Origin: an uncultured delta proteobacterium
GTDB lineage: Bacteria > Desulfobacterota > Desulfobacteria > Desulfobacterales > UBA11574
DNA length: 64,000 bases
Assembly: GCA_963706295.1 (NCBI GenBank)
Contig: CAVPLW010000022.1
Span: forward strand, 46,437 to 110,436
Direction of reading: 5' to 3'
Made by a program: the position numbers and the translations under genes. Under the pieces are notes generated by a model. The model saw nothing but the letters and a program-made list of their open reading frames with translations. It was not told the origin of the DNA and made no database searches. Position 1 is the first letter of the stretch, and every line of letters starts with the position of its first letter. Shown piece by piece: positions 1-64,000 of the stretch.

Positions 1-857
1 CCGAAGTAAATCCGTGAAAAATCGCTCACCGGCCGGAGAAGGAGCGCTCCCAATACAGGTCCGGCGATGGATCCTCTTCCGCCGATGAGCGCAATGAAGG
101 CGATTTCAAATGAAAAATCCAGCGACATTACACTCTTAGGATGGATATAGAGAGTAAATTGGGCGTAAAAGGTGCCGGCCAAAGCGGTCAAAAAGGAACT
201 CATGGCCATGGCGATGAGCTTGGCCTGGGCAACGTTGACCCCCAGTGACATGGCGGCTTCAGGTTCTTCACCCCCTGCGTTTAGATAGTAGCCGAGTTTG
301 GAGCGTGAAATAAAATAGGTCAATGCGAGAACGCACACGAGCATCACTAAAATAATATAGTAATACGGCTCCTTGCCGGCAAACATATAGTTACCAAATC
401 CAATATTGGTGGGTGGGATCTGCAGCCCTCTCGGACCATTAATATTTAATGGTCCGAGGTTATCGATATTTTCGACCATGACTCGAATCCCCTCACCAAA
501 AGCAATGGTCGCCAGGGCAAAATAGGCCCCTCGCATTTTAAATGTGGGAAAGCCGATTAGAATACCGACGATAGTGGCCAGAATGCCGCCCACGATCATG
601 CCGATCCATGGACTAATTCCGTACTGAAGGGACAGAATTGTCGATGCATAAGCACCGATGCCGATAAAAGCGGAGTGCCCCAATGGAAGGACGCCGGCAA
701 AACCACCCACCAGATTCCAGCTCGTCGTCAGATAGGCATATAAATAGAGCAGAATGATAATATGGAGATACGTCGGACTCCGGAGTACCAGGGGCAATCC
801 AAAAGCAACGATACCTAATAAAATAAAAGTCGATGTGTTTATATTTTTGCGCGTCAT
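1..857 (-). CDS. livM: Branched-chain amino acid ABC transporter permease, LivM-like (3' end runs off the left edge of the window)
   Basis: Absent from the ORF track because it is truncated. Manual minus-strand translation from ATG 857-855 gives MTRKNINTSTFILLGIVAFGLPLVLRSPTYLHIIILLYLYAYLTTSWNLVGGFAGVLPLGHSAF..., a polytopic hydrophobic LivM-type N-terminus. It lies directly downstream of livH in the same orientation. Confidence 0.8.
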   Translation of the reverse strand, partial: MTRKNINTSTFILLGIVAFGLPLVLRSPTYLHIIILLYLYAYLTTSWNLVGGFAGVLPLGHSAFIGIGAYASTILSLQYGISPWIGMIVGGILATIVGILIGFPTFKMRGAYFALATIAFGEGIRVMVENIDNLGPLNINGPRGLQIPPTNIGFGNYMFAGKEPYYYIILVMLVCVLALTYFISRSKLGYYLNAGGEEPEAAMSLGVNVAQAKLIAMAMSSFLTALAGTFYAQFTLYIHPKSVMSLDFSFEIAFIALIGGRGSIAGPVLGALLLRPVSDFSRIYF

Positions 858-886
858 ACCCTTACCTGTTGAAAATTTTTCACCAA

Positions 887-1774
887 CTACCAGTCGTATT
901 TTACACCAAAGAGTCCTGAAGGCTTAACGAAAAGTACTACCAGAAAAAGCCCGTATACAATGGCTTCCGTCCATGTGGCTGTCATAAACTGGGGAGCGAT
1001 GGATTCGATCAAACCGATGATAATCCCGCCCAGGATCGCTCCGCCGATGCTTCCCAACCCCCCCAGAACCACGATGATGAATCCTTTAATGTCGAAGAGC
1101 ACCCCGACAGAGGGGAAAATATTATAAAACGGTACAAGGGTAACCGCCGCAATTCCTGCGGTGGCCGTTCCGATCCCGAAAGCGACGTTATATACCTTAA
1201 ACTGATTGATGCCCATCAGGCTGGCGGCTTCGCGGTCAAGACTGGTGGCGCGAATGGCCCGACCCATCCGTGTCTTTTGCAAAAAGCAGTAAATCGCAAA
1301 AGCGGTGATCACTGCAGTAACAAACCCCCAGAGTTTGGGAACGGATATAAACATCTCCCCAATTTCCAGCATTTTACCTTTAAGGGGATTGTCCTGAATA
1401 TTGCGGTACGTCGGGCCGAATATGAGCAGGGTAAGGTTGTCCAGAATATACCAGACACCGGTGGTTACGATAATAACCGTAATCGGCTCACGAACATCCT
1501 TTTCAGCTTTGAAAATGGGTTTGATGACGATGTCCTGGAGATAATATCCGAAGAGATACATTACAGGAGCGACGATAATCAGCGCAACATATGGGTGCAC
1601 CCCAGTCAATATGATGGTCCAGTATGCTGCGTACATGCCGACCATCAGAAGCGACCCATGAGCAAAGTTAATGACCTTCAGGACACCGAAAATCAGGGTC
1701 AGACCTAAGGCAGTCAGGCCGTAAATCGACCCCATGAGAACACCGTTGATTGCATCTTCCAGAATATAGATCAT
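887..1774 (-). CDS. livH: Branched-chain amino acid ABC transporter permease, LivH-like
   Basis: 295-aa polytopic membrane protein starting MIYILEDAINGVLMGSIYGLTALGLTLIFGVLKVINFAHG, the typical LivH N-terminus. It is flanked by a LivK-like binding protein and livM. Confidence 0.9.
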   Translation of the reverse strand: MIYILEDAINGVLMGSIYGLTALGLTLIFGVLKVINFAHGSLLMVGMYAAYWTIILTGVHPYVALIIVAPVMYLFGYYLQDIVIKPIFKAEKDVREPITVIIVTTGVWYILDNLTLLIFGPTYRNIQDNPLKGKMLEIGEMFISVPKLWGFVTAVITAFAIYCFLQKTRMGRAIRATSLDREAASLMGINQFKVYNVAFGIGTATAGIAAVTLVPFYNIFPSVGVLFDIKGFIIVVLGGLGSIGGAILGGIIIGLIESIAPQFMTATWTEAIVYGLFLVVLFVKPSGLFGVKYDW

Positions 1775-1862
1775 CTCATAAACTCAATAAGAAAAGAGGA
1801 ACGATTATGAGGGAGCGTCGTCTTGTGAGCGACGCTCCCGGTTTAAAAGACGAGTTGTCAGT

Positions 1863-3122
1863 TTACTTTTTCGGCATGGGAAATATAGGCGTATAACCGG
1901 CGCGACGGGCGTTTTTTGGCCATACGGTGATTCGTTCCAAACCCGTGCCCAGATCGTTGATCTGAACCATCACCAATGCAGCGTGCTTGTTCTGGCCTGT
2001 CTTGTCGAATTCAACCGCATCGTAGCCGACGATCATGCCAGGCCCCCCAGTCAAATTTGTAGTCGCCAGTGCCTGGCGAATTTTAGCCGGATCTAAAGAA
2101 CCTGCCCGTTCCAGTGCATCTTTGAGTACATACATGGCCAGGTAAGCATCTACAGCTTCGCCGGTAAGGTTGGATCCATACTTGGCATTATACTTGGCAT
2201 TGGCCTCCTTGGCACCAGGCTTGTTGACGTCGGTCTCCCATTCAACGATATCAAACATATACTGTCCGTTTTTCCCTGTTGCCTTCAAAAAAGACGGGTC
2301 AGCATGTCCACCGCCGCTGGCGATGATGGCTTTTAACTTGACCTTATACTCCGCCAGGGTATTGGTCAGCAAAATTGCGTCCGCCGCATTTGAGACCAGC
2401 ATCAACACATCGGGGCGGGCGCGTTTAATCTTTTGAACTACCGGACTCAGGTCAGTGGATGTAGACGGATAGGGTTCATCCAGAACGACTTTATACCCCC
2501 CTTTTTTGGCCAAGGCCTTCCATTGTTCCGCAAATCCTTTGCCCCAATCTCCATTTTCATAGACAAAGGCCAATTCTTTTATTGTTGTCTTAAATTCTTT
2601 TTCCATGTCCTTGAGAAAGGAAAACTGGTCACGGGTCCACCAGCTGTCTTTGGCTGCAATTCTGAATACATTCTTGAAACCCTGTTCGGTGATTTTGTCG
2701 GCGACAGACACCGGAACGATGAACGGAATGCCGTAACGTTCGGCCACTGCAGACGTCGGATAACTCACTGCAGAGTTCCAGCAGCCGGTTAACACATTTA
2801 CCTTTTCAGTATTAATAAAACGTTCGGCCTCGGCAACACCCTTTTCCGGTTTGGATTCAGAGTCGGCGTAAACCATTTCCAGCTTGGCCCCCCCTAAAGA
2901 CTTAATACCACCGGCAGCATTGATCTCTTCGACCGCCATCTCACGGGCATTTTTACCCTGCTGGCCGACCGATGCCGAAGGTCCGGACAGCGGGATAATG
3001 TTTCCTACCTTGACCACATTTTCTGCCACCGCTGTAGCGGGTAACAGCGGTAAGGCGGCGACTAAAGCAAGGATTGAAAAAAAGACGGTTAACTTTCCCA
3101 TAAATTTAAATTCAACTTTCAT
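1863..3122 (-). CDS. ABC transporter periplasmic substrate-binding protein (Leu/Ile/Val-binding, LivK/LivJ-like family)
   Basis: 419 aa with an N-terminal signal peptide (LTVFFSILALVAALPLLPATAVA) followed by VKVGNIIPLSGPSASVGQ, typical of type I periplasmic binding proteins. It shares an operon with livH and livM. Confidence 0.88.
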   Translation of the reverse strand: MKVEFKFMGKLTVFFSILALVAALPLLPATAVAENVVKVGNIIPLSGPSASVGQQGKNAREMAVEEINAAGGIKSLGGAKLEMVYADSESKPEKGVAEAERFINTEKVNVLTGCWNSAVSYPTSAVAERYGIPFIVPVSVADKITEQGFKNVFRIAAKDSWWTRDQFSFLKDMEKEFKTTIKELAFVYENGDWGKGFAEQWKALAKKGGYKVVLDEPYPSTSTDLSPVVQKIKRARPDVLMLVSNAADAILLTNTLAEYKVKLKAIIASGGGHADPSFLKATGKNGQYMFDIVEWETDVNKPGAKEANAKYNAKYGSNLTGEAVDAYLAMYVLKDALERAGSLDPAKIRQALATTNLTGGPGMIVGYDAVEFDKTGQNKHAALVMVQINDLGTGLERITVWPKNARRAGYTPIFPMPKK

Positions 3123-3173
3123 CGATTGCTCCTCCTTTTGTTCATTGTTGTTTATTTTTTTACGGCATAGACG

Positions 3174-3488
3174 TTAAATACGGCTGCCATAGGAATAAAA
3201 AGTCATATCATTGGGTATCCCGATATTGAGAACGTCCTGCATAATATGATCTGCTCTGTTTGGATCGATTTTAACTACCAGCAGGAACAATCCAAGGTTC
3301 TTGTCGTGATGAATCTTTGAATCAAAGATTCTCAAATTTAAATGCGTGATACCATCGATGATGTCCTTAAACACATCGTTATCCGCAGATGAGAAAGCCC
3401 TTTCAAAGATGAGATAACCGTATGCAGGATCGAGCGCGCTCTTGATTTTTTTAAAGACCGGTGAATTATGTTGGGTTCCTGCTTTCAT
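3174..3488 (-). CDS. Hypothetical small protein (104 aa) encoded between gabT and the binding-protein gene
   Basis: The ORF starts 2 nt after the gabT stop, on the same strand, in a compact operon. I recognise no family. Confidence 0.55.
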   Translation of the reverse strand: MKAGTQHNSPVFKKIKSALDPAYGYLIFERAFSSADNDVFKDIIDGITHLNLRIFDSKIHHDKNLGLFLLVVKIDPNRADHIMQDVLNIGIPNDMTFYSYGSRI

Positions 3489-3489
3489 A

Positions 3490-4797
3490 TTATGTTGAGA
3501 GGGATGTCAGCCCTTCCTCCATTATGGCCAGACCTCTATCCAGCAGCTCGTCTGTTATAACCAGGGGCATCAATGTTCGAATAACGTTTCCAAAGTTGCC
3601 GCAGGACAGTAAAATCAGTCCTTTTTCAAAACAGAATTTCACCAACGCTTTGGCTTCATCAGTCGCAGGCTCCTTGGTCTCCCGGTCTTTAACCAACTCC
3701 AACGCCAGCATGGGACCCATTCCGCGAACCTCTCCAATAAGCTCGTACTCTTTTTGAAAAGCATCAAAGCGCTTTTTTAGCTTTTTCCCCAGAGTTTCTG
3801 CAGTTTGAAGCAGATTTTCCTCTTCAAATATTTCCATTACGGCAAGACCTGCCCGACAGGCAACCGGATTTCCACCATAGGTGCCGCCCAAACCAAACGG
3901 ATGGACGACTTCCATCATTTCTTTTCTTCCCACCACTGCACTCAGTGGCATCCCTGCCGCAAGGCTTTTGGCTACGGTCATCAGATCCGGCTCCACGTTC
4001 CAGTGCTCCATGGCGAACATCCTGCCGGTGCGTCCCATACCGGTTTGAATTTCGTCAGCGATAAACAGTATCCCGTTGTCACGGCATATTTTTATCAGTT
4101 TGGGGAAATATTCCGGAGGCGGCGTTATAAAACCGCCTTCACCCGTAATTGGCTCTGCAATAACCGCGGCAGTTTTTTCGGCGGCCACATGACTGATGAA
4201 GAATTCTTTCAAATGATCCGCACAGGCGACATCACAACCTGGGTACTCGAGACCGAAGGGGCAGCGATAACAGTAGGCAAAAGGCATCCGGTAAACTTCA
4301 GGCGCAAAAGGACCGAAGCCGAACTTGTAAGGCTTGACCTTGCTGGTGAGGCTCATGGTCAAGAGAGTGCGACCGTGATAACCGTTTTCAAAAGCGATGA
4401 CCGCAGGTCTTTTGGTATAGTACCGGGCAATTTTGACCGCATTTTCAACTGCTTCGGCTCCGCTGTTTATGAAAAGGGCCGTTTTCGGAAAAGCGCCTGG
4501 CGTTACTGCACACAGCTTCTCAGCCAGTGTCACAACCGGTTCATACGGTAAAACCATAAAGCATGTGTGAGTAAACTTCTCTGCCTGATCTTTGATGGCT
4601 GCCACCACCTTGGGATGGGAATGCCCGACATTCATTACACCGATTCCACTGGAAAAATCGATGAACTCACGACCCTCCACATCCCGGATCAGAGCGCCCT
4701 TGGCTGATACCACGTAACTGGAAGTTATACTGCCATGTCCAGGCGGTATATATTTATCTCGCAATTCTTTAAGGGAATTATTTGTTAAATGGTTCAT
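3490..4797 (-). CDS. gabT: Class III PLP-dependent aminotransferase, 4-aminobutyrate aminotransferase-like
   Basis: 435 aa. Motifs FIDFSSGIGVMNVGHSHPKVV, FIADEIQTGMGRTG and TVAKSLAAGMPLSAV (PLP-Lys region) are typical of GabT-type omega-aminotransferases. Confidence 0.85.
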   Translation of the reverse strand: MNHLTNNSLKELRDKYIPPGHGSITSSYVVSAKGALIRDVEGREFIDFSSGIGVMNVGHSHPKVVAAIKDQAEKFTHTCFMVLPYEPVVTLAEKLCAVTPGAFPKTALFINSGAEAVENAVKIARYYTKRPAVIAFENGYHGRTLLTMSLTSKVKPYKFGFGPFAPEVYRMPFAYCYRCPFGLEYPGCDVACADHLKEFFISHVAAEKTAAVIAEPITGEGGFITPPPEYFPKLIKICRDNGILFIADEIQTGMGRTGRMFAMEHWNVEPDLMTVAKSLAAGMPLSAVVGRKEMMEVVHPFGLGGTYGGNPVACRAGLAVMEIFEEENLLQTAETLGKKLKKRFDAFQKEYELIGEVRGMGPMLALELVKDRETKEPATDEAKALVKFCFEKGLILLSCGNFGNVIRTLMPLVITDELLDRGLAIMEEGLTSLST

Positions 4798-4860
4798 GGA
4801 AAACTCCTTAGGTTGGTGTGAAGTGCATGATGGAGAAATCTGATTTAATCATCTATTTCA

Positions 4861-4875
4861 GCAACAAGCGTGCCA
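4861..4875 (-). promoter_or_regulatory. Sigma-54 (-24/-12) promoter for the gabT / amino-acid uptake operon
   Basis: The plus strand reads GCAACAAGCGTGCCA. Its reverse complement, TGGCAC-GCTTG-TTGC, matches TGGCAC-N5-TTGC perfectly. It lies about 65 nt upstream of the gabT ATG (4797), and a sigma-54 activator gene is adjacent. Confidence 0.8.
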
Positions 4876-4952
4876 AAATTCAAAATATGGAGATAAAAAT
4901 AGTTGTTACGAATAGTTATGAGTTTATGTCGAAGGTGGACACTTTAGCGGGA

Positions 4953-5028
4953 TTGATTCAATTTTGAATCAAAAAAAGACAAGAAAGGCCCAAAAGACAA
5001 GATTCAAGAGGAGATTCAATTATGAATC
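4953..5028 (-). promoter_or_regulatory. Candidate enhancer (UAS) sites: two palindromes built on the TGATTCAA half-site
   Basis: TTGATTCAA-TT-TTGAATCAA (4953-4972, perfect 9-bp arms) and GATTCA-ATTA-TGAATC (5013-5028), plus a half-site GATTCAAG at 5001-5008. They sit 80-155 bp upstream of the -24 element, between the promoter and the activator gene. Confidence 0.6.
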
Positions 5029-5083
5029 GACATGGAAAGTATGATAATCACTTAGATATTAATAGGTTATTAGTTTTAATGAT

Positions 5084-6838
5084 TCATAATTGGATCGAAT
5101 CCAGATAAAGTCGATGCTTTTTTAGTTTGCGCACAACTGTCGGCTGGCTTATCTTCAAATAACGCGCCATTTCTCTTGTTGACTTACAGCACGCCATGGC
5201 ATTTTGTAAAATTTCCTTCTCTACATCAAAGATCTGGTCTGTCAGTCCCTCTCCCTGGTGTGCATGAATTGATGGGGTGATGCAGTGGCCAGCATCGGCT
5301 GAAAGACTTTGACGGATCATCTCATCAACGGATTCGTGTTCACTCATTACCACAGCCTTTTTAAGGATGTTTTTCAATTCACGCACATTGCCGGGAAACG
5401 TGAACTCCTGCAGCATCTTCAGTGTATCAGGAGAAATTCTGCGGTTTAATCGATATTCTCTCCCGTATTTTTTCATGTAGAAGCTGACAAGCTCGAAAAT
5501 ATCATCCGGTCTTTCCCGAAGTGGCGGAATCCTTATGGTAAAAGCATTGAGCCGGTAAAACAGATCCTTTCGAAACCGTTTCTGTTGAACCAGACCTTCC
5601 AGATCTCGATTCGTGGCGGCAATAATCGTGCAGTCAATTTTTTTTGACTTAAGTCCTCCCAGACGCATGACCTCATGATCATCCAGGTATTTCAAAAGTT
5701 TTGCCTGGAGAGAATGCGGCAAATCGCCGATCTCATCGAGAAAAAGAGTCCCTTCGTGGGCCAGTTCAAAAAGGCCGGCTTTTCCCTCCTGTCGTGCGCC
5801 GGTAAAAGCTCCCTTTTCGTAACCGAAAAGTTCAGCCTCTAAAAGGTTTTCCGGTAAGGTCGCACAGTTGATCTGAATAAAAGGTTTCTTGTTTCGATTG
5901 CTGTTCTTATGAATGAATTTTGCCAAAAGTCCCTTGCCGGTTCCGGATTCTCCTAAAATCAAAATATCGGATGCAGAGAGATGCGCCAGTTTAAGGGCAA
6001 GGTACATTACCTGTCGCATCTTTTTATCTTCAGCAACAATCTCCTGGTCTTTCAGCTCCAAAAGGCTGAGTTCAGCCAGCTTGTTCTTATATTTTTCTGT
6101 GACCATACGGGACTGTTCCAGCTGTTTTTGGATGGCATTCAATTGTGTCATATCCCGTTCATTGACCACCACAAGAAAGATGTTCCCTTCATCATCAAAG
6201 GCAGGTGTTCCGGTTGCCAGCAAAATCTTTTTCGTCCGTTTTATTTCTTGAATAACACTGACCTGACGTTTGGTTTCAAGCACTTCCAGGGTCACCGAAC
6301 GATCAAACAGACCGCCATCGACAAGATCGATCACATTCTTGCCGATGATATCCGTTGCATGAATCCCATTCAATTTTTCCGAGGCTTCATTGATGTCAAT
6401 CACTTTGCCTTGTCCGTCACAGACCCAGATCCCGTCGTGAGACGCCTTAAAAATTGTTTTTAGCTGCTGATTCAGATAATTGCTCGACTCCAAATCGTCC
6501 GGTGAAATTTTTAATTGCTTCATATCCTGAAAATTGCACACGGTCCCACCAAGTTTTTTCCCCTGGCGAATCAACGTAATATTGAGCACCATATCGAGTT
6601 TTTCCCCGATAACATGGTGCCCCCATTTTGACATACCGGTTTTCAAACATTCCATGACTTGCGGGCCGGTGATTGGGAGAAGCTTTGAAATAAAAATTCC
6701 GGTATGCTTTTCAGCATTGCAGCCAAGCATTTTTTCAGCCTGTTGGTTGATATAGACAATCGTTCCCGATACATCCGTTGCAATGATGCCGTTGTTCGTT
6801 GAATTGATTATCTGCTCATATGTAATTTTTATATCCAT
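5084..6838 (-). CDS. Sigma-54-dependent transcriptional activator (PAS-PAS-AAA+-Fis HTH)
   Basis: 584 aa. Walker A is GESGTGKGLLAKFIH, the GAFTGA loop is present (EKGAFTGA), and the C-terminal HTH is STREMARYLKISQPTVVRKLKK. The N-terminus holds PAS-like repeats. Confidence 0.92.
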   Translation of the reverse strand: MDIKITYEQIINSTNNGIIATDVSGTIVYINQQAEKMLGCNAEKHTGIFISKLLPITGPQVMECLKTGMSKWGHHVIGEKLDMVLNITLIRQGKKLGGTVCNFQDMKQLKISPDDLESSNYLNQQLKTIFKASHDGIWVCDGQGKVIDINEASEKLNGIHATDIIGKNVIDLVDGGLFDRSVTLEVLETKRQVSVIQEIKRTKKILLATGTPAFDDEGNIFLVVVNERDMTQLNAIQKQLEQSRMVTEKYKNKLAELSLLELKDQEIVAEDKKMRQVMYLALKLAHLSASDILILGESGTGKGLLAKFIHKNSNRNKKPFIQINCATLPENLLEAELFGYEKGAFTGARQEGKAGLFELAHEGTLFLDEIGDLPHSLQAKLLKYLDDHEVMRLGGLKSKKIDCTIIAATNRDLEGLVQQKRFRKDLFYRLNAFTIRIPPLRERPDDIFELVSFYMKKYGREYRLNRRISPDTLKMLQEFTFPGNVRELKNILKKAVVMSEHESVDEMIRQSLSADAGHCITPSIHAHQGEGLTDQIFDVEKEILQNAMACCKSTREMARYLKISQPTVVRKLKKHRLYLDSIQL

Positions 6839-7582
6839 AGAATTAAGGGGTATTATAAGAGATATGGATCATTCCTGGAAGTTTATTCTCAGATTTTGAA
6901 TAACATATAGCAGATAGAACTACAATTGATTTCATAAGAAATGAAAGAAGAGAATATTCTTATCAGGCGGGTAGTTATGTTGCTTTTCAGAAAAATGTAA
7001 TCGTCTAATTTTTCTTATTCCGTGATTTGTGAATAGTGCCAACTTGCCCTTACAACCACGCCCTTCGCGCTTTTGATTAAGGCCATTTATTTCGTTTTTG
7101 TAACAGTTAATAGATTTGGCAAACTAAAATAAGATATTAAATTTTAATAAGATTTATGTTTTCTTGTGTTATGTTTAGCAATTTTGTATAATTGTCTAAA
7201 ATTTCAAAATGCTGCAGAAAAGATGCCGCCGCATAATAGTTAATGTTATAAGAATAAATGGAATACATACTCAAATTCAAAGATTTAGAAAAGTATTTCA
7301 AAAAGGCTGATTTTACAGATGTGAAAGTTTTCGAAGGTAATACTACATTACGAAGATTTATTCTTATTAGACTATTTCATCATTTGGTTGTTTCACGGAT
7401 GGCTCAATATGGTTTAACGCATTAGAAATTATTATTAAATAAGTCATATAAACATGTGCTTGACGCAGACTGGTGTTTCGCTGGCGCTCACACCGGCAGG
7501 TCAGTACCACGATTCCCGCGGTAAGATGCCAAGTTAGGCGAACAGTTAATGGTCAGTGCTTCTGGGGTCTGACCGAGATAAT

Positions 7583-8086
7583 ATGCTTAAAAATCCGTCC
7601 AATATTGTTTTGATTGGGATGCCCGGTTCAGGGAAGAGCACGGTCGGCATTATTTTGGCGAAGTTGACATCACGCGATTTCGTCGATACGGACGTCCTTA
7701 TCCAGACATCTCAGGGTCGAACCCTGCAGGATATCGTTGATACGGAAGGTTACATGGTTTTGCGTGAGATCGAAGAGCGTATTCTTTTAAAACTCGATTG
7801 CTTCAATCATGTCATCGCCACCGGGGGCAGCGCCGTATACAGCCATGCGGCCATGACGAACCTGAAATCAAATGGTGTGGTTGTCTTTTTGAACGTTGAC
7901 TTGCCGGTACTGGAATCAAGGATTCACGATTTTGCTACAAGAGGTCTTGCAAAACGTCCGGATCAGAGCATTGAGGACCTGTTTGAGGAACGTTTTGTTT
8001 TATATACCAAGTACGCAGATGTTACGATCGAGTGTAAAGATTTTACACAGCAAGAAGTTTGTAAAGAAATCATCGCATTGATATGA
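7583..8086 (+). CDS. aroK: Shikimate kinase
   Basis: P-loop IVLIGMPGSGKSTVG followed by FVDTDVLIQ and ATGGGAV-like (ATGGSAV) motifs. The track ORF begins at GTG 7556, but ATG 7583 (MLKNPSNIVLIG...) gives the usual length. Confidence 0.88.
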   Translation: MLKNPSNIVLIGMPGSGKSTVGIILAKLTSRDFVDTDVLIQTSQGRTLQDIVDTEGYMVLREIEERILLKLDCFNHVIATGGSAVYSHAAMTNLKSNGVVVFLNVDLPVLESRIHDFATRGLAKRPDQSIEDLFEERFVLYTKYADVTIECKDFTQQEVCKEIIALI

Positions 8087-8090
8087 TTTT

Positions 8091-8160
8091 ACCTTAAAAA
8101 ATTTTCCCGACCAGCTGCTCTGTACCGAATTGCTGAAAATTAAGGGTGCGAAACTTGAAT
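8091..8160 (+). repeat. Dispersed intergenic repeat, copy 1a (core TTAAGGGTGCGAAACTTGAAT)
   Basis: About 70 bp that align almost base-for-base with 15392-15459. The core GGGTGCGAAACTTGA recurs inverted at 61215-61229. The copy ends 56 nt upstream of the ATG at 8216. Confidence 0.75.
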
Positions 8161-8215
8161 CAGTTACCTAAGGCTCAACTTAAAAGATGTATCTGTTGTT
8201 GAGAAGGTTTGTTGA

Positions 8216-8986
8216 ATGGACTTTATTTATTTCACCAGAGACAAAAGCGTTGGTTTTGCAGAACGAATCGTGTCCTTTGTTCTTGTTTTTACAGTCTTTT
8301 TGCTCTTTGGATGCAGCCGTACCCCCGTAACGCCATCCCCCAAACCTGCCTCGCCGATCCCGCTGCCATCAATCCATTACACCATTCAGGTGGGTGCGTT
8401 CTCAAGTATGGATAACGCCGTTCGATTTACCGAAAAATTACGCAAACAGGACGTAAATGCCTATCATTTTTTACATCCTTCGGGTTTGTACAAGGTGCGA
8501 TTCGGTAATTTTTTATCCAGAACAGCCGCCGTCAACAGGGCTAAAGCGCTTTCTTCTGCAGGAATTATCAACAATTTCTATATTGTAGCTCCCAAGAATT
8601 ATTCAAATGCTCACTTGAGAGATAAAATTTTGCGAACAGCAGACAGCCTCATCGGTGTTCCTTACAGGTGGGGCGGCGAGTCAGTGGAAGAGGGGTTCGA
8701 CTGCAGCGGTTTTACCATGACGGTATACCGGTTGAACGGATTGAATCTTCCCAGATCATCTCGATCGCAATGGCATACAGGCATGCCTGTCAGCAAAAGC
8801 GAGCTTGAAAAAGGAAATCTGGTGTTTTTTCATACTTCCGGTAGCGGAAAAATTTCCCATGTCGGCATCTATGATGGAAACGGTCAGTTTATTCATGCAC
8901 CCGGGAAAGGAAAAAAGGTGCGAAGGTCGTCTCTGAATAGCCGGTATTATAAAAAGCGTTATGCAGGAGCAAAGACTTACTTTTAA
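8216..8986 (+). CDS. Lipoprotein with a SPOR domain and a C-terminal NlpC/P60 cell-wall endopeptidase domain
   Basis: Lipobox LLFGC; SPOR-like YTIQVGAFSSMDNAVRF...YKVRFGNF; NlpC/P60 catalytic motifs GFDCSGF and HVGIY. Confidence 0.88.
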   Translation: MDFIYFTRDKSVGFAERIVSFVLVFTVFLLFGCSRTPVTPSPKPASPIPLPSIHYTIQVGAFSSMDNAVRFTEKLRKQDVNAYHFLHPSGLYKVRFGNFLSRTAAVNRAKALSSAGIINNFYIVAPKNYSNAHLRDKILRTADSLIGVPYRWGGESVEEGFDCSGFTMTVYRLNGLNLPRSSRSQWHTGMPVSKSELEKGNLVFFHTSGSGKISHVGIYDGNGQFIHAPGKGKKVRRSSLNSRYYKKRYAGAKTYF

Positions 8987-9021
8987 CACCAAAGACCTTG
9001 GGGGCGAATTCCTATTTATGA

Positions 9022-10710
9022 TTATAGCTTTCTGGATCGCAAAATCATGATGATGAGCCAGACGGCCAGAATTGTGGCAATGACATAGCCGGTCAGTCCT
9101 AAAAACGCTGTCAGGGAAACCCCTTTAAAGCCGAAAAAATTGACCGTAAATAAAAAGATGTGTTTGGGTGCATTCAACACCATAGCAGCGGCAATGAGCG
9201 AAGCGGAAATGACCAACCCGACGATCACCCGATTAATGCTTTTTATAAGCTGGGTATTGATTTCCTGAAAACCGGTATGCCGGAGTTCTATCCGCTGTTT
9301 GCCTTTGGCGGTTTGATCGAGAATATTATGGACAAGCTTGGGCATCATTTTCATATGGTTGCCCATGGCCAACGTGTCTTTTCGAATATTTCTCAAGACG
9401 CTTTTTGCCAGATAACTGCGTTTGAGCAGTTCTTTGGCATAGGGTTTCGTTATTTCTAAAAGGCTGGCGTCACTTCCCAGTATCTTGCCGAGGGCTTCTG
9501 TCTGAATAAATGTCTTAAAGAGGAGCAAAAGATTCCTCGGCAACCGAATCCTGTATTTGTATACCAGATGAATGACCTGGTCATAGACTTCTTTGATCGA
9601 AACCGTCTGCAAACTCCGTCCATAAAAAGGCTCACTCGTATCCATAAGGTCCCTGCGGAAGCCCTTGAGGTCCATGGTATCTTCGTTGATGAGTTCGGTA
9701 TCCAGCAATGCTTCCATCACCATATCATAGTCATGTTCAGCATAGCCCAGAAAGAGATTTGCGATGTGCTGCATGGTGTCATCGTCCAGATAACCCGTAA
9801 TGCCGAAATCGACCAGACTGACACGACCGTCAAACATGACGATGGTATTTCCGGAATGGGGATCTGCATGGAAAAAACCGAAATCCATCAATTGGCGAGA
9901 AAAGGAACGGAGTCCGATCAATGCGATTTCCTTTGGGTCGATACCATGAGCCTTGATGTCATCCACCCGGTCCATTTTAATGCCGGGGATATGTTCCATG
10001 GTCAGGACCGATTTTGAAGTGTAATCCCAATAGACTTTAGGAATATAAATTTCATCGATCGTTTCGAAGTTCTTGGCAAATTTCTCTATATTCCCGGCTT
10101 CGATGAACATGTCGAGTTCTTTAAAAATAATCCGTTCAAATTCTTTTACCAGATTAACGGCACCGATGACACGGGCGATTTCAAAGGCTTTTTCAGCTCT
10201 TTTTGCGATGGCGTTCATCAGGCGGATATCTTTGCGGATTTCCTTGTCAATGTCCGGGCGAATGACTTTGACAGCAACCTGTTCGCCGCTGAAAAGCCTG
10301 GCCATATGGACCTGTGCCACGGAAGCGGCGGCCATGGATTCCCGTGTAAACTCAGCAAAAATATCTTCCAAAGGACGTCTGAGTTCTTTCTGGATAATAT
10401 CCCTGATATGGTTGAAAGGTACCGGCGGTACCTGGTCCTGAAGTTTTGTAAATTCTTCAATGTATTCGGGCGGGAATACGTCGGCCCGGGTGCTGAGTAA
10501 TTGGCCGAGTTTGATAAAACTGGGGCCTAGCTCTTCTAATACGAGCCGAACACGCTGGGGAGAAGGAAAGCCGTTTTGGGCCGTTAATTCTTTTTCTTCT
10601 TGATCAACAGTGCTTGTTTCCGTTCTTTTGAAAAGCCTTTCGGCAATATTTCCAAAGCCGTGTTTGATCAGGATTCGAATTATTTTTCCAAGCCGCCAGA
10701 ATTCTTTCAC
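9022..10710 (-). CDS. ubiB: ABC1/UbiB-family atypical kinase
   Basis: 562 aa. LGPSFIKLGQLLSTRADVFPPEYIEEFTKLQDQVPP and FFHADPHSGN are hallmark UbiB/ABC1 motifs, and two TM helices lie at the C-terminus. Confidence 0.9.
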   Translation of the reverse strand: MKEFWRLGKIIRILIKHGFGNIAERLFKRTETSTVDQEEKELTAQNGFPSPQRVRLVLEELGPSFIKLGQLLSTRADVFPPEYIEEFTKLQDQVPPVPFNHIRDIIQKELRRPLEDIFAEFTRESMAAASVAQVHMARLFSGEQVAVKVIRPDIDKEIRKDIRLMNAIAKRAEKAFEIARVIGAVNLVKEFERIIFKELDMFIEAGNIEKFAKNFETIDEIYIPKVYWDYTSKSVLTMEHIPGIKMDRVDDIKAHGIDPKEIALIGLRSFSRQLMDFGFFHADPHSGNTIVMFDGRVSLVDFGITGYLDDDTMQHIANLFLGYAEHDYDMVMEALLDTELINEDTMDLKGFRRDLMDTSEPFYGRSLQTVSIKEVYDQVIHLVYKYRIRLPRNLLLLFKTFIQTEALGKILGSDASLLEITKPYAKELLKRSYLAKSVLRNIRKDTLAMGNHMKMMPKLVHNILDQTAKGKQRIELRHTGFQEINTQLIKSINRVIVGLVISASLIAAAMVLNAPKHIFLFTVNFFGFKGVSLTAFLGLTGYVIATILAVWLIIMILRSRKL

Positions 10711-10805
10711 GCTGTTGTCCCCTGAAAAATAAAATGATGAACATTCAAGCTCTGGATTACAAAACCTGAATTTACTTTTTTCGGTTTTTCCATGTAAAAA
10801 TCGAC

Positions 10806-11087
10806 TCAGGCTTCCTCGTGTTCAACCTTAATAGCTTTGGGCCACTTTTTACCGATTTCTTCCAGCTTTTCAGGTTCAGCGATATACCGTTCGAGGTAAC
10901 CGCATTCCTTGCAGACATAATTGTCAAGCGCAGCAATGGAAACAATGCTGATGGGGATGCTGTTGCTGCCGAAGGGACCGCTTTTCGGCAATACCTCAAC
11001 TCCCGCATAAATTTCTTCAGATCCACATTTGGGGCATTTTCCCTGTTTCAAGTTGACACCTCCTTGCCCGGATAAACCGGGAATCAA
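10806..11087 (-). CDS. Small zinc-ribbon protein (two CxxC pairs), function unknown
   Basis: CPKCGSEE ... CKECGY. A strong RBS (AAGGAGGTG) precedes an internal TTG at 11051, so the real start is probably 11051 (81 aa) rather than 11087. Confidence 0.65.
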   Translation of the reverse strand: MIPGLSGQGGVNLKQGKCPKCGSEEIYAGVEVLPKSGPFGSNSIPISIVSIAALDNYVCKECGYLERYIAEPEKLEEIGKKWPKAIKVEHEEA

Positions 11088-11129
11088 AATATCTTTATTA
11101 CTGCATTACGCAACGGTATTTGTCAAGCG

Positions 11130-11335
11130 TGTAACTATTGTCCATTCATAAATGGCCCTTTTTGTCCTGCTCGGCGTTCTCCGCGGGTTTCCGGCTGCGG
11201 CGTACAGACGTACGCCTTCCTGTCCCGCTTTGCGGGGACCGCAAACCCTTGTGCGGCCTTGATCAGAACAAAAACTGCTCATTTCTGAATTGGACACCCA
11301 TTGTGTTCATTTTTGATTCATGGATGGACACTAAC
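11130..11335. ncRNA. Candidate structured RNA of unknown class (GC-rich hairpin cluster in an AT-rich spacer)
   Basis: The ends pair (TGTCCATTCAT at 11139 with ATGGATGGACA near 11320). CCCTTTTTGTCCTGCTC pairs with GATCAGAACAAAAA. Internal hairpins are GCGTAC-AGAC-GTACGC, CCGC-TTT-GCGG and CCGCA...TGCGG. Neither ORF across it looks protein-like. Strand and class are unresolved. Confidence 0.3.
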
Positions 11336-11362
11336 TAAGGTTTATTAGCCATTTTTATATCA

Positions 11363-12055
11363 TCAAAATCGCAGACCCTTGATTAAAAAATATATCCCCA
11401 CACCGATCATCAGCATCGAACCGATTTTATAAATTATGTCTCTTGACTTCAACCAGCCCATTCCGGAAAGCCTGGCCACCATTAAAAGCGACGGAACGGT
11501 ACCGATGCCAAACACGGTCATGAGCCCCATTCCTGAAAGAACGGCTTTAAACGTGTTTTGAGTTTCCATGCCTAATCCGGCCGCTGCAATCAGAGCCGTA
11601 TACACCGGACCGCACGGCAGCAGGCCGAGCACCAAACCCAGTGGAAGAAAGGCTGCGGTGGATTGTATGCCGGACAATTTGCGAAAACTCCGTGAAATGA
11701 TTCCTTCGGGGCGGCAATAATTCCCGAAAATCTGTCCCAGTGGAATCCATCCGCTCATGCCCAGCCCCATAACGATGATGATGAGCCCTGCAAAGATCAT
11801 GGCGCCTTTTTGCAGGCTGCCGATGCCGGTGGTTATTCGAGTAAAAGCGCCGGTAGCGCCCATGACGCCGCCGAGAACAGCATAGGTGGAAATCCGACCC
11901 GCGTGGTACAACAGGTTCGGGGCCATAACCCCTTTCGTCTTTAAATTAAGAGAGAAAGAAACAACGATTGGGCCGCACATGCCGATACAATGCCCGAAAC
12001 CAACGACAAAACCGGTGGCTAAGAACGTAAGGTATAAGGCCTCAATAGATGACAT
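11363..12055 (-). CDS. DsbD_2 / TauE-like family integral membrane protein (COG2836-type)
   Basis: GFGHCIGMCGPIV motif in TM1 and PCGPVY later, with six or more TM helices. ATG 12055 has a GGAG RBS and overlaps the upstream gene by 14 nt. The track start at 12136 adds a non-membrane leader and is less likely. Confidence 0.8.
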   Translation of the reverse strand: MSSIEALYLTFLATGFVVGFGHCIGMCGPIVVSFSLNLKTKGVMAPNLLYHAGRISTYAVLGGVMGATGAFTRITTGIGSLQKGAMIFAGLIIIVMGLGMSGWIPLGQIFGNYCRPEGIISRSFRKLSGIQSTAAFLPLGLVLGLLPCGPVYTALIAAAGLGMETQNTFKAVLSGMGLMTVFGIGTVPSLLMVARLSGMGWLKSRDIIYKIGSMLMIGVGIYFLIKGLRF

Positions 12056-12533
12056 CGAAAATAAACTCCACGGATCCCATGTCCGGAACAGTGACCGTCG
12101 CTTTCCAAATTCTTTTTCCGCTGGGACATCGCACAATGGTGCCGGTTCCGGAATAAACGCCTTTTCCGTTGGATTTGAGAAACACCCGGTTGGGGCCCAT
12201 TTTCATGCCCGGCATTCCAAGATCGATAAAAGGTTCGGATACGCCTTGCTTCCCGGTCAGGGTAATGGTGAACTTGAGATCTGTCATGGCTTTAACCGGT
12301 TTGGGGCTGATATCAAGGATGATATCCGTGTCCTGAAGCTTCTGTGTACAGGTGCCATGATGGACATCGCAATTTATCATCTTGGAATGATCCGCTGCTT
12401 GTGACGAAATTGGAAGGACAAGAGTAAAGAAAAAAAGCATGCCGATCCATAACCCACACAACAGGCACGTATTCCTCGATGGAAATCTCGTCTGGACAAA
12501 ATGTGATTTTGTTTTGTCATCTGAACAGAGCAT
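12042..12533 (-). CDS. Secreted FixH/YtkA-like domain protein
   Basis: Signal peptide LLCGLWIGMLFFFTLVLPISSQAA, then a beta-rich domain (DISPKPVKAMTDLKFTITL). ATG 12533 is preceded by GGAGGTAAAG. The track start at 12626 is a TTG without an RBS. Confidence 0.75.
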   Translation of the reverse strand: MLCSDDKTKSHFVQTRFPSRNTCLLCGLWIGMLFFFTLVLPISSQAADHSKMINCDVHHGTCTQKLQDTDIILDISPKPVKAMTDLKFTITLTGKQGVSEPFIDLGMPGMKMGPNRVFLKSNGKGVYSGTGTIVRCPSGKRIWKATVTVPDMGSVEFIFDVIY

Positions 12534-12775
12534 CTTTACCTCCGCATAAAAAGGGTTGAGGGTTTTATGACCTGAATGTTGCACGAGTCGGAGGCTTTCA
12601 CCTGCTGCGTTATTAAGGGCTCGCAAAAGTGCACTATGGCTTCGCCCTTAAATGCCTTGCATATAAAAGCCTCCAACCCGTTCAATATCCAAGTATGAAA
12701 AGCCAAAAAGGGACCTGTTCGTCTTTATTAATATGTCGTCAAAAACACATCAAGCTTTATTTATTCTCCGGTTAA

Positions 12776-12981
12776 GCGGTTCAGGGTTCCCCGGTGAAAT
12801 GGGCATTGCCCTTCACTATCGTGAATTTCACTGGGCAGGCAAGGTTCAAGGTTCAGGGTTTAGCAACACTTGTCAGTTCACCCAATGGATGATTGTTGCC
12901 GTTGGCTATAAACAGATCGCGATGAGCTATAACTGAAAATCCTTTACAACCTTGAACGTTGAACGGGGAACCTGGAACCGC
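12776..12981. repeat. 206-bp element bounded by 18-bp imperfect inverted repeats, with internal GGTTCA(A/G)GG repeats and GTGAA palindromes
   Basis: GCGGTTCAGGGTTCCCCG (12776-12793) versus CGGGGAACCTGGAACCGC (12964-12981). The inner 17-nt arm GTTCAAGGTTCAGGGTT pairs with AACCTTGAACGTTGAAC (12947-12963). Internal features are GTGAAATGGGCA/TTGCCCTTCAC and GTGAA-T-TTCAC. Confidence 0.6.
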
Positions 12982-13116
12982 TCAATTAAGATTATAATAA
13001 AACTTAAGATTCTTTTTCATGAAAGATTCAGGTGATATTGCTTGATACTTGAAGGGTCCTTTGTTAAGGTGGCTCAAAAAAAATTTGGGTTTCAACACAT
13101 AATAAAACTCTGTGAG

Positions 13117-13929
13117 ATGTTGATGAAACGAAAAAAATGGCTTGATGAATATCGCCGACAGAATCGATTTGAGGACGACCGGCGCTCTAAAAAAACAGCC
13201 TATTTCGGTTACCGAAAAGTTTCCGTGGATGAAAAATCACAATGGGTTCTGCGACATTTCAATACCGTTGCCAAAAGATACGATCTGATGAACACGCTGT
13301 TGAGTTTTGGCATCCATCATCTGTGGAAGCGGACCGCCATCACGATCATGAACCTGAATCCCGGAGACCGGGTGCTGGATGTGTGCGGTGGTACCGGCGA
13401 TCTGGCGATTCTGGCTGCCGGACCTGTCGGCCGGTCCGGCCGGGTGATCATATACGACATCAACCGGGCCATGATCGAGGCCGGTGTGCGCAAGGTAACC
13501 CATTTGTCGTTAGAAGAGCGTATCCGGTTTGTTCAAGGAGATGCCGAACACGTGTCTTTTCCGGACGGATATTTCGATGCCGCCATGGTGGGTTTCGGAA
13601 TTCGCAATGTCACCCATATGGATCAGGGGTTTAAAGAGATATGCCGCGTGCTGAAACCCGGGGGGAAAATGATGTGCCTGGAGTTTTCAAAACCGACATC
13701 GCCGTTATTCCGGTGGTTGTACGATATTTACTCATTTCATGTGATGCCGGCGCTCGGTGAGGTTATCGCGGGATCAAGCAAGGCATACCTGCATCTAACC
13801 GAATCCATTCGAACTTTTGCATTGCCGAATGAGCTGACGGCTGTGTTGAAACAGGTGGGATTCTCAACAGTGACGGAACGTAAACTCACCAACGGTATTG
13901 CAATGATTCATCTGGGTGTCAAAGGATAA
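13117..13929 (+). CDS. ubiE: Demethylmenaquinone / ubiquinone C-methyltransferase (UbiE/MenG family)
   Basis: HFNTVAKRYDLMNTLLSFGIHHLWKR and VLDVCGGTGDLA are the canonical UbiE motifs. The track ORF starts at TTG 13042; ATG 13117 gives the normal length. Confidence 0.88.
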   Translation: MLMKRKKWLDEYRRQNRFEDDRRSKKTAYFGYRKVSVDEKSQWVLRHFNTVAKRYDLMNTLLSFGIHHLWKRTAITIMNLNPGDRVLDVCGGTGDLAILAAGPVGRSGRVIIYDINRAMIEAGVRKVTHLSLEERIRFVQGDAEHVSFPDGYFDAAMVGFGIRNVTHMDQGFKEICRVLKPGGKMMCLEFSKPTSPLFRWLYDIYSFHVMPALGEVIAGSSKAYLHLTESIRTFALPNELTAVLKQVGFSTVTERKLTNGIAMIHLGVKG

Positions 13930-13945
13930 AACATAAGGTACAACC

Positions 13946-14548
13946 ATGAAACTGAACTGGGCTGAACGGTGGGTGGTCAACAATCCCCTAAGGGTATTTC
14001 AGCAACACATAGAGATTAAATGGTTACGACATATGATGCCGCTGAATCCGGAGGCAACCATTCTGGAGGTGGGATGCGGACGCGGCGCAGGGGCAAAATT
14101 GATCCGTAGAGCCTTTAAACCGTCTCAACTGCATATACTGGATCTGGACATTAAAATGATTCAAGGGGCAAAGACGTATCTTTCAGGAGCGACAAAAGAT
14201 ATTATGATGATGTATGTGGGAGACTCCATTGATCTTCCATTCAAATCAGATGCACTGGATGCGCTGTTCGGATTCGGTTTTTTGCATCATGTTCCAAACT
14301 GGCGCCGGGCACTTTCGGAAGTCGCCAGGGTTTTGAAGTCCGGAGGTGTGTATTATATGGAGGAGCTTTACCCTTCACTCTATCAGAATGTTATCACCAA
14401 ACGCATCCTTCTTCACCCCGAACATGATCGTTTTACCAGCAAGGATCTTCGAGCCGAACTGGATGCAGCGGGTTTAAGTCTTATAAACTCTTTTGAGCTG
14501 AAAAAAATGGGAATCCTGGGAGTGGCCGTCAAGTCGGATGGACATTAG
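13946..14548 (+). CDS. Class I SAM-dependent methyltransferase
   Basis: Motif I ILEVGCGRGAGA and a post-I acidic residue (ILDLD), 200 aa. Confidence 0.85.
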   Translation: MKLNWAERWVVNNPLRVFQQHIEIKWLRHMMPLNPEATILEVGCGRGAGAKLIRRAFKPSQLHILDLDIKMIQGAKTYLSGATKDIMMMYVGDSIDLPFKSDALDALFGFGFLHHVPNWRRALSEVARVLKSGGVYYMEELYPSLYQNVITKRILLHPEHDRFTSKDLRAELDAAGLSLINSFELKKMGILGVAVKSDGH

Positions 14549-14561
14549 GCAAAGTCTCAGA

Positions 14562-15386
14562 TCATTTATTACCGAATTCGGATTCGTATTTTGCGGGGTA
14601 ATCGGCACGACCGATTACCCCGTGTGCCAGGCGTATATGCTCCACATTTCTCCAGTCCACACCAAGAAGTTCTGCACCGTATGCATCCACTGCAACGGGG
14701 TCGAAGCCTCCGATCAGCTTGCACACAGGCGGGCTGCATTCCGGTCCTCCGAGATGATGGCATGACAAACCCACGCTTCCGTCCAAAATGGTGAGATCGG
14801 GTGTTCGGTATAGATTCATCTCGAATATTGAGCGGTGCATGTTTTTGTGGAACTTCGATTTTTTCCAGATAAATCCGCCGTAGTGATCCGGAGGAGCACA
14901 ACCGAGCATGTTCTTCATGGTAAGGGTAACTTTTGCAAGGGAATGTTTTTTGAGAACCGGAACCGATATCAAAAATGAATCCATCACCAGCCGGGGCATT
15001 ATGAACTCGGGGAAGACATGGCAACGGTGATCGGTGAGCTCCGTTGTTTCGGCATGATTGAGATCCACCAGAACAATACCGTTGGACTTGGCCAGATCCG
15101 AGTAGCCGAGTTTACGAAAAGGCCTGTGAGTATTATACACAGGTGCACCGCACCCTTCTGCAATTATGGTTTCGGCATTGCTCACAGACTTTACGAAGTC
15201 GGCTATTGCAGCCACAAGTTGGACCGGTGTGGTTATGGGAGGCTGTGAAGTGTTGACCAGGTTGGGCTTGATAACGACTCTTTTCTGTTCACCAAGGACT
15301 CGCGCCGCACCAAGCAACTCCATAAGCGCCGGCACGCTCTCCTCATAACTGCAAAAATCAACAATGCCAAGCGGTGTTTTGTTCAT
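14562..15386 (-). CDS. DUF362 domain-containing protein
   Basis: 274 aa with VVIKPNLV and the layout typical of the DUF362 family, which is common in anaerobes. Confidence 0.75.
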   Translation of the reverse strand: MNKTPLGIVDFCSYEESVPALMELLGAARVLGEQKRVVIKPNLVNTSQPPITTPVQLVAAIADFVKSVSNAETIIAEGCGAPVYNTHRPFRKLGYSDLAKSNGIVLVDLNHAETTELTDHRCHVFPEFIMPRLVMDSFLISVPVLKKHSLAKVTLTMKNMLGCAPPDHYGGFIWKKSKFHKNMHRSIFEMNLYRTPDLTILDGSVGLSCHHLGGPECSPPVCKLIGGFDPVAVDAYGAELLGVDWRNVEHIRLAHGVIGRADYPAKYESEFGNK

Positions 15387-15391
15387 ATTTA

Positions 15392-15459
15392 TCCTAAAAA
15401 ATTTTCCGGTCTGCTGAACTGTAAGGGCGTTGCTAAAATTAAGGGTGCGAAACTTGAAT
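15392..15459 (+). repeat. Dispersed intergenic repeat, copy 1b (core TTAAGGGTGCGAAACTTGAAT)
   Basis: Aligns with 8091-8160: CCTAAAAAATTTTCCGG...CTGCT...TTGCTAAAATTAAGGGTGCGAAACTTGAAT. Confidence 0.75.
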
Positions 15460-15552
15460 TATATATCTACACGCATGAGTTTTTGCCGTCAATAATGAAG
15501 TGAAAGCTCATATCATCATAAAATCGTTAAATGATTTTATTGACACAAGAAG

Positions 15553-17004
15553 ATGTCTTGGCTAATTTTGTATTTGGTTAGACCTTTAAAAACACCTTCA
15601 ATGAATTTGAAACATTTTTTTATGCTGCAAGATATTAAAAACCATACAAAAATCATTTTAGACAGCATTGCCGATGGTGTTTTTACCGTCGATTCTGATT
15701 GGAAGATTAGCTCTTTTAACCGGGCCGCCGAGAAAATCACCGGTATCAAAAAAGAGGAAGCAATCGGTCGATATTGCTGGGAGGTTTTTAAGGCCAGCAT
15801 ATGTGAAAAAGACTGTTCCATGAGAAGAACCATGGAAACGGGGCGTCCCATTATCAATCAACACATATTTATCGTTAATTCAAAAGGGGATCGGATTCCG
15901 GTTAGTATTTCAACCGCCATTTTAAAAGACAAAAACGGCAGCGTCATCGGGGGAGTGGAGACATTTCGTGATTTGAGTGTTGTGGAACAACTGCGTAAGG
16001 AATTGGCCAAGCAGCATACCTTTTATGACATTATTAGTAAAAACCGGGAAATGCAACGGCTGTTTGAAATGCTGGAACTGGTGTCCGGAAATGATACCAC
16101 TGTTCTTTTAGAAGGTGAAAGCGGCACGGGAAAAGAGCTTTTTGCAAGGGCCATTCACTCCCTCAGCCAACGAAAAAAGGAACCTATAATTACTGTAAAC
16201 TGCGGCGCTTTACCGGACACGCTCCTTGAATCCGAACTCTTCGGATACAAAGCGGGTGCCTTTACCGATGCAAAAAAGGATAAACCGGGAAGGTTTGCTC
16301 AGGCTGAGAATGGAACCCTTTTTTTGGATGAAATTGGAGACATCTCTCCAATGCTCCAGATGCGGCTCTTGCGTGTCCTTCAGGAGAAAGTGTATGAGCC
16401 TCTCGGCAGCACAACATCCGAAAAGGCAGATGTGCGCATCGTAGCAGCCACCAATAAAAACCTGGAGGGGTTGGTACAACAGGGATTGTTTCGAGAAGAT
16501 CTTTATTACCGGATCAATATTGTTAAACTTTTTTTGCCCCCTTTAAGGGAGCGCAAAGAAGATATTCCTCTGCTGGCGGAGCATTTTCTTCGAAGATTTA
16601 ACAGTCTGCGCGGGAAGGAAATTCAAGGACTATCGCCCAAAGCAATGAACATTCTGATGTCTTATGATTTCCCGGGTAATATAAGGGAGTTGGAAAATAT
16701 CGTTGAATATGCCACCGTGGTTTGTAAAAATCATTGGGTCGAAAAAGAACATCTGCCTGGAACTCTCCACCAGAAGATAGACATAAGGAAAATACCAGCC
16801 TCTGAAAAAATCATTAAAAGTGAGCCTTCATTAGAAGCCGTGGAAAAAGATATTATTTACAAGACGCTTAAGAAAAATAACTGGAATCGAAAGTTAACCG
16901 CCGTCCAAATGGGCATTCATCCGTCGACCCTCTGGCGTAAGATGAAACGTTTAAATATCATAGCGCCCAAACAGGATGGTCGGTCGAGGACCGGTGCTGT
17001 TTAA
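15553..17004 (+). CDS. Sigma-54-dependent transcriptional activator (PAS-AAA+-HTH) adjacent to the cooS operon
   Basis: GESGTGKELFARAIH, YKAGAFTDA and a C-terminal HTH. The PAS domain carries a three-Cys motif GRYCWEVFKASICEKDCSM. An alternative start is ATG 15601 (MNLKHFF...). Confidence 0.9.
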   Translation: MSWLILYLVRPLKTPSMNLKHFFMLQDIKNHTKIILDSIADGVFTVDSDWKISSFNRAAEKITGIKKEEAIGRYCWEVFKASICEKDCSMRRTMETGRPIINQHIFIVNSKGDRIPVSISTAILKDKNGSVIGGVETFRDLSVVEQLRKELAKQHTFYDIISKNREMQRLFEMLELVSGNDTTVLLEGESGTGKELFARAIHSLSQRKKEPIITVNCGALPDTLLESELFGYKAGAFTDAKKDKPGRFAQAENGTLFLDEIGDISPMLQMRLLRVLQEKVYEPLGSTTSEKADVRIVAATNKNLEGLVQQGLFREDLYYRINIVKLFLPPLRERKEDIPLLAEHFLRRFNSLRGKEIQGLSPKAMNILMSYDFPGNIRELENIVEYATVVCKNHWVEKEHLPGTLHQKIDIRKIPASEKIIKSEPSLEAVEKDIIYKTLKKNNWNRKLTAVQMGIHPSTLWRKMKRLNIIAPKQDGRSRTGAV

Positions 17005-17023
17005 TGTTGCATATTTGCATATT

Positions 17024-17065
17024 TGCATTACCATGTATTGCAAAGTTGCAATACATGGTAATGCA
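17024..17065 (+). promoter_or_regulatory. Perfect 20-bp-arm palindrome, candidate enhancer (UAS) for the downstream sigma-54 promoter; it could also act as a terminator hairpin for the activator gene
   Basis: TGCATTACCATGTATTGCAA-AG-TTGCAATACATGGTAATGCA, preceded by TTGCATATTTGCATATTTGCAT (three TTTGCAT units). It lies 85-125 bp upstream of the -24 element at 17149. Confidence 0.6.
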
Positions 17066-17148
17066 TCAAACCTTTTGAGAACAATTCTATTTACAATTTT
17101 CCCCAATAATCCAACATATTATTACTTATAGTCTATTTCCCCACAATC

Positions 17149-17163
17149 TGGCATTCAAATTGC
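17149..17163 (+). promoter_or_regulatory. Sigma-54 (-24/-12) promoter of the NifX-like/cooS operon
   Basis: TGGCAT-TCAAA-TTGC with the correct GG-N10-GC spacing, about 95 nt upstream of ATG 17256. Confidence 0.75.
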
Positions 17164-17255
17164 TTTTTAAACCAGTAGTGTAATTTTTATTGTCAGAATT
17201 TCTTATTTATACCCTTAATTTTCACAAACAATATCCGGTGAAAGGGAGTTTAGCC

Positions 17256-17729
17256 ATGAAAATAGCTGTTAGTTCCAGCGGCAAGGATCTTGACTCGTTG
17301 ATCGACCCGAGATTCGGCCGATGCCCATATTTTTTAATGGTCGAAACAGACGATATGAGTTTTGAGGTCTTTGATAATCAAAGCATGGCCTCAGGTGGTG
17401 GCGCCGGTATCCAGTCTGCCCAGTTTATAAGTTCCAAAGGAGCCAAAGCCGTCATCACCGGCAATTGCGGGCCCAATGCAGTGAAAACACTTGCTGCTGC
17501 GGGTATTGAAGTGTTTCTAGGAAATACAGGGATCGTAAGAGAAGTGCTTCAAAAGTTTAAAAATGGAGAGTTGACATCCACGAACTTGGCCAATGCACCT
17601 GAATACAGTGGTTTGGCCGGTAGAAAAAGTTTTAACCGCGGTATGGGGGCGGGAGGTCAAAGAGGTATGGGCCGTGGCAGGGGGATGGGGGGCCAAAGAG
17701 GTTTGGGCGCCGGCAGAAACAGGACATAA
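17256..17729 (+). CDS. NifB/NifX-like (dinitrogenase FeMo-cofactor-binding fold) protein with a Gly/Arg-rich C-terminal tail
   Basis: MKIAVSSSGKDLDSLIDPRFGRCPYFLMVE...ITGNCGPNA is typical of the NifX/NifB C-terminal domain family. The tail is GMGAGGQRGMGRGRGMGGQRGLGAGRNRT. ATG 17256 follows an AAAGGGAG RBS; the track start at 17190 is less likely. Confidence 0.8.
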   Translation: MKIAVSSSGKDLDSLIDPRFGRCPYFLMVETDDMSFEVFDNQSMASGGGAGIQSAQFISSKGAKAVITGNCGPNAVKTLAAAGIEVFLGNTGIVREVLQKFKNGELTSTNLANAPEYSGLAGRKSFNRGMGAGGQRGMGRGRGMGGQRGLGAGRNRT

Positions 17730-17814
17730 CGTCATGTTAAACGCCGATTCTATGGCGTAATCTTTTCTTGGAACGGGATGTAATAGTGTAGATTGATATA
17801 TCGGAGGCAATAAG

Positions 17815-18042
17815 ATGGGAGACAGATTAAACGATTTGTTTCTAAGATTTCAAATAAAAGGCTTTATGCCCATAGAAATTCCGGCACTGGTTAAAGATGT
17901 TCTGGATATCATGGACAGTCGAGAACTTTGCACGATAACAACCATTGACCAGGAACTTGAGGAGTTAGGATGGGGTATAAATATCATGGATAATACAACG
18001 TATGAACTGATCACATCGCTGGCAGAAGGTAATGTATCATGA
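17815..18042 (+). CDS. Hypothetical acidic 75-aa protein
   Basis: Its stop overlaps the next start (ATGA at 18039-18042), implying translational coupling within the cooS operon. I recognise no family. Confidence 0.6.
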   Translation: MGDRLNDLFLRFQIKGFMPIEIPALVKDVLDIMDSRELCTITTIDQELEELGWGINIMDNTTYELITSLAEGNVS

Positions 18043-18404
18043 GAATAGCAATTCCCATCTGGGAGGACAAGATTTCACCGGTTCTGGATACGGCATCTAA
18101 ATTGTTGATTATTGAAGACAAGACTCAAAAAGAATCCTCTCGTTTTAATGCCAATCTGCTTGAACAGGATATGTCTCAAAGATGTTCTTTTATTCGAAAA
18201 CTTGACCTGGATGTTTTGATTTGTGGTGCTGTATCACGCCAATTTTCAGAGATGCTTAAGGCATGCGGCATCAAAATTATATCCGGGATTTCCGGTCCGG
18301 CAGAAGATGTTTTAGACGCTTATCTACAGGGGGCCTTGCTTCATTCAGGGTTTTTCATGCCGGGGAGTAAAAGGAATCATCTTGATCAGGGTAACCAACC
18401 TTAG
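18039..18404 (+). CDS. NifB/NifX-like domain protein (second copy)
   Basis: MRIAIPIWEDKISPVLDTASKLLII...VLICGAVSRQFSEMLKACGIKIISG has the same fold signature as 17256-17729, without the RG tail. Confidence 0.75.
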   Translation: MRIAIPIWEDKISPVLDTASKLLIIEDKTQKESSRFNANLLEQDMSQRCSFIRKLDLDVLICGAVSRQFSEMLKACGIKIISGISGPAEDVLDAYLQGALLHSGFFMPGSKRNHLDQGNQP

Positions 18405-18449
18405 TTTTTAGAAACTCTGAAAAAACGACCACAATAAAAGGAGGAAAAG

Positions 18450-20492
18450 ATGGCGGAAGAAAAAGAAGTAAAGACGGCTAAACCGAAAAAACTTGCTGAT
18501 CCTAGTATGGTTTCCATTGATGCGGCAACCCAGGAAATGGTGGCGCGTGCACAGGAACTTGGTGTTGAAACGATTTTTGACCGGGCTGCAGTCATGAAAG
18601 CTTGTAACATTGGTGTTCAAGGGACTTGCTGTAAAAACTGTTCCATGGGTCCCTGCCGTCTCCCCCTTCCAAAGTCGGGCATTGAAGGTGAAGATACCAG
18701 AAAAGGTCTTTGTGGGGCCACGGCAAATACCATTGCAGCACGTAACTTTATCCGGATGATCGCAGGGGGCGCTGCAGCCCATTCAGATCACGGGCGCTGT
18801 GTGGCCGAAGTTTTTTTGTCTGCAGCCAGAAAGGAATCCGATTCTTACAAGATAAAGGATGTTGACAAGCTCTTACAGATAGCTCCCCACTTGGGTGTTG
18901 AAACCATGGTTGAAGTTGACGGCAAAAAGGTCGATCGGGACCTTGATGAGATCGCTCTCGAAGTGGCTGAAACGGCGTTAAATGAATGGGGCAAACCTGT
19001 GGGTGAACTTCTTTACATGAAGCGGGCACCTGAAGCCCTCTATGAGAAATGGAAGAAAAGCGGCGTTCTTCCCAGAAATATCGACAGGGAAATTGTTGAA
19101 ATCATGCACCGCACCCATATGGGTGTTGATCAGGATTTCAGAAATTTAATAAAGCAGGGCACCCGGGCAGCCCTGGCGGATGGTTGGGGCGGCTCCATGT
19201 TGGCCACCGATCTCCAGGACGTACTTTTCGGAACTCCCTATCCCGTCCAGTCTGAAGCCAATCTCGGTGTCATGAAGGAAGATCATGTAAATATTATTGT
19301 TCACGGCCATGAGCCGGTTCTGTCCGAGGTCATCGTGGCTGTTGCCCAGTCCCGGGAAATGGTCGACTATGCCAAGTCAAAAGGGGCCAAAGGGATTCAG
19401 TTGGGCGGTATCTGCTGTACGGCCAATGAAATATTGCAGCGCCATGGCGTACCCCCGGTAGGAACGTTTTTGCAGCAGGAGCTTGCCATAATTACCGGTG
19501 CCTGTGATGCCATGGTGGTTGATATCCAGTGTATCTTCCAGAATCTTGCTAACGTGGCCAAATGTTTCCACACCAAGCTGATTACCACTCACCCCATTGC
19601 CAAGATGGAGCAAGACAATGTCATTCACATCGAGTTCGACGAGCATCATGCTTTAGAAGATGCCCGGAGGATCGTGAAGATGGCCATTGACAACTTTGAG
19701 AACCGGGTTACGGAAGTGATGATTCCGAAACATAAAGGCGTTCAGGTTGCCGGATTCGGTGTTGAATCCATCGAATACCATCTGGGCGGAACCTTTCGCG
19801 GATCTTACTTTACCTTGAATGATAATATCATCAACGGCCGTATCCGGGGTGTTGCCGGTGTGGTCGGGTGCAACAATGCAAGGACAAAACATAATGAGGG
19901 CCATATTAAAATTGTCAAAGAACTGATCAAAAATGATGTCATTGTCCTAACCACCGGGTGTAACGGTATCGCATGTGCCATGGAAGGGTTGCTGACACCT
20001 GAAACTGCACAGGTTTTCTGTGGACCGGGACTGGCCGAAGTGTGTGAGACCGTGGGTATTCCCCCGGTGCTTCATCTGGGTTCCTGTGTTGACAACAGTC
20101 GGATTCTGCTGGCGGCAACCGAGGTTGTCAAGGCCGGCGGACTCGGAAACGACATCTGTGATCTGCCGGCGGCCGGCAGCGCGCCTGAATGGATGAGTGA
20201 AAAGGCCATAAGCATTGGCCATTATTTTGTTTCATCGGGCGTGTATACCGTCTTTGGCGTTACCCTGCCCACCTCCGGCGCTCCGGTTTTCCATGACTAT
20301 ATTTGCAAGGATCTGGAAAAGATTTATGGCGGTATGTGGGATATTGAAATTGATCCGATCAAACATGCCCAGAAGATGATCGCTCATATTGATAAAAAAC
20401 GTAAAGCTCTGGGCATCGATAGAACTCGGGATAGGGTTCTGATGGATATGGCGGATCGCCGTGAAATGGAGGCTGCATATCAAAAAGCTTAA
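18450..20492 (+). CDS. cooS: Anaerobic Ni-Fe-S carbon monoxide dehydrogenase catalytic subunit
   Basis: 680 aa. The N-terminal cluster motifs (GVQGTCCKNCSMGPCR) and the overall sequence are typical of CooS/hybrid-cluster-related Ni-CODH. Confidence 0.92.
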   Translation: MAEEKEVKTAKPKKLADPSMVSIDAATQEMVARAQELGVETIFDRAAVMKACNIGVQGTCCKNCSMGPCRLPLPKSGIEGEDTRKGLCGATANTIAARNFIRMIAGGAAAHSDHGRCVAEVFLSAARKESDSYKIKDVDKLLQIAPHLGVETMVEVDGKKVDRDLDEIALEVAETALNEWGKPVGELLYMKRAPEALYEKWKKSGVLPRNIDREIVEIMHRTHMGVDQDFRNLIKQGTRAALADGWGGSMLATDLQDVLFGTPYPVQSEANLGVMKEDHVNIIVHGHEPVLSEVIVAVAQSREMVDYAKSKGAKGIQLGGICCTANEILQRHGVPPVGTFLQQELAIITGACDAMVVDIQCIFQNLANVAKCFHTKLITTHPIAKMEQDNVIHIEFDEHHALEDARRIVKMAIDNFENRVTEVMIPKHKGVQVAGFGVESIEYHLGGTFRGSYFTLNDNIINGRIRGVAGVVGCNNARTKHNEGHIKIVKELIKNDVIVLTTGCNGIACAMEGLLTPETAQVFCGPGLAEVCETVGIPPVLHLGSCVDNSRILLAATEVVKAGGLGNDICDLPAAGSAPEWMSEKAISIGHYFVSSGVYTVFGVTLPTSGAPVFHDYICKDLEKIYGGMWDIEIDPIKHAQKMIAHIDKKRKALGIDRTRDRVLMDMADRREMEAAYQKA

Positions 20493-20675
20493 TCCTTTAA
20501 TTTAATGATGAAATTTTGACATGGATAGACTTCAAAAGAAGTCATATCCGAGCAGTTTCAAATCAAAATAAATTTAGAAATACGGATTAAGCTCAAAATT
20601 CGAAAAGGTGAAAATTTAAGTTAGGGGAGAGGAGGTGTATTAATTGACCATAAAGGGCGAAAGGAGGTGATCTTT

Positions 20676-21278
20676 ATGTTGGATGAAACCATATATCCAA
20701 AAATAGATCTTAATACGTATCAGAAAGAAGCAAAACTCAAAGATGGGACAAAAATTCTTCTCCGCCCGATGGTACCGACAGACCAGGAAGCGTTGTATGA
20801 ATTTTTCAAAGCAGTTTCCGAAGAAGAAGCCCAGTATCTGCGTGATGATGTTAAAAGCAGGCTTATTATAGAATCCTGGGCAAAAAATCTTGATTACAGC
20901 AGGACCCTGCCCATTTTAGCGTTAAAGGGCGATCTTATTATCGCAGATGCCACCATCAATCGTCGTCAATCTGGCTGGAAATGGCACCTGGGTACCGTGC
21001 GGATTTTTGTTCACAAGGACTACCGGAATCTTGGTCTTGGGGAGCTTATGGTTGATGAACTCGCGCGTATCGCATACAGGCTTGGAATTGAAAAACTCAT
21101 ATTGGAGATACCTGATACCAACACTGCTGTAATTAATACGTTTACCAAGGCCGGATTTCACCGCGCCGCAGTGATCCCTAACATGGCCAAGGATAGGCAA
21201 AACATGCCTGTTGATCTCGCAGTTATGATGAAAGACATTAAACCGCCCCTTGATGAGAGTTATGAATATGATTTCTAG
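20676..21278 (+). CDS. GNAT-family N-acetyltransferase
   Basis: The acetyl-CoA binding segment VHKDYRNLGLGELMVDEL matches the Q/RxxGxG/A type. ATG 20676 lies 8 nt after AAGGAGG; the track's GTG 20667 sits inside the RBS. Confidence 0.82.
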   Translation: MLDETIYPKIDLNTYQKEAKLKDGTKILLRPMVPTDQEALYEFFKAVSEEEAQYLRDDVKSRLIIESWAKNLDYSRTLPILALKGDLIIADATINRRQSGWKWHLGTVRIFVHKDYRNLGLGELMVDELARIAYRLGIEKLILEIPDTNTAVINTFTKAGFHRAAVIPNMAKDRQNMPVDLAVMMKDIKPPLDESYEYDF

Positions 21279-21709
21279 TGCTGCCCTGGAACAGAGACTA
21301 AAGTTGCGAGTAGAAAACCTTCTACTCCCCTAACAACGTTTATTTAATTTGGCAGATAATTTTAAACGCCAGTCGGCTATGAAATAAATTTCTTAGTCAT
21401 GTATTCGTAAATACGGTAGATTTATAGTGGTGTCGCACGATGTATGCAAAAGTTTAACGTATTCTTAAGTTAAGGTATTCTATCAATTTTATTTGCAATG
21501 GATTCCAAAGCCGCCACATTTTACACAATGGAACTTCAGATGAACAAAAGGAATACACTTGCGCCCCATTCGCCCCTCAATGAGAACCCAAAACGTAACA
21601 TAAATGGCATATTACCTCCATTCGAAACTGAGGGGCGAGATGGGGCCACCTGGGATGAAATGTTGTGGTAAAATTGGAAAAAGTTCATCTATAAAGATCG
21701 GGGGAAAAT

Positions 21710-24013
21710 ATGCCCAACTATGATGAACAATTCCTCACGAGGGTTTTCGACAGTGTTACCGACCCCATGGCCATTTATGACCGTGAATTTAGAATTCTCA
21801 GGGTAAATAAGGCCCTGACGAATCTTTTTAAGATCTCTGCCCAACAAATTATAGGCAAAAATTGTTATGATGTATTTTATAGTCGCACCCAGATTTGCGA
21901 TGAGTGCCATGTTGATGATGTCTTTCATACCGGTGAGAAGCGGATGCTGGAAAAGTTATTTGCACTGCCAGGTGGAAGAAAACTCATTTTTGAAGTGCAC
22001 TCTTATCCAATTAAAGATGCAAAGGGAATTACCATACAAGCGATTGAGCATGCGAGGGACATCAGTCATCGTAAACACCTTGAAGACCAACTCATAACAT
22101 CCAAAGAATTCAACGAAAAGGTTATCAACAGCATAACAGACAGCCTTATAGTAATTGACCCTGTTGCTTACACCATCATCCAGGCCAACGAATCGTTTTA
22201 CTCCCGCGTTGGGAAAAAACATAATGAGACAATAGGCAAAAAATGCTACGAAATTATGCTCGGAAGACAAACATTCTGTGGGGAATCCGGCATCCAGTGT
22301 TCGGTAAAAGAAACCGTACGCTCAAAGTCTCCCGCCATCTCTGACAAAATTTATCCCGATACCGACGGAAAAGACAGGGTGCTTCAAATTGCCACCTATC
22401 CGATCTTTGATGATCAGGGGGAGATCAGCTCGATTATCCGGTTGGAACGAGACGTCACCGAAAAACGAAAAATGGCGGATGCCCTGGCCTTTCGTTCAAA
22501 GGAACTGCAAAGAGCCCAGAATCAACTGGAGCGGTTGTTTAAAATCTCGCGGCAAGTGAACGCGAAAAACGCTTTATCAGAGATCGTCGATTACGCCCAT
22601 GAAGTTGCCCGGGAAATCTTTCCCAACTCTGTCCCTTTGATTTTTCTATTGGATGCCGGAGGCCGGGGTTTTCTGAGTTTGGAAGGCTGCAACCCCACTG
22701 TACTAGAGCCACTTCTGCGAGCGCAACAGGAAATTGAACGATCCGGATTGATTCCGGATTTTATCCAATATCTGCAAAGCACCAGGGAACCTCGTGTTGT
22801 CGGTTCAACGTATAACAATGACATTCCTGATTTTTTAAGGATTATTTCAAAAGATTGTCCCAATTGGTTCGGCTTTCCGATTTCCGCCCCCCAACAATGC
22901 ATTGGATATTTCGTACTGAAATCGCCGATCTCTCATGAATTCTCCCATGAAGATATCCACTTTTTTCTGACGCTGTTCAATCAAATCGCCGGCCATGTTC
23001 GTTATCTGGTTATCCATGAAACCGAAATCAATCACCTCCGGCAAAGGGTTGCCGAACGCACTTCTCATGGCAAAATCATTGGCCAGAGTGACGAGATGCA
23101 AAAGGTCTATAAACTGATCGATCTGGTTTCTGCTTCCGACGCGACCGTATTAATTACCGGCGAAAACGGCACCGGAAAGGAGGTGGTCGCTCAGGCCATC
23201 CACCGCCAGAGTCATCGAAAAGAAGGCGCCTTTGTGGTTGCCAACTGTTCGGCCTATTCGCCGGCCCTGCTGGAAAGCGAACTCTTTGGACACGAGAAAG
23301 GCGCCTTTACAGGCGCCATCAAGAGAAAAATCGGTCGCGTTGAGCGGGCTCAGGGAGGCATACTGTTTTTAGATGAAATCGGTGACATTGCCCCGGCTAC
23401 CCAGGTCCTTTTGCTCAGATTTCTCCAGGACCACTGTTTTGAAAGGGTCGGCGGGGAGGAAACCATGGAGGCCGATGTACGGGTTCTGGCGGCAACCAAC
23501 CGGGATCTGTACAAGGAAGTGGAAGCAGGCCGATTCAGAAACGATCTATATTATCGGCTGAATGTCATTACCCTCCATCTGCCGCCCTTGCGCGACCGCA
23601 AAGAAGACATTCCGCTGCTCTGCAACCATTTTCTTGAAAAATACAGTTTGAAAGAGAACAAGTACGTCAAATCTTTTTCCTCCGGTGCCATGCAAATTTT
23701 GATGGATCACGAATGGCCCGGAAATGTACGCCAGCTGGAAAACGCCGTCAGTCATGCGGTTATCCTTACTCAGGGCCAGTTTATCGAGAGGAAGCATCTG
23801 CCCCAGTTCCTCAAACAATCCGTTCCCGAACCCTCCACCACCTGCCTTGATGAAAATGAGCGACGGCTGATTCTCAATGTGCTTCAAGAGTCCGACTGGA
23901 ACAAACATGAGGCTGCCCGGCGTCTTAAAATTAGCCGCAGCACCCTTTACAGCAAAATCCGTCGCCATTGTATAGAAAAAGGGACGTTTAGCGTATCAGA
24001 TATGGACAGATAG
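21710..24013 (+). CDS. Sigma-54-dependent transcriptional activator (PAS-PAS-GAF-AAA+-Fis HTH)
   Basis: 767 aa. GENGTGKEVVAQAIH, EKGAFTGA and HTH AARRLKISRSTLYSKIRR. Two PAS domains each carry a Cys motif (GKNCYDVFYSRTQICDECH; GKKCYEIMLGRQTFCGESGIQC), followed by a GAF-like segment. Confidence 0.92.
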   Translation: MPNYDEQFLTRVFDSVTDPMAIYDREFRILRVNKALTNLFKISAQQIIGKNCYDVFYSRTQICDECHVDDVFHTGEKRMLEKLFALPGGRKLIFEVHSYPIKDAKGITIQAIEHARDISHRKHLEDQLITSKEFNEKVINSITDSLIVIDPVAYTIIQANESFYSRVGKKHNETIGKKCYEIMLGRQTFCGESGIQCSVKETVRSKSPAISDKIYPDTDGKDRVLQIATYPIFDDQGEISSIIRLERDVTEKRKMADALAFRSKELQRAQNQLERLFKISRQVNAKNALSEIVDYAHEVAREIFPNSVPLIFLLDAGGRGFLSLEGCNPTVLEPLLRAQQEIERSGLIPDFIQYLQSTREPRVVGSTYNNDIPDFLRIISKDCPNWFGFPISAPQQCIGYFVLKSPISHEFSHEDIHFFLTLFNQIAGHVRYLVIHETEINHLRQRVAERTSHGKIIGQSDEMQKVYKLIDLVSASDATVLITGENGTGKEVVAQAIHRQSHRKEGAFVVANCSAYSPALLESELFGHEKGAFTGAIKRKIGRVERAQGGILFLDEIGDIAPATQVLLLRFLQDHCFERVGGEETMEADVRVLAATNRDLYKEVEAGRFRNDLYYRLNVITLHLPPLRDRKEDIPLLCNHFLEKYSLKENKYVKSFSSGAMQILMDHEWPGNVRQLENAVSHAVILTQGQFIERKHLPQFLKQSVPEPSTTCLDENERRLILNVLQESDWNKHEAARRLKISRSTLYSKIRRHCIEKGTFSVSDMDR

Positions 24014-24097
24014 GGTCCTTTTCTGTACAGCCCTTAAATCCTTCACCCATAAGTCACCTAAAGGTTTTAAAGAAAAGTTAGGGTCCGATTCCGTACA
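24011..24097 (+). promoter_or_regulatory. Two 19-bp direct repeats (TAGGGTCCnnTTCnGTACA), candidate activator-binding sites
   Basis: TAGGGTCCTTTTCTGTACA (24011-24029) and TAGGGTCCGATTCCGTACA (24079-24097) are identical at 16 of 19 positions and lie 130-215 bp upstream of the candidate -24/-12 element at 24229. Confidence 0.45.
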
Positions 24098-24228
24098 CTC
24101 ATTTAGGTTTTTCGTTAAGCAGCACCGGATATCCTTCACAACATCTCATTTTTATAAAACGTATAACTAACTGAAAAACCATTAGAATCAGACAAAGAGC
24201 CTTGAATTTTCATCGGTTTTTTCATGCC

Positions 24229-24243
24229 TGGCAGGATTCTTGT
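24229..24243 (+). promoter_or_regulatory. Candidate sigma-54 promoter for the CoA-transferase module (non-canonical -12)
   Basis: TGGCAG-GATTC-TTGT has a correct -24 GG and correct spacing, but the -12 reads GT instead of GC. It is the only -24/-12-like site I found between the activator gene and 24803. It would give a leader of about 550 nt. Confidence 0.4.
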
Positions 24244-24802
24244 AATACACTTCATTAAAGTACCAAAAACGTTTTGGCGTTTTACAGTTTATTTTTGTCC
24301 GATGAAAACATGACCGACCATGCTCTTAATCCCAAAACTCAATTTGATCAGATACATATAAGTCATCCGTCTTTTAAGACGACCGTCTAAAAAGCTTCAC
24401 AGTTGGTACACCATTGAAATAAAGGAGTGATGCTTTACCAAGTGCCTTTATATGAAGCGGTGTTGTTATTGGCCATGACCGTTAATGGGTTTTCGATTAT
24501 TCGTTTACCCGGCCGTTTTCAACATACTGAAATCGAAGAGGGAGTTGAACCGCCTGTATTATTTTTTCTCTAAAAGAGAGAGGCTGGAAAGCCGTTGAGC
24601 CTTGACGGTTTGGTTGGCTCTACTCGGACAACGACCGCTAACATTACAAGAAAGGAGGTGAGAACAACAAAAAGAGACGTCTCCTCCCAACGAACGCTTA
24701 TCTTAAAAAAATTAGTTCTGAGTAGTTAATCGTGTTCGTTGCCATGTTGAAGAGGGGTTTGGATCTAGTCTAAAGCAAAACCAATTGATGGGAGGTTAAA
24801 AT

Positions 24803-26290
24803 ATGGCAGAAATAAGAGATGTGGAAATAAACAGCAGGGAGGACACTCTTCCTCTGATGAGCCCTGAGGTTAGGCCCTGGCCTGTGACGCCGCCGCCGCC
24901 GCGGGAAGAAGTATCCAAAGTGTACGCCAAGCGGAATGCGGCCAAGTTCGGTGAGTGGTGTGAGGACAACCTCAGGTTCGAGTACAGCTTCGGCAAGCCC
25001 GAGGCCCTTCGGGGTCTGAAGGTGCTATGTATGGGGTTGTACAGGATGGGCAACAAGTTTGGCTCATCGTTGTTGGCCGAAGCCGGGGCCGAGGTTATTA
25101 ACATCGAGCCGCCCGAAGGAGATCCTTTGAGAAAACTTACGCCCTTTGGCAGAGAAGAGTTGATGCTCGAGGACAGTGAAACCGGCGAAAAGTGCGGCAT
25201 GGATTTCCTTCACGAGATGAGAAACAAGTACTCCATTACGCTGAATATCGAGACCGACGAAGGCAAGGAGATATACAAAAAGCTGGCTGCTCATGCGGAC
25301 GTACTCATCGAGGAGTATCCGCCGGGCTATATGGATGAGCGGGGACTGGGTTACCGGCAACTGTCCGAGATCAACCCCAAGCTTATTTACTGCTGGATCG
25401 GTGTACGGGGATCATGGGGACCTTACAAGGACACACTTTCCAAATTCGGCCAGTGGACGCTGGAGCCTTTCGGCGGCTGCGCCAATTCTTTTGTACACAA
25501 CACCGGATTTCCCCAGGACCAGCTTCCCAGGGGCAGAGGCGGCGATCCTACCCGTTCCGGTGTTTGGTTTGCCGACTATGTTGCCGGTGAGCAGGGAGCC
25601 TGCAGTATTCTGGCGGCCATTTACTGGCGAAATAAGTTCAGCGGCGAGGGCCAGTTCATCGAGGTTACGGGCGCTGAAACCCAAATGGACATTCTGGATT
25701 TTGACATCGGCTGGTACGGCTTCAACAAGAGTATCAAAGCCAGGACCGGCGGCTGGGACCCCAATTTGAACCAGTACGAGTGGAACCCCTGCAAGGACGG
25801 CTATATGATGATCGGCGGTCAGACCGACCGGCTCTGGTATCGCATCGGCCAGTGCATTGAGCGGGATGATGTTCAGTTCGGCCGGTTGATTCACGAAGAT
25901 CCGTTCCTCAAAGAGATGGGTGCCAGGAACGCACTCCAGGCCCTGATCAAGACCTACACCGTGACCACCCGCTGGCTGCGGGACATGAACCGGGTCGAAG
26001 CTGAAACAAAGCTGCTGGAGTATGAAATTGCGGCCGGGCCGGTTCTGTTCATCGACGAGGTCAGTGAATTCCCCCACTTTGTGTACCGCCCCTGGGTGTA
26101 CACCATAGACAGCGATCAGTACGGGACCGTGATGTATTCGACGTCACCGAACTCATTCGCGTACAGAACGCCGCACCGGGTCAAGTGGATCGGAAGGCCC
26201 TTAGGAAAGGACAACTTTCTCAAGTACTTGCAGTGGCTCGGTCTCGGCCAGAATCAAGTCAGAGAACTCAAGAGTAAGGGGGTGATATAA
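24803..26290 (+). CDS. Family III (CaiB/BaiF-type) CoA-transferase-like protein, large form (495 aa)
   Basis: LKVLCMG...[24 protein letters not shown] is the N-terminal family III signature, [11 protein letters not shown] is the candidate catalytic-Asp region, and the C-terminus ...[17 protein letters not shown] is typical. An N-terminal extension of about 70 aa is present. The RBS is GGGAGG. Confidence 0.85.
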
Positions 26291-27705
26291 TGGCAAAAGA
26301 TTTGAGAGAAACAAGGATAGAGGACCTGCCAGGCCCCAAGAGCAAGGAAGAGCTCGAAGAAATGAAGATGCCTTATGAAGAGTACTGCCGGACGGTCTTT
26401 GATCCGGGCAAGGAACATGAAAAACCCGAGCCTCTAAATGGCATCCGGTGGTTGAGCACCACCATGTATATCTTCACGCCCCATTCCGTCTCCAACCTGG
26501 CTGAGCTGGGGGCTGAAGTCATCAAGGTCGAGATGCCGAGGATGGGCGATCCCATGCGGCATTGTGCTCCGTTCAACGAGACCTATCTGTATCCGCTGCA
26601 CGACAGCCGGCCCATGACCGGTACCGGCCTGGGCTATCTGGGCGCCAATCCCAGCGAGTTCCACATTAGCATGGATTATCATCTGGACGAAATGAAGGAG
26701 GCCTTTTACCGGCTGGTAAAGATGTCCGACGGACTCACCGAATGCTATCGTCCCGGGACCTTTGACAAGTGGAAACAGAGTTATCTGTACCTTCAGGAGA
26801 TGAACCCCAGGTTCATTTACGTATGGGGCGGCGGTTTCGGCTACGGGCCCAAGGTTTTCGGCGGATCCTACGACATTCTGGGACAGGCCCATGCCGGACT
26901 GGCTTCCGTTACCGGTATGCATGACTTTATGGGTGGACACTGCGCCAAGCACTCCAACTGGTGCATTGACTGGTACTCCGGAACCCAGATCACCTTCGGG
27001 ATCCTGGCGGCCATCCACTGGCGCGAAACCACCGGTCTTGGGACCATGATCGAGTTTTCCCAGGTGCAGGCGGCGACCCGATGTCTGGGTTATGCCGCAC
27101 CCATGTACGGCCGGTTCGGTATTGTGCGCCAGCGCTGGGGGAACTGGGATACCCAGCTCTGTGCACACGGTATCATTCTGTGCGGTAAGTCCGACTTTCC
27201 GGATGTTACCAATCCGCAGGACAAGCATGATGCCCGCTATGTCATGGTCTCTGCCTTTCAGGATGAGGATTTTAAAGAACTGTGCGCCATCACCAAAATG
27301 AAAGATCTTTACGACAAATACAAGGCCCATAAGGACAGGGTCGAGGGTGAATCTCAGGTGGAGATTTACGCTGCCCTGGAAAAATGGGCTGAGGACAAAT
27401 CACGGTCGAAAGTGGTAAAAATCTTGCAGGATGCCGGTCTGTTGGCCGAACCGGTGATGAACGACCGGGAGGTCTACGAATGCGAGCACTACAGGGAGAG
27501 GGGTACGCTCCGCTGGCTTGATGATCCCATCTTCGGTGACGTGCTGACCCAGAGCGGGTACTCCTCGGGATTGATGGCCAAGTCACCCAGGAGGCAGAAC
27601 TGGATCTGGCGGCCGGTGGGTGCCGATAATATAAAGATCTACCATGAGTTGCTCGGTTATCCGACTGCCACCGTTAAGGAGTGGTACGATAAGAGCTGGA
27701 TATAA
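26290..27705 (+). CDS. Family III CoA-transferase-like protein, second diverged paralogue (471 aa)
   Basis: [39 protein letters not shown] and the C-terminus [18 protein letters not shown]. The start overlaps the upstream stop (TAATG). Confidence 0.85.
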
Positions 27706-27720
27706 AAGGAGGAGGGTGCC

Positions 27721-28203
27721 GTGTGTGATATTATCTGGTGTAAGAAAGAAATTAATGGAAAAAAGTGTAACACCGTTAACTACCTTGATCCTTACTGTTT
27801 CTGGAACTGGGAGGGAAAGGTAAACTGCGCTGAATGCAAAACGGTGTATTACATCCACATGATTCAGGGCTTTATGTACAGGGGCCCTGAGGAAGTTGAC
27901 GAAAAACCGGACACCAGTCCGCTCTATGCGGATAAGCCCCTGGAGGGTTACAAGAACTATTTGCCGGGCATCGAAGGCCGGACCAGGCCGTATCAATGCC
28001 TGCCCAGAGATATCTACCTGGGGACGGCCGACATGGTCAAGTTCAGCGCCAGGGGCAGGCCGGTCAGGGGCTGGCGTCCGCAGCCGCCGTCCGCCGGCAT
28101 TGCCGGAAGCTTTGGCTTTGAATGGGATATTCAGAAACTGACTCCTGAAGTATGGGAGGAGTATCAGGAGAAACTGAAAAAAGGTGAAGTAGGCGAATGG
28201 TAA
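27721..28203 (+). CDS. Hypothetical 160-aa Cys/Trp-rich protein (probable N-terminal zinc-binding module)
   Basis: GTG start after AAGGAGGAGGG. Six Cys in the first 40 aa (C2, C7, C16, C26, C36-x2-C39). I recognise no family. Confidence 0.7.
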   Translation: MCDIIWCKKEINGKKCNTVNYLDPYCFWNWEGKVNCAECKTVYYIHMIQGFMYRGPEEVDEKPDTSPLYADKPLEGYKNYLPGIEGRTRPYQCLPRDIYLGTADMVKFSARGRPVRGWRPQPPSAGIAGSFGFEWDIQKLTPEVWEEYQEKLKKGEVGEW

Positions 28204-28221
28204 AAAAGAAAGGAGTTTTAC

Positions 28222-28452
28222 ATGGCACAGTTAACACCTGAAGAGTTTCTGGACACTGTTCTGGTTCCGGAAAAACAAAGTGATCATATATGCTGGCAGT
28301 GCAGGAACTTGAAGCCGGTTCTCAAAGGCTCCAAGTTTCCGCCCGCAGATATCATCGGCTGGTGTATGAAAATCTACTGGCCCGACTACTGGTGTGTCGC
28401 GGATTTCAATGTGGTTAAAAAGTGCTTTGCCTTTACGGAGAAGAAAAAATAA
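28222..28452 (+). CDS. Hypothetical 76-aa Cys/Trp-rich protein
   Basis: ATG 7 nt after AAAGGAG. Cys at positions 24, 27 (CWQC), 48, 58 and 68. I recognise no family. Confidence 0.65.
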   Translation: MAQLTPEEFLDTVLVPEKQSDHICWQCRNLKPVLKGSKFPPADIIGWCMKIYWPDYWCVADFNVVKKCFAFTEKKK

Positions 28453-28630
28453 GGCGAAAAATCTGAGTGATCCATTGAAAGAAGTGGAGGCTGGAAAAAC
28501 CGTAAAAAGATCCGAAGTATAAGTACGTAAAGCACTCCGACTCTGTTTGGCGGGAGTAAGGGCATACACAGCGTCGAGATATAACTGCTCCAACGCGCTT
28601 ATACTTCGGTTTAAAAAAAGGAGGGATAGC

Positions 28631-29053
28631 ATGCCTGAGAAATGTCGTGTGGGTGTCTGCGGATACGACCCCATGCTCGTGAAAGGATACTTGGCGGCAA
28701 ATATTAGGGCCTTGTGGTGGCATATATCCGACGAGCTGTACGAGGAGTTTGACATGAAACCGGGAATGAAGGTTTCCGGCAAACTGTTGAAGGTCTATAA
28801 CGGAAAAGATGGAAAAGAATCCGCAGCTCCCAATGAACCCTTTAAGTGGGAAACATCCAAGGAGTCGGGTCTTGTCGTGGTGCTGCCGTCTGATGTCATC
28901 GCCAAATACAAGCTCACCGAGTGTCACTTCATTGAGATGATCATTGATACGATTGACGGCAAAGACGTCTACCCCGGCAAAGAGAGAATGAGCGAAAAAT
29001 TCTGGCCCGAGGAGATGATGAAACTGGACTTTGTCCTTCAATATATCGAGTAG
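28631..29053 (+). CDS. Hypothetical 140-aa protein (last gene of the CoA-transferase module)
   Basis: ATG 28631 is preceded by AAAAAGGAGGGATAGC. The track start at 28547 would run through a 12-bp-stem hairpin and has no RBS. A GLVVVLPSDVIAKYKL segment is reminiscent of AbrB/SpoVT-type swapped-hairpin domains (weak). Confidence 0.65.
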   Translation: MPEKCRVGVCGYDPMLVKGYLAANIRALWWHISDELYEEFDMKPGMKVSGKLLKVYNGKDGKESAAPNEPFKWETSKESGLVVVLPSDVIAKYKLTECHFIEMIIDTIDGKDVYPGKERMSEKFWPEEMMKLDFVLQYIE

Positions 29054-29106
29054 CCCGTCGCCGTTGAGGGCCATTAAAGGGGGAGGGGCTGCGGAAGAAT
29101 ATTTTT

Positions 29107-29130
29107 CACACCCTCTTTAAAGAGTGTGTG
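29107..29130 (+). terminator. Possible terminator hairpin after the CoA-transferase module (no U-tract)
   Basis: CACACCCTC-TTTAAA-GAGTGTGTG, a 9-bp stem with one mismatch, 54 nt after the stop at 29053. It is followed by TTCACC rather than a T-run. Confidence 0.3.
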
Positions 29131-29434
29131 TTCACCGTCTCGGCGATGAACTCCATAAGAGTGCATCAGCAATATATTCCGCTCTCCTCTCCCTAAAACC
29201 GTACTTATATGCAATATGTAACTACCGGGAGGGGCGACCCGTCTCTCCTGTTTACCTCCGAAACGGCGGGGCGGGGGGCTACACTCCCCGCCGATCCATG
29301 CCGATAGCCAGGGAATTTTATTGTAATCACCTTATGGGTTTGAGCCGTTCATCCTGTTGACTTTGATATGACAGGGGAAAAACAGACAATATCTGTTGAT
29401 TAGACCCGGTAAAAATGTGAAAAACTGAAAGACA

Positions 29435-29857
29435 TTGAATGGTTACACAAAACAGATTCCGATCCTCCTACTGATCGCAAATGAGAAAATCCGGAGTTAT
29501 GTTTTAGAGCTATGCAAGAGAAACAACTTCCATCCTCTGATCGGTGCTGATCTGGAAGAACTCATAAAAAGTTTTAAAACGAGGCACAGCAGCATCGTTA
29601 TGTTGGACTACGAAGTGGTCAAATCTTATGGTGCGAGGATCTATTCAAGAATTAATGTTGCCTGCCCCGGTTGTAATGCCATCCTGCTTTGCGATCAAGA
29701 CCATCGCGACCTTATCAAAGAGGCCGTGGAACATGGTGTTTACGCGTGCATTCTGGCACCTTATGAGGAATGGGAGGTGCTGACCATGATCAGAAACATT
29801 GACGCCAAAAAGAAATTGCGGGGACGAAAGAAACTCGACAAAGATCAAGCGTTATAA
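29435..29857 (+). CDS. CheY-like receiver-domain protein with a degenerate acidic pocket (stand-alone)
   Basis: IPILLLIANEK...SIVMLDYEV...ILLCDQ...AVEHGVYACILAP follows the (beta-alpha)5 receiver pattern, but the N-terminal DD pair is replaced by NE. TTG start with a weak RBS. Confidence 0.5.
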   Translation: MNGYTKQIPILLLIANEKIRSYVLELCKRNNFHPLIGADLEELIKSFKTRHSSIVMLDYEVVKSYGARIYSRINVACPGCNAILLCDQDHRDLIKEAVEHGVYACILAPYEEWEVLTMIRNIDAKKKLRGRKKLDKDQAL

Positions 29858-29892
29858 TTGGAATTCTGTCGGGGTTTTTGTATAGACGAAGC

Positions 29893-30843
29893 TTATCGCT
29901 TCAGCAATTTGACAACGACGATCAAAAGTAAGGCTAAAGGATAGGTGCTGGCCATGTTGAAAAGCACCATGGCATACTGTGATTTCTTTGTTTGATAGAG
30001 AATCCAGGCGGGCAGGACAAAAAGGAAAAGTCCTGTTGCCACGGCGGCAACCAGAAACGGAAATTCAAAAGGGATCGGAGAGCTGTAAAACACAACGGTG
30101 GAAAGAATTAGCGATGCAGTCAGAGATCCCAGAATAATTGCATTGGCCGAGTTTGTGCCCAGTTGAACCGGAATGGTCTTGGCGTTAAGGCGCTGATCCT
30201 CCTCGATGTCGGACCAGTCATTGGGAACGTTCTGGCCGCCGATTTCCCACAAAAACAACCACAGAAACAGCATGGACAGAAATATCGGTGAAGGGCTCGG
30301 ATCCACGGCAAACACACCGGCAATGGCTCCGGCCGTCTTAACGCCGCCACTGACCAGGGTTCTGAGATGGGTGACTTTGAGTAACAGACAATACACCGTC
30401 TCCAGAGAACAACCGATGACAAAAATTAAAATGCAGACCGGATTTAAGTAGTAAGCGCCCCATATCGCCACAATTGACCAGCCCACCGTCCAGAGCAACC
30501 CTTCTTTAAAACTCAGATATCCCTGGGCCATGGGATGTCGCACCATGGCGGCATCCAGATCACATTCGATATCGAAATTTCCACAGAGCTTCAACTTTTC
30601 TTTATCCACACGATAATCGATGACATCGTTAAGGGCATAAACCGCCGTATACCCCGCAAATGTGGTAATCAGTCCGATTAAAATCACTTCAAAAGAGGGA
30701 AAACGGCCGAGCCAGAGCAGCGCACCCAATGCGGGTGTGGCCATGTCCAGCAATCCGTGAGGCGTTCTGGAGAGCGCCCAGAAAAGTTTTATTTTAGTAA
30801 GACCGGTATATGTATGAATCGGTTGTGTCATCTTCATTTCCAA
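29893..30843 (-). CDS. UbiA-family aromatic prenyltransferase
   Basis: 316 aa, about 8-9 TM helices, with the Asp-rich motif NDVIDYRVD (NDxxDxxxD). Confidence 0.85.
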   Translation of the reverse strand: MEMKMTQPIHTYTGLTKIKLFWALSRTPHGLLDMATPALGALLWLGRFPSFEVILIGLITTFAGYTAVYALNDVIDYRVDKEKLKLCGNFDIECDLDAAMVRHPMAQGYLSFKEGLLWTVGWSIVAIWGAYYLNPVCILIFVIGCSLETVYCLLLKVTHLRTLVSGGVKTAGAIAGVFAVDPSPSPIFLSMLFLWLFLWEIGGQNVPNDWSDIEEDQRLNAKTIPVQLGTNSANAIILGSLTASLILSTVVFYSSPIPFEFPFLVAAVATGLFLFVLPAWILYQTKKSQYAMVLFNMASTYPLALLLIVVVKLLKR

Positions 30844-30994
30844 ATTCTGAGCAATTCACAGGCAATAAAAGCATTGGCAGTAAGACGCTGTCAAAATTGC
30901 TTCTCATTAGCATGTAGCCCATATGACCGTCAAGACGCTACCACTGGTTAAATTTATTTCATTCAGATCAGAGATCCTCGGTGCTGCGACCTGA

Positions 30995-31879
30995 TCAGGC
31001 CATACTTTTTTTCGTGTGAACCTCAAGCCGTTCCACCATCAGAGAACAGGCAAGACAAATCAAAAAATAGAGCACCATCACCGTAATCCATACCTCAAAG
31101 GTTAAAAAAGTTGCCGACATAAGCTCCATGCCCTGAAACGTAAGTTCCTGGATAGAAATAACAGAGACAATTGAAGAATCTTTGATCGTTGAAATGAACT
31201 GTCCGGCAAGCGGCGGGAGTATCCTCTGGGCAGCCTGGGGAAAAATAATATGGCGAATCTGCTGATACCTTGAAAAGCCCACGGCTGCAGATGCTTCCCA
31301 CTGACCGTTTTCAATGGACTCGATGCCGGCTCTGATGATTTCTGTAATATAAGCCCCCTCATAAATACCCAATGCAAGCATGCCGGACAAAAACGCCGGA
31401 AAATGTGTTGGAGAGATAAACATAATGGACACCATATCCTGAAAGAATCCAGGTGTAGATTTTTTCAGATGGTCCAGTCCGATGATTGGGAAAAACTGAT
31501 CGCTGATAAAATAATAGAAAATGAATATCCAGACCAGAATGGGTATATTCCGAATCAGTTCAACATAACTCCAGCCGATGAGCCGCTTGAAAGGGCTTCG
31601 GCTGGTTCGAAAGAGGCCCATGATGATTCCAAAAATCATGGCAACGATGGTGGAATAGATGCTTAGCCGCAGGGTTATAAACACACCCTGCATGATCAGC
31701 CCCGGAACCCATTTGTCCGTTGTTGCATCAAACCTGAAAAGATACTGGGGCATAACGCCCCAGTTCCACTTGTAATGAACTTCAACGTTTATTCGATGGG
31801 TAATCCAGACGCAGACACAAGTTAGGATTAGAAATATCAATATGTCCAGACGGGTAATTTTATGTTTCAGCGATTTCAA
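30995..31879 (-). CDS. Polar amino acid ABC transporter permease (His/Glu/Gln/Arg/opine family)
   Basis: EAA-loop region EGAYITEIIRAGIESIENGQWEASAAVGFSRYQQIRHIIFPQA. Confidence 0.88.
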   Translation of the reverse strand: MKSLKHKITRLDILIFLILTCVCVWITHRINVEVHYKWNWGVMPQYLFRFDATTDKWVPGLIMQGVFITLRLSIYSTIVAMIFGIIMGLFRTSRSPFKRLIGWSYVELIRNIPILVWIFIFYYFISDQFFPIIGLDHLKKSTPGFFQDMVSIMFISPTHFPAFLSGMLALGIYEGAYITEIIRAGIESIENGQWEASAAVGFSRYQQIRHIIFPQAAQRILPPLAGQFISTIKDSSIVSVISIQELTFQGMELMSATFLTFEVWITVMVLYFLICLACSLMVERLEVHTKKSMA

Positions 31880-31924
31880 AAGGATCTTTGCTCCAACGCT
31901 TTAGTTGAAAAAGGATAACAGCGC

Positions 31925-32761
31925 CTATTTAATCATTTTTTCCCAGTCTTTGGTCCGGAACCAGTAGTTTTTTCGGTCTTTGAGCCATCCTTCGGATTCA
32001 ACATAACGAATCCAGTTGTTGAGGTAATTCAAGGTGTCAAAATCTCCTTTTTTTACTGCAAATCCAATGGGTTCCATTGTAAACGTTTTATCAAGAGGGA
32101 GAAAAAGTTTTGTGGGATATTTAATGGCCTGAAATTCCGGTGTTGGGGCCGATCCAACAACAGCGTGAACCTTTCCGTTCATCAGTTCCTGATATGCCTG
32201 GGATTCATCATCAAACAGTCGCAGCGTCGCTTTTGGCATATATTTTTTGGCGGCGGTCACGGCAGTTGAGCCAAGTCTGGCGGCGATAACGACACTGGAA
32301 CTGTTGAAGTCTCCGAGTCGACTGAATCCGGCGGCGAGTGTTTTATGGGCAACTATCGACATTCCAGTGTGATCGTATGGGATACTGAAGTTGACCTTTA
32401 AATTTCGGCTTGGGATGATTCCCATGCCGCCGATGATGACGTCAAATTTCCCTGTGATGAGCGCCGGTATGATTCCGGACCATTTGGTTGGGATAAACTC
32501 AACTTTGACACCGGTATCTTTGGCCAGGCGTTTTGCGACGTCAATCTCAAAACCGATAAGATCTCCAGTCTTGTCCTTCATGGCCCATGGCACAAAGGTC
32601 GACATGCCCACCCGGAGAGCACCGCGCTTTTGAACCTGTTCGATGACACTTTCTTTTTCTTCGGCCTGTTTGACTGGGGTGGAGTTATTGCTACATGCGA
32701 CCATCATCATCAAGATTGCTGTAGTCAACACACCTGCTCGCATGGATGAAAAAAAATTCAT
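31925..32761 (-). CDS. Polar amino acid ABC transporter substrate-binding lipoprotein (family 3 SBP)
   Basis: Lipobox MMMVACS; LRVGMSTFVPWAMKDKTGDLIGFEIDVAKRLAK is typical of family 3 binding proteins. Confidence 0.88.
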   Translation of the reverse strand: MNFFSSMRAGVLTTAILMMMVACSNNSTPVKQAEEKESVIEQVQKRGALRVGMSTFVPWAMKDKTGDLIGFEIDVAKRLAKDTGVKVEFIPTKWSGIIPALITGKFDVIIGGMGIIPSRNLKVNFSIPYDHTGMSIVAHKTLAAGFSRLGDFNSSSVVIAARLGSTAVTAAKKYMPKATLRLFDDESQAYQELMNGKVHAVVGSAPTPEFQAIKYPTKLFLPLDKTFTMEPIGFAVKKGDFDTLNYLNNWIRYVESEGWLKDRKNYWFRTKDWEKMIK

Positions 32762-32815
32762 TTTCCTTCTCCTTTCTCTATTAGATGCGCAATGATAAAT
32801 AATGTGCTTAAGGTT

Positions 32816-33622
32816 TTATGCTTCAACGGTAAGGCGCTTTTCCATAATATTAACGGCGATGGATAATGTCGCCGTCATCAATAAATATATGGCTGCTATG
32901 ATAAACCATAGCTCAAAAACCATGTATGTTTCCGCGATAATCTGTTGACCCCGCATGGTCAAATCATACATCGCGATGGTGCTGACTAAGGCGGAATCCT
33001 TAATCAGCGATATGGCCTGACTTGCAAGGGGAGGAAGCATATGACGGATGGCTTGGGGTAGAATGACATGACGATACGTATTCCAGGGATTAAGCCCGAT
33101 GCTGTATGCTGCTTCCCACTGACCTTTATGGATAGAAAGAATTCCTGCCCGAAAGATTTCCGATGCATATGCGCCTTCAAAAAGACTCAACGCCAGTACA
33201 GCAGAGGTAAACCTGCTGAATCCCAGTACCGGTGAAATAACGAAATAAATAAAAAAGATCTGCACAAGAAGCGGTGTGTTTCTGACAAGTTCCATATAGA
33301 CCCGGGACAGTGTCCGGGCTGCAAAAGAATCTGAGAGCCGAAAAAGTGCGGTAACCAGACCGAAAATGCTTGAAATTACCAGGCTTATGGCCGTAATTTT
33401 CAGTGTGACTAAAATACCATCAAGAAGGGGGCCTGCAACAAATGAACCGTCGATAAATGTAAAAAGATACTTGGGGATACGATACCACTGCCAATTGTAG
33501 TCCAACTTGCCGGTACTGACAAACATAAACCACACGATTAATCCGGCTGTTGCCAGAAATTTAATCCCATCTTTTGCCGAAAAATGGGCTTTTATCGGTT
33601 TTGCGCTATATTTAGTGAACAT
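32816..33622 (-). CDS. Polar amino acid ABC transporter permease (second subunit)
   Basis: EGAYASEIFRAGILSIHKGQWEAAYSIGLNPWNTYRHVILPQA, the same family as 30995-31879. Confidence 0.88.
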   Translation of the reverse strand: MFTKYSAKPIKAHFSAKDGIKFLATAGLIVWFMFVSTGKLDYNWQWYRIPKYLFTFIDGSFVAGPLLDGILVTLKITAISLVISSIFGLVTALFRLSDSFAARTLSRVYMELVRNTPLLVQIFFIYFVISPVLGFSRFTSAVLALSLFEGAYASEIFRAGILSIHKGQWEAAYSIGLNPWNTYRHVILPQAIRHMLPPLASQAISLIKDSALVSTIAMYDLTMRGQQIIAETYMVFELWFIIAAIYLLMTATLSIAVNIMEKRLTVEA

Positions 33623-34137
33623 GAGAATTGCATTCCGAACATTTAGTGTGCCTTGGATAATGGAAAGCGCTTCGGATCCGATTCATCTAAACTTATCAAA
33701 TAGACTTATCAAAATTTATGCCAGCTCATATGTTCCAAAAAAACATTGACCCTGTGTGGCGATAATTCAGTCTTGGGATTCTTTCTACCCATATGATTGC
33801 CTTGTTCCTCTATCCCGGTGTTTCATAATTGTTATGATACAAACTTGTCTCATAATACAAGGCTGGAATCCTTTTTTAAATGGATCAATGGAAATAAAAT
33901 TCAATATTGGGTCGCTGCTGGGAATCAATCCATATTTTTAAACATGATAGCGTAAAATTTTGATTTGCGTTTGCTGGGTAAGCGTAAGTGGCTATTGATC
34001 AACGAATATCAATGATCATTGCTATATCTCATTTCATCACCGTACAATAAAATATTTTCTTGGCATGTTCAAGTGATAAACAATAATTTCCCATAACACC
34101 AATGGAGCATCCATTGTCATTCGGTGTGAAATTCTTG

Positions 34138-34152
34138 TGGCACATTAATTGC
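34138..34152 (+). promoter_or_regulatory. Sigma-54 (-24/-12) promoter
   Basis: TGGCAC-ATTAA-TTGC is a perfect consensus match, 53 nt upstream of ATG 34205. A palindrome AATGGA-GCA-TCCATT lies at 34101-34115. Confidence 0.8.
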
Positions 34153-34204
34153 TGTGTAAACTATGATAAATTACGAAAGCCGTTATCATTTGCAGTGGAG
34201 GGAT

Positions 34205-34564
34205 ATGATGATGAAATTAGACGATATTAAAAAGGATCAGCACCTTATCGATGCCATAGATTGGGACATGACACCGGAAGAAGCGGTCCGGCTCTATCTT
34301 GAATGGGGTAACAACTGGGCCGGCGGCAATTATGTTATCCGGTCCAAGGATGATACAGCGCATTATTTTGTGGTCAACACCTGGAAAGATACTCCCATTA
34401 TCTATCTCGTACAAAGAAATTCCGAGGAAGCGAAGGAATTGGCTGAGATTGAGATTCCGGAAGTGTTGAAAAAACGGTATGTTGAAATTAACGGCAAGGC
34501 CAAAGGTGTTTACTCTATTGAAGGCGAAATAAAGGCATGGCTTAAAAAAGAACTCGATTCGTAA
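34205..34564 (+). CDS. Hypothetical 119-aa protein expressed from a sigma-54 promoter
   Basis: ATGATGATG at 34205 follows a GGAGGG RBS. The track start at 34163 would coincide with the predicted transcription start. I recognise no family. Confidence 0.65.
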   Translation: MMMKLDDIKKDQHLIDAIDWDMTPEEAVRLYLEWGNNWAGGNYVIRSKDDTAHYFVVNTWKDTPIIYLVQRNSEEAKELAEIEIPEVLKKRYVEINGKAKGVYSIEGEIKAWLKKELDS

Positions 34565-34943
34565 ATGTTAAATCGGTGAAGAGAGCAAAGCGGTTTCAAA
34601 GGTCATCAGTGCTCTGAAAAAACAGGGGAAAGTGACATCCCCAAAAAGATGCTATTATGCACCCAGTGAATAATTGCAGAAAGATTGCCTTATGAATTCA
34701 AGAATTATGCTTGTATAAAATAAAAGATTGATTCTTTCAAGACAAACTGTAAAATAAAACTGTGGTTTCCGTGCCGATGCCCCCTTTAATCGATTTCTAT
34801 GCCAGGGGTCGGTCGCCGAAATCTTTAATGCTGCGTTTGTTTAAAGTAAAAGCCATATTAATCGTTTCTTGAATCCATGAATTTTGTGATAAGTATATAA
34901 AAAGCAGGATTACAAGGGCGAAAAAAAATTAAAGGAGGGGGTT

Positions 34944-35405
34944 ATGACGTTTGATTCTTTTGAGGACTTGATCGAATTCGCAATCGAAAAGGAAAAAGAA
35001 GCTTCAGCTTTTTATGCAGACCTGGCCCGGCAGACATCCTTTTCAGGGGTAAAAGAGGCATTGTTGGAGATGTCGCAAGAAGAAAAAAAACACCAGACAA
35101 TGCTGGAAAATCTGGGAAGCAACCAAGCACTCGTGGAGGATTATAAATTCAAATGGATCCCGGATATAAAGCGTAGTGATTACATGGTTGAAATGAAATA
35201 TGAAGACGGCATGAGTTATGCGGACATCCTTCGCCTTGCCATGAAGCGAGAAGAGCAGGCATTGAAAATGTATAATGAACTTCAGAAGAAGGCCGACAAT
35301 GAAGAGAATATCAAGATTCTCAAGGTGCTATGCCAGGAAGAGGCCAAACATAAACTGTTTTTAGAAGCTATTTACGATGACCATATGGCTGAGCAGGGAG
35401 ATTAA
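34944..35405 (+). CDS. Ferritin-like / rubrerythrin-family di-iron protein
   Basis: EFAIEKEKEASAFY...EEKKH...ALKMYNEL...EEAKH shows the paired ExxH four-helix-bundle motifs. The RBS is AAAGGAGGGGG. Confidence 0.8.
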   Translation: MTFDSFEDLIEFAIEKEKEASAFYADLARQTSFSGVKEALLEMSQEEKKHQTMLENLGSNQALVEDYKFKWIPDIKRSDYMVEMKYEDGMSYADILRLAMKREEQALKMYNELQKKADNEENIKILKVLCQEEAKHKLFLEAIYDDHMAEQGD

Positions 35406-35549
35406 AATTCCCATCGAGCGAAAACCCTCGATTAAAAGCCATCAGGTGTCGAGCGTCAGTATACCTTATCAATGAGATATAAAGGCATAAGGTAGAACTT
35501 TCTTTCTATCACCTGAATACTGACCTCCTGGTCCCCCCTAATTGTGCTT

Positions 35550-35564
35550 TGGCACAGTTAGGGC
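35550..35564 (+). promoter_or_regulatory. Weak candidate sigma-54 promoter upstream of the hydrolase-sucAB-lpdA genes
   Basis: TGGCAC-AGTTA-GGGC has a perfect -24 and correct GG/GC spacing, but the -12 is GGGC. It would leave only about a 7-nt leader before ATG 35583, which argues against it. Confidence 0.3.
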
Positions 35565-35582
35565 CTAGTTGAATAATCACTT

Positions 35583-36350
35583 ATGGAACAGCCGGTTCAT
35601 TTTTATAACCATCAAGGCGAAAAACTTGCTGGTACGCTCCATTTGCCCGATCGGCCTGCCGGGTGCGGGGTGGTTTTTGGTCATTGTTTCACCTGCTCCC
35701 GGAATACCCGTATTATCCGTGAGATCTGCAATGAACTGGCTGCGGAAGACATTTTGGCCCTGCGGTTCGACTTTTCCGGAAACGGGCAGAGCGAGGGCGA
35801 ATTTTCGGCGTCCGACTATTCCAAACAGATCGCCGAGATGCAGACGGCCGCCGACGTTATCGCTGAAAAAGGTGCCCGTTGGATCGGCCTTGCAGGGCAT
35901 AGCATGGGTGCTGTAATTGCCGTTCTCACAGCAGCCCGAACCAGGACCGTGAAGGCGGTGTGCGCACTGGCCGGGCGGTTATCCGGGCTAAAGGCCACCC
36001 ATTTTTTCAGTAAAAAACAGCTAAAGGAACTCGAGGACACCGGCAGGGTATCGTTCAACAGTCGGGGCCGTTCATTGCAACTTTCAACGGAATTTTTTGC
36101 AGACGCCAAACAGTATGATCTTCCGGAAACCGTAAAATCATTACAAACACCACTGATGGTTATCCACGGTGATGCCGACGAAATCATTCCGGTGCAGGAT
36201 GCGTATCTGGCTAAAACATTGAATCCTGAATATACGGAGTTGGTTGTAATACAGGGTGCTGATCACATGTTCAGTGCCGAGATGCATCGTACCCAGACCT
36301 CTAAATTGGTGGTTAAATGGTTTAAGGAACACCTCCATGGACCTCTCTGA
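35583..36350 (+). CDS. Alpha/beta-fold hydrolase
   Basis: Nucleophile elbow GHSMGA, 255 aa. The late GDADEIIP / GADHMF segments fit the Asp and His of the triad. The 3' end overlaps the sucA start by 14 nt. Confidence 0.82.
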   Translation: MEQPVHFYNHQGEKLAGTLHLPDRPAGCGVVFGHCFTCSRNTRIIREICNELAAEDILALRFDFSGNGQSEGEFSASDYSKQIAEMQTAADVIAEKGARWIGLAGHSMGAVIAVLTAARTRTVKAVCALAGRLSGLKATHFFSKKQLKELEDTGRVSFNSRGRSLQLSTEFFADAKQYDLPETVKSLQTPLMVIHGDADEIIPVQDAYLAKTLNPEYTELVVIQGADHMFSAEMHRTQTSKLVVKWFKEHLHGPL

Positions 36351-39057
36351 AACCCTGAGCAAAGATTATATTGACTCGCAATACGAGCGATGGAAAGCCG
36401 ATCCCAATGCGGTTTCCCGTGACTGGCGCTTCTTTTTTGAAGGCTTTGAAATGGGGCACGACATGGATCGGGAGGCCGATGCCGTCTATGACGAAAAACA
36501 GGTTTTAAAACAATCCCGCGTGGATGAACTCATAAGACGGTATCGTGAAATCGGACATTTGCTGGCCTGTCTCGATCCTTTGACCGCATGTCCTACGGAT
36601 CATCCATTGTTGAACCTTTCTGCATTTGATCTCACCCTGAAAGATCTGGATGCCAAATTTTATGCAAAAGGCCTGATTGAAAACCATCGCGCTTCATTAA
36701 AAGATATTATCAACACGCTCAAAGAGACATACTGCCGTTCCATCGGCGTGGAGTTCATGCATCTGCAGGATCCACAAGAACGCAAATGGCTTCAGGACCG
36801 GATGGAACCTGTGCGGAACAAGCCCGATCTAAAACGCGATGACAAACTCAGGATCATGGAAAAGCTTTATCAGGCCGCCCTTTTCGAACAGTTTCTCCAC
36901 AAAAAATATCTGGGCCAGACACGATTTTCACTCGAAGGCGCTGAAGCGGTCGTTCCCTTGCTCGATGTTCTCGTCGACAGGGCTGCATCACAGGGTTGCC
37001 GGGAAATCATTCTGGGGATGGCCCATCGGGGACGCTTGAATATTCAAGCCCATGTGCTGAACAAGTCTTTTGAGGAAATTTTTACCGAATTTGAAAGCTG
37101 TTACGATCCGGACGAAGTCTTTGGTGCCGGGGATGTCAAATACCATAACGGGTATCTTGCAGATATAAAGACCCGTCGGGGTGAACCGCTGCGTTTCTTT
37201 CTGGTCAACAATCCCAGCCATTTGGAATCCGTCGATCCGGTGGTTCAAGGATTTGTGAGAGCCCGTCAGGATATCCTGGGCGACGACAAAAATAACGCGA
37301 TTTTGCCCCTTCTTATCCATGGCGATGCCGCTTTTTCCGGACAGGGCGTGGTTACCGAAACCCTGAACATGTCGCAGCTTAGCGGATACAAAACCGGTGG
37401 CACCATCCATCTGGTGATCAACAATCAAATTGGCTATACTACCCTTCCTGAAAACGCTCGCTCCACCCGTTATGCGACGGATGTGGCCAAGATGCTGATG
37501 GTCCCGATTTTTCATGTCCACGGCGAAGATCCGGAAGCCGTTGTTCATGTGGTACGGCTTGCCGTGGATTACCGGAAAACCTTCAACAAGGACGTGGTCA
37601 TCGATATCATCTGCTTTCGCAAGTATGGCCACAACGAAGGCGACGAGCCCTATTTTACCCAGCCCCAGATGTATGATCGGATTCGAAGCCGTCCTTCTTT
37701 AAACACGGTGTATTCCCGGAAACTGATAGAACAGGGCCTTACCCGAAAAGCGGATGTGGATGTTCTGGAACAAAATATAAACCGTGAAATGGAAGATGCT
37801 CTGGAAACTGTTCGTTCCAGTGCCTGCGTTTTCCCTCAAACCCGGTTTTATGAAAACTGGAAAAATTTTCACGGACGCTATACCCATGACCCGCAGGAAA
37901 CCGGCGTTCCAGGAAAAAAACTCGTTGCCCTTGCCCGAAAGTTGAATATGTTCCCGGCTGATTTTACCGCGAATACAAAATTGGTTCGCTTGTTGAAAAA
38001 TCGGCTGGACAGTGTGGAAAAAGGAAAGGATATCGATTGGGCCAATGCAGAAGCTCTGGCCTTTGCCTCCCTGCTGGTAGATGGCGACCCGATCCGTTTA
38101 AGCGGACAGGACAGCGCACGCGGCACTTTCAGCCAGCGCCACAGTATTCTCGTCGATACCAAAACCGGCGATGAATATACGCCGCTCAATGCGCTCGATA
38201 AGGCTCAGGCACCCTTTTCCGTCTATAACAGTCTGCTTTCCGAAGTCGGCGTTTTAGGTTTTGAATACGGCTACTCCATGGCACAACCCCGGGGGCTTGT
38301 GATTTGGGAAGCACAGTTCGGGGACTTTGGCAATAACGCCCAGGCGGTCATCGATCTATACATTGCCAGCGGACAAACCAAATGGCAGCGTTTTAGTGGT
38401 TTGGTTTTGTTGCTCCCCCATGGTTGGGAAGGTTTGGGGCCTGAACATTCCAGCGCCCGCCTCGAGCGCTTTCTCCAGCTGTGTGCCCAGGACAACATCC
38501 AGGTCTGTAATCTCACCACGCCGGCGCAGTATTTTCACCTTCTCCGCCGTCAGGCGAAAGCCAAGTTTCGAAAGCCGTTAATTATCATGGCACCGAAAAG
38601 TCTTCTGCGGCATCCGCTGGCGGTTTCTGATCTAAAAGATATGACGGCGGGTGGGTTCAAAGAAGTCCTTGAAGATCCGGACCCCGTTAAATCAGTCCGC
38701 CGCATTCTTTTTTGCAGTGGCAAGATATATTATGAATTACTTCAAAAACGACGGGAAATGAAAAAGACCGATACCGCCATCGTTCGCTTGGAACAGTTCT
38801 ACCCATTCCCGGAAATACAATTGAAAGCCGTCATCCGAAAATACAAACGGGTTCGACAATTTATTTGGGTCCAGGAAGAACCGGAGAATATGGGAGCATG
38901 GTTTTTTGTGCGTCCGCGTCTCGAAAAATTAATTGGAAAACCACTGGAATATATCGGTCGAAACGCCGCGGCCAGCCCGGCAACAGGCTTCCCCAGTATC
39001 TATCGGAAAGAACAGGCCGCCGTATCAGACAAAGCAATTGGAAAGGATGAAGGTTGA
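36337..39057 (+). CDS. sucA: 2-oxoglutarate dehydrogenase E1 component
   Basis: MDLSETLSKDYIDSQYERWKADPNAVSRDWRFFFEGF... is the typical SucA N-terminus, and the protein is about 906 aa from ATG 36337. The track ORF starts at 36256, inside the preceding gene. Confidence 0.92.
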   Translation: MDLSETLSKDYIDSQYERWKADPNAVSRDWRFFFEGFEMGHDMDREADAVYDEKQVLKQSRVDELIRRYREIGHLLACLDPLTACPTDHPLLNLSAFDLTLKDLDAKFYAKGLIENHRASLKDIINTLKETYCRSIGVEFMHLQDPQERKWLQDRMEPVRNKPDLKRDDKLRIMEKLYQAALFEQFLHKKYLGQTRFSLEGAEAVVPLLDVLVDRAASQGCREIILGMAHRGRLNIQAHVLNKSFEEIFTEFESCYDPDEVFGAGDVKYHNGYLADIKTRRGEPLRFFLVNNPSHLESVDPVVQGFVRARQDILGDDKNNAILPLLIHGDAAFSGQGVVTETLNMSQLSGYKTGGTIHLVINNQIGYTTLPENARSTRYATDVAKMLMVPIFHVHGEDPEAVVHVVRLAVDYRKTFNKDVVIDIICFRKYGHNEGDEPYFTQPQMYDRIRSRPSLNTVYSRKLIEQGLTRKADVDVLEQNINREMEDALETVRSSACVFPQTRFYENWKNFHGRYTHDPQETGVPGKKLVALARKLNMFPADFTANTKLVRLLKNRLDSVEKGKDIDWANAEALAFASLLVDGDPIRLSGQDSARGTFSQRHSILVDTKTGDEYTPLNALDKAQAPFSVYNSLLSEVGVLGFEYGYSMAQPRGLVIWEAQFGDFGNNAQAVIDLYIASGQTKWQRFSGLVLLLPHGWEGLGPEHSSARLERFLQLCAQDNIQVCNLTTPAQYFHLLRRQAKAKFRKPLIIMAPKSLLRHPLAVSDLKDMTAGGFKEVLEDPDPVKSVRRILFCSGKIYYELLQKRREMKKTDTAIVRLEQFYPFPEIQLKAVIRKYKRVRQFIWVQEEPENMGAWFFVRPRLEKLIGKPLEYIGRNAAASPATGFPSIYRKEQAAVSDKAIGKDEG

Positions 39058-39089
39058 AAGCTCAAAGCTAAAGGCTCAAAGGAGTAATC

Positions 39090-40409
39090 ATGGAAGTAGC
39101 GATCAAAATTCCGAGTGTGGGTGAATCGGTTCAGGAAGCGGTCCTTGTGCAGTGGTATAAAAAGGACGGTGATCCGGTTCAAAAAGATGAGCCGATTTTT
39201 GTGGTTGAAACCGACAAGGTCACCCTGGAGATCGTGGCGGAAGCATCCGGGATTTTAAAAATCCTGGTCTTCGAAGGAGAGACGGTTTCTATCGGCACGA
39301 AGGTTGGCACCATTGCCACCGAAGCGGTCCCCTCCCCGGAACCGGAGCCGGCACCTCCGGAGAAGGTCGTGGAAGCGCCTTTACCAAGTCCGGAACCGAC
39401 GGAAACACCGGCACCGGCGAAGGCTGAAGAAGTTCCGGTGAAGGCCGAAGAAGCGCTGGTGAAACCGGAACCGGAAGATTTCCGGCCGATCCTGTCGCCT
39501 GCTGTCCGTCGACTGGTCGCCGAAAAAAATGTCGATATATCCGGCATCAAAGGCACCGGTCCGGGAAACAGGATTACCAAAGGGGATGTGCTTCTTTATC
39601 TGGAACAGAACCCCCCGGCTGTATCGCCCCCATCAAAGGCGCCTCCAAAGATAAAGGATGCTGCTCCGCTTGCGCCTGAATCCTTGGCCAAACCGATTCC
39701 GTCAAAGATGGAAGACGTTACCCGAAAGCCCATGAGCCCGATTCGCCGGACGATTGCATCACGCCTTCTTCAAGCCAAGCACTCTACCGCCATGCTTACG
39801 ACCTTTAACGAGATCGATATGACCCATACCATGGCCATTCGTACACAGTTCAAGGAGGCCTTTAAAGAAAAACACGGAGTTTCTTTGGGGTTTATGTCTT
39901 TCTTTATCAAGGCCAGCGTCGAAGCGCTGAAAGAATTTCCGGAGATTAATGCATTTGTTGACGGCAATGATATTGTTTACCACAATTATTACCATGTCGG
40001 CATTGCCATCGGTACCGCCAAAGGCCTGGTGGTGCCGGTTATTCGAAATGCGGACATGCTGAGTTTTGCCGAATTGGAACAGGCCATCGTTGATTTTGTG
40101 GATAAAATTAAAAACAACCGCCTTGAGCTGGCCGACCTCGAGGGCGGCACATTTACCATTACAAACGGCGGCGTGTTCGGTTCTCTGCTCAGTACGCCCA
40201 TTTTAAATACACCCCAAAGCGGCATCTTGGGGATGCACAAAATTGAAAAGCGGCCCGTGGTTGTGGAGGATAAAATAAACATCCGGCCCATGATGTATGT
40301 GGCGTTGAGCTACGATCACCGCATCGTGGACGGCAGGGAAGCGGTCACATGTCTGGTGAGGATCAAAGAGTGTATTGAAAATCCCGAAAGGATCATGATG
40401 GAGATATAA
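39090..40409 (+). CDS. sucB: Dihydrolipoyllysine-residue succinyltransferase (E2 of 2-oxoglutarate dehydrogenase)
   Basis: Lipoyl domain with ETDKV, a Pro/Ala/Glu linker, a peripheral subunit-binding domain, and the catalytic SYDHRIVDGREAV. Confidence 0.92.
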   Translation: MEVAIKIPSVGESVQEAVLVQWYKKDGDPVQKDEPIFVVETDKVTLEIVAEASGILKILVFEGETVSIGTKVGTIATEAVPSPEPEPAPPEKVVEAPLPSPEPTETPAPAKAEEVPVKAEEALVKPEPEDFRPILSPAVRRLVAEKNVDISGIKGTGPGNRITKGDVLLYLEQNPPAVSPPSKAPPKIKDAAPLAPESLAKPIPSKMEDVTRKPMSPIRRTIASRLLQAKHSTAMLTTFNEIDMTHTMAIRTQFKEAFKEKHGVSLGFMSFFIKASVEALKEFPEINAFVDGNDIVYHNYYHVGIAIGTAKGLVVPVIRNADMLSFAELEQAIVDFVDKIKNNRLELADLEGGTFTITNGGVFGSLLSTPILNTPQSGILGMHKIEKRPVVVEDKINIRPMMYVALSYDHRIVDGREAVTCLVRIKECIENPERIMMEI

Positions 40410-40411
40410 AA

Positions 40412-41839
40412 ATGGCGAAAAAAGAGATCTACGACCTTATTATTATCGGGAGCGGTCCGGGAGGGTATGTGGCAGCGGTTCGGGCGGCCCAGTTGGGACT
40501 GAAAACCGCCTGCATTGAAAAGGAGACCCGTCTGGGCGGCGTTTGTCTGAATGTGGGCTGTATTCCGAGCAAAGCCCTGCTCGATTCCAGTGAATACTAT
40601 CACCTGGCCAAGGATCACCTTGCCGAACACGGCATAAAAACCGGAAAATTGACCCTCGACCTTTCCGCCATGATGGCCCGTAAAGAACAGGTCGTTGAAG
40701 AATTGACCGGAAACGTTCGCAAACTTCTGGAAGGGAATAACATAGAAATTTTCAAAGGGACCGCCCGCCTTGCCGGGGAGGATCGCGTTGAGGTTCGACA
40801 AGATACCGGTTCTGGCCGGAAAAAAACCGCTCAAATCCTCCAGGCGAAATCGATTATCCTGGCCACCGGAAGCACGCCGGTCCAGGTTCCGGGTCTTGAA
40901 TTTGACGGGAAACGGATCGTTACTTCCACCGAGGCACTTGAGTTTAAAACGGTTCCCAAACATCTGGGGATTGTGGGAGGTGGTTATATCGGTCTTGAAC
41001 TGGGATCGGTATGGCTGCGTCTCGGGGCAAAAGTGACCGTGGTTGAAATGCTGTCTCAAATCGCAACAACCATGGATGGACAGGTGGGCCGGACTCTCGA
41101 CCGGATACTCAGAAAACAGGGGCTTGACATTCGTCTCAACACCCGGGTATCCGGCGCAAAAATTCAAAAAAACAATGTTCGGGTGACCCTGGAAAATAAA
41201 GACAAAAAAGAGACCCTGTCCTGTGATCGGCTGCTGGTTTCCGTTGGAAGACGACCTTTGACACAAAATCTCGGACTGGAAGACGTTGGTGTTAAGACAG
41301 ACGCTAAAACCGGACATGTTCTGGTGGACGAATCTTATCGAACCAACATTCCCAGCGTCTATGCCATCGGAGATCTCATTCCGGGTCCCATGCTGGCTCA
41401 CAAAGCGTCGGCCGAGGGTATCGCTGCGGTGGAATGCATTGCCGGGCTCCCCGGTGAAGTGAATTACGATGCCATCCCCGCGGTGGTGTACACCTGGCCG
41501 GAGGTGGCCAGTGTCGGGCTGACTGAAGAACAGGTTAAAGAGAGAAATATTCCCTACTGTGTGGGTACGTATCCTTTCTCCGGTGCCGGTCGCGCCCGGT
41601 GTATGGGGGAGAAGGACGGTTTTGTCAAGCTCATCGCCCATTCCAAAACCGACCGAATTTTAGGTGTGCACATCATTGGGCCGCGAGCGGCCGATATGAT
41701 TGCCGAATGTGTTCTGGCCATTGAATTCGGGGCGAGTTCCGAAGACATCGCCCGGACCGTTCACGGCCATCCGACCTTTGCCGAGGCGCTTCAGGAAGCG
41801 GCCATGGCAGTACGGAAATGTTCGATTTATGCTTCCTGA
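40412..41839 (+). CDS. lpdA: Dihydrolipoyl dehydrogenase (E3)
   Basis: GSGPGGYVAA FAD motif, redox disulfide GGVCLNVGCIPSK, and C-terminal HAHPTFAE-like (HGHPTFAE). Confidence 0.92.
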   Translation: MAKKEIYDLIIIGSGPGGYVAAVRAAQLGLKTACIEKETRLGGVCLNVGCIPSKALLDSSEYYHLAKDHLAEHGIKTGKLTLDLSAMMARKEQVVEELTGNVRKLLEGNNIEIFKGTARLAGEDRVEVRQDTGSGRKKTAQILQAKSIILATGSTPVQVPGLEFDGKRIVTSTEALEFKTVPKHLGIVGGGYIGLELGSVWLRLGAKVTVVEMLSQIATTMDGQVGRTLDRILRKQGLDIRLNTRVSGAKIQKNNVRVTLENKDKKETLSCDRLLVSVGRRPLTQNLGLEDVGVKTDAKTGHVLVDESYRTNIPSVYAIGDLIPGPMLAHKASAEGIAAVECIAGLPGEVNYDAIPAVVYTWPEVASVGLTEEQVKERNIPYCVGTYPFSGAGRARCMGEKDGFVKLIAHSKTDRILGVHIIGPRAADMIAECVLAIEFGASSEDIARTVHGHPTFAEALQEAAMAVRKCSIYAS

Positions 41840-41885
41840 AGAAATAAAGAAAAACATTTCCGCTTCAGGTATAATTAAATTTTTC

Positions 41886-42096
41886 GCTGAAAGAACTCGT
41901 GGATAAGGGCTCGTAATGAAAGAACCTGCCCGGGCTATTAATAAAGGCCTCTGCTTTAACAGAAGGTTCTATCCATAAAGTTAGATCGCCGATGGTTCTT
42001 TCAAAACGATCCCTATTCCACTCAAACAGCTTCCAGCCAAAAATTTAATCATACCTGAAGCTCCTTTGAAATCGATTTGTTTCAAAGGACTAAACT
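41886..42096 (+). repeat. Dispersed intergenic repeat, copy X (about 210 bp)
   Basis: Block GAACTCGTGGATAAGGGCTCGTAATGAAAGAA (41893-41924) and block ACGATCCCTATTCCACTCAAACAGC (42007-42030) both recur at 61326-61500. The 3' part AAAATTTAATCATACCTGAAGCTCCTTTG... recurs at 45164-45219. Confidence 0.7.
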
Positions 42097-42276
42097 ATTA
42101 CAGTTTTTTAATAAAAAATTCGTCGACCAATAGGACAAATCGATTTCTGAAACATGCACTGAAAATTTTGTGTAAGGATTTGCGTGAAACCTCGACAAAC
42201 CTGCAAAGTATGTCAAAAATAACCTTGGATGTATCATCAACAAAATCTATAAGACTTTTGATAAAAGGAGCTTGTT

Positions 42277-43743
42277 ATGGCCGATTATGAATATGATATC
42301 GGGGTGATCGGCGGCGGAGCAGCGGGTCTGACCGTAACATCCGGGTCCGCGCAGCTTGGCGCCAAGACCATTCTCATTGAAAAGGAAAAAGAACTCGGCG
42401 GCGACTGCCTCCATTTTGGCTGTGTTCCCAGTAAAACGCTCATCAAGACCGCCCATGTTTACCATATGATGAAGACCGCCGAAAAATACGGACTTCCTTA
42501 TGTCGACGTTCCTTCGGTCGATTTTAAAACAATATCCAATAGAATCAAATCCGTAATCGGTGTTATTCAGAAGCACGATTCCGAAGAAAGATTCTGCAAT
42601 CTCGGTGCAAAAGTAGAGTTTGGAGAACCTGTATTTACGGATGAACATTCCGTTCGTTTAAACGGAAAAACGATTTCAGCCAAAAGCTGGGTGATTGCCA
42701 CCGGCTCTTCGCCGTTTGTTCCCCCCATAGAGGGACTGGATACCATCGATTATATTACCAACAAAGAAATCTTTTACCTGGATCGTTTACCGAAATCGAT
42801 GATTATTTTTGGCGGCGGTCCTATCGGGAGCGAGATGGGGCAGGCATTCAACCGTATTGGGACCAAGGTTTATATCGTGGATCGTAGCGATCAGATTTTA
42901 GGAAAAGAAGATAAAGATATGGCCGATACGGTCAAACAGGTGATGGAATCTGAAGGGGTGGTATTCCATTTAAATTCTTCCATTGAAGCCGTAAAGAATC
43001 TCGGCGATGAAAAAGAAGTGACCCTCAAGGATATAGAAGGAAAAACCGTTCGTCTTAATGCAGAGACGATTCTGGTTGCGGTGGGAAGAACACCCAACAT
43101 CCATGGGCTGGGCCTGGAAGGTATCGGTATCAAGGTTAACCGAACCGGCATCGAAGTCGATAAGCGGTTGAGAACGAACCACAAGCATATTTATGCTGCC
43201 GGAGATGTGAACGGCGGTTTTCTGTTTACACATGCAGCCGGATACGAGGGGGGAATTGTTGTCAGCAATGCCATTTTTCGTCTTCCCCGCAAAACAGATT
43301 ACACCTATTTACCCTGGTGCACCTATACCGATCCTGAATTGTCGAGTATCGGAATGAACGAAAGATCCGCCAAGGCTGCCGGGATTGACTATTCCATCTG
43401 GGTCGAAGCGTTCAAGGACAATGACCGGAGCCTTGCCGAAGACGAAAAGATCGGGAAGATCAAAATGCTTCTGGATGAAAAAGAAAAACCCATCGGAGTT
43501 CAGATCGTCGGCCCGCATGCCGGGGATCTGGTCAGTGAATGGGTGGCGGTTTTAAACGGAAAAGTAAAACTTTCCACTTTGGCGGCAGCCGTACATCCCT
43601 ATCCGACCATCGGAGAAATCAACAAGAAGATTGCCGGAACATTTTTTACACCCAAAATTTTTTCAGATAGGATTAAAAAAGGACTCAAATTCTTTTTCAA
43701 TCTCAAAGGGCGTGCATGCGGCCCTGAAACCTGTGAAGAATAA
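42277..43743 (+). CDS. Pyridine nucleotide-disulfide oxidoreductase (mercuric reductase / dihydrolipoamide dehydrogenase-like flavoprotein)
   Basis: GGGAAG FAD motif, redox-active GGDCLHFGCVPSK, and a C-terminal Cys pair (ACGPETC). Confidence 0.85.
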   Translation: MADYEYDIGVIGGGAAGLTVTSGSAQLGAKTILIEKEKELGGDCLHFGCVPSKTLIKTAHVYHMMKTAEKYGLPYVDVPSVDFKTISNRIKSVIGVIQKHDSEERFCNLGAKVEFGEPVFTDEHSVRLNGKTISAKSWVIATGSSPFVPPIEGLDTIDYITNKEIFYLDRLPKSMIIFGGGPIGSEMGQAFNRIGTKVYIVDRSDQILGKEDKDMADTVKQVMESEGVVFHLNSSIEAVKNLGDEKEVTLKDIEGKTVRLNAETILVAVGRTPNIHGLGLEGIGIKVNRTGIEVDKRLRTNHKHIYAAGDVNGGFLFTHAAGYEGGIVVSNAIFRLPRKTDYTYLPWCTYTDPELSSIGMNERSAKAAGIDYSIWVEAFKDNDRSLAEDEKIGKIKMLLDEKEKPIGVQIVGPHAGDLVSEWVAVLNGKVKLSTLAAAVHPYPTIGEINKKIAGTFFTPKIFSDRIKKGLKFFFNLKGRACGPETCEE

Positions 43744-43763
43744 AAATAAAGGAAGAAACAAAC

Positions 43764-44096
43764 ATGGAGACATACTACAAACCCGAAGATCTACTGAAGT
43801 TTGAGGAAATTGGAAAAAATTCGCCGGACCTGGCAAAAAAGTTTTTCGATTACTACGGCGCTGTATTTGCAGAAGGAGAACTCACGGAAAGGGAAAAATG
43901 CCTGATTGCCCTGGCCGTGGCACATACCGTACAGTGTCCTTACTGTATCGATGCGTATACACAGGCATGCCTCGAAAAGGGTTCCAATCTTGAAGAGATG
44001 ACCGAGGCCGTTCATGTTGCGGCGGTCATACGGGGCGGCTCATCGCTGGTGCACGGCGTTCAGATGCGAAATATTGCCGAAAAAATATCCATGTAA
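43764..44096 (+). CDS. AhpD/carboxymuconolactone decarboxylase-fold protein (arsenosugar biosynthesis-associated peroxidase-like type)
   Basis: 110 aa with LIALAVAHTVQCPYCIDAY (CxxC), located directly upstream of the ArsS-type radical SAM gene, as in the described pairing. Confidence 0.75.
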   Translation: METYYKPEDLLKFEEIGKNSPDLAKKFFDYYGAVFAEGELTEREKCLIALAVAHTVQCPYCIDAYTQACLEKGSNLEEMTEAVHVAAVIRGGSSLVHGVQMRNIAEKISM

Positions 44097-44122
44097 ATCC
44101 CAGAGACCTTTAAGGGGAAAAA

Positions 44123-45137
44123 ATGCCGAAAGACCAGACATCAGATAAAGACACAAAAGGACACCCCAAAGAACCTGGCGGTATTGTACCTTTTAGTCTT
44201 ACCCTGTCTCGTCATGACCTGAAACTGGATCGGAAGACAACCCGGACATTGCAGGTTAACCTGGGATTTCTTTGTAACCAGACCTGCAGACATTGTCATC
44301 TCAATGCAGGCCCTGATCGTAAAGAAAACATGGATTTGAAAATCATCCAGGAGGTTATATCATATGCCCAAAGGGGCGGATTTGAAATCATCGATATCAC
44401 CGGCGGCGCACCTGAACTGAACCCCCATATCAAAACACTGATTGAAGGTGTCTCTGATGTTGTTCCCCGGATGATGCTTCGTTCGAATCTTTCGGTGTTA
44501 AATGATGGGAAAAGAGACCATCTTATGAAATTTTTGAGCGAAAAACGCGTGCTCATTGTGGCCTCTTTTCCTTCTTTGAATGTCCTCCAGGCGGATTCAC
44601 AAAGGGGCGACGGTATATTTCAAATTAGTATCGACGCACTGAAAAAACTGAACTGTTTGGGATACGGGCACGAAGGCACCGGTCTTGAGCTGAACCTGGT
44701 ATCCAATCCCACCGGCGCATTTCTTCCGCCGGATCAGGCACAAACAGAAAAGAGATTCCGCCAGGTGCTGAAAAGAAAATGGGGAATTGTGTTTCAACAA
44801 TCTTTATAATTTTGCCAATGTTCCTCTGGGCAGGTTTCGCCAATGGCTGATCAAAACAGACAATCTGGATAGTTATGTGAAGAAACTTTATTCAAGCTTC
44901 AATGCCTGCGCGGTGGACGGTTTGATGTGCCGGTCGCTGGTCTCAATTTCCTGGGACGGCTATCTTTATGATTGTGATTTTAATCTTGCCAGGGGACTTT
45001 TTATGGGCGGGCTTAAAATCCATGTGTCCGAGATGCCGGGACCTCCGGAACCCGGCAGTCATATTGCGACGGCTGACCACTGCTATACCTGCACCGCCGG
45101 GTCGGGATTTACGTGAGGGGGGTCTATTGACACCTGA
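44123..45137 (+). pseudogene. arsS: ArsS-type radical SAM/Cys-rich domain (seleno)protein, interrupted by a +1 frame change near 44792-44795, with an in-frame TGA (probable Sec) at 45114-45116
   Basis: The radical SAM motif CNQTCRHCH lies in ORF 44123-44809. The C-terminal half (NNLYNFANVPLGRF...MCRSLVSISWDGYLYDCDFN...HCYTCTAGSGFT-TGA-GGSIDT-stop) continues in the +1 frame (track ORF 44787-45116). The TGA sits where family members carry Cys in the CTAG.GSSCGG tail. Confidence 0.75.
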
Positions 45138-45163
45138 GGTTCAGGATAAAACACTATCCATTT

Positions 45164-45219
45164 TAAAAATTAATCATACCTGAAGCTCATTTGGACATGG
45201 TTTTTTTAAGGAACTAAAG
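45164..45219 (+). repeat. Dispersed intergenic repeat, copy Z (matches the 3' part of copy X)
   Basis: AAAAATTAATCATACCTGAAGCTCATTTGG...TTTTTAAGGAACTAAAG versus 42036-42096 AAAAATTTAATCATACCTGAAGCTCCTTTGA...TTTCAAAGGACTAAAC. Confidence 0.65.
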
Positions 45220-45268
45220 TGAAAATTAACATGCATTCAACAAAAGGGTATTGGAGAAAAGGACAGTC

Positions 45269-48017
45269 ATGGACAAAAAAGAGTTTATCAAGCAGATAGA
45301 AGTTAATGGGAGAAATTACAGTATCGCGGATATCACGTTGCTGGAGAAAAAAGGAATCGCCGATATCAAACGACTTCCGTTTTCCATCAAAATACTGGTT
45401 GAGAATCTGTTAAGAAAATTCGACGGTCGGACGGTGACGAAACAAGATATCATAAATATCGCGCAATGGAAAAAATCATATGACGAACCTGTGGAAATAC
45501 CGTTTCATCCGTCCCGTGTACTGATGCAGGACTTTACCGGCGTTCCGGCAGTGGTCGATCTGGCTGCCATGCGGGATGCGGTCAAAGATCTTGGCGGAGA
45601 TCCCATGAAGATCAATCCCCTGGTTCCGGTAGATCTGATTGTTGATCACTCCGTGCAGGTGGACCACTACGGCACAAAAGATTCTCTGGAAAAGAATGTC
45701 GCCAAAGAATACGAGCGGAACGGGGAAAGATATGCACTCTTAAAATGGGCTCAAAAAAGCTTTGATAATTTCAGGGTCGTTCCGCCGAATTCCGGGATAT
45801 GCCACCAGGTGAACCTTGAGTATATCGGCCATGTGGTGATGGCCCAAAAACAAAACGGCGGGTGGGCAGCGTATCCCGATACGTTGGTCGGCACCGATTC
45901 ACATACCACCATGATTGACGGCATCGGTGTGGTGGGATGGGGGGTTGGCGGCATCGAAGCAGAAGCCGTCATGCTGGGACAGCCCTATTACATGTCGATC
46001 CCCCAGGTCGTGGGTGTCCGGCTGGTGGGCGAACTCGAGAAAGGGGTCACGGCCACCGACCTCGTACTGGTCATCACCGAACTTCTCAGAAAACACAAGG
46101 TGGTTGAAAAGTTTGTCGAATATTTCGGCCCGGGGATGAAAAAGCTCACTATTCCTGGCAGGGCCACCATTGCAAACATGACCCCTGAATACGGTGCCAC
46201 CATGGGTTTTTTCCCGGTGGACGAGAAAACCGTTGAATATCTTAAACTCACGAATCGAGAAGATCGAGCCGTTCTTACGGACACATACACCCGCACCCAG
46301 GGTCTTTTTTACACCGGCGATGAAACGCCGGAATACTCTGAAGTGATCGAAGCTGGATCTTTCTACGGTAAAGGCTTCGCTGGCCGGTCCGGCCAGACCC
46401 CAGGACCGAATCGAGTTACAGGATTTAAAAGGTAAATTTGCCGAGGTTCTGGGATGTGAATATGACCGAAATGCGGAAATAAGCGCCATGTCCACATTTC
46501 ACGATGAATCGGGCTGCCAGACCGCCAGGCCGTCGTCCTGCAAACCCATTGACGCTAAAAAGTGTGCGGTGAATATCAACGGAAAAGAAGCAACCATCGG
46601 CAACGGGAGCATTGTGATCGCCGCCATCACATCCTGCACGAACACCTCGAACCCTTCTGTCCTGATCGGTGCAGGGCTTCTGGCCCAAAATGCCGTGAAT
46701 AAGGGATTGAAGGTTCCGGATTATGTGAAGACGTCCCTGGCGCCGGGATCCAAAGTGGTCGTTCGATATCTGGAAGCCGCCGGCCTGACCCCTTACCTGG
46801 AGACGCTGGGCTTTCATCTGGCGGCCTTTGGATGTACCACCTGTATCGGAAACAGCGGTCCCTTGCATCCGGAAATTGAAAGGGCCATCGCTGAAAACGA
46901 ACTGACCGTGGCTTCGGTTCTGTCGGGAAACCGAAATTTCGAGGCCAGAATCCACCAGAGTATCAAAGCCAATTATCTGGCATCCCCCCTGCTGGTGGTG
47001 GCATTTGCCATTGCCGGAAGGATCGATATCGATTTGATCATGGAGCCCCTGGGGTTCGATGGAGACGGAGAGCCGGTCTATCTGAAGGATATCTGGCCTG
47101 GTGATGATGAAATTGACCGTCTGGTCAAAAAACACGTTAAAAAAGAGTTCTTCAAAGAGGAATACGGTAAGATCTTTGACGGAGATCGATTCTGGCATTC
47201 TTTGAGTGTCGCGGAAAGTACAACGTTCGAGTGGGATCCGAAGTCCACCTACATTAAAAAACCGCCTTTTTTTGAAAATTTCAGTCTGGATCAGCTCAAA
47301 ACTTCGGATGTGGCGGATGCCGGCGTGCTGTTACTGTTAGGAGATTCGGTGACCACAGACCATATTTCTCCCGCGGGCGCCATACCCGCCGAGTATCCTG
47401 CCGGAAAGTATCTTATCAGTGAAAATGTCGTTCCCGAATCATTTAACTCGTATGGTTCGCGAAGGGGGAATCACGAGGTCATGATGCGGGGAACGTTTGG
47501 TAATATCCGGATTAAAAACAAACTGGTATCCCCTAAGGAGGGAAGTTTTACACTCAAGTTCCCGGACAAAACGGAAATGTTTATCTACGATGCGGCCATG
47601 GAATACATTCAGGAATCAAAACCTTTGGTGGTTTTGGGCGGCAAGGAATACGGCACCGGCTCTTCCAGGGACTGGGCTGCCAAGGGAACGGCTCTTCTGG
47701 GAGTCAAAGCGGTGATTGCAGCATCGTTTGAAAGGATACACCGGAGCAACCTGGTCGGGATGGGCGTGCTGCCTTTGGTGTTTAAAGAAAATGAGAATCT
47801 GGAAACCCTGGGTCTGACAGGCTCGGAGACTTTCTTCATTGAAGGCATCGCAGATATTCACCCGAGAAAGGAACTGTCCGTAAAAGCGGTTAAAGCGGAC
47901 GGAAAAGAAATTTCTTTTGAGGTTATCGCCCGACTCGATACGGAAATAGACGTCGACTACTTTATCAATGGCGGTATTCTTCAGTATGTGTTGCGAAAAA
48001 TTTTTGCCGAACAATAA
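45269..48017 (+). pseudogene. acnA: Aconitate hydratase A, split by a +1 frame change at about 46349-46352
   Basis: The N-terminal ORF (track 45251-46435) is AcnA-like up to ...[10 protein letters not shown]. The sequence [29 protein letters not shown]... continues in the +1 frame and joins track ORF 46488-48017, which carries the Fe-S ligand motifs ITSCTNTSNP and GCTTCIGNSG. ATG 45269 is the likely start. Confidence 0.85.
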
Positions 48018-48078
48018 TACCATCATTTCAGCCTTTGATTTCGTTCAAATTTAAAAACAGATTGAAAAGGAGAACGCA

Positions 48079-48582
48079 ATGGAAGAAAATACCACGCTGG
48101 ATATATTAAAGCAGGCGATTTTGCTGGAACGAAGGGGCAAAGCATTTTATGAAAACATTGCCGAAAAGGCCAAAAACAAGGCGGTTCAAGAAGTTTTTGA
48201 CATGCTGGCCAAGGAAGAACAAAAACACATCCAAACGCTGTCCGAGCAGTTCAAGGCATATCGTAAAGACAAAAAATTCATCTCCGGCGATCTTTATGAA
48301 AAAGACACTGGCAACGTTGCATCCAAGGTTTTGACACGAGAAATCAAGGAGAAAATCTCGGCGGCCGGGTTTGAAGCTGCTGCGATCTCCGCGGGTATCG
48401 CCATGGAGGAACGCGCGGTAAAACTCTATTCCGAAAGCGCCAAAAATGCTTCCGATCCAGAAGCCAAAGCCTTATACGAATGGCTTGCAACCTGGGAGCG
48501 CGATCATTTGAACATGCTGATGGATATCGACAAAGCGTTAATGGAAAAAATCTGGTTTGATAATAAATTCTGGCCTTTTTGA
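48079..48582 (+). CDS. Ferritin-like / rubrerythrin-family protein
   Basis: LERRGKAFYENIA...AKEEQKHIQ...MEERAVKLY...WERDH show the four-helix-bundle ExxH-type motifs, 167 aa. Confidence 0.8.
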   Translation: MEENTTLDILKQAILLERRGKAFYENIAEKAKNKAVQEVFDMLAKEEQKHIQTLSEQFKAYRKDKKFISGDLYEKDTGNVASKVLTREIKEKISAAGFEAAAISAGIAMEERAVKLYSESAKNASDPEAKALYEWLATWERDHLNMLMDIDKALMEKIWFDNKFWPF

Positions 48583-48783
48583 TTTACCCTATTATGGTTT
48601 GGTTATAAAAAAATAAGATCAATGATTCAGCCGCTGACGATTTTAAAAACCGTGAACCTAATTTTTTTATACCCAGCCGTTGCTTGACAATGCGTTTTTC
48701 GTAATTAAACATAAAATATGGCAACTTTATTAATGGAATAAGTTAATAAACAAACAATATTCTAAAATGGGAGGGACATTATT

Positions 48784-49003
48784 ATGGCTTATACCTGTAA
48801 AAATTGTGGTGCGGTGGCGGATGCGCCCGGGCATCTGTGCAACCCCTGTGGCGAGGCGGAAAATTGTAGTTTTTGCGGATCTCACAAGGCAGAACACTCG
48901 CATATGTGCAAGGATAAATTGTCCGCATGAAATAGTATGTGGCGGGTGTGGCCGTGTGGCCATGGAAGAGAACCATCTCTGCAAACCTACACCCATCGGA
49001 TAG
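48784..49003 (+). pseudogene. Small Cys/His-rich protein made of three CxxCG-x8-10-H-x-C repeats, with a +1 frame change between repeats 2 and 3
   Basis: ATG 48784 (RBS GGGAGGG) gives MAYTCKNCGAVADAPGHLCNPCGEAENCSFCGSHKAEHSHMCKDKLSA-TGA (48928). The +1 frame continues ...CPHEIVCGGCGRVAMEENHLCKPTPIG-stop (49003). Repeat 3 (IVCGGCGRVAMEENHLCKP) closely parallels repeat 1 (YTCKNCGAVADAPGHLCNP). Confidence 0.6.
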
Positions 49004-49012
49004 TCGATTATT

Positions 49013-49057
49013 AAAGATAAAAAATGCGGCAGAATGTTACGTTAAGCATTCTGCCGC
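49013..49057 (-). terminator. Rho-independent terminator of the radical SAM gene (may also serve the convergent small gene)
   Basis: Perfect 11-bp stem GCGGCAGAATG-N10-CATTCTGCCGC (49026-49057). On the minus strand it is followed by ATTTTTTATCTTT. Confidence 0.7.
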
Positions 49058-49182
49058 AAGAATTTCCTGTTATAAACCACCCTAAAAAATCTTATCGGTG
49101 ATGAAATTTTTCGTTAATTATTAGAACAAAAAGATGGACAATCTCGGGATGAAAATCTCTACGCTTTAAAACAAAAAGACTA

Positions 49183-50832
49183 TCATAAAGTGCTTGAAAA
49201 ATATTGCGATAAAATCGTTCCCCTGATTTGAATCCCTTTCAGCCGTTGAATGAACTTTTTGGATAGTTCCGATGAAATCCTGTGTTCAAAAACATCCCCT
49301 TCCGGGGTTATCCCTCTTATTTTGCCATCTTTTAAAAACATCTGAAGAAGCTTTACTCCGGTTTCCATCCGGTCTTCCAGATTCCAAATCAGGCGATTAT
49401 TCATTGAAACGTCGGGAATGTTAACACCCTTGTCGTTTAGAAGTTTTATAAAATTAAGGATTCTTCCCAACCTGAGAAGGGTAACCGATTCTATCCTGGT
49501 GGTGGTGTGTGATAAAGGAAAAGCACTGGAGCGCATGAGAGAAAATGTATCGGGAAGTATATTAAGTTGCGAACACAATTCAAAATCCTTGCTTCCGGGA
49601 GCCGGGTAGAAAACGGATACGCCGGAAAGCACTCTTCTTTGGGCGAGAAAAATCAGGTCTGACAGGGAATCCTCTGCGTTTTGGAATGGAGCCCCGACAA
49701 TCACATACCCCACGGCGTTAAGACCGTATTTTTCTGCAAGATCAAGCACGTTGTCAAAAGCTTCCCGAACATCAGGTCTGTTGAACCGTCTGAGCTGTAC
49801 CTCGGATATCGAGCCCAATGATAAGTTCAGGGTCTTGAAACCGGCTGCTTGCATGGCACACACCAATGCTTCATCCAGGGAGGTTGGAAGAAGTCCGTTC
49901 ATGGCTCTGAGTTCCAGCCCGAACCCGTGGAAACGGTGTTTTATTTCATCCAGAAGGTTAAGGAACCATTTTTTGTCAAGAGAAAGATTTTCATCTTCAA
50001 ATTCGATAAACCCGGCGTTAAATCGGGTTACGGCCATTTCGATTTCTTTAACTACGGATGTTACGCTTCTTCGACGGTAGGTCACATGGGACGATGCACC
50101 CACGGCACAGTATGTGCATTTCATGGGGCACCCCCGGCTGGCGGTGATCACGGCACTTCCTTTGGCGCCCCGTTTGTAAAAATGTTGCTTTATCAGATGG
50201 GTTGCAGGCAAAGGAAAATGATCCGGGACAATCATTGCGGCAGAGTCATTGAGTTGAAGGGTTCCGTCGTCTTTGCGAAAAACAATCCCGGGTATTGAAG
50301 CATAATCGGCTCCTGTTTTGAGTGCCCTGGCAAGTCGCGGCATGGATACTTCGCCTTCTCCCCTTAAAACAAAATCAACCGCTTTATTCTCCATAACACT
50401 GATGGGCATGGAGCTGGGATGGTGACCGCCCAGTACGATTTGGCATTCAGGATGAAATTTCTTGACGGACGCTGCAACGCTTAAAGCATCTTCAACGTAA
50501 GGCGTAAACAGGGCGGAAATTCCAACCAGAAACGCCCCGGAATTCTTGGCAATTTTACCGATGTATTCGAAACTGTATCCAAAATGTCGATAATGATGAA
50601 ACAGCCCAAAAGGAGATCGATCCGGTTTTGGGTAATATTCTCGGAGATAATTCATTTCCTGCGGAAGGTCGATAATTCGGGATTTGGAAGTGGCAAGCCC
50701 GTCAAAGATTTCCACCGAGAACCCCTCTTCAAGAAGAACTGCAGCAATACATGCAAGCCCGTAAGGAATCGTTCTTTTTGATGTAAGATAAAAATCTCTC
50801 ACTGGCGGCTGTATGAGAAGAATATCCGTCAT
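49183..50832 (-). CDS. B12-binding-domain radical SAM protein
   Basis: 549 aa. The N-terminal Rossmann-like B12-binding region (ILLIQPP...GLACIAAVL...VGIS...LGGHH) is followed by the radical SAM motif CPMKCTYCAV. Confidence 0.85.
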   Translation of the reverse strand: MTDILLIQPPVRDFYLTSKRTIPYGLACIAAVLLEEGFSVEIFDGLATSKSRIIDLPQEMNYLREYYPKPDRSPFGLFHHYRHFGYSFEYIGKIAKNSGAFLVGISALFTPYVEDALSVAASVKKFHPECQIVLGGHHPSSMPISVMENKAVDFVLRGEGEVSMPRLARALKTGADYASIPGIVFRKDDGTLQLNDSAAMIVPDHFPLPATHLIKQHFYKRGAKGSAVITASRGCPMKCTYCAVGASSHVTYRRRSVTSVVKEIEMAVTRFNAGFIEFEDENLSLDKKWFLNLLDEIKHRFHGFGLELRAMNGLLPTSLDEALVCAMQAAGFKTLNLSLGSISEVQLRRFNRPDVREAFDNVLDLAEKYGLNAVGYVIVGAPFQNAEDSLSDLIFLAQRRVLSGVSVFYPAPGSKDFELCSQLNILPDTFSLMRSSAFPLSHTTTRIESVTLLRLGRILNFIKLLNDKGVNIPDVSMNNRLIWNLEDRMETGVKLLQMFLKDGKIRGITPEGDVFEHRISSELSKKFIQRLKGIQIRGTILSQYFSSTL

Positions 50833-50943
50833 TGTGCTTACCCGGAAATTTTCGGCTACTATGGACGCCGTGCTTATAAAAACTCAAGTTTGACGGCTTC
50901 GTAAAAAGTCCAAATTTTGCGTTGCGCAGCATTCCACGTCCTG

Positions 50944-51219
50944 TTAAATTCTTGCTACGTGAGACGGCAGAGCCGATTTAACAGGGAAAGTCACTCTAAA
51001 AGGCGAGATGAACCTTGACATCGTCCGGATCCACGCTCTGATGGGAAATGGATGTGGTTTTTGAATCCCCTCCGGGTCTGCAATTCTTCTCTCGCGAATG
51101 CCGGTCCGCTGAACAATCCAATCATCTGTTGTGTCCAGGCCCATTTTCTGTAAATCAAAATTCGTCAAGATGGTTGGAGGTAAATAAGAGCCGGTTCCAA
51201 TAATTCTAACAGTATCCAT
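50944..51219 (-). pseudogene. fabH: Remnant of a fabH (3-oxoacyl-ACP synthase III) gene: only the N-terminal ~47 codons are recognisable
   Basis: [47 protein letters not shown] is a textbook FabH N-terminus. The sequence then degenerates (fragments TTS...VDPDDV in another frame) and only about 380 nt are available before the next gene. Confidence 0.7.
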
Positions 51220-51384
51220 ATGTCATTCAATTGAGTCTGGGATGAGGTTGCACTTAACTCTTACCTAAATTGAGCGTTATAAATAGTGACAGATCAATAA
51301 AAAATCTTATTGCCTTGCTGACGGTTAGAATGCATAATATTTAAGCATACCCAAAGGACGTATCTCAATCTGCGATGAATTCGT

Positions 51385-52002
51385 TTAGAGGTTCACAAGC
51401 GCCAAAAGGTCTTTTTCCTTTTTCATCGCCATTGTTTCCATTTCTCTGACCTGTGCTGAAAGTTTTGAAACGTATGATGTGTCTGTTATGGATTTTAAAT
51501 TTATTTTTACGTTGTACAGTGCGCCCAAGATGGCTGTTCTGGCCATCATGACGGCCACCAGTCCGTCGGTAACGGCATTGGGGTTGCCTTTTTTCAGCAC
51601 GATTTCCGCAAGTGACATGACCTCCAGTGTTTCAGACGCAACCCGCAGGGGGACTTCGGCAGCGTGTTTCAATGCCGCCTGAATGGCCCTGGTCCTGGTT
51701 TTTGCTTGGGCTTCATTATTCTTTGGCATCTTAAAGGATGAAATCACCTGGTTATATGCCTTAGAATCCCGATCAATACATCCGGATAATTTTTCCCGGA
51801 ATGCGGCAGCTTTTCCGGAGATCTCTTTCATTTCTGTTTGGGTTGCTTCAAATCCCTTTCCGCCGCCGGTGAGATTGGCAACCATTTCCACGAGACCGGC
51901 CGCAGAGGCCGCTGCCAGGGCTGAAATACTGCCACCACCCGGGACCGGATCACTCGAGGCGGTTCTGTCTAAAAACGCATTTAATTTCATTTCAGTCAAC
52001 AT
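51385..52002 (-). CDS. Cyclodeaminase/cyclohydrolase family protein (formiminotetrahydrofolate cyclodeaminase / FTCD C-terminal domain-like)
   Basis: LNAFLDRTASSDPVPGGGSISALAAASAAGLVEMVANLT is the family signature. ATG 52002 (MLTEMKLNAF...) is the likely start rather than 52092. Confidence 0.85.
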   Translation of the reverse strand: MLTEMKLNAFLDRTASSDPVPGGGSISALAAASAAGLVEMVANLTGGGKGFEATQTEMKEISGKAAAFREKLSGCIDRDSKAYNQVISSFKMPKNNEAQAKTRTRAIQAALKHAAEVPLRVASETLEVMSLAEIVLKKGNPNAVTDGLVAVMMARTAILGALYNVKINLKSITDTSYVSKLSAQVREMETMAMKKEKDLLALVNL

Positions 52003-52090
52003 TATATTTCCCCTAAAACGTTTCGAAAATTCTACAATCTGCAACTTTATGAAAAAATAGAACATTTTTCGATGCTTGAACGCTTGCCTC

Positions 52091-52187
52091 AAAATGGAAT
52101 ATTGGAATATTGGAATACTGGAAGGTTGGTTTTTATAAGGATATTACCCATTATTCCATTTTTCCAGCATTCCATCATTCCAATTGT
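52091..52187 (-). repeat. Intercistronic inverted array of 8-nt-periodic TGGAAT repeats (long imperfect hairpin) between hutU and the cyclodeaminase gene
   Basis: The plus strand carries TGGAATAT-TGGAATAT-TGGAATAC-TGGAAGGT (52095-52126), an about 25-nt spacer, and then the inverted copies CCATTTTTCCAGCATTCCATCATTCCAATTG (52156-52186). Confidence 0.7.
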
Positions 52188-52199
52188 GAGCGAAGCGAA

Positions 52200-54245
52200 C
52201 TAACTTGTATCCAATGTATCTAATACGAGTTTTTCGATCATTGCTTCGTCGGGAATAAACGGGAGCGTGATGTGATTCCGTTCCGGGTCATCCAGGTTGA
52301 AAGCGATGCTGGTTTCAATGGCGTTTTGATTTCTGGCCCAGGCCCTTCGGGCGACACCACCCATGACATCCCATGTTATGGCCCGGCGGATAATATTATC
52401 CACATGGTCACTCCCATCCAGGACCAGACCAAAACCGCCGTTAATGGCTTTTCCGATGCCCACACCACCACCGTTGTGCAGTGAAACCATACTCATACCC
52501 CTTGAGGCATTTCCTGCAAAGCACTGGATTGCCATCTCTGCCATAACATTGCTGCCGTCCTTGATATTGGCCGTTTCCCTGAAAGGCGAATCTGTTCCGC
52601 CTGTGTCGTGATGATCCCGGCCCAGTATAACAGGGCCGATTTCACCTTTACGGACCATGTCATTAAATTTCAGGGCAATCTTCATCCTGCCCGGGGCATC
52701 CTGGTAAAGGATTCTGGCCTGGGTTCCAACCACAAGGCGGTTTTTCTTTGCATCCCGGATCCATATATAATTGTCTTTGTCCTGAAAGCGTCGCTCTGGA
52801 TCGATGCAAGACATGGCGGCCTGATCGGTCTTTTCGAGGTCTTCGGGCTTTTTGGTGAGGCAAACCCATCGAAATGGGCCGTAACCATAGTCGAACATCA
52901 TGGGCCCCATGATATCTTCCACGTAGGATGGCAGGATAAATCCTTCCATGGCGTCCTTGCCGTTCTTGCAGATTTCCGTGACACCCGCATCAAAGACAGC
53001 TTTTAAAAAGCTGTTACCGTAATCAAAAAAGTAGGTGCCGCGGTTGACCAAGGTCTTAATGAGTTCGTAATGACGCCTCAGAGAAATGTCCACCATCTTT
53101 TTGAATCCGTTGTGATCGGTCTTTAGCATTTCAGTGCGTTGTTCGAATTTCAGGCCTTGAGGACAATAGCCGCCGTCATATGCTACATGGCAGGACGTTT
53201 GGTCAGAAAGGAGATCTATGGGAATATTGTTTTTTACCGCATATTCGAGCAGGTCGACGATATTACCGCAAAAAGCGATGGCGATGCTGCTTTTTTTCTC
53301 TTGGTATTCCTTTGCCAAAAGGAAGGCTTTGGCCGGTGTATCAACGATTTTGGTTATCCAGCCTTGATCGTGTCGGGTCCGGATTCGAGAGTCGTCAACC
53401 TCAGCAATAATCCCTACCCCCCGGGCTATTTCCACGGACTTTCCCTGGGCGCCGCTCATGCCCCCTAGACCGGAAGACACAAACAGGTGTCCGGAAAGAT
53501 CGCTCTCGGCAGACGTCCCAAATTTTTTACGAGCGGCGTTCAGGATGGTACTGTAAGTCCCATGAACGATCCCCTGTGGACCAATGTACATCCATCCACC
53601 GGCGGTCATCTGGCCGTAGTTGGCCACTCCCAGTGCAGCTGCCCTGTGCCAGTTTTCCTGGTCGTCAAACATTCCCACCATGAGGCCGTTGGTTATAATA
53701 ACTCGCGGGGCATCGGGACTGGATGCAAAAAGACCCAGCGGGTGACCGGACGAAACCACCAGTGTCTGCTCCCGGGTGAGTTCTTCCAGATAGCGCTTGA
53801 TCAATAGATACTGCATCCAGTTCTGACAAACCTGACCGGTTTCGCCATAGGTGACCAGTTCGTAAGGGTAGAGCGCAATATCAAAGTCCAGGTTGTTGTC
53901 TACCATCACCTGTAAGGCGCGGCCTTCAAGACATTGTCCCTTGTATATATCAATGGGAAGACCGGTGATCCTGCCGGGAGGTCTGAAGCGGTAACCATAA
54001 ATTCTGCCGCGTGTCAGTAATTCGTCGAGAAATTCGGGGGCCAACATATCGTGCCAGTGCTCAGGGATATATCTGAGGGCATTTTTTAGGGCCAGGACTG
54101 TCTCACTTTTTGAAAGCGAAAAATGTCTCTTGGGAGCCCTGCGAATGTCATCGACAAATTCCGGCATGTCGGGCAGTTCATCCAATATGCTTTCAAGCTT
54201 TATGGTCATTGCATTCGATGCATCGATATTATGGACCATTTTCAT
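52200..54245 (-). CDS. hutU: Urocanate hydratase (long, ~680-aa form)
   Basis: GGWMYIGPQGIVHGTYSTILNA, GLGGMSGAQ and the overall sequence are typical of urocanase. Confidence 0.9.
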   Translation of the reverse strand: MKMVHNIDASNAMTIKLESILDELPDMPEFVDDIRRAPKRHFSLSKSETVLALKNALRYIPEHWHDMLAPEFLDELLTRGRIYGYRFRPPGRITGLPIDIYKGQCLEGRALQVMVDNNLDFDIALYPYELVTYGETGQVCQNWMQYLLIKRYLEELTREQTLVVSSGHPLGLFASSPDAPRVIITNGLMVGMFDDQENWHRAAALGVANYGQMTAGGWMYIGPQGIVHGTYSTILNAARKKFGTSAESDLSGHLFVSSGLGGMSGAQGKSVEIARGVGIIAEVDDSRIRTRHDQGWITKIVDTPAKAFLLAKEYQEKKSSIAIAFCGNIVDLLEYAVKNNIPIDLLSDQTSCHVAYDGGYCPQGLKFEQRTEMLKTDHNGFKKMVDISLRRHYELIKTLVNRGTYFFDYGNSFLKAVFDAGVTEICKNGKDAMEGFILPSYVEDIMGPMMFDYGYGPFRWVCLTKKPEDLEKTDQAAMSCIDPERRFQDKDNYIWIRDAKKNRLVVGTQARILYQDAPGRMKIALKFNDMVRKGEIGPVILGRDHHDTGGTDSPFRETANIKDGSNVMAEMAIQCFAGNASRGMSMVSLHNGGGVGIGKAINGGFGLVLDGSDHVDNIIRRAITWDVMGGVARRAWARNQNAIETSIAFNLDDPERNHITLPFIPDEAMIEKLVLDTLDTS

Positions 54246-54509
54246 ACCTCTTTTAGGAAAAGGGTGGGTAAATTTTATGGATTACTGCACCAATGCTTTA
54301 TATACCACAATTTTCGATCCAGAGACAGGGCAACCTTGGATTATCACGAAGCTTTTGAGCAAATAAATATAAACGAACCAGATCCAAACGTCCATCCGGG
54401 TTAATTCTTGACATACAGCCTGAACATTTGTAATTGTTTCACAACATGATTTTGCCTTTAATAAATTAAAACAACCCGACCCCTGAAATACTTAAGAAAA
54501 GAGAAGAAA

Positions 54510-54776
54510 ATGGAACTTGATCAAATAATGGAAGCATATGGTTTCAAGATATCATCGAGCTGCAGTGGTTTCGAGTGGTATGTCAAAGAAGTCGAGTATA
54601 AAGGAAATGACGCCTTTGTCACCATCACCGCCGATGATGAACTTCATTTGCCTGAATCCGTGGACGAACCGGTTGTTGTGAATATCACAGACCACAATTC
54701 CGGCAATGAACTTGAAACGCCTCAGCGTTTTGAGTCTCTAAAATCTTATCTGGATACGCTTAATCCTCCATCCTGA
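54510..54776 (+). CDS. Hypothetical acidic 88-aa protein
   Basis: Isolated ORF with a possible sigma-70-type promoter (TTGACA-N17-TAATTG at 54408-54436). I recognise no family. Confidence 0.5.
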   Translation: MELDQIMEAYGFKISSSCSGFEWYVKEVEYKGNDAFVTITADDELHLPESVDEPVVVNITDHNSGNELETPQRFESLKSYLDTLNPPS

Positions 54777-54984
54777 ATTTTTCATAGACAATCTTGAATC
54801 GATTCAACAAATATAAACTCACCGCCCGCCCAATTGGTTACACCATTATTTCGTCAGCATGTTTTTTTGCCTAAATCCTCATTTGACGGGCTTTTACCTA
54901 TTGACTTTATAATTTTGTTGCTGTAACCCGTAAAAATTAGGGGTGATAATGCATGAATGAACCATTAAGAAAAGGAGGGAACAG

Positions 54985-55257
54985 ATGACAAAAGCAGAAT
55001 TGATCGAAGTTATGTCAACGGATGCAAAAATTTCTAAAGTTGCAGCTGGCGCCGCCCTGGAATCTTTTATGGAAAATGTTACAAAAGCGCTGAAGAAAAA
55101 AGACGGCAAGGTTACATTGGTGGGGTTTGGTACTTTTGCAAAAGTTCGAAGAAAAGCTCGGAAAGGGCGTAATCCTCAGACAGGGGAACCCATGAAGATC
55201 AAGGCAAGAAATGCTGTAACTTTCAAGGCTGGAAAAAAACTCAAAGACGCGGTTTAA
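54985..55257 (+). CDS. hup: HU-family nucleoid-associated DNA-binding protein
   Basis: MTKAELIEVMS...LVGFGTFAKVRRKARKGRNPQTGEPMKIKARNAVTFKAGKKLKDAV is canonical HU. The RBS is AAAGGAGGG. Confidence 0.92.
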   Translation: MTKAELIEVMSTDAKISKVAAGAALESFMENVTKALKKKDGKVTLVGFGTFAKVRRKARKGRNPQTGEPMKIKARNAVTFKAGKKLKDAV

Positions 55258-55466
55258 GGCCATCTCTAATCATTGACAAAAGGCGGTTTGATCGGCTTTA
55301 CCATAAGTTGATTGGCCGCTTTTTCTTTTTGATCAATGGTGCCGGTCCTGCCCCTATTCTCCTTGACAAGGAACGTGATTCTAATTAAAATTCTTCAACA
55401 TTTAGGTTAAACTAAAAAAAACAGCCTTTTCGGTTAACCATTAAACAGGTGATTGGAAACTTTTGA

Positions 55467-57182
55467 ATGAACAATGTATCAACAATTGAATATCATGGCG
55501 GACCGCCTGTCCAACTGATCGTCAATGAAGAGCGGGCCACCACACTCAAGGAGATTTCCCTGAACCTGCCGGACATTACCTTGAATGACCGGCAACTTTG
55601 TGATCTCGAACTCTTGGCAACAGGGGCCTTTTCTCCCCTTGACGGCTTTATGACCCGATCTGACTATGAGTCTGTGCTTGACCGCATGCGATTGCAAAAC
55701 AACGTTCTTTGGCCCATACCGATATGCCTTGGCATTTCCGACACCAAGGCACGAACTCTGGAAGTCGGCCAATCGGTGACGTTAAGAGATCACGAAGGAT
55801 TCTTACTGGCCATCATGCATATTGAGGATATGTGGCCGGTGGATCGGGAAAAAGAAGCATCGCTGGTATATGGTACCACCGACATAACGCATCAGGGTGT
55901 CAAGTATCTATTGAGTGCTGAGGGTGATTATTACATCGGGGGTAAACTCGAGGTTTTAAGCGTTCCCCTTCACTTTGACTTCAAACAACTTCGTATGACA
56001 CCGCAGGAAATCCGGCGTGTGTATCAAAAACTAAAATGGAAGAGGATTTTGGGATTTCAGACACGAAACCCCATCCAGCGTCTTCAGTTTGAAATGACGG
56101 TAAAAGCCATGCGGCAGGCCAAGGCCAATCTGCTCCTTCTACCGGTTACCGGCATGACAAAACCCGGTGATTTTGACCATTACACGAGAGTCCGGTGTTA
56201 TAGGGCTGTGGCCCGACATTATCCTCCGGATTCTTTTGTACTGAACCTGCTGCCTCTTTCCATGCGTTTGGCCGGCCCCAGAGAGGCGCTTTTGCATACC
56301 ATCATTGCTAAAAATTATGGTTGTACTCATTTTGTTGTCGGACGAGACCATGCCAGTCCGGGAACAGATGCGGCCGGGAAGCCATTTTACGAGAGTCATG
56401 CAGCCCAAGAATTGACTGAGGAATACAGCGGAGATATCGGTGTGACCATTATTCCTTTTGAAGAACTCGTCTATTTGCCTTTTGAAGATGAGTATCGTTC
56501 TTCAGATCAGATACCCGAGGGAGAGCAGTATATTTCTTTTTCAAGCTCTGATATTCGTGAACGAATCAGAACAGGACGTAGAATACCGGAGTGGGCAACG
56601 ATTACAGAAGTTGTGGCTGAACTGAAAAAAGCATATCCATCCCCGGATAAACAGGGCTTTACAATATTTTTCACAGGCCTTTCAGGTGCGGGAAAATCGA
56701 CCATTGCCAAAGTGCTCTATGCGCGCTTTCTGGAAATGGGCGATCGGCCGGTCACTTTGTTAGACGGCGATATTGTACGTCGAAATCTGTCGAGCCAGCT
56801 TAGTTTTTCCAAAGAGGACAGAGATATCAATGTTCGGCGCATCGGTTTTGTGGCCGGTGAGATCACCAAAAATCGCGGCATCGCCATTTGCGCACCCATT
56901 GCACCTTACAATGGCACCAGATCGGAAATCAGGAACGCCATCGAAAGCTATGGCGGATTTATCGAGGTGCATGTGTCCACCCCGATAAATGTTTGTGAAA
57001 AAAGAGATCGAAAGGGGATGTATGCCAAGGCCCGGGCCGGGTTGATCAAAGGATTTACCGGGGTTGATGATCCCTACGAGATTCCTGAATCACCGGAGGT
57101 GAGAATCGACACTGCCGATCTTACACCCGATGAAGCCGCCCAGGAGATTTTGTTGTTTTTGGGACAGAAAGGATACATTTGA
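55467..57182 (+). CDS. Bifunctional sulfate adenylyltransferase / adenylyl-sulfate kinase (Sat-CysC fusion)
   Basis: ATP sulfurylase motifs (QTRNPIQRLQ, HFVVGRDHASPG) are followed by an APS-kinase domain (FFTGLSGAGKSTIA, LDGDIVRRNL). Confidence 0.9.
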   Translation: MNNVSTIEYHGGPPVQLIVNEERATTLKEISLNLPDITLNDRQLCDLELLATGAFSPLDGFMTRSDYESVLDRMRLQNNVLWPIPICLGISDTKARTLEVGQSVTLRDHEGFLLAIMHIEDMWPVDREKEASLVYGTTDITHQGVKYLLSAEGDYYIGGKLEVLSVPLHFDFKQLRMTPQEIRRVYQKLKWKRILGFQTRNPIQRLQFEMTVKAMRQAKANLLLLPVTGMTKPGDFDHYTRVRCYRAVARHYPPDSFVLNLLPLSMRLAGPREALLHTIIAKNYGCTHFVVGRDHASPGTDAAGKPFYESHAAQELTEEYSGDIGVTIIPFEELVYLPFEDEYRSSDQIPEGEQYISFSSSDIRERIRTGRRIPEWATITEVVAELKKAYPSPDKQGFTIFFTGLSGAGKSTIAKVLYARFLEMGDRPVTLLDGDIVRRNLSSQLSFSKEDRDINVRRIGFVAGEITKNRGIAICAPIAPYNGTRSEIRNAIESYGGFIEVHVSTPINVCEKRDRKGMYAKARAGLIKGFTGVDDPYEIPESPEVRIDTADLTPDEAAQEILLFLGQKGYI

Positions 57183-57262
57183 AAATTAAATGGTAAATAG
57201 TAAACAGTCAATTGCGTGTAGTGGTGAGTGAATCGTGAAAGACAATCAAAATTAGAGGTGCA

Positions 57263-58148
57263 ATGAGAGATAAATCATACCAATTAAAGGACCACCTGCT
57301 AACCGCATTATTGGCTTCAAAAGAGGCCGGTCTGGCCATTCTAGAGGTATATAAACAGGATTTTGATGTTTCGTACAAAGAGGACCAGTCACCACTAACC
57401 CTTGCGGACCAGCGCTCCCACAACATCATTGTTGATCATTTGACCGATCCGGGCGGGAAAAGTCTTCCGATTCTGAGCGAAGAAGGAAAAGGCATCCCCT
57501 TTGAAGAAAGGCGCGCATGGGAGTATTTCTGGCTGATCGATCCCTTGGACGGCACCAAGGAATTTATTAAGAGAAATGGAGAATTTACTGTAAATATCGC
57601 TTTGATATATCAACATCGGCCGGTTCTCGGGGTAATTTTTGCCCCGGTGAATAACGTTTTCTATTTTGCATCTGAAGGTTTTGGCTCTTACAGACTAAAA
57701 AACGATAATGCCTTTGAGTTTTTAGGGGGCAAGGCTTCTGAAATTGAAAGGGACAGCGTGTTAAAGGAAATTTTAAAGCAATCCGATAAATTGCCGTATT
57801 ATGATACGACCATTAGATACTCACGACTCACGGTTGGTCATCGTGGGCAGTCGTTCTCACCCTTCTAAGGAGTTTGAAGCTTTTGTGAAAACCATGAGGA
57901 AGCAGCATGCGAAGGTAGAAGTTATTTCGTCCGGCAGTTCTTTAAAGCTGTGCCTGGTGGCCGAAGGCAGGGCAGATATATATCCCAGACTGGGACCGAC
58001 TATGGAGTGGGATACTGCTGCCGGTCAAGCCATTGTAGAACAAGCAAATGGCAGTGTATTGAATTATGAGACGGGTGAACCGCTGCAATACAACAAAAAA
58101 AACCTTTTAAATTCTTGGTTTATTGTCAAAACTCAACGGAATTCGTGA
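57263..58148 (+). pseudogene. cysQ: 3'(2'),5'-bisphosphate nucleotidase CysQ, frameshifted by a perfect 7-bp tandem duplication
   Basis: Inositol-monophosphatase-family motifs ILSEEG, WLIDPLDGTKEF in ORF 57263-57868 and WDTAAGQAIV in ORF 57801-58148 (+1 frame). ACTCACG occurs twice in tandem at 57819-57825 and 57826-57832. Deleting one copy restores ...TTIRYSRLVIVGSRSHPSKEF.... Confidence 0.85.
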
Positions 58149-58193
58149 TTTCCGGACGGACACTTACGTTAATTTGTTCATCAGCTGAATCAT

Positions 58194-58228
58194 ACAAAAA
58201 GGGGTTATAGCATTACCTATAACCCCTT
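58194..58228 (-). terminator. Rho-independent terminator downstream of tRNA-Val (also positioned after cysQ on the plus strand)
   Basis: Perfect 12-bp stem AAGGGGTTATAG-CATTAC-CTATAACCCCTT (58199-58228). The minus-strand transcript continues with UUUGU. Confidence 0.7.
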
Positions 58229-58236
58229 GATTTCAC

Positions 58237-58311
58237 TGGTAGGCGGTACTGGGATTGAACCAGTGACTTCTACCGTGTGAAGGTAGCACTCTCCCTCTGA
58301 GTTAACCGCCC
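58237..58311 (-). tRNA. tRNA-Val (anticodon CAC), CCA encoded
   Basis: The minus strand reads GGGCGGTTAACTCAGAGGGAGAGTGCTACCTTCACACGGTAGAAGTCACTGGTTCAATCCCAGTACCGCCTACCA. The cloverleaf has a 7-bp acceptor stem (G1-U72 wobble), D stem ACTC/GAGT, anticodon stem CTACC/GGTAG with loop TTCACAC, and T arm ACTGG-TTCAATC-CCAGT. Confidence 0.88.
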
Positions 58312-58315
58312 GTTA

Positions 58316-58594
58316 TTATGGCTTATCTACATTTTCCTTTAATTCTTTGCCGACCTTGAAAAAGGGCAATTTTTTAGAAGTGACATGAATCTGGGCGCCG
58401 GTTTTTGGGTTTCGTCCCGTGTATGGCTTGTAATGTTTTACCGAAAAACTGCCAAAACCTCTGATTTCAACCCGTTCGCCTTTTGCAAGTGTTTCTTTTA
58501 ATGAATCGAAAAACGTATCGACAACTTTTCCAGCATCTTTTCTACTAAGCGCCACTTTGTCTTTTAGGGCATTAATTAAATCGGATCGGTTCAT
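58316..58594 (-). CDS. ihfB: Integration host factor beta-like subunit (HU/IHF family)
   Basis: [49 protein letters not shown] closely parallels the IhfB pattern [26 protein letters not shown]...PHFKPGKELR. Confidence 0.85.
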   Translation of the reverse strand: [92 protein letters not shown]

Positions 58595-58879
58595 AACGAC
58601 TCCTTAATAATAGTAAATCGTTGAGTCATATTAGTAAGTGTCCCTCCACAAACGGCATCTTTCGGCTCAAGCCTGCGTTCTCATCTTTTTGCAATCCTCG
58701 ACGTAGCGCTGCTACGCCTGTGGTTGCAAAAAGACTGCGGCCTTGCCCTGATCCGAAATCTACCATTTCTGGAGGGGCACTAGTACGTATTGCTTCAAGT
58801 CACTGAAGGATATTCATTATTTATATAGGTATTAAAAAAATTTAAGTCAAGCACTTTTTAACATATTTAAAACAACGTG

Positions 58880-59422
58880 TTAATCCATATTTTCTGATGC
58901 CGCATCGCTGAGTTCTGAAATTTCTTTTGGTGTTGGAAGGTCTTCAAGATTTTTTAGATCGAATACTTCAAGAAATTGTTTTGTGGTTGCATAAATATGC
59001 GGCCGGCCTGGAATCGCCTTTCTCCCCAGAATCCGCACCAATTTTCTCTCAAGCAGCATGCGAAGAATCCCTCCGCAATCGACGCCCCGAATATGTTCTA
59101 TATCACTACGAATTATAGGTTGTTTATAGGCGATAATGGCTAGTGTCTCAAGGGCAGGTTTGCTGATACGCAACGGTTTGGGTTGAATAAGCCGTTTAAT
59201 CCATTCTCTATATTCCGGACGGGTACGGATCTGATATCCACCGGCAACTTCGCGTAAAAAGAACCCCCCTTTTCGATTTTCATATTCAGATGACAGTTCG
59301 GTGAGTGCGTTTTGAATCTCTTTCTTTCCAGCCAGAGCGAGGATGTCCTTGATACGATCGATTGTAAGCGGTTCCTCGGCCACCAGAAGGAGGCTTTCGA
59401 TAATGTTTTTTATATCTTCCAT
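58880..59422 (-). CDS. scpB: SMC-Scp complex subunit ScpB
   Basis: IESLLLVAEEPLTIDRI...GGYQIRTRPEY...LSKPALETLAIIAYKQPIIRSDIEHIRGV is typical of ScpB. Confidence 0.9.
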   Translation of the reverse strand: MEDIKNIIESLLLVAEEPLTIDRIKDILALAGKKEIQNALTELSSEYENRKGGFFLREVAGGYQIRTRPEYREWIKRLIQPKPLRISKPALETLAIIAYKQPIIRSDIEHIRGVDCGGILRMLLERKLVRILGRKAIPGRPHIYATTKQFLEVFDLKNLEDLPTPKEISELSDAASENMD

Positions 59423-60147
59423 TACAAGTAAAAGAGTCTGATAATGCCGGTTTGAGTGTTCTGGACAATATGGATCAATGAGAGCCTGACCATTTCAAGA
59501 ATTGCAAGAAATGTAACGACAACTTCACTTTTATCGGTATTCATGGGAAAAAGCTCATTAAACGTTACCGATTTCCGGGTTTCGAAAATTTCTACGATTT
59601 GAACGATTCTATCCCTGACCGAAACGGTATCTGCGGTAATAATATCTACACCGCGATGTTCAGATATCTTTTCAAGTATTGTTTGAAACGCATCGATAAG
59701 TTCAAACAGACCGATTTTTATGATTTCGCCGTCTTGATCCATCGAGTGATTTTCCTGATTCGGATTTCTGACAAAAGTATCTTCTCCCAAAAGATTCCTT
59801 GCGATCAGCTCATTGGCTGCTGACTTCATTTGGAGGTATTCTTCAAGTGGTTTGACAATCTCCAGTCGAGGATCTTCATCGTCAGTTTCTTCTTCATGAA
59901 CCGGGAGGAGCATTCTAGATTTAATTTTCGTCAAAGTCGATGCCATTAAGATGAAGTCACCGGCAACATCTATGTTTATGGCTTTCATCCACTGAAGGTA
60001 TTCGAGATACTGTTCTGTTATTAGTGCAATGGGGATATCATAGATGTCCATTTCATGTTTTTTGATCAAATGTACCAAAAGATCCATTGGACCTTCGAAA
60101 ATGTCATCAATTTGCACTTTATAGAGTTTTTCCTGCATGTCTATCAT
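59422..60147 (-). CDS. scpA: Segregation and condensation protein A (ScpA kleisin)
   Basis: FEGPMDLLVHLIKKHEMDIYDIPIALITEQYLEYL is the ScpA N-terminal signature. The stop overlaps the scpB start. Confidence 0.9.
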   Translation of the reverse strand: MIDMQEKLYKVQIDDIFEGPMDLLVHLIKKHEMDIYDIPIALITEQYLEYLQWMKAINIDVAGDFILMASTLTKIKSRMLLPVHEEETDDEDPRLEIVKPLEEYLQMKSAANELIARNLLGEDTFVRNPNQENHSMDQDGEIIKIGLFELIDAFQTILEKISEHRGVDIITADTVSVRDRIVQIVEIFETRKSVTFNELFPMNTDKSEVVVTFLAILEMVRLSLIHIVQNTQTGIIRLFYL

Positions 60148-60179
60148 CTTGTTTTGTCAGGGTTATCAGGAGTAATACT

Positions 60180-61166
60180 TTACATTTTTATGGCTGCTTT
60201 GACTTCTGTCATGGTTTGTCGGGCGACCTTCCGGGCTTTCTCGCATCCATCCTCAATAATGTCGTCAACAAGATGTGGCCGTGTTTCATAATATGCTCTC
60301 TTTTCACGCAAGGGTTCAAGGGCGTTAATCAGATGTCGGGCCATGATCTCTTTGCATTCGACACACCCGATTTCAGCGGTTCGGCATTCTCGGTTTATTC
60401 TTTCGACGGTTTGGTTGTCGCTGTAAAGCTTATGAAACTCATAAACATTACAACCATCGGGATCGCCGGGATCGCTTTTTCTGGCGCGTTGGGGATCTGT
60501 CAGCATTTTGGCAACTTTGGCGGTAATTTCGTCTGGACTGTCCGACAAGAAAATAGCATTGTTATAACTTTTACTCATTTTACGTCGGTCGATACCGAGT
60601 ATTTTGGGGGTTTGGGTCAGAATCGATTCAGGTTCCGGAAATACTTCACCGTAAAAATGGTTGAATCTCCTTGCGATTTCGCGCGTGATTTCGACGTGTG
60701 GCACCTGATCGACACCAACAGGGACGCCATAGGCCTTATACATAATAATGTCTGCAGCCTGGAGCACCGGATAGCCAAGGAATCCAAAAGTGGAAAGATC
60801 CTTGTTGCTGAGTTGAACAATCTGGTCTTTGTAAGTGGGGTTGCGCTCCAGCCATGGAACCGGTGTTATCATGGAAAGGACTAAAAACAGTTCAGCATGT
60901 TCCTTGATGCGTGATTGGATAAAAAGCGTGCTTTTATCCGGCAAAAGACCAGCACTCAGCCAGTCTATTAACATGTTTCGGACATATTCTGAGATATGTG
61001 CGGTATCTTCATAATCACTGGTCAGTGCATGCCAGTCGGCGATAAAGAAAAAGCAGTCATACTGTTCTTGCATGTTTACCCAGTTAGCAAGTGCGCCATG
61101 CAGATTGCCAAGGTGAAGCGGTCCGGTGGGACGCATTCCGCTTAATATCCTTTTTTTCACTGTCAT
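60180..61166 (-). CDS. trpS: Tryptophan--tRNA ligase
   Basis: SGMRPTGPLHLGNLHG (HIGH-type) and KMSKS (RKMSKSYNN), 328 aa. Confidence 0.93.
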   Translation of the reverse strand: MTVKKRILSGMRPTGPLHLGNLHGALANWVNMQEQYDCFFFIADWHALTSDYEDTAHISEYVRNMLIDWLSAGLLPDKSTLFIQSRIKEHAELFLVLSMITPVPWLERNPTYKDQIVQLSNKDLSTFGFLGYPVLQAADIIMYKAYGVPVGVDQVPHVEITREIARRFNHFYGEVFPEPESILTQTPKILGIDRRKMSKSYNNAIFLSDSPDEITAKVAKMLTDPQRARKSDPGDPDGCNVYEFHKLYSDNQTVERINRECRTAEIGCVECKEIMARHLINALEPLREKRAYYETRPHLVDDIIEDGCEKARKVARQTMTEVKAAIKM

Positions 61167-61212
61167 TTAGAATCTCCTCTGCCGCAGATTTAAGTGTCTC
61201 TTTAACATTGTA

Positions 61213-61236
61213 TCTCAAGTTTCGCACCCTTTTTTT
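61213..61236 (-). repeat. Dispersed intergenic repeat, copy 1c (inverted; core GGGTGCGAAACTTGA)
   Basis: The plus strand TCAAGTTTCGCACCC (61215-61229) is the reverse complement of the core at 8144-8158 and 15443-15457. It lies 49 nt upstream of the trpS ATG, in the same relative orientation as copy 1a to its gene. Confidence 0.65.
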
Positions 61237-61325
61237 GTTGAAGCCTTATCTAATTTTATTTGGATGAGCCCTCGGGATGTTTTTCTAAAAAGTCGCTACA
61301 TGGATAATCCTTTTTTAAACCGCGT

Positions 61326-61500
61326 GAACTCGCGGCAAGGGCTCGTAAAGAAAGAATAGGGATTAATTTTTGAAGAATCAATAGGTTCACTATACAATCT
61401 GCAGATCCTTTTAAAGATGCGAGTTCGGCATGCGCCTGTTCTTCCTAACGATCCCTAAGCCACTCAAACAGCACCCGATTTAAAAAAGAATCATCCATTC
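61326..61500 (+). repeat. Dispersed intergenic repeat, copy Y (matches copy X)
   Basis: GAACTCGCGGCAAGGGCTCGTAAAGAAAGAA (61326-61356) and ACGATCCCTAAGCCACTCAAACAGC (61448-61472) match the two blocks of 41886-42096 with similar spacing (91 versus 81 nt). Confidence 0.65.
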
Positions 61501-61552
61501 CGCTAATATTCCCCGATAAATCGGGATCTACGCTTCGCTCCGGCAATCTTCA

Positions 61553-61586
61553 ATGAAAAATCGTCAATCATCAATCGTTTGACGAT
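61553..61586 (-). terminator. Rho-independent terminator of the site-2 protease gene
   Basis: Stem TCGTCAA (61561-61567) / TTGACGA (61579-61585). On the minus strand it is followed by TTTTTCATT. Confidence 0.6.
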
Positions 61587-61600
61587 CAAATCGGTTTGCA

Positions 61601-62263
61601 CTATCTTCCCAGCAAAATATTGAACATCGGGGTCAAAAAAAATGACAGTAATTTATCCAGAAGATTTGTTAGAAGCAAGAAAATAATGATGATCATGCCG
61701 AATCGTTCCAAACGGACAAATTGGATTCTTAATGGCGCAGGCAGACACATGGCAAGTATTTTGCTTCCATCAAGGGGAGGTATGGGGATCAGGTTAAATA
61801 TGGCAAGGACCAAATTAATCACCACACTGTAAAAGAGCATAGAATAAAGGTCCATAATAAAAGGGTTGAAGATGGATGTTTGCCAAAACAATTTATAATA
61901 GGTCAGAATCTGAAAGAGAATCCCCGATAAAAACGCGAGTATAAAATTGGCCAAAACTCCAGCCGAGGCAACATAGATTGTACTTTTTCGAACATCCCTA
62001 AGATTAGAAAAATTGACCGGCACGGGTTTGGCATAACCAAAGATTACCGGTGAACCGGTCAATTTTAACATGAGTGGCAGGAGCAACGATCCAAAGAAAT
62101 CCAAGTGTTTAATGGGGTTGAGCGTCAATCTCCCTGCTTTTTGTGCAGTATAATCTCCCATTCGTAAAGCGATATATCCGTGCGCAACCTCATGTATGGT
62201 AACGGAGAATAAAAGCGGAACGATCATCACAACAATCTGATTCAGGTTTATATTACTGAACAT
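61601..62263 (-). CDS. Site-2 protease (peptidase M50) family membrane metalloprotease
   Basis: HEVAHG (HExxH) in TM1 and a late NLIPIPPLDGSK motif, 220 aa, polytopic. Confidence 0.88.
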   Translation of the reverse strand: MFSNINLNQIVVMIVPLLFSVTIHEVAHGYIALRMGDYTAQKAGRLTLNPIKHLDFFGSLLLPLMLKLTGSPVIFGYAKPVPVNFSNLRDVRKSTIYVASAGVLANFILAFLSGILFQILTYYKLFWQTSIFNPFIMDLYSMLFYSVVINLVLAIFNLIPIPPLDGSKILAMCLPAPLRIQFVRLERFGMIIIIFLLLTNLLDKLLSFFLTPMFNILLGR

Positions 62264-64000
62264 AATCTTTTACAAAGGCAAGTTCTTCACTACGCGTTTT
62301 AATACGACCATTTAATTTACCATCAAGAACAGCCTCCAGGATTTCACGGTAAATCGGACCGGGTTCGAGGCCGAGTTTTTTCAGATCTTTCCCTTTTATC
62401 GACGTCTCGATGTGTCTGAGCTGTGTAAAGTAATTGGAGATGGATCGTTTTAGCGCTTCATTTTTCGTTGCTGCCATCATATAGAGAATCAGCTCGATCT
62501 TGAAAACGGAAATTCCCCTGTAAATGGTACTGTTTTTTGCGGGAAGATTTCGTTCCATCCATGAGATGAACCTGTCCGCCTCGAAGCGTTCCTTGCAAAA
62601 GATGCTCCTATGTCTCGGCGCGATTTCAAACCGCTTACAGATTTCACTGACGGTCTCTTTGTCACAGGATCTTAACAGGGCGAGAAAGTAGACGCTCCAT
62701 TTCATATAGGGTTCTTCAAGAAAAAGCAAGTCGTGCCAAGATAGCACCTTTTTAACCGAATTGAATAATGATATCAGATCATTATTCAATATTATGGAAG
62801 GGTGAATAACATGAAGGAGGTGATATTCATTCATCCTTGAAATGGCGAATAAAGGATTTTCTTCTTCGAGAATCAGACGCAGCTCGGCAAAGACCCTTCT
62901 TCCGCTGAGCCGTTTGAAAAAACCCATTTTTACAGCATTTTCGATCAATCTTGAAGTCAGTTTTCCGATTGAAAAGCCGAAACGCTGTTCGAACCTGATG
63001 GCACGGAAAACCCGGGTTGGATCTTCCACAAAACTTAAATTGTGCAAAACTCTGATGTTTTTTTCTTTAAGATCTTTCTGGGCCGAAAAAAAATCGATTA
63101 ACAGGCCGAACCTATCGGGGTTAAGCTGGATGGCCAATGTATTTATGGTGAAGTCTCGCCGATAAAGGTCTAGTTTTATTGAACTCATTTCAACTGTAGG
63201 AAGCGCTGCCGGGAATTTGTAATATTCCATTCTGGCGGAAGCTACATCGATTTTAAAACCGTCCGGGAATATAATTACAGCAGTACCGAATTTTGCGTGG
63301 GAATGAATACGGGCACCTACGATTTTCGCATATTTTTTCGCAAATTCGATACCGTCTCCTTCAATGACAATATCGATGTCTTCATTATTCCGATACAAAA
63401 ACAGGTCGCGCACGAATCCGCCGACAACATAAGCGCCATAACCGGTTTCCTCAGCTTTTTCTCCGATGGTTTTAAGGATATCAATAATTCGCGGTGTATG
63501 ACGTTCTTTCATAAACTTGAGGATGTTTCTGGTTCTTGCGTGGACGTGTTCCTTCAACAAATCAGGTGAATCTGAATCCGTGTGCCTGGATTGCCGCACC
63601 AGAATATTGAGCAGATCGGTTCGGGTAATCACACCTGAAATGATATCTTTCTCGATAACAGGAAGGATACGCTGTTTATTTTCGATAATTTTTTCCTGTA
63701 TTTCGGCTAGCTCGGAATCGGATTCAACAGATGCCATTTCGGTTGTCATATACTCTTTTATGGGAATGTGATCTAACCGGTGATACATGGCCTTTTCGAT
63801 AATCTGTCGGGTTATAAAACCCTGAAGATTTTCTTTGCCATTATTTTTTTGGGTAACCAAAAGTGCATTGATGTTATAACGGGTAAGAAGGTTTCCGGCG
63901 TCTCTACAGGAAACGTTTTCATCGACCGTGATAGCCGGCGATGACATGAGATCTTTTGCCCGACTACGAGATTTGATTTTACTGTAAAGGACTTCTATCA
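62253..64000 (-). CDS. CBS-domain protein fused to a poly(A) polymerase / tRNA nucleotidyltransferase (CCA-adding) family domain; the 5' end probably lies beyond the right edge
   Basis: The CBS pair is followed by YVVGGFVRDLFLYRNNEDIDIVIEGDG (GGxVRD...DxD nucleotidyltransferase head). The reading frame stays open upstream of the track start (63947) to the window end (…IEVLYSKIKSRSRAKDL-MSSPAITV). Confidence 0.85.
   Translation of the reverse strand, partial: IEVLYSKIKSRSRAKDLMSSPAITVDENVSCRDAGNLLTRYNINALLVTQKNNGKENLQGFITRQIIEKAMYHRLDHIPIKEYMTTEMASVESDSELAEIQEKIIENKQRILPVIEKDIISGVITRTDLLNILVRQSRHTDSDSPDLLKEHVHARTRNILKFMKERHTPRIIDILKTIGEKAEETGYGAYVVGGFVRDLFLYRNNEDIDIVIEGDGIEFAKKYAKIVGARIHSHAKFGTAVIIFPDGFKIDVASARMEYYKFPAALPTVEMSSIKLDLYRRDFTINTLAIQLNPDRFGLLIDFFSAQKDLKEKNIRVLHNLSFVEDPTRVFRAIRFEQRFGFSIGKLTSRLIENAVKMGFFKRLSGRRVFAELRLILEEENPLFAISRMNEYHLLHVIHPSIILNNDLISLFNSVKKVLSWHDLLFLEEPYMKWSVYFLALLRSCDKETVSEICKRFEIAPRHRSIFCKERFEADRFISWMERNLPAKNSTIYRGISVFKIELILYMMAATKNEALKRSISNYFTQLRHIETSIKGKDLKKLGLEPGPIYREILEAVLDGKLNGRIKTRSEELAFVKDYVQ

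Follow-up and report, generated by a model that had tools for sequence, protein, structure and literature searches.

Gene Content and Organization

The locus examined here raises the question of what two CoA-transferase-like proteins do in the company of small Cys-rich proteins of no recognized family, and whether the genes that encode them form a functional unit. The window (the whole 64,000-nucleotide stretch of DNA that was analyzed) contains five genuine genes of this set, all on the forward strand. Genes A (24803–26290, 495 aa) and B (26290–27705, 471 aa) encode the CoA-transferase-like proteins, and C (27721–28203, 160 aa, with a GTG start), D (28222–28452, 76 aa) and E (28631–29053, 140 aa, with a longer TTG-started reading from 28547) encode the small Cys-rich ones. 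When the sequence was re-read, the five open reading frames, motifs, Cys positions, overlap, and GC3 excess described in a first-pass annotation were all found, as were its two antisense open reading frames (25412–26077 and 26434–27330), which are an expected by-product of GC3-rich coding sequence. The stop codon of A and the start codon of B overlap as TAATG, and the genes have the purine-rich ribosome-binding sites GGGAGG, AAGGGGGTG, GGAGGAGGG, AAGGAG, and GGAGGG; this close spacing and overlap suggests co-translation.

The earlier description of a five-gene module requires revision. Across approximately 90 related loci, the gene order is A-B-C-D-X-E plus a metallo-beta-lactamase/TPR hydrolase (MBL), and the window set is a cut-down copy, without X and MBL, of a strictly conserved six-to-seven-gene module that has never been characterized. 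X is a helical, acidic protein of ~94–107 aa. Its position is taken in the window by a non-coding spacer (28453–28630), and tblastn with X as the query found no X in the window; the window, L005–L008, and L012 have spacers of 166–178 nt in place of the gene, which is present in the close relatives L004 and L009. Both X and the hydrolase have been lost in the window's lineage. The MBL protein is a metallo-beta-lactamase-fold hydrolase with TPR and an intact HxHxDH site. Acid activation has no obvious need of such an active, thioester-hydrolase-like protein beside the transferase.

Distribution and Synteny

At least 218 species of bacteria and archaea carry the module, among them members of the Desulfobacterales, Syntrophobacterales, Terriglobia, Methylomirabilis, Anaerolineales, Binatia, Margulisiibacteriota, Thermoplasmata, and Hydrothermarchaeota. 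Counting only loci where the contig permits assessment, C is accompanied by A in 67/68 cases, by B in 75/77, by D in 87/87, and by E in 80/80, which exceeds a chance association; X is present in 78/86 and MBL in 60/70. Co-occurrence of the genes, envisaged earlier for Desulfobacterota, is thus found there and far beyond, and this synteny, combined with the Pfam results given below, supports the view that they are a genuine CoA-transferase-based gene unit. The Thermoplasmata loci have A-B in the opposite orientation to C-D-X-E-MBL and still adjacent to it. Identity between phyla is 54–85%. The most conserved subunits across loci are B and C (71–87% and 76–85% identity, respectively, in bacterial loci outside the window's own clade); that C is as conserved as the likely catalytic B fits an integral subunit.

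The module is self-contained, with flanks that vary between loci. No downstream pathway genes are consistently linked to it among the related loci examined. In the cultured carriers Desulfacinum and Desulfosoma, it is adjoined by an aldehyde:ferredoxin oxidoreductase and an Fe-alcohol dehydrogenase, which would yield free acids, and in other phyla by a LivK-type ABC transporter. Some single MAGs contain two or three divergent copies (L027/L042/L043, L049/L054, L036/L050), as would fit a substrate-diversified family of catabolic enzymes.

The Large Subunits A and B

In the Pfam search, both A (E = 3e-67, 227.7 bits) and B (E = 6e-61, 207.1 bits) matched PF02515 far above its cut-off of 23.3 bits, confirming that they belong to the family III CoA-transferases. 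The domain is preceded by N-terminal extensions of 68 aa in A and 48 aa in B. The two proteins share 27% identity, in keeping with the earlier description of distantly related paralogues, and the heteromeric enzyme suggested on that basis is judged likely. The candidate Asp segments that had been proposed align with the region around the catalytic Asp in family III enzymes of known structure. In B, both Asp227 and the Arg of the N-terminal GDxxR segment, which we take to be CoA-binding, are present in 59/59 homologues; in A, the Arg is present in 51/51 and Asp258 in 47/51, with Ser or Glu replacing the Asp in some lineages. B retains the SYD..GQA..G segment found before the Asp in solved enzymes, whereas the corresponding segment of A is divergent, and the segment that aligns with GNAHPxxxPY is divergent in both. 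The best PDB match of A was 4ed9 (E = 5e-29). As judged from these alignments, A is a divergent family III CoA-transferase paralogue and B is likely the catalytic subunit. Other conserved residues include C131, H232, C330, and C351 of A, each kept in at least 96% of homologues, and C33, H65, H91, H131, H293, C332, and H400 of B, which are invariant. Pfam and NCBIfam searches of the module proteins revealed neither a cofactor-binding domain nor a second catalytic one.

The Small Subunits C, D, and E

None of the three small proteins matched a family in Pfam, NCBIfam, or PADLOC, and no PDB entry matched any of them by sequence, which agrees with their earlier placement outside recognizable families. 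In homologue alignments their Cys and His residues, like those of A and B, are invariant or nearly so, and they form metal-ligand patterns. C has Cys at positions 2, 7, 16, 26, 36, and 39, four of which (C7, C16, C36, C39) are conserved in an N-terminal CX2-8C...CX2C arrangement that is followed by a conserved extended tail. All 119 of its homologue clusters are named "hypothetical." The AF2 model of C (pLDDT 88.6, pTM 0.61) is extended and had no Foldseek match in the PDB (best E 1.5); C is predicted from its Cys pattern to be a Cys4 zinc ribbon without structural relative. The zinc-ribbon-like accessory subunits of the first-pass annotation are therefore represented by at least one protein, C with its four conserved Cys. 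D has Cys at positions 24, 27, 48, 58, and 68, and its conservation profile contains an invariant H22-x-C24-x2-C27...C48, plus C58 and C68.

E combines an N-terminal Cys pair (C5, C10) with a small beta-barrel, and its 535 homologue clusters are all "hypothetical" among the matches listed. The best Foldseek match of its AF2 model (pLDDT 92.0, pTM 0.85) was PhS018, 2glw (probability 0.97, E 0.12, target TM 0.58, rmsd 2.9 Å over 80 columns, identity 14%). The modeled core is a cradle-loop-type barrel, from which a functional inference does not follow. Among 1.84 billion proteins E has only 21 representatives at 50% identity, and neither distant relatives nor any outside the module were found.

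Regulatory Context

The forward-strand gene at 21710–24013 encodes an enhancer-binding PAS-PAS-GAF sigma-54 activator with a C-terminal Fis-type HTH, as indicated by Pfam matches to Sigma54_activat (1e-68), AAA_lid_14, PAS_9/PAS_4 (two stretches), GAF (weak), and HTH_8. Already noted as adjacent in the first-pass annotation, it proves to be a conserved neighbor, with an orthologue upstream of A in 28 of 49 assessable loci. Two direct copies of GGGTCC-N-TTC(C/T)GTACA on the forward strand (24013–24029 and 24081–24097), conserved in an alignment with six close relatives, are candidate binding sites (UAS) for the activator. A sigma-54-type −24/−12 element, TGGCAGGATTCTTGT, is located on the same strand at 24229–24243, ~570 nt upstream of A. 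Its −12 part is the non-canonical TTGT, and the element is also kept in close relatives. Of 57 loci, 18 have TGGCA-N6-TTG(T/A) at a distance of 300–570 nt upstream of A (background, 0.07 per kb per strand), and no sigma-70-like promoter was found upstream of A. The −12 elements of the loci are TTGT or TTGA instead of TTGC, and only those 18 have a recognizable element.

A degenerate receiver-like protein of 140 aa is encoded at 29435–29857 on the forward strand. Its match to Response_reg (3.5e-5) is below Pfam's cut-off, it is 45% identical to the equivalent gene product in L001, and it has neither the acidic pair after beta-1 (AN there) nor the conserved Lys (AP there). Receiver and activator co-vary: 21 loci have both, 20 have neither, five have the activator alone, and none has the receiver alone. 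In other phyla, PadR or IclR regulators are attached to the module.

Codon Composition and Origin

Window-wide statistics confirm the GC3-biased codons reported earlier. GC3 is 0.70, 0.70, 0.62, 0.57, and 0.63 for A, B, C, D, and E, compared to 0.498 ± 0.048 on average (maximum 0.581) for the 45 other window genes, so that A and B fall more than 4 SD above the window distribution. This composition had been read as a sign of acquisition, and these outliers, the presence of the module in unrelated phyla and archaea at 54–82% identity, and the transposases on the flanks of the Thermoplasmata copy would all be in keeping with a recently acquired foreign island. We nevertheless consider such an origin improbable. 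The bias scales with host GC (module vs. flank GC3 of 0.65 vs. 0.505 in a 46% GC host, 0.71 vs. 0.63 at 53%, and 0.81–0.86 vs. 0.68 at 60%) and points to no single donor; relatives at 92–96% identity keep the upstream synteny of the window (FeMo-co-like, CODH, GNAT, activator); and the regulator and receiver genes have a host-typical GC3 of 0.51. Because the excess recurs in hosts of 46–60% GC, it is better ascribed to codon selection than to recent acquisition, and GC3 above that of the flanks in every host tested is consistent with selection for high expression. The 54–82% identity across phyla and domains implies ancient horizontal spread.

Proposed Function

The reading we favor, with about even confidence, is that the module encodes a heteromeric CoA-transferase complex that is inducible, includes metal-binding accessory subunits, and activates an organic acid. 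The operon would specify a heteromeric enzyme, presumably a physical complex, built on a family III CoA-transferase heterodimer, with the window holding a reduced copy. B would be catalytic: at its invariant Asp227 the usual family III intermediates, an acyl-aspartyl anhydride and a CoA thioester, would form. A would be a divergent, interlocking partner that still binds CoA, although some lineages can do without its Asp. C (a Cys4 zinc ribbon whose long tail is conserved), D (a His/Cys3 site), and E (a Cys pair and small barrel) would be stoichiometric, presumably metal-binding accessory subunits that hold the dimer together like a clamp or mold the pocket for the substrate. A common donor, either succinyl- or acetyl-CoA, would supply the CoA, the acceptor would be a small organic acid met only occasionally, and the product thioester would enter pathways encoded elsewhere. 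In Desulfobacterota, the activator and the degenerate receiver may switch on expression from the distant −24/−12 promoter, and in other phyla the PadR or IclR regulators may take control. Most lineages add the TPR-tethered metallo-beta-lactamase-fold hydrolase and X, both dispensable in the window's lineage. An inducible, catabolic character is suggested by the sigma-54 activator, the promoter-like element, PadR/IclR, the LivK transporter, the oxidoreductase neighbors, GC3, and the copy numbers.

To our knowledge, the family III transferases described so far work without accessory subunits, and four conserved orphan proteins with many invariant Cys and His residues hint at chemistry beyond plain CoA transfer. 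The module might then be not a simple transferase but a new metalloenzyme on a CoA-transferase scaffold that carries out a further step on the CoA-bound intermediate (lyase, isomerase, racemase, or (de)carboxylase), with the small Cys/His-rich subunits supplying the catalytic metal site. The four orphan subunits equal the catalytic one in degree of conservation, the Cys and His residues listed above for A and B are matched by those of C, D, and E, the Asp of A is replaced in some lineages, the substrate-side motifs diverge from canonical enzymes, and a self-contained module with varying flanks resembles one-step activating enzymes. Possible precedents are a CoA-transferase/lyase made of tandem family III modules, DddD, and alpha-methylacyl-CoA racemase, of the same superfamily as the family III transferases. 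Given that Pfam and NCBIfam revealed no cofactor-binding or second catalytic domain, that the Cys patterns of C are those of structural zinc ribbons, and that its extended model without fold match is as expected of a clamp and not of a catalytic domain, we regard this as somewhat unlikely. It is highly improbable that C, D, and E instead act on their own, for example as small regulators or chaperones, and have only the operon in common with the enzyme. The barrel of E, whose fold class includes AbrB/MazE-type DNA binders, and the zinc ribbon of C might bind DNA, and one clade clearly manages without the accessories X and MBL. Yet D and E are present at every assessable locus, in an order that is constant in both bacteria and archaea, their module's identity between phyla seems to us higher than would be expected of a regulator, the module already has dedicated regulators of other kinds, and E has no relatives outside the module among 1.84 billion proteins.

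Comparison with Known Systems

Like A and B, BbsEF (benzylsuccinate CoA-transferase, PDB 9fn0) and SptAB (phthalate CoA-transferase) are adjacent, distantly related PF02515 paralogues and presumed heteromers, and A and B match the 9fn0 chains with E values of 1e-17 to 3e-21. However, A and B are 60–90 aa longer, with N-terminal extensions, and are accompanied by four conserved orphan genes (C, D, X, E) and the MBL/TPR hydrolase; the annotated parts of the window and related loci yielded neither bss/bbs beta-oxidation genes nor UbiD/UbiX decarboxylase genes. The likeness is at the superfamily level only. Homodimeric family III enzymes (formyl-CoA transferase Frc/YfdW, CaiB, and succinyl-CoA:mesaconate CoA-transferase, 4ed9) share the domain, aligned catalytic Asp, and GDxxR with A and B, but the module's arrangement is heteromeric with extra subunits, its sequences diverge at the GNAHPxxxPY-aligned segment and, in A, before the Asp, and all NCBIfam equivalog scores of A and B are far below cut-off (e.g., 125 bits vs. 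700).

DddD, a DMSP CoA-transferase/lyase with two tandem CaiB-like domains, is compared here by description: it too is a divergent family III pair working together, with chemistry that exceeds plain transfer, but it is one fused polypeptide without small subunits. C can be likened to the DUF35 Zn-ribbon scaffold proteins (BbsA in the BbsAB thiolase, and those of the archaeal thiolase/HMG-CoA synthase complex), small Cys4 zinc-ribbon proteins that are obligatory non-catalytic partners of a CoA-thioester enzyme; it matches neither DUF35 nor another Pfam family, its model has no PDB fold match, and the partner enzyme is from a different family. The core barrel of E superposes on the cradle-loop (RIFT, swapped-hairpin) barrel of PhS018, to which E adds an N-terminal Cys-pair segment and helices. 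In FldABC, a family III CoA-transferase is a subunit of a larger complex, where it is joined by the subunits of a 2-hydroxyacyl-CoA dehydratase (HGD-D) and an activator. No HGD-D-type domains were found in C, D, X, or E using Pfam and NCBIfam. This phenyllactate dehydratase (mentioned in PMC13416013) nevertheless places a family III transferase within a multi-subunit enzyme, as we propose for the module.

Gene Content and Conserved Order

The five same-strand genes of the module, namely the family III CoA-transferase paralogues A (24803-26290) and B (26290-27705) and the small orphan proteins C (27721-28203), D (28222-28452), and E (28631-29053), appear in the ORF list with exactly the coordinates claimed in the first-pass annotation, and a purine-rich ribosome-binding site (RBS) lies upstream of every start. 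The stop of A and the start of B overlap as TAATG, and gaps of 15 and 18 nt separate B from C and C from D, respectively. The Cys positions previously quoted for C and D (ORF3 and ORF4) are correct. The long antisense ORFs described earlier are present in the window; such ORFs commonly arise as a by-product of GC3-rich coding.

A search with C returned 119 clusters with 37-97% identity (64-83% for most of the full-length ones), every named one of which is a “hypothetical protein”; the clusters come from Deltaproteobacteria, Syntrophobacteraceae, Desulfosoma, and archaea of the Thermoplasmata and Hydrothermarchaeota (one each), among other sources. Scanning one genome per GTDB species yielded 218 genomes with a C homologue, and 80 loci of these were fetched. 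The module is found in at least 218 species-level genomes, with hosts that include Syntrophobacteraceae, Desulfobacterales, Terriglobia, Methylomirabilis, Binatia, and Thermoplasmata, and that abound in wetlands, peat, aquifers, digesters, marine sediments, and hot springs. Cultured carriers are Desulfacinum infernum DSM 9756, D. hydrothermale DSM 13146, and Desulfosoma caldarium.

A single fixed gene order holds across genomic contexts and the fetched loci. The canonical unit starts with a regulator and a gap of 0.5-0.8 kb, followed by A (~495 aa), B (~470 aa), C (155-165 aa), D (74-82 aa), a helical, acidic protein that we call X (~94-107 aa), E (139-147 aa), and finally MBL-TPR (380-425 aa), a metallo-beta-lactamase (MBL) domain fused to TPR repeats. 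The five genes first grouped together are real, but the unit is larger, with six or seven genes in related loci when X and MBL-TPR are included. Partners were counted only at loci where the contig is long enough to reach them. Both D (87/87) and E (80/80) are present at all assessable loci with C, in agreement with a gene set conserved across related genomes, while A occurs at 67 of 68, B at 75 of 77, X at 78 of 86, MBL-TPR at 60 of 70, the sigma-54 activator at 28 of 49, and a degenerate receiver-like protein at 30 of 67. Outside the window’s own clade, B and C are the most highly conserved; A and D come next, and after them E, MBL, and X in that order. In Thermoplasmata loci, A-B is inverted relative to C-D-X-E-MBL, still adjacent to it.

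The nearest relatives of the window are Desulfobacterales MAGs (L004-L012, 92-96% identity), and the MBL gene is missing both there and in the window. Within this clade X is present in L004 and L009, with a spacer of 166-178 nt in its place in the window, L005-L008, and L012; no remnants of X or MBL were found in the window by tblastn. Because the MBL gene is missing and X is replaced by a spacer, the window represents a reduced variant. Gene X is in the process of loss within this single clade, being intact in L004 (1460-1741) and L009 (10726-10992), apparently truncated or frameshifted in L011 (4414-4530), and a spacer in the window (28453-28630).

Two or three divergent module copies coexist in several MAGs (L027/L042/L043, L049/L054, L036/L050, L051/L057, and L039/L058). 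In these, MBL-less copies with a receiver-like gene, as in the window, occur beside MBL copies in which no receiver gene was detected, which suggests functional subtypes. The Hydrothermarchaeota locus L084 has an extra unannotated 226-aa gene (10850-11530) between D and X, a second MBL-TPR copy and a separate TPR protein upstream, and corrinoid methyltransferase genes (URO-D, B12-binding, RACo) in the vicinity.

The Family III CoA-Transferase Paralogues A and B

Both large proteins match PF02515 (CoA_transf_3, CaiB/BaiF), as had been proposed, with 227.7 bits for A and 207.1 bits for B against a cut-off of 23.3. The match starts at residue 69 in A and residue 49 in B, and the extra length of these proteins is therefore mainly N-terminal. 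The two share 27% identity. An N-terminal segment, …GA.VIK/N.E.P..GD..R, is present in both and is taken to be CoA-binding; the Arg of GDxxR is invariant in both families. The catalytic Asp of family III enzymes forms acyl-anhydride/thioester intermediates. Asp227 of B aligns to the catalytic Asp segment of solved family III enzymes and is present in 59 of 59 homologues, and B also keeps the SYD..GQA..G segment found before this Asp in solved enzymes. Asp258 of A aligns to the same segment and is conserved in 47 of 51 homologues (Ser or Glu in the other four), and the region before it is divergent. As B keeps the Asp and the segment before it and A diverges, the catalytic subunit is probably B, with A as its CoA-binding partner. 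By domain, Asp, and CoA motif, both proteins are assigned to the family III superfamily.

A set of Cys and His residues is kept in 96-100% of homologues: C131, H232, C330, and C351 in A, and C33, H65, H91, H131, H293, C332, and H400 in B. To our knowledge, strongly conserved Cys and His are not associated with family III CoA-transferases.

The Small Proteins and MBL-TPR

The description of the small proteins as belonging to no recognizable family held up. Neither C, D, and E nor X had a match in Pfam, NCBIfam, or PADLOC (for C, D, and E, none in Pfam at E ≤ 0.01), and PADLOC anti-phage models matched none of A, B, C, D, E, X, MBL, or the receiver-like protein. Four module proteins come from no described family, yet are among the most conserved genes of their neighborhoods.

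A zinc-ribbon-like accessory role had been suggested, and C does have four conserved Cys in zinc-ribbon spacing (CX2-8C … CX2C). All homologues keep C36 and C39, at least 90% keep C7 and C16, and the shorter ones have CxxC as their first pair. The AlphaFold model of C is confident but extended (pLDDT 88.6, pTM 0.61), with beta-strands flanking the Cys pairs. Cys spacing and modeled strands together identify C as a predicted zinc ribbon. A Foldseek comparison of this model with the PDB gave no match (best E 1.5). In D, H22, C24, C27, and C48 are invariant, and a comparison with PDB sequences returned only noise (E 0.31).

The model of E is compact and confident (pLDDT 92, pTM 0.85), and C5, C10, and H31 are invariant. 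Its sole suggestive structural match is to 2glw (PhS018), a cradle-loop barrel, with a probability of 0.97 but an E-value of only 0.12 and TM scores of 0.41 (query) and 0.58 (target). A profile search among 1.84 billion representative proteins found 21 representatives at 50% identity, all of the E family itself, and neither distant relatives nor informative fusions, which makes E an orphan family restricted to the module. One match of 233 aa, P0313, looks like an assembly chimera. In MBL-TPR, the HxHxDH metal-binding motif is kept in 63 of 67 homologues in related loci, and the MBL domain is weakly similar to glyoxalase II and LACTB2.

Regulation and the Leader Region

The gene upstream of A (21710-24013) encodes the PAS-PAS-GAF sigma-54 activator noted previously, with an HTH_8 domain. 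At loci compared for both regulatory genes, the activator and the receiver-like gene occur together in 21 and are both missing from 20; the activator stands alone in 5, the receiver in none. This co-variation places the receiver-like gene of the window (29435-29857) in the regulatory part of the unit.

The intergenic region between regulator and A spans 790 nt (24013-24802). We aligned this 0.65-0.8 kb leader from the window and six close relatives, and three features are conserved. Direct repeats of GGGTCC-N-TTCCGTACA (24013-24029 and 24081-24097) are candidate activator binding sites. A -24/-12-like element, CTGGCAGGATTCTTGTAAT, lies at 24228-24246. Finally, a GGAGG…CCTCC block at ~24648-24700, ~110-150 nt upstream of the real RBS (24791), could form a decoy-SD/anti-SD pair for that RBS. 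Window and L010 alone have in common a ~140-nt insertion in the leader (~24480-24620).

Upstream of A, at a distance of 300-570 nt, the -24/-12-like element recurs at 18 of 57 loci; the background rate is 0.07 per kb per strand. The consensus sought was GG-N10-GC; the conserved TGGCAGGATTCTTGT has GT rather than GC at -12, and across loci this dinucleotide is GT or GA. Sigma-54 dependence of the operon is therefore no more than probable. No sigma-70-type promoter was found upstream of A, and no plus-strand terminator inside the operon. Rfam models detected only a tRNA in the whole window and no riboswitch in the long leader, and the predicted fold of 24630-24815 is no better than that of shuffled sequences (z = 0.28).

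The neighboring regulator is PadR in Terriglobia (L017) and IclR in Methylomirabilis (L033), and a LivK-type ABC transporter adjoins A in one locus. Varying regulators with constant enzyme genes would be in keeping with transferable catabolic modules.

Codon Usage and Origin of the Module

Unusual composition had been read as a sign of acquisition. The GC3 excess is real: A-E have values of 0.70, 0.70, 0.62, 0.57, and 0.63, compared to 0.498 ± 0.048 (maximum 0.581) for 45 other genes in the window. Recent import of a GC3-rich island is nonetheless unlikely: the same excess over flanks is seen in three hosts of very different GC, close relatives share the upstream synteny of the window, and the activator and receiver genes have host-typical GC3. 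At L006, L001, and L017 (locus GC of 46, 53, and 60%), GC3 of A/B is 0.65/0.64, 0.71/0.70, and 0.81/0.86, with flank means of 0.505, 0.63, and 0.68. This host-scaled bias is best explained by codon-usage selection, presumably for high expression when induced. Older horizontal spread of the module is implied by the identity of 54-82% between phyla and domains, together with transposases around the archaeal copy.

Upstream, the window and its close relatives share genes for FeMo-co-like proteins, a prismane/CODH-family protein, GNAT, and the activator. A second sigma-54 activator (PAS; 15553-17004) heads a block (15553-20492) syntenic in L005 and L006, with two dinitrogenase FeMo-cofactor-binding-like proteins (17190-17729 and 18039-18404) and a 680-aa prismane/CODH-family protein at its end (18450-20492). 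Quinone-biosynthesis-type genes (ABC1/UbiB-like kinase, UbiE methyltransferase, and UbiA prenyltransferase) are scattered around the module at 9022-10710, 13042-13929, and 29893-30843; none was seen linked to the module in other loci. Aconitase is split over two consecutive ORFs, the first (45251-46435) with the N-terminal part of the Aconitase domain and the second (46488-48017) with the remainder and Aconitase_C, which could mean a frameshift or a pseudogene, or else an enzyme that genuinely consists of two pieces.

Proposed Function and Alternatives

Overall, the observations of the first-pass annotation are confirmed and its interpretation is partly supported. We give even chances to a heteromeric family III CoA-transferase complex in which B would be catalytic, A its interlocking partner, and C, D, and E metal-binding subunits with a structural or pocket-forming role. 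A small molecule would induce the complex via the sigma-54 activator, and the complex, with a common acyl-CoA as donor, would form the CoA thioester of an organic acid that is met only occasionally. Four neighborhood observations hint weakly at an acid substrate: in Desulfacinum and Desulfosoma AFOR and Fe-ADH genes adjoin the module, the Thermoplasmata copy has an aldehyde dehydrogenase nearby, PadR and IclR serve as regulators, and one locus has the LivK-type transporter. It is speculation that the TPR-tethered hydrolase, which is dispensable in the window’s lineage, may edit thioesters or liberate the acid from a precursor such as an ester, a lactone, or a thioester.

The main rival gives more weight to the conserved Cys/His-rich partners, which would provide a catalytic metal site in a complex that does more than CoA transfer. 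The invariant Cys and His of the small subunits and the conserved residues of A and B are consistent with such a site; on balance we find this reading doubtful. A more far-reaching reading, which we hold to be about as doubtful, is an unrecognized multi-subunit metalloenzyme class, a CoA-transferase heterodimer functionally fused to three or four orphan metal-binding subunits, that would activate or transform a substrate beyond the reach of ordinary CoA-transferases and ligases, with chemistry beyond CoA transfer. Anaerobic bacteria and archaea living in soils, peat, sediments, and hot springs would then have passed the module among themselves. That the small proteins are unrelated regulators is unlikely: D and E stay with C at every assessable locus while the neighboring regulators change.

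Clustering of all ORFs from 89 loci revealed no conserved downstream pathway, with recurrences within sublineages only (U32 peptidase-like proteins, acyl-CoA ligases, 4HBT thioesterases, GATase_4/amidoligase, AFOR/ADH, and a ClpB-like AAA protein). GATase_4 and Amidoligase_2 genes lie a few kb downstream of the module in Syntrophobacteraceae (L031 14805-15554, L040 15537-16529, and ~11-13 loci of this family), and U32-peptidase-family genes with an acyl-CoA ligase are near the module in Syntrophobacteraceae (L001) and Thermoplasmata (L002). About seven loci have a second conserved block downstream of the MBL gene (L073 13870-19582, L076 19193-20305, and ~5 further), with unannotated proteins of 413, 106, 152, 267, 152, and 433 aa around a ClpB-like AAA_2 ATPase.

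Function can be tested in the cultured Desulfacinum and Desulfosoma strains, and the operon’s own sensor-regulator could serve for inducer screening. Activation of a specific natural acid by the complex would mark an unrecognized route of carbon turnover in anoxic habitats, and chemistry that exceeds transfer would make it a new enzyme architecture.

Comparison with Known Systems

Against NCBIfam equivalogs (Frc and mesaconate, glutarate, oxalate, and carnitine CoA-transferases), A and B score at best 128 bits, with cut-offs of 413-750; by these models they are not members of any named equivalog. The two-subunit BbsEF/SptAB type is the nearest analogy to the A/B pair. Matches to the BbsEF structure 9fn0 chains (E 1e-17 to 3e-21) are at the superfamily level, no better than those to Frc or 4ed9. 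The defining pathway neighbors of BbsEF/SptAB clusters are absent around A/B: neither bss/bbs beta-oxidation genes nor a UbiD/UbiX-type acyl-CoA decarboxylase was found in the annotated parts of the window or related loci, which speaks against a match to an already described bbs or spt cluster.

Other CoA-ester enzymes have zinc-ribbon scaffold proteins (DUF35, BbsA), and in FldABC a family III transferase is part of a larger complex. C, D, X, and E match none of the DUF35, BbsA, or FldABC partner families, and C, D, and E had no match among DUF35 OB-fold or rubredoxin-like zinc-ribbon Pfam families. A search of full-text literature, including PMC13416013 and PMC11887813, found no description of this cluster. 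The genes BzS1_26180-26210 encode two FldA-like transferases, a dehydratase, and a ligase (PMC13416013), an arrangement different from that of the module. The CoA-transferase pair with its conserved set of orphan subunits is both widespread and uncharacterized.
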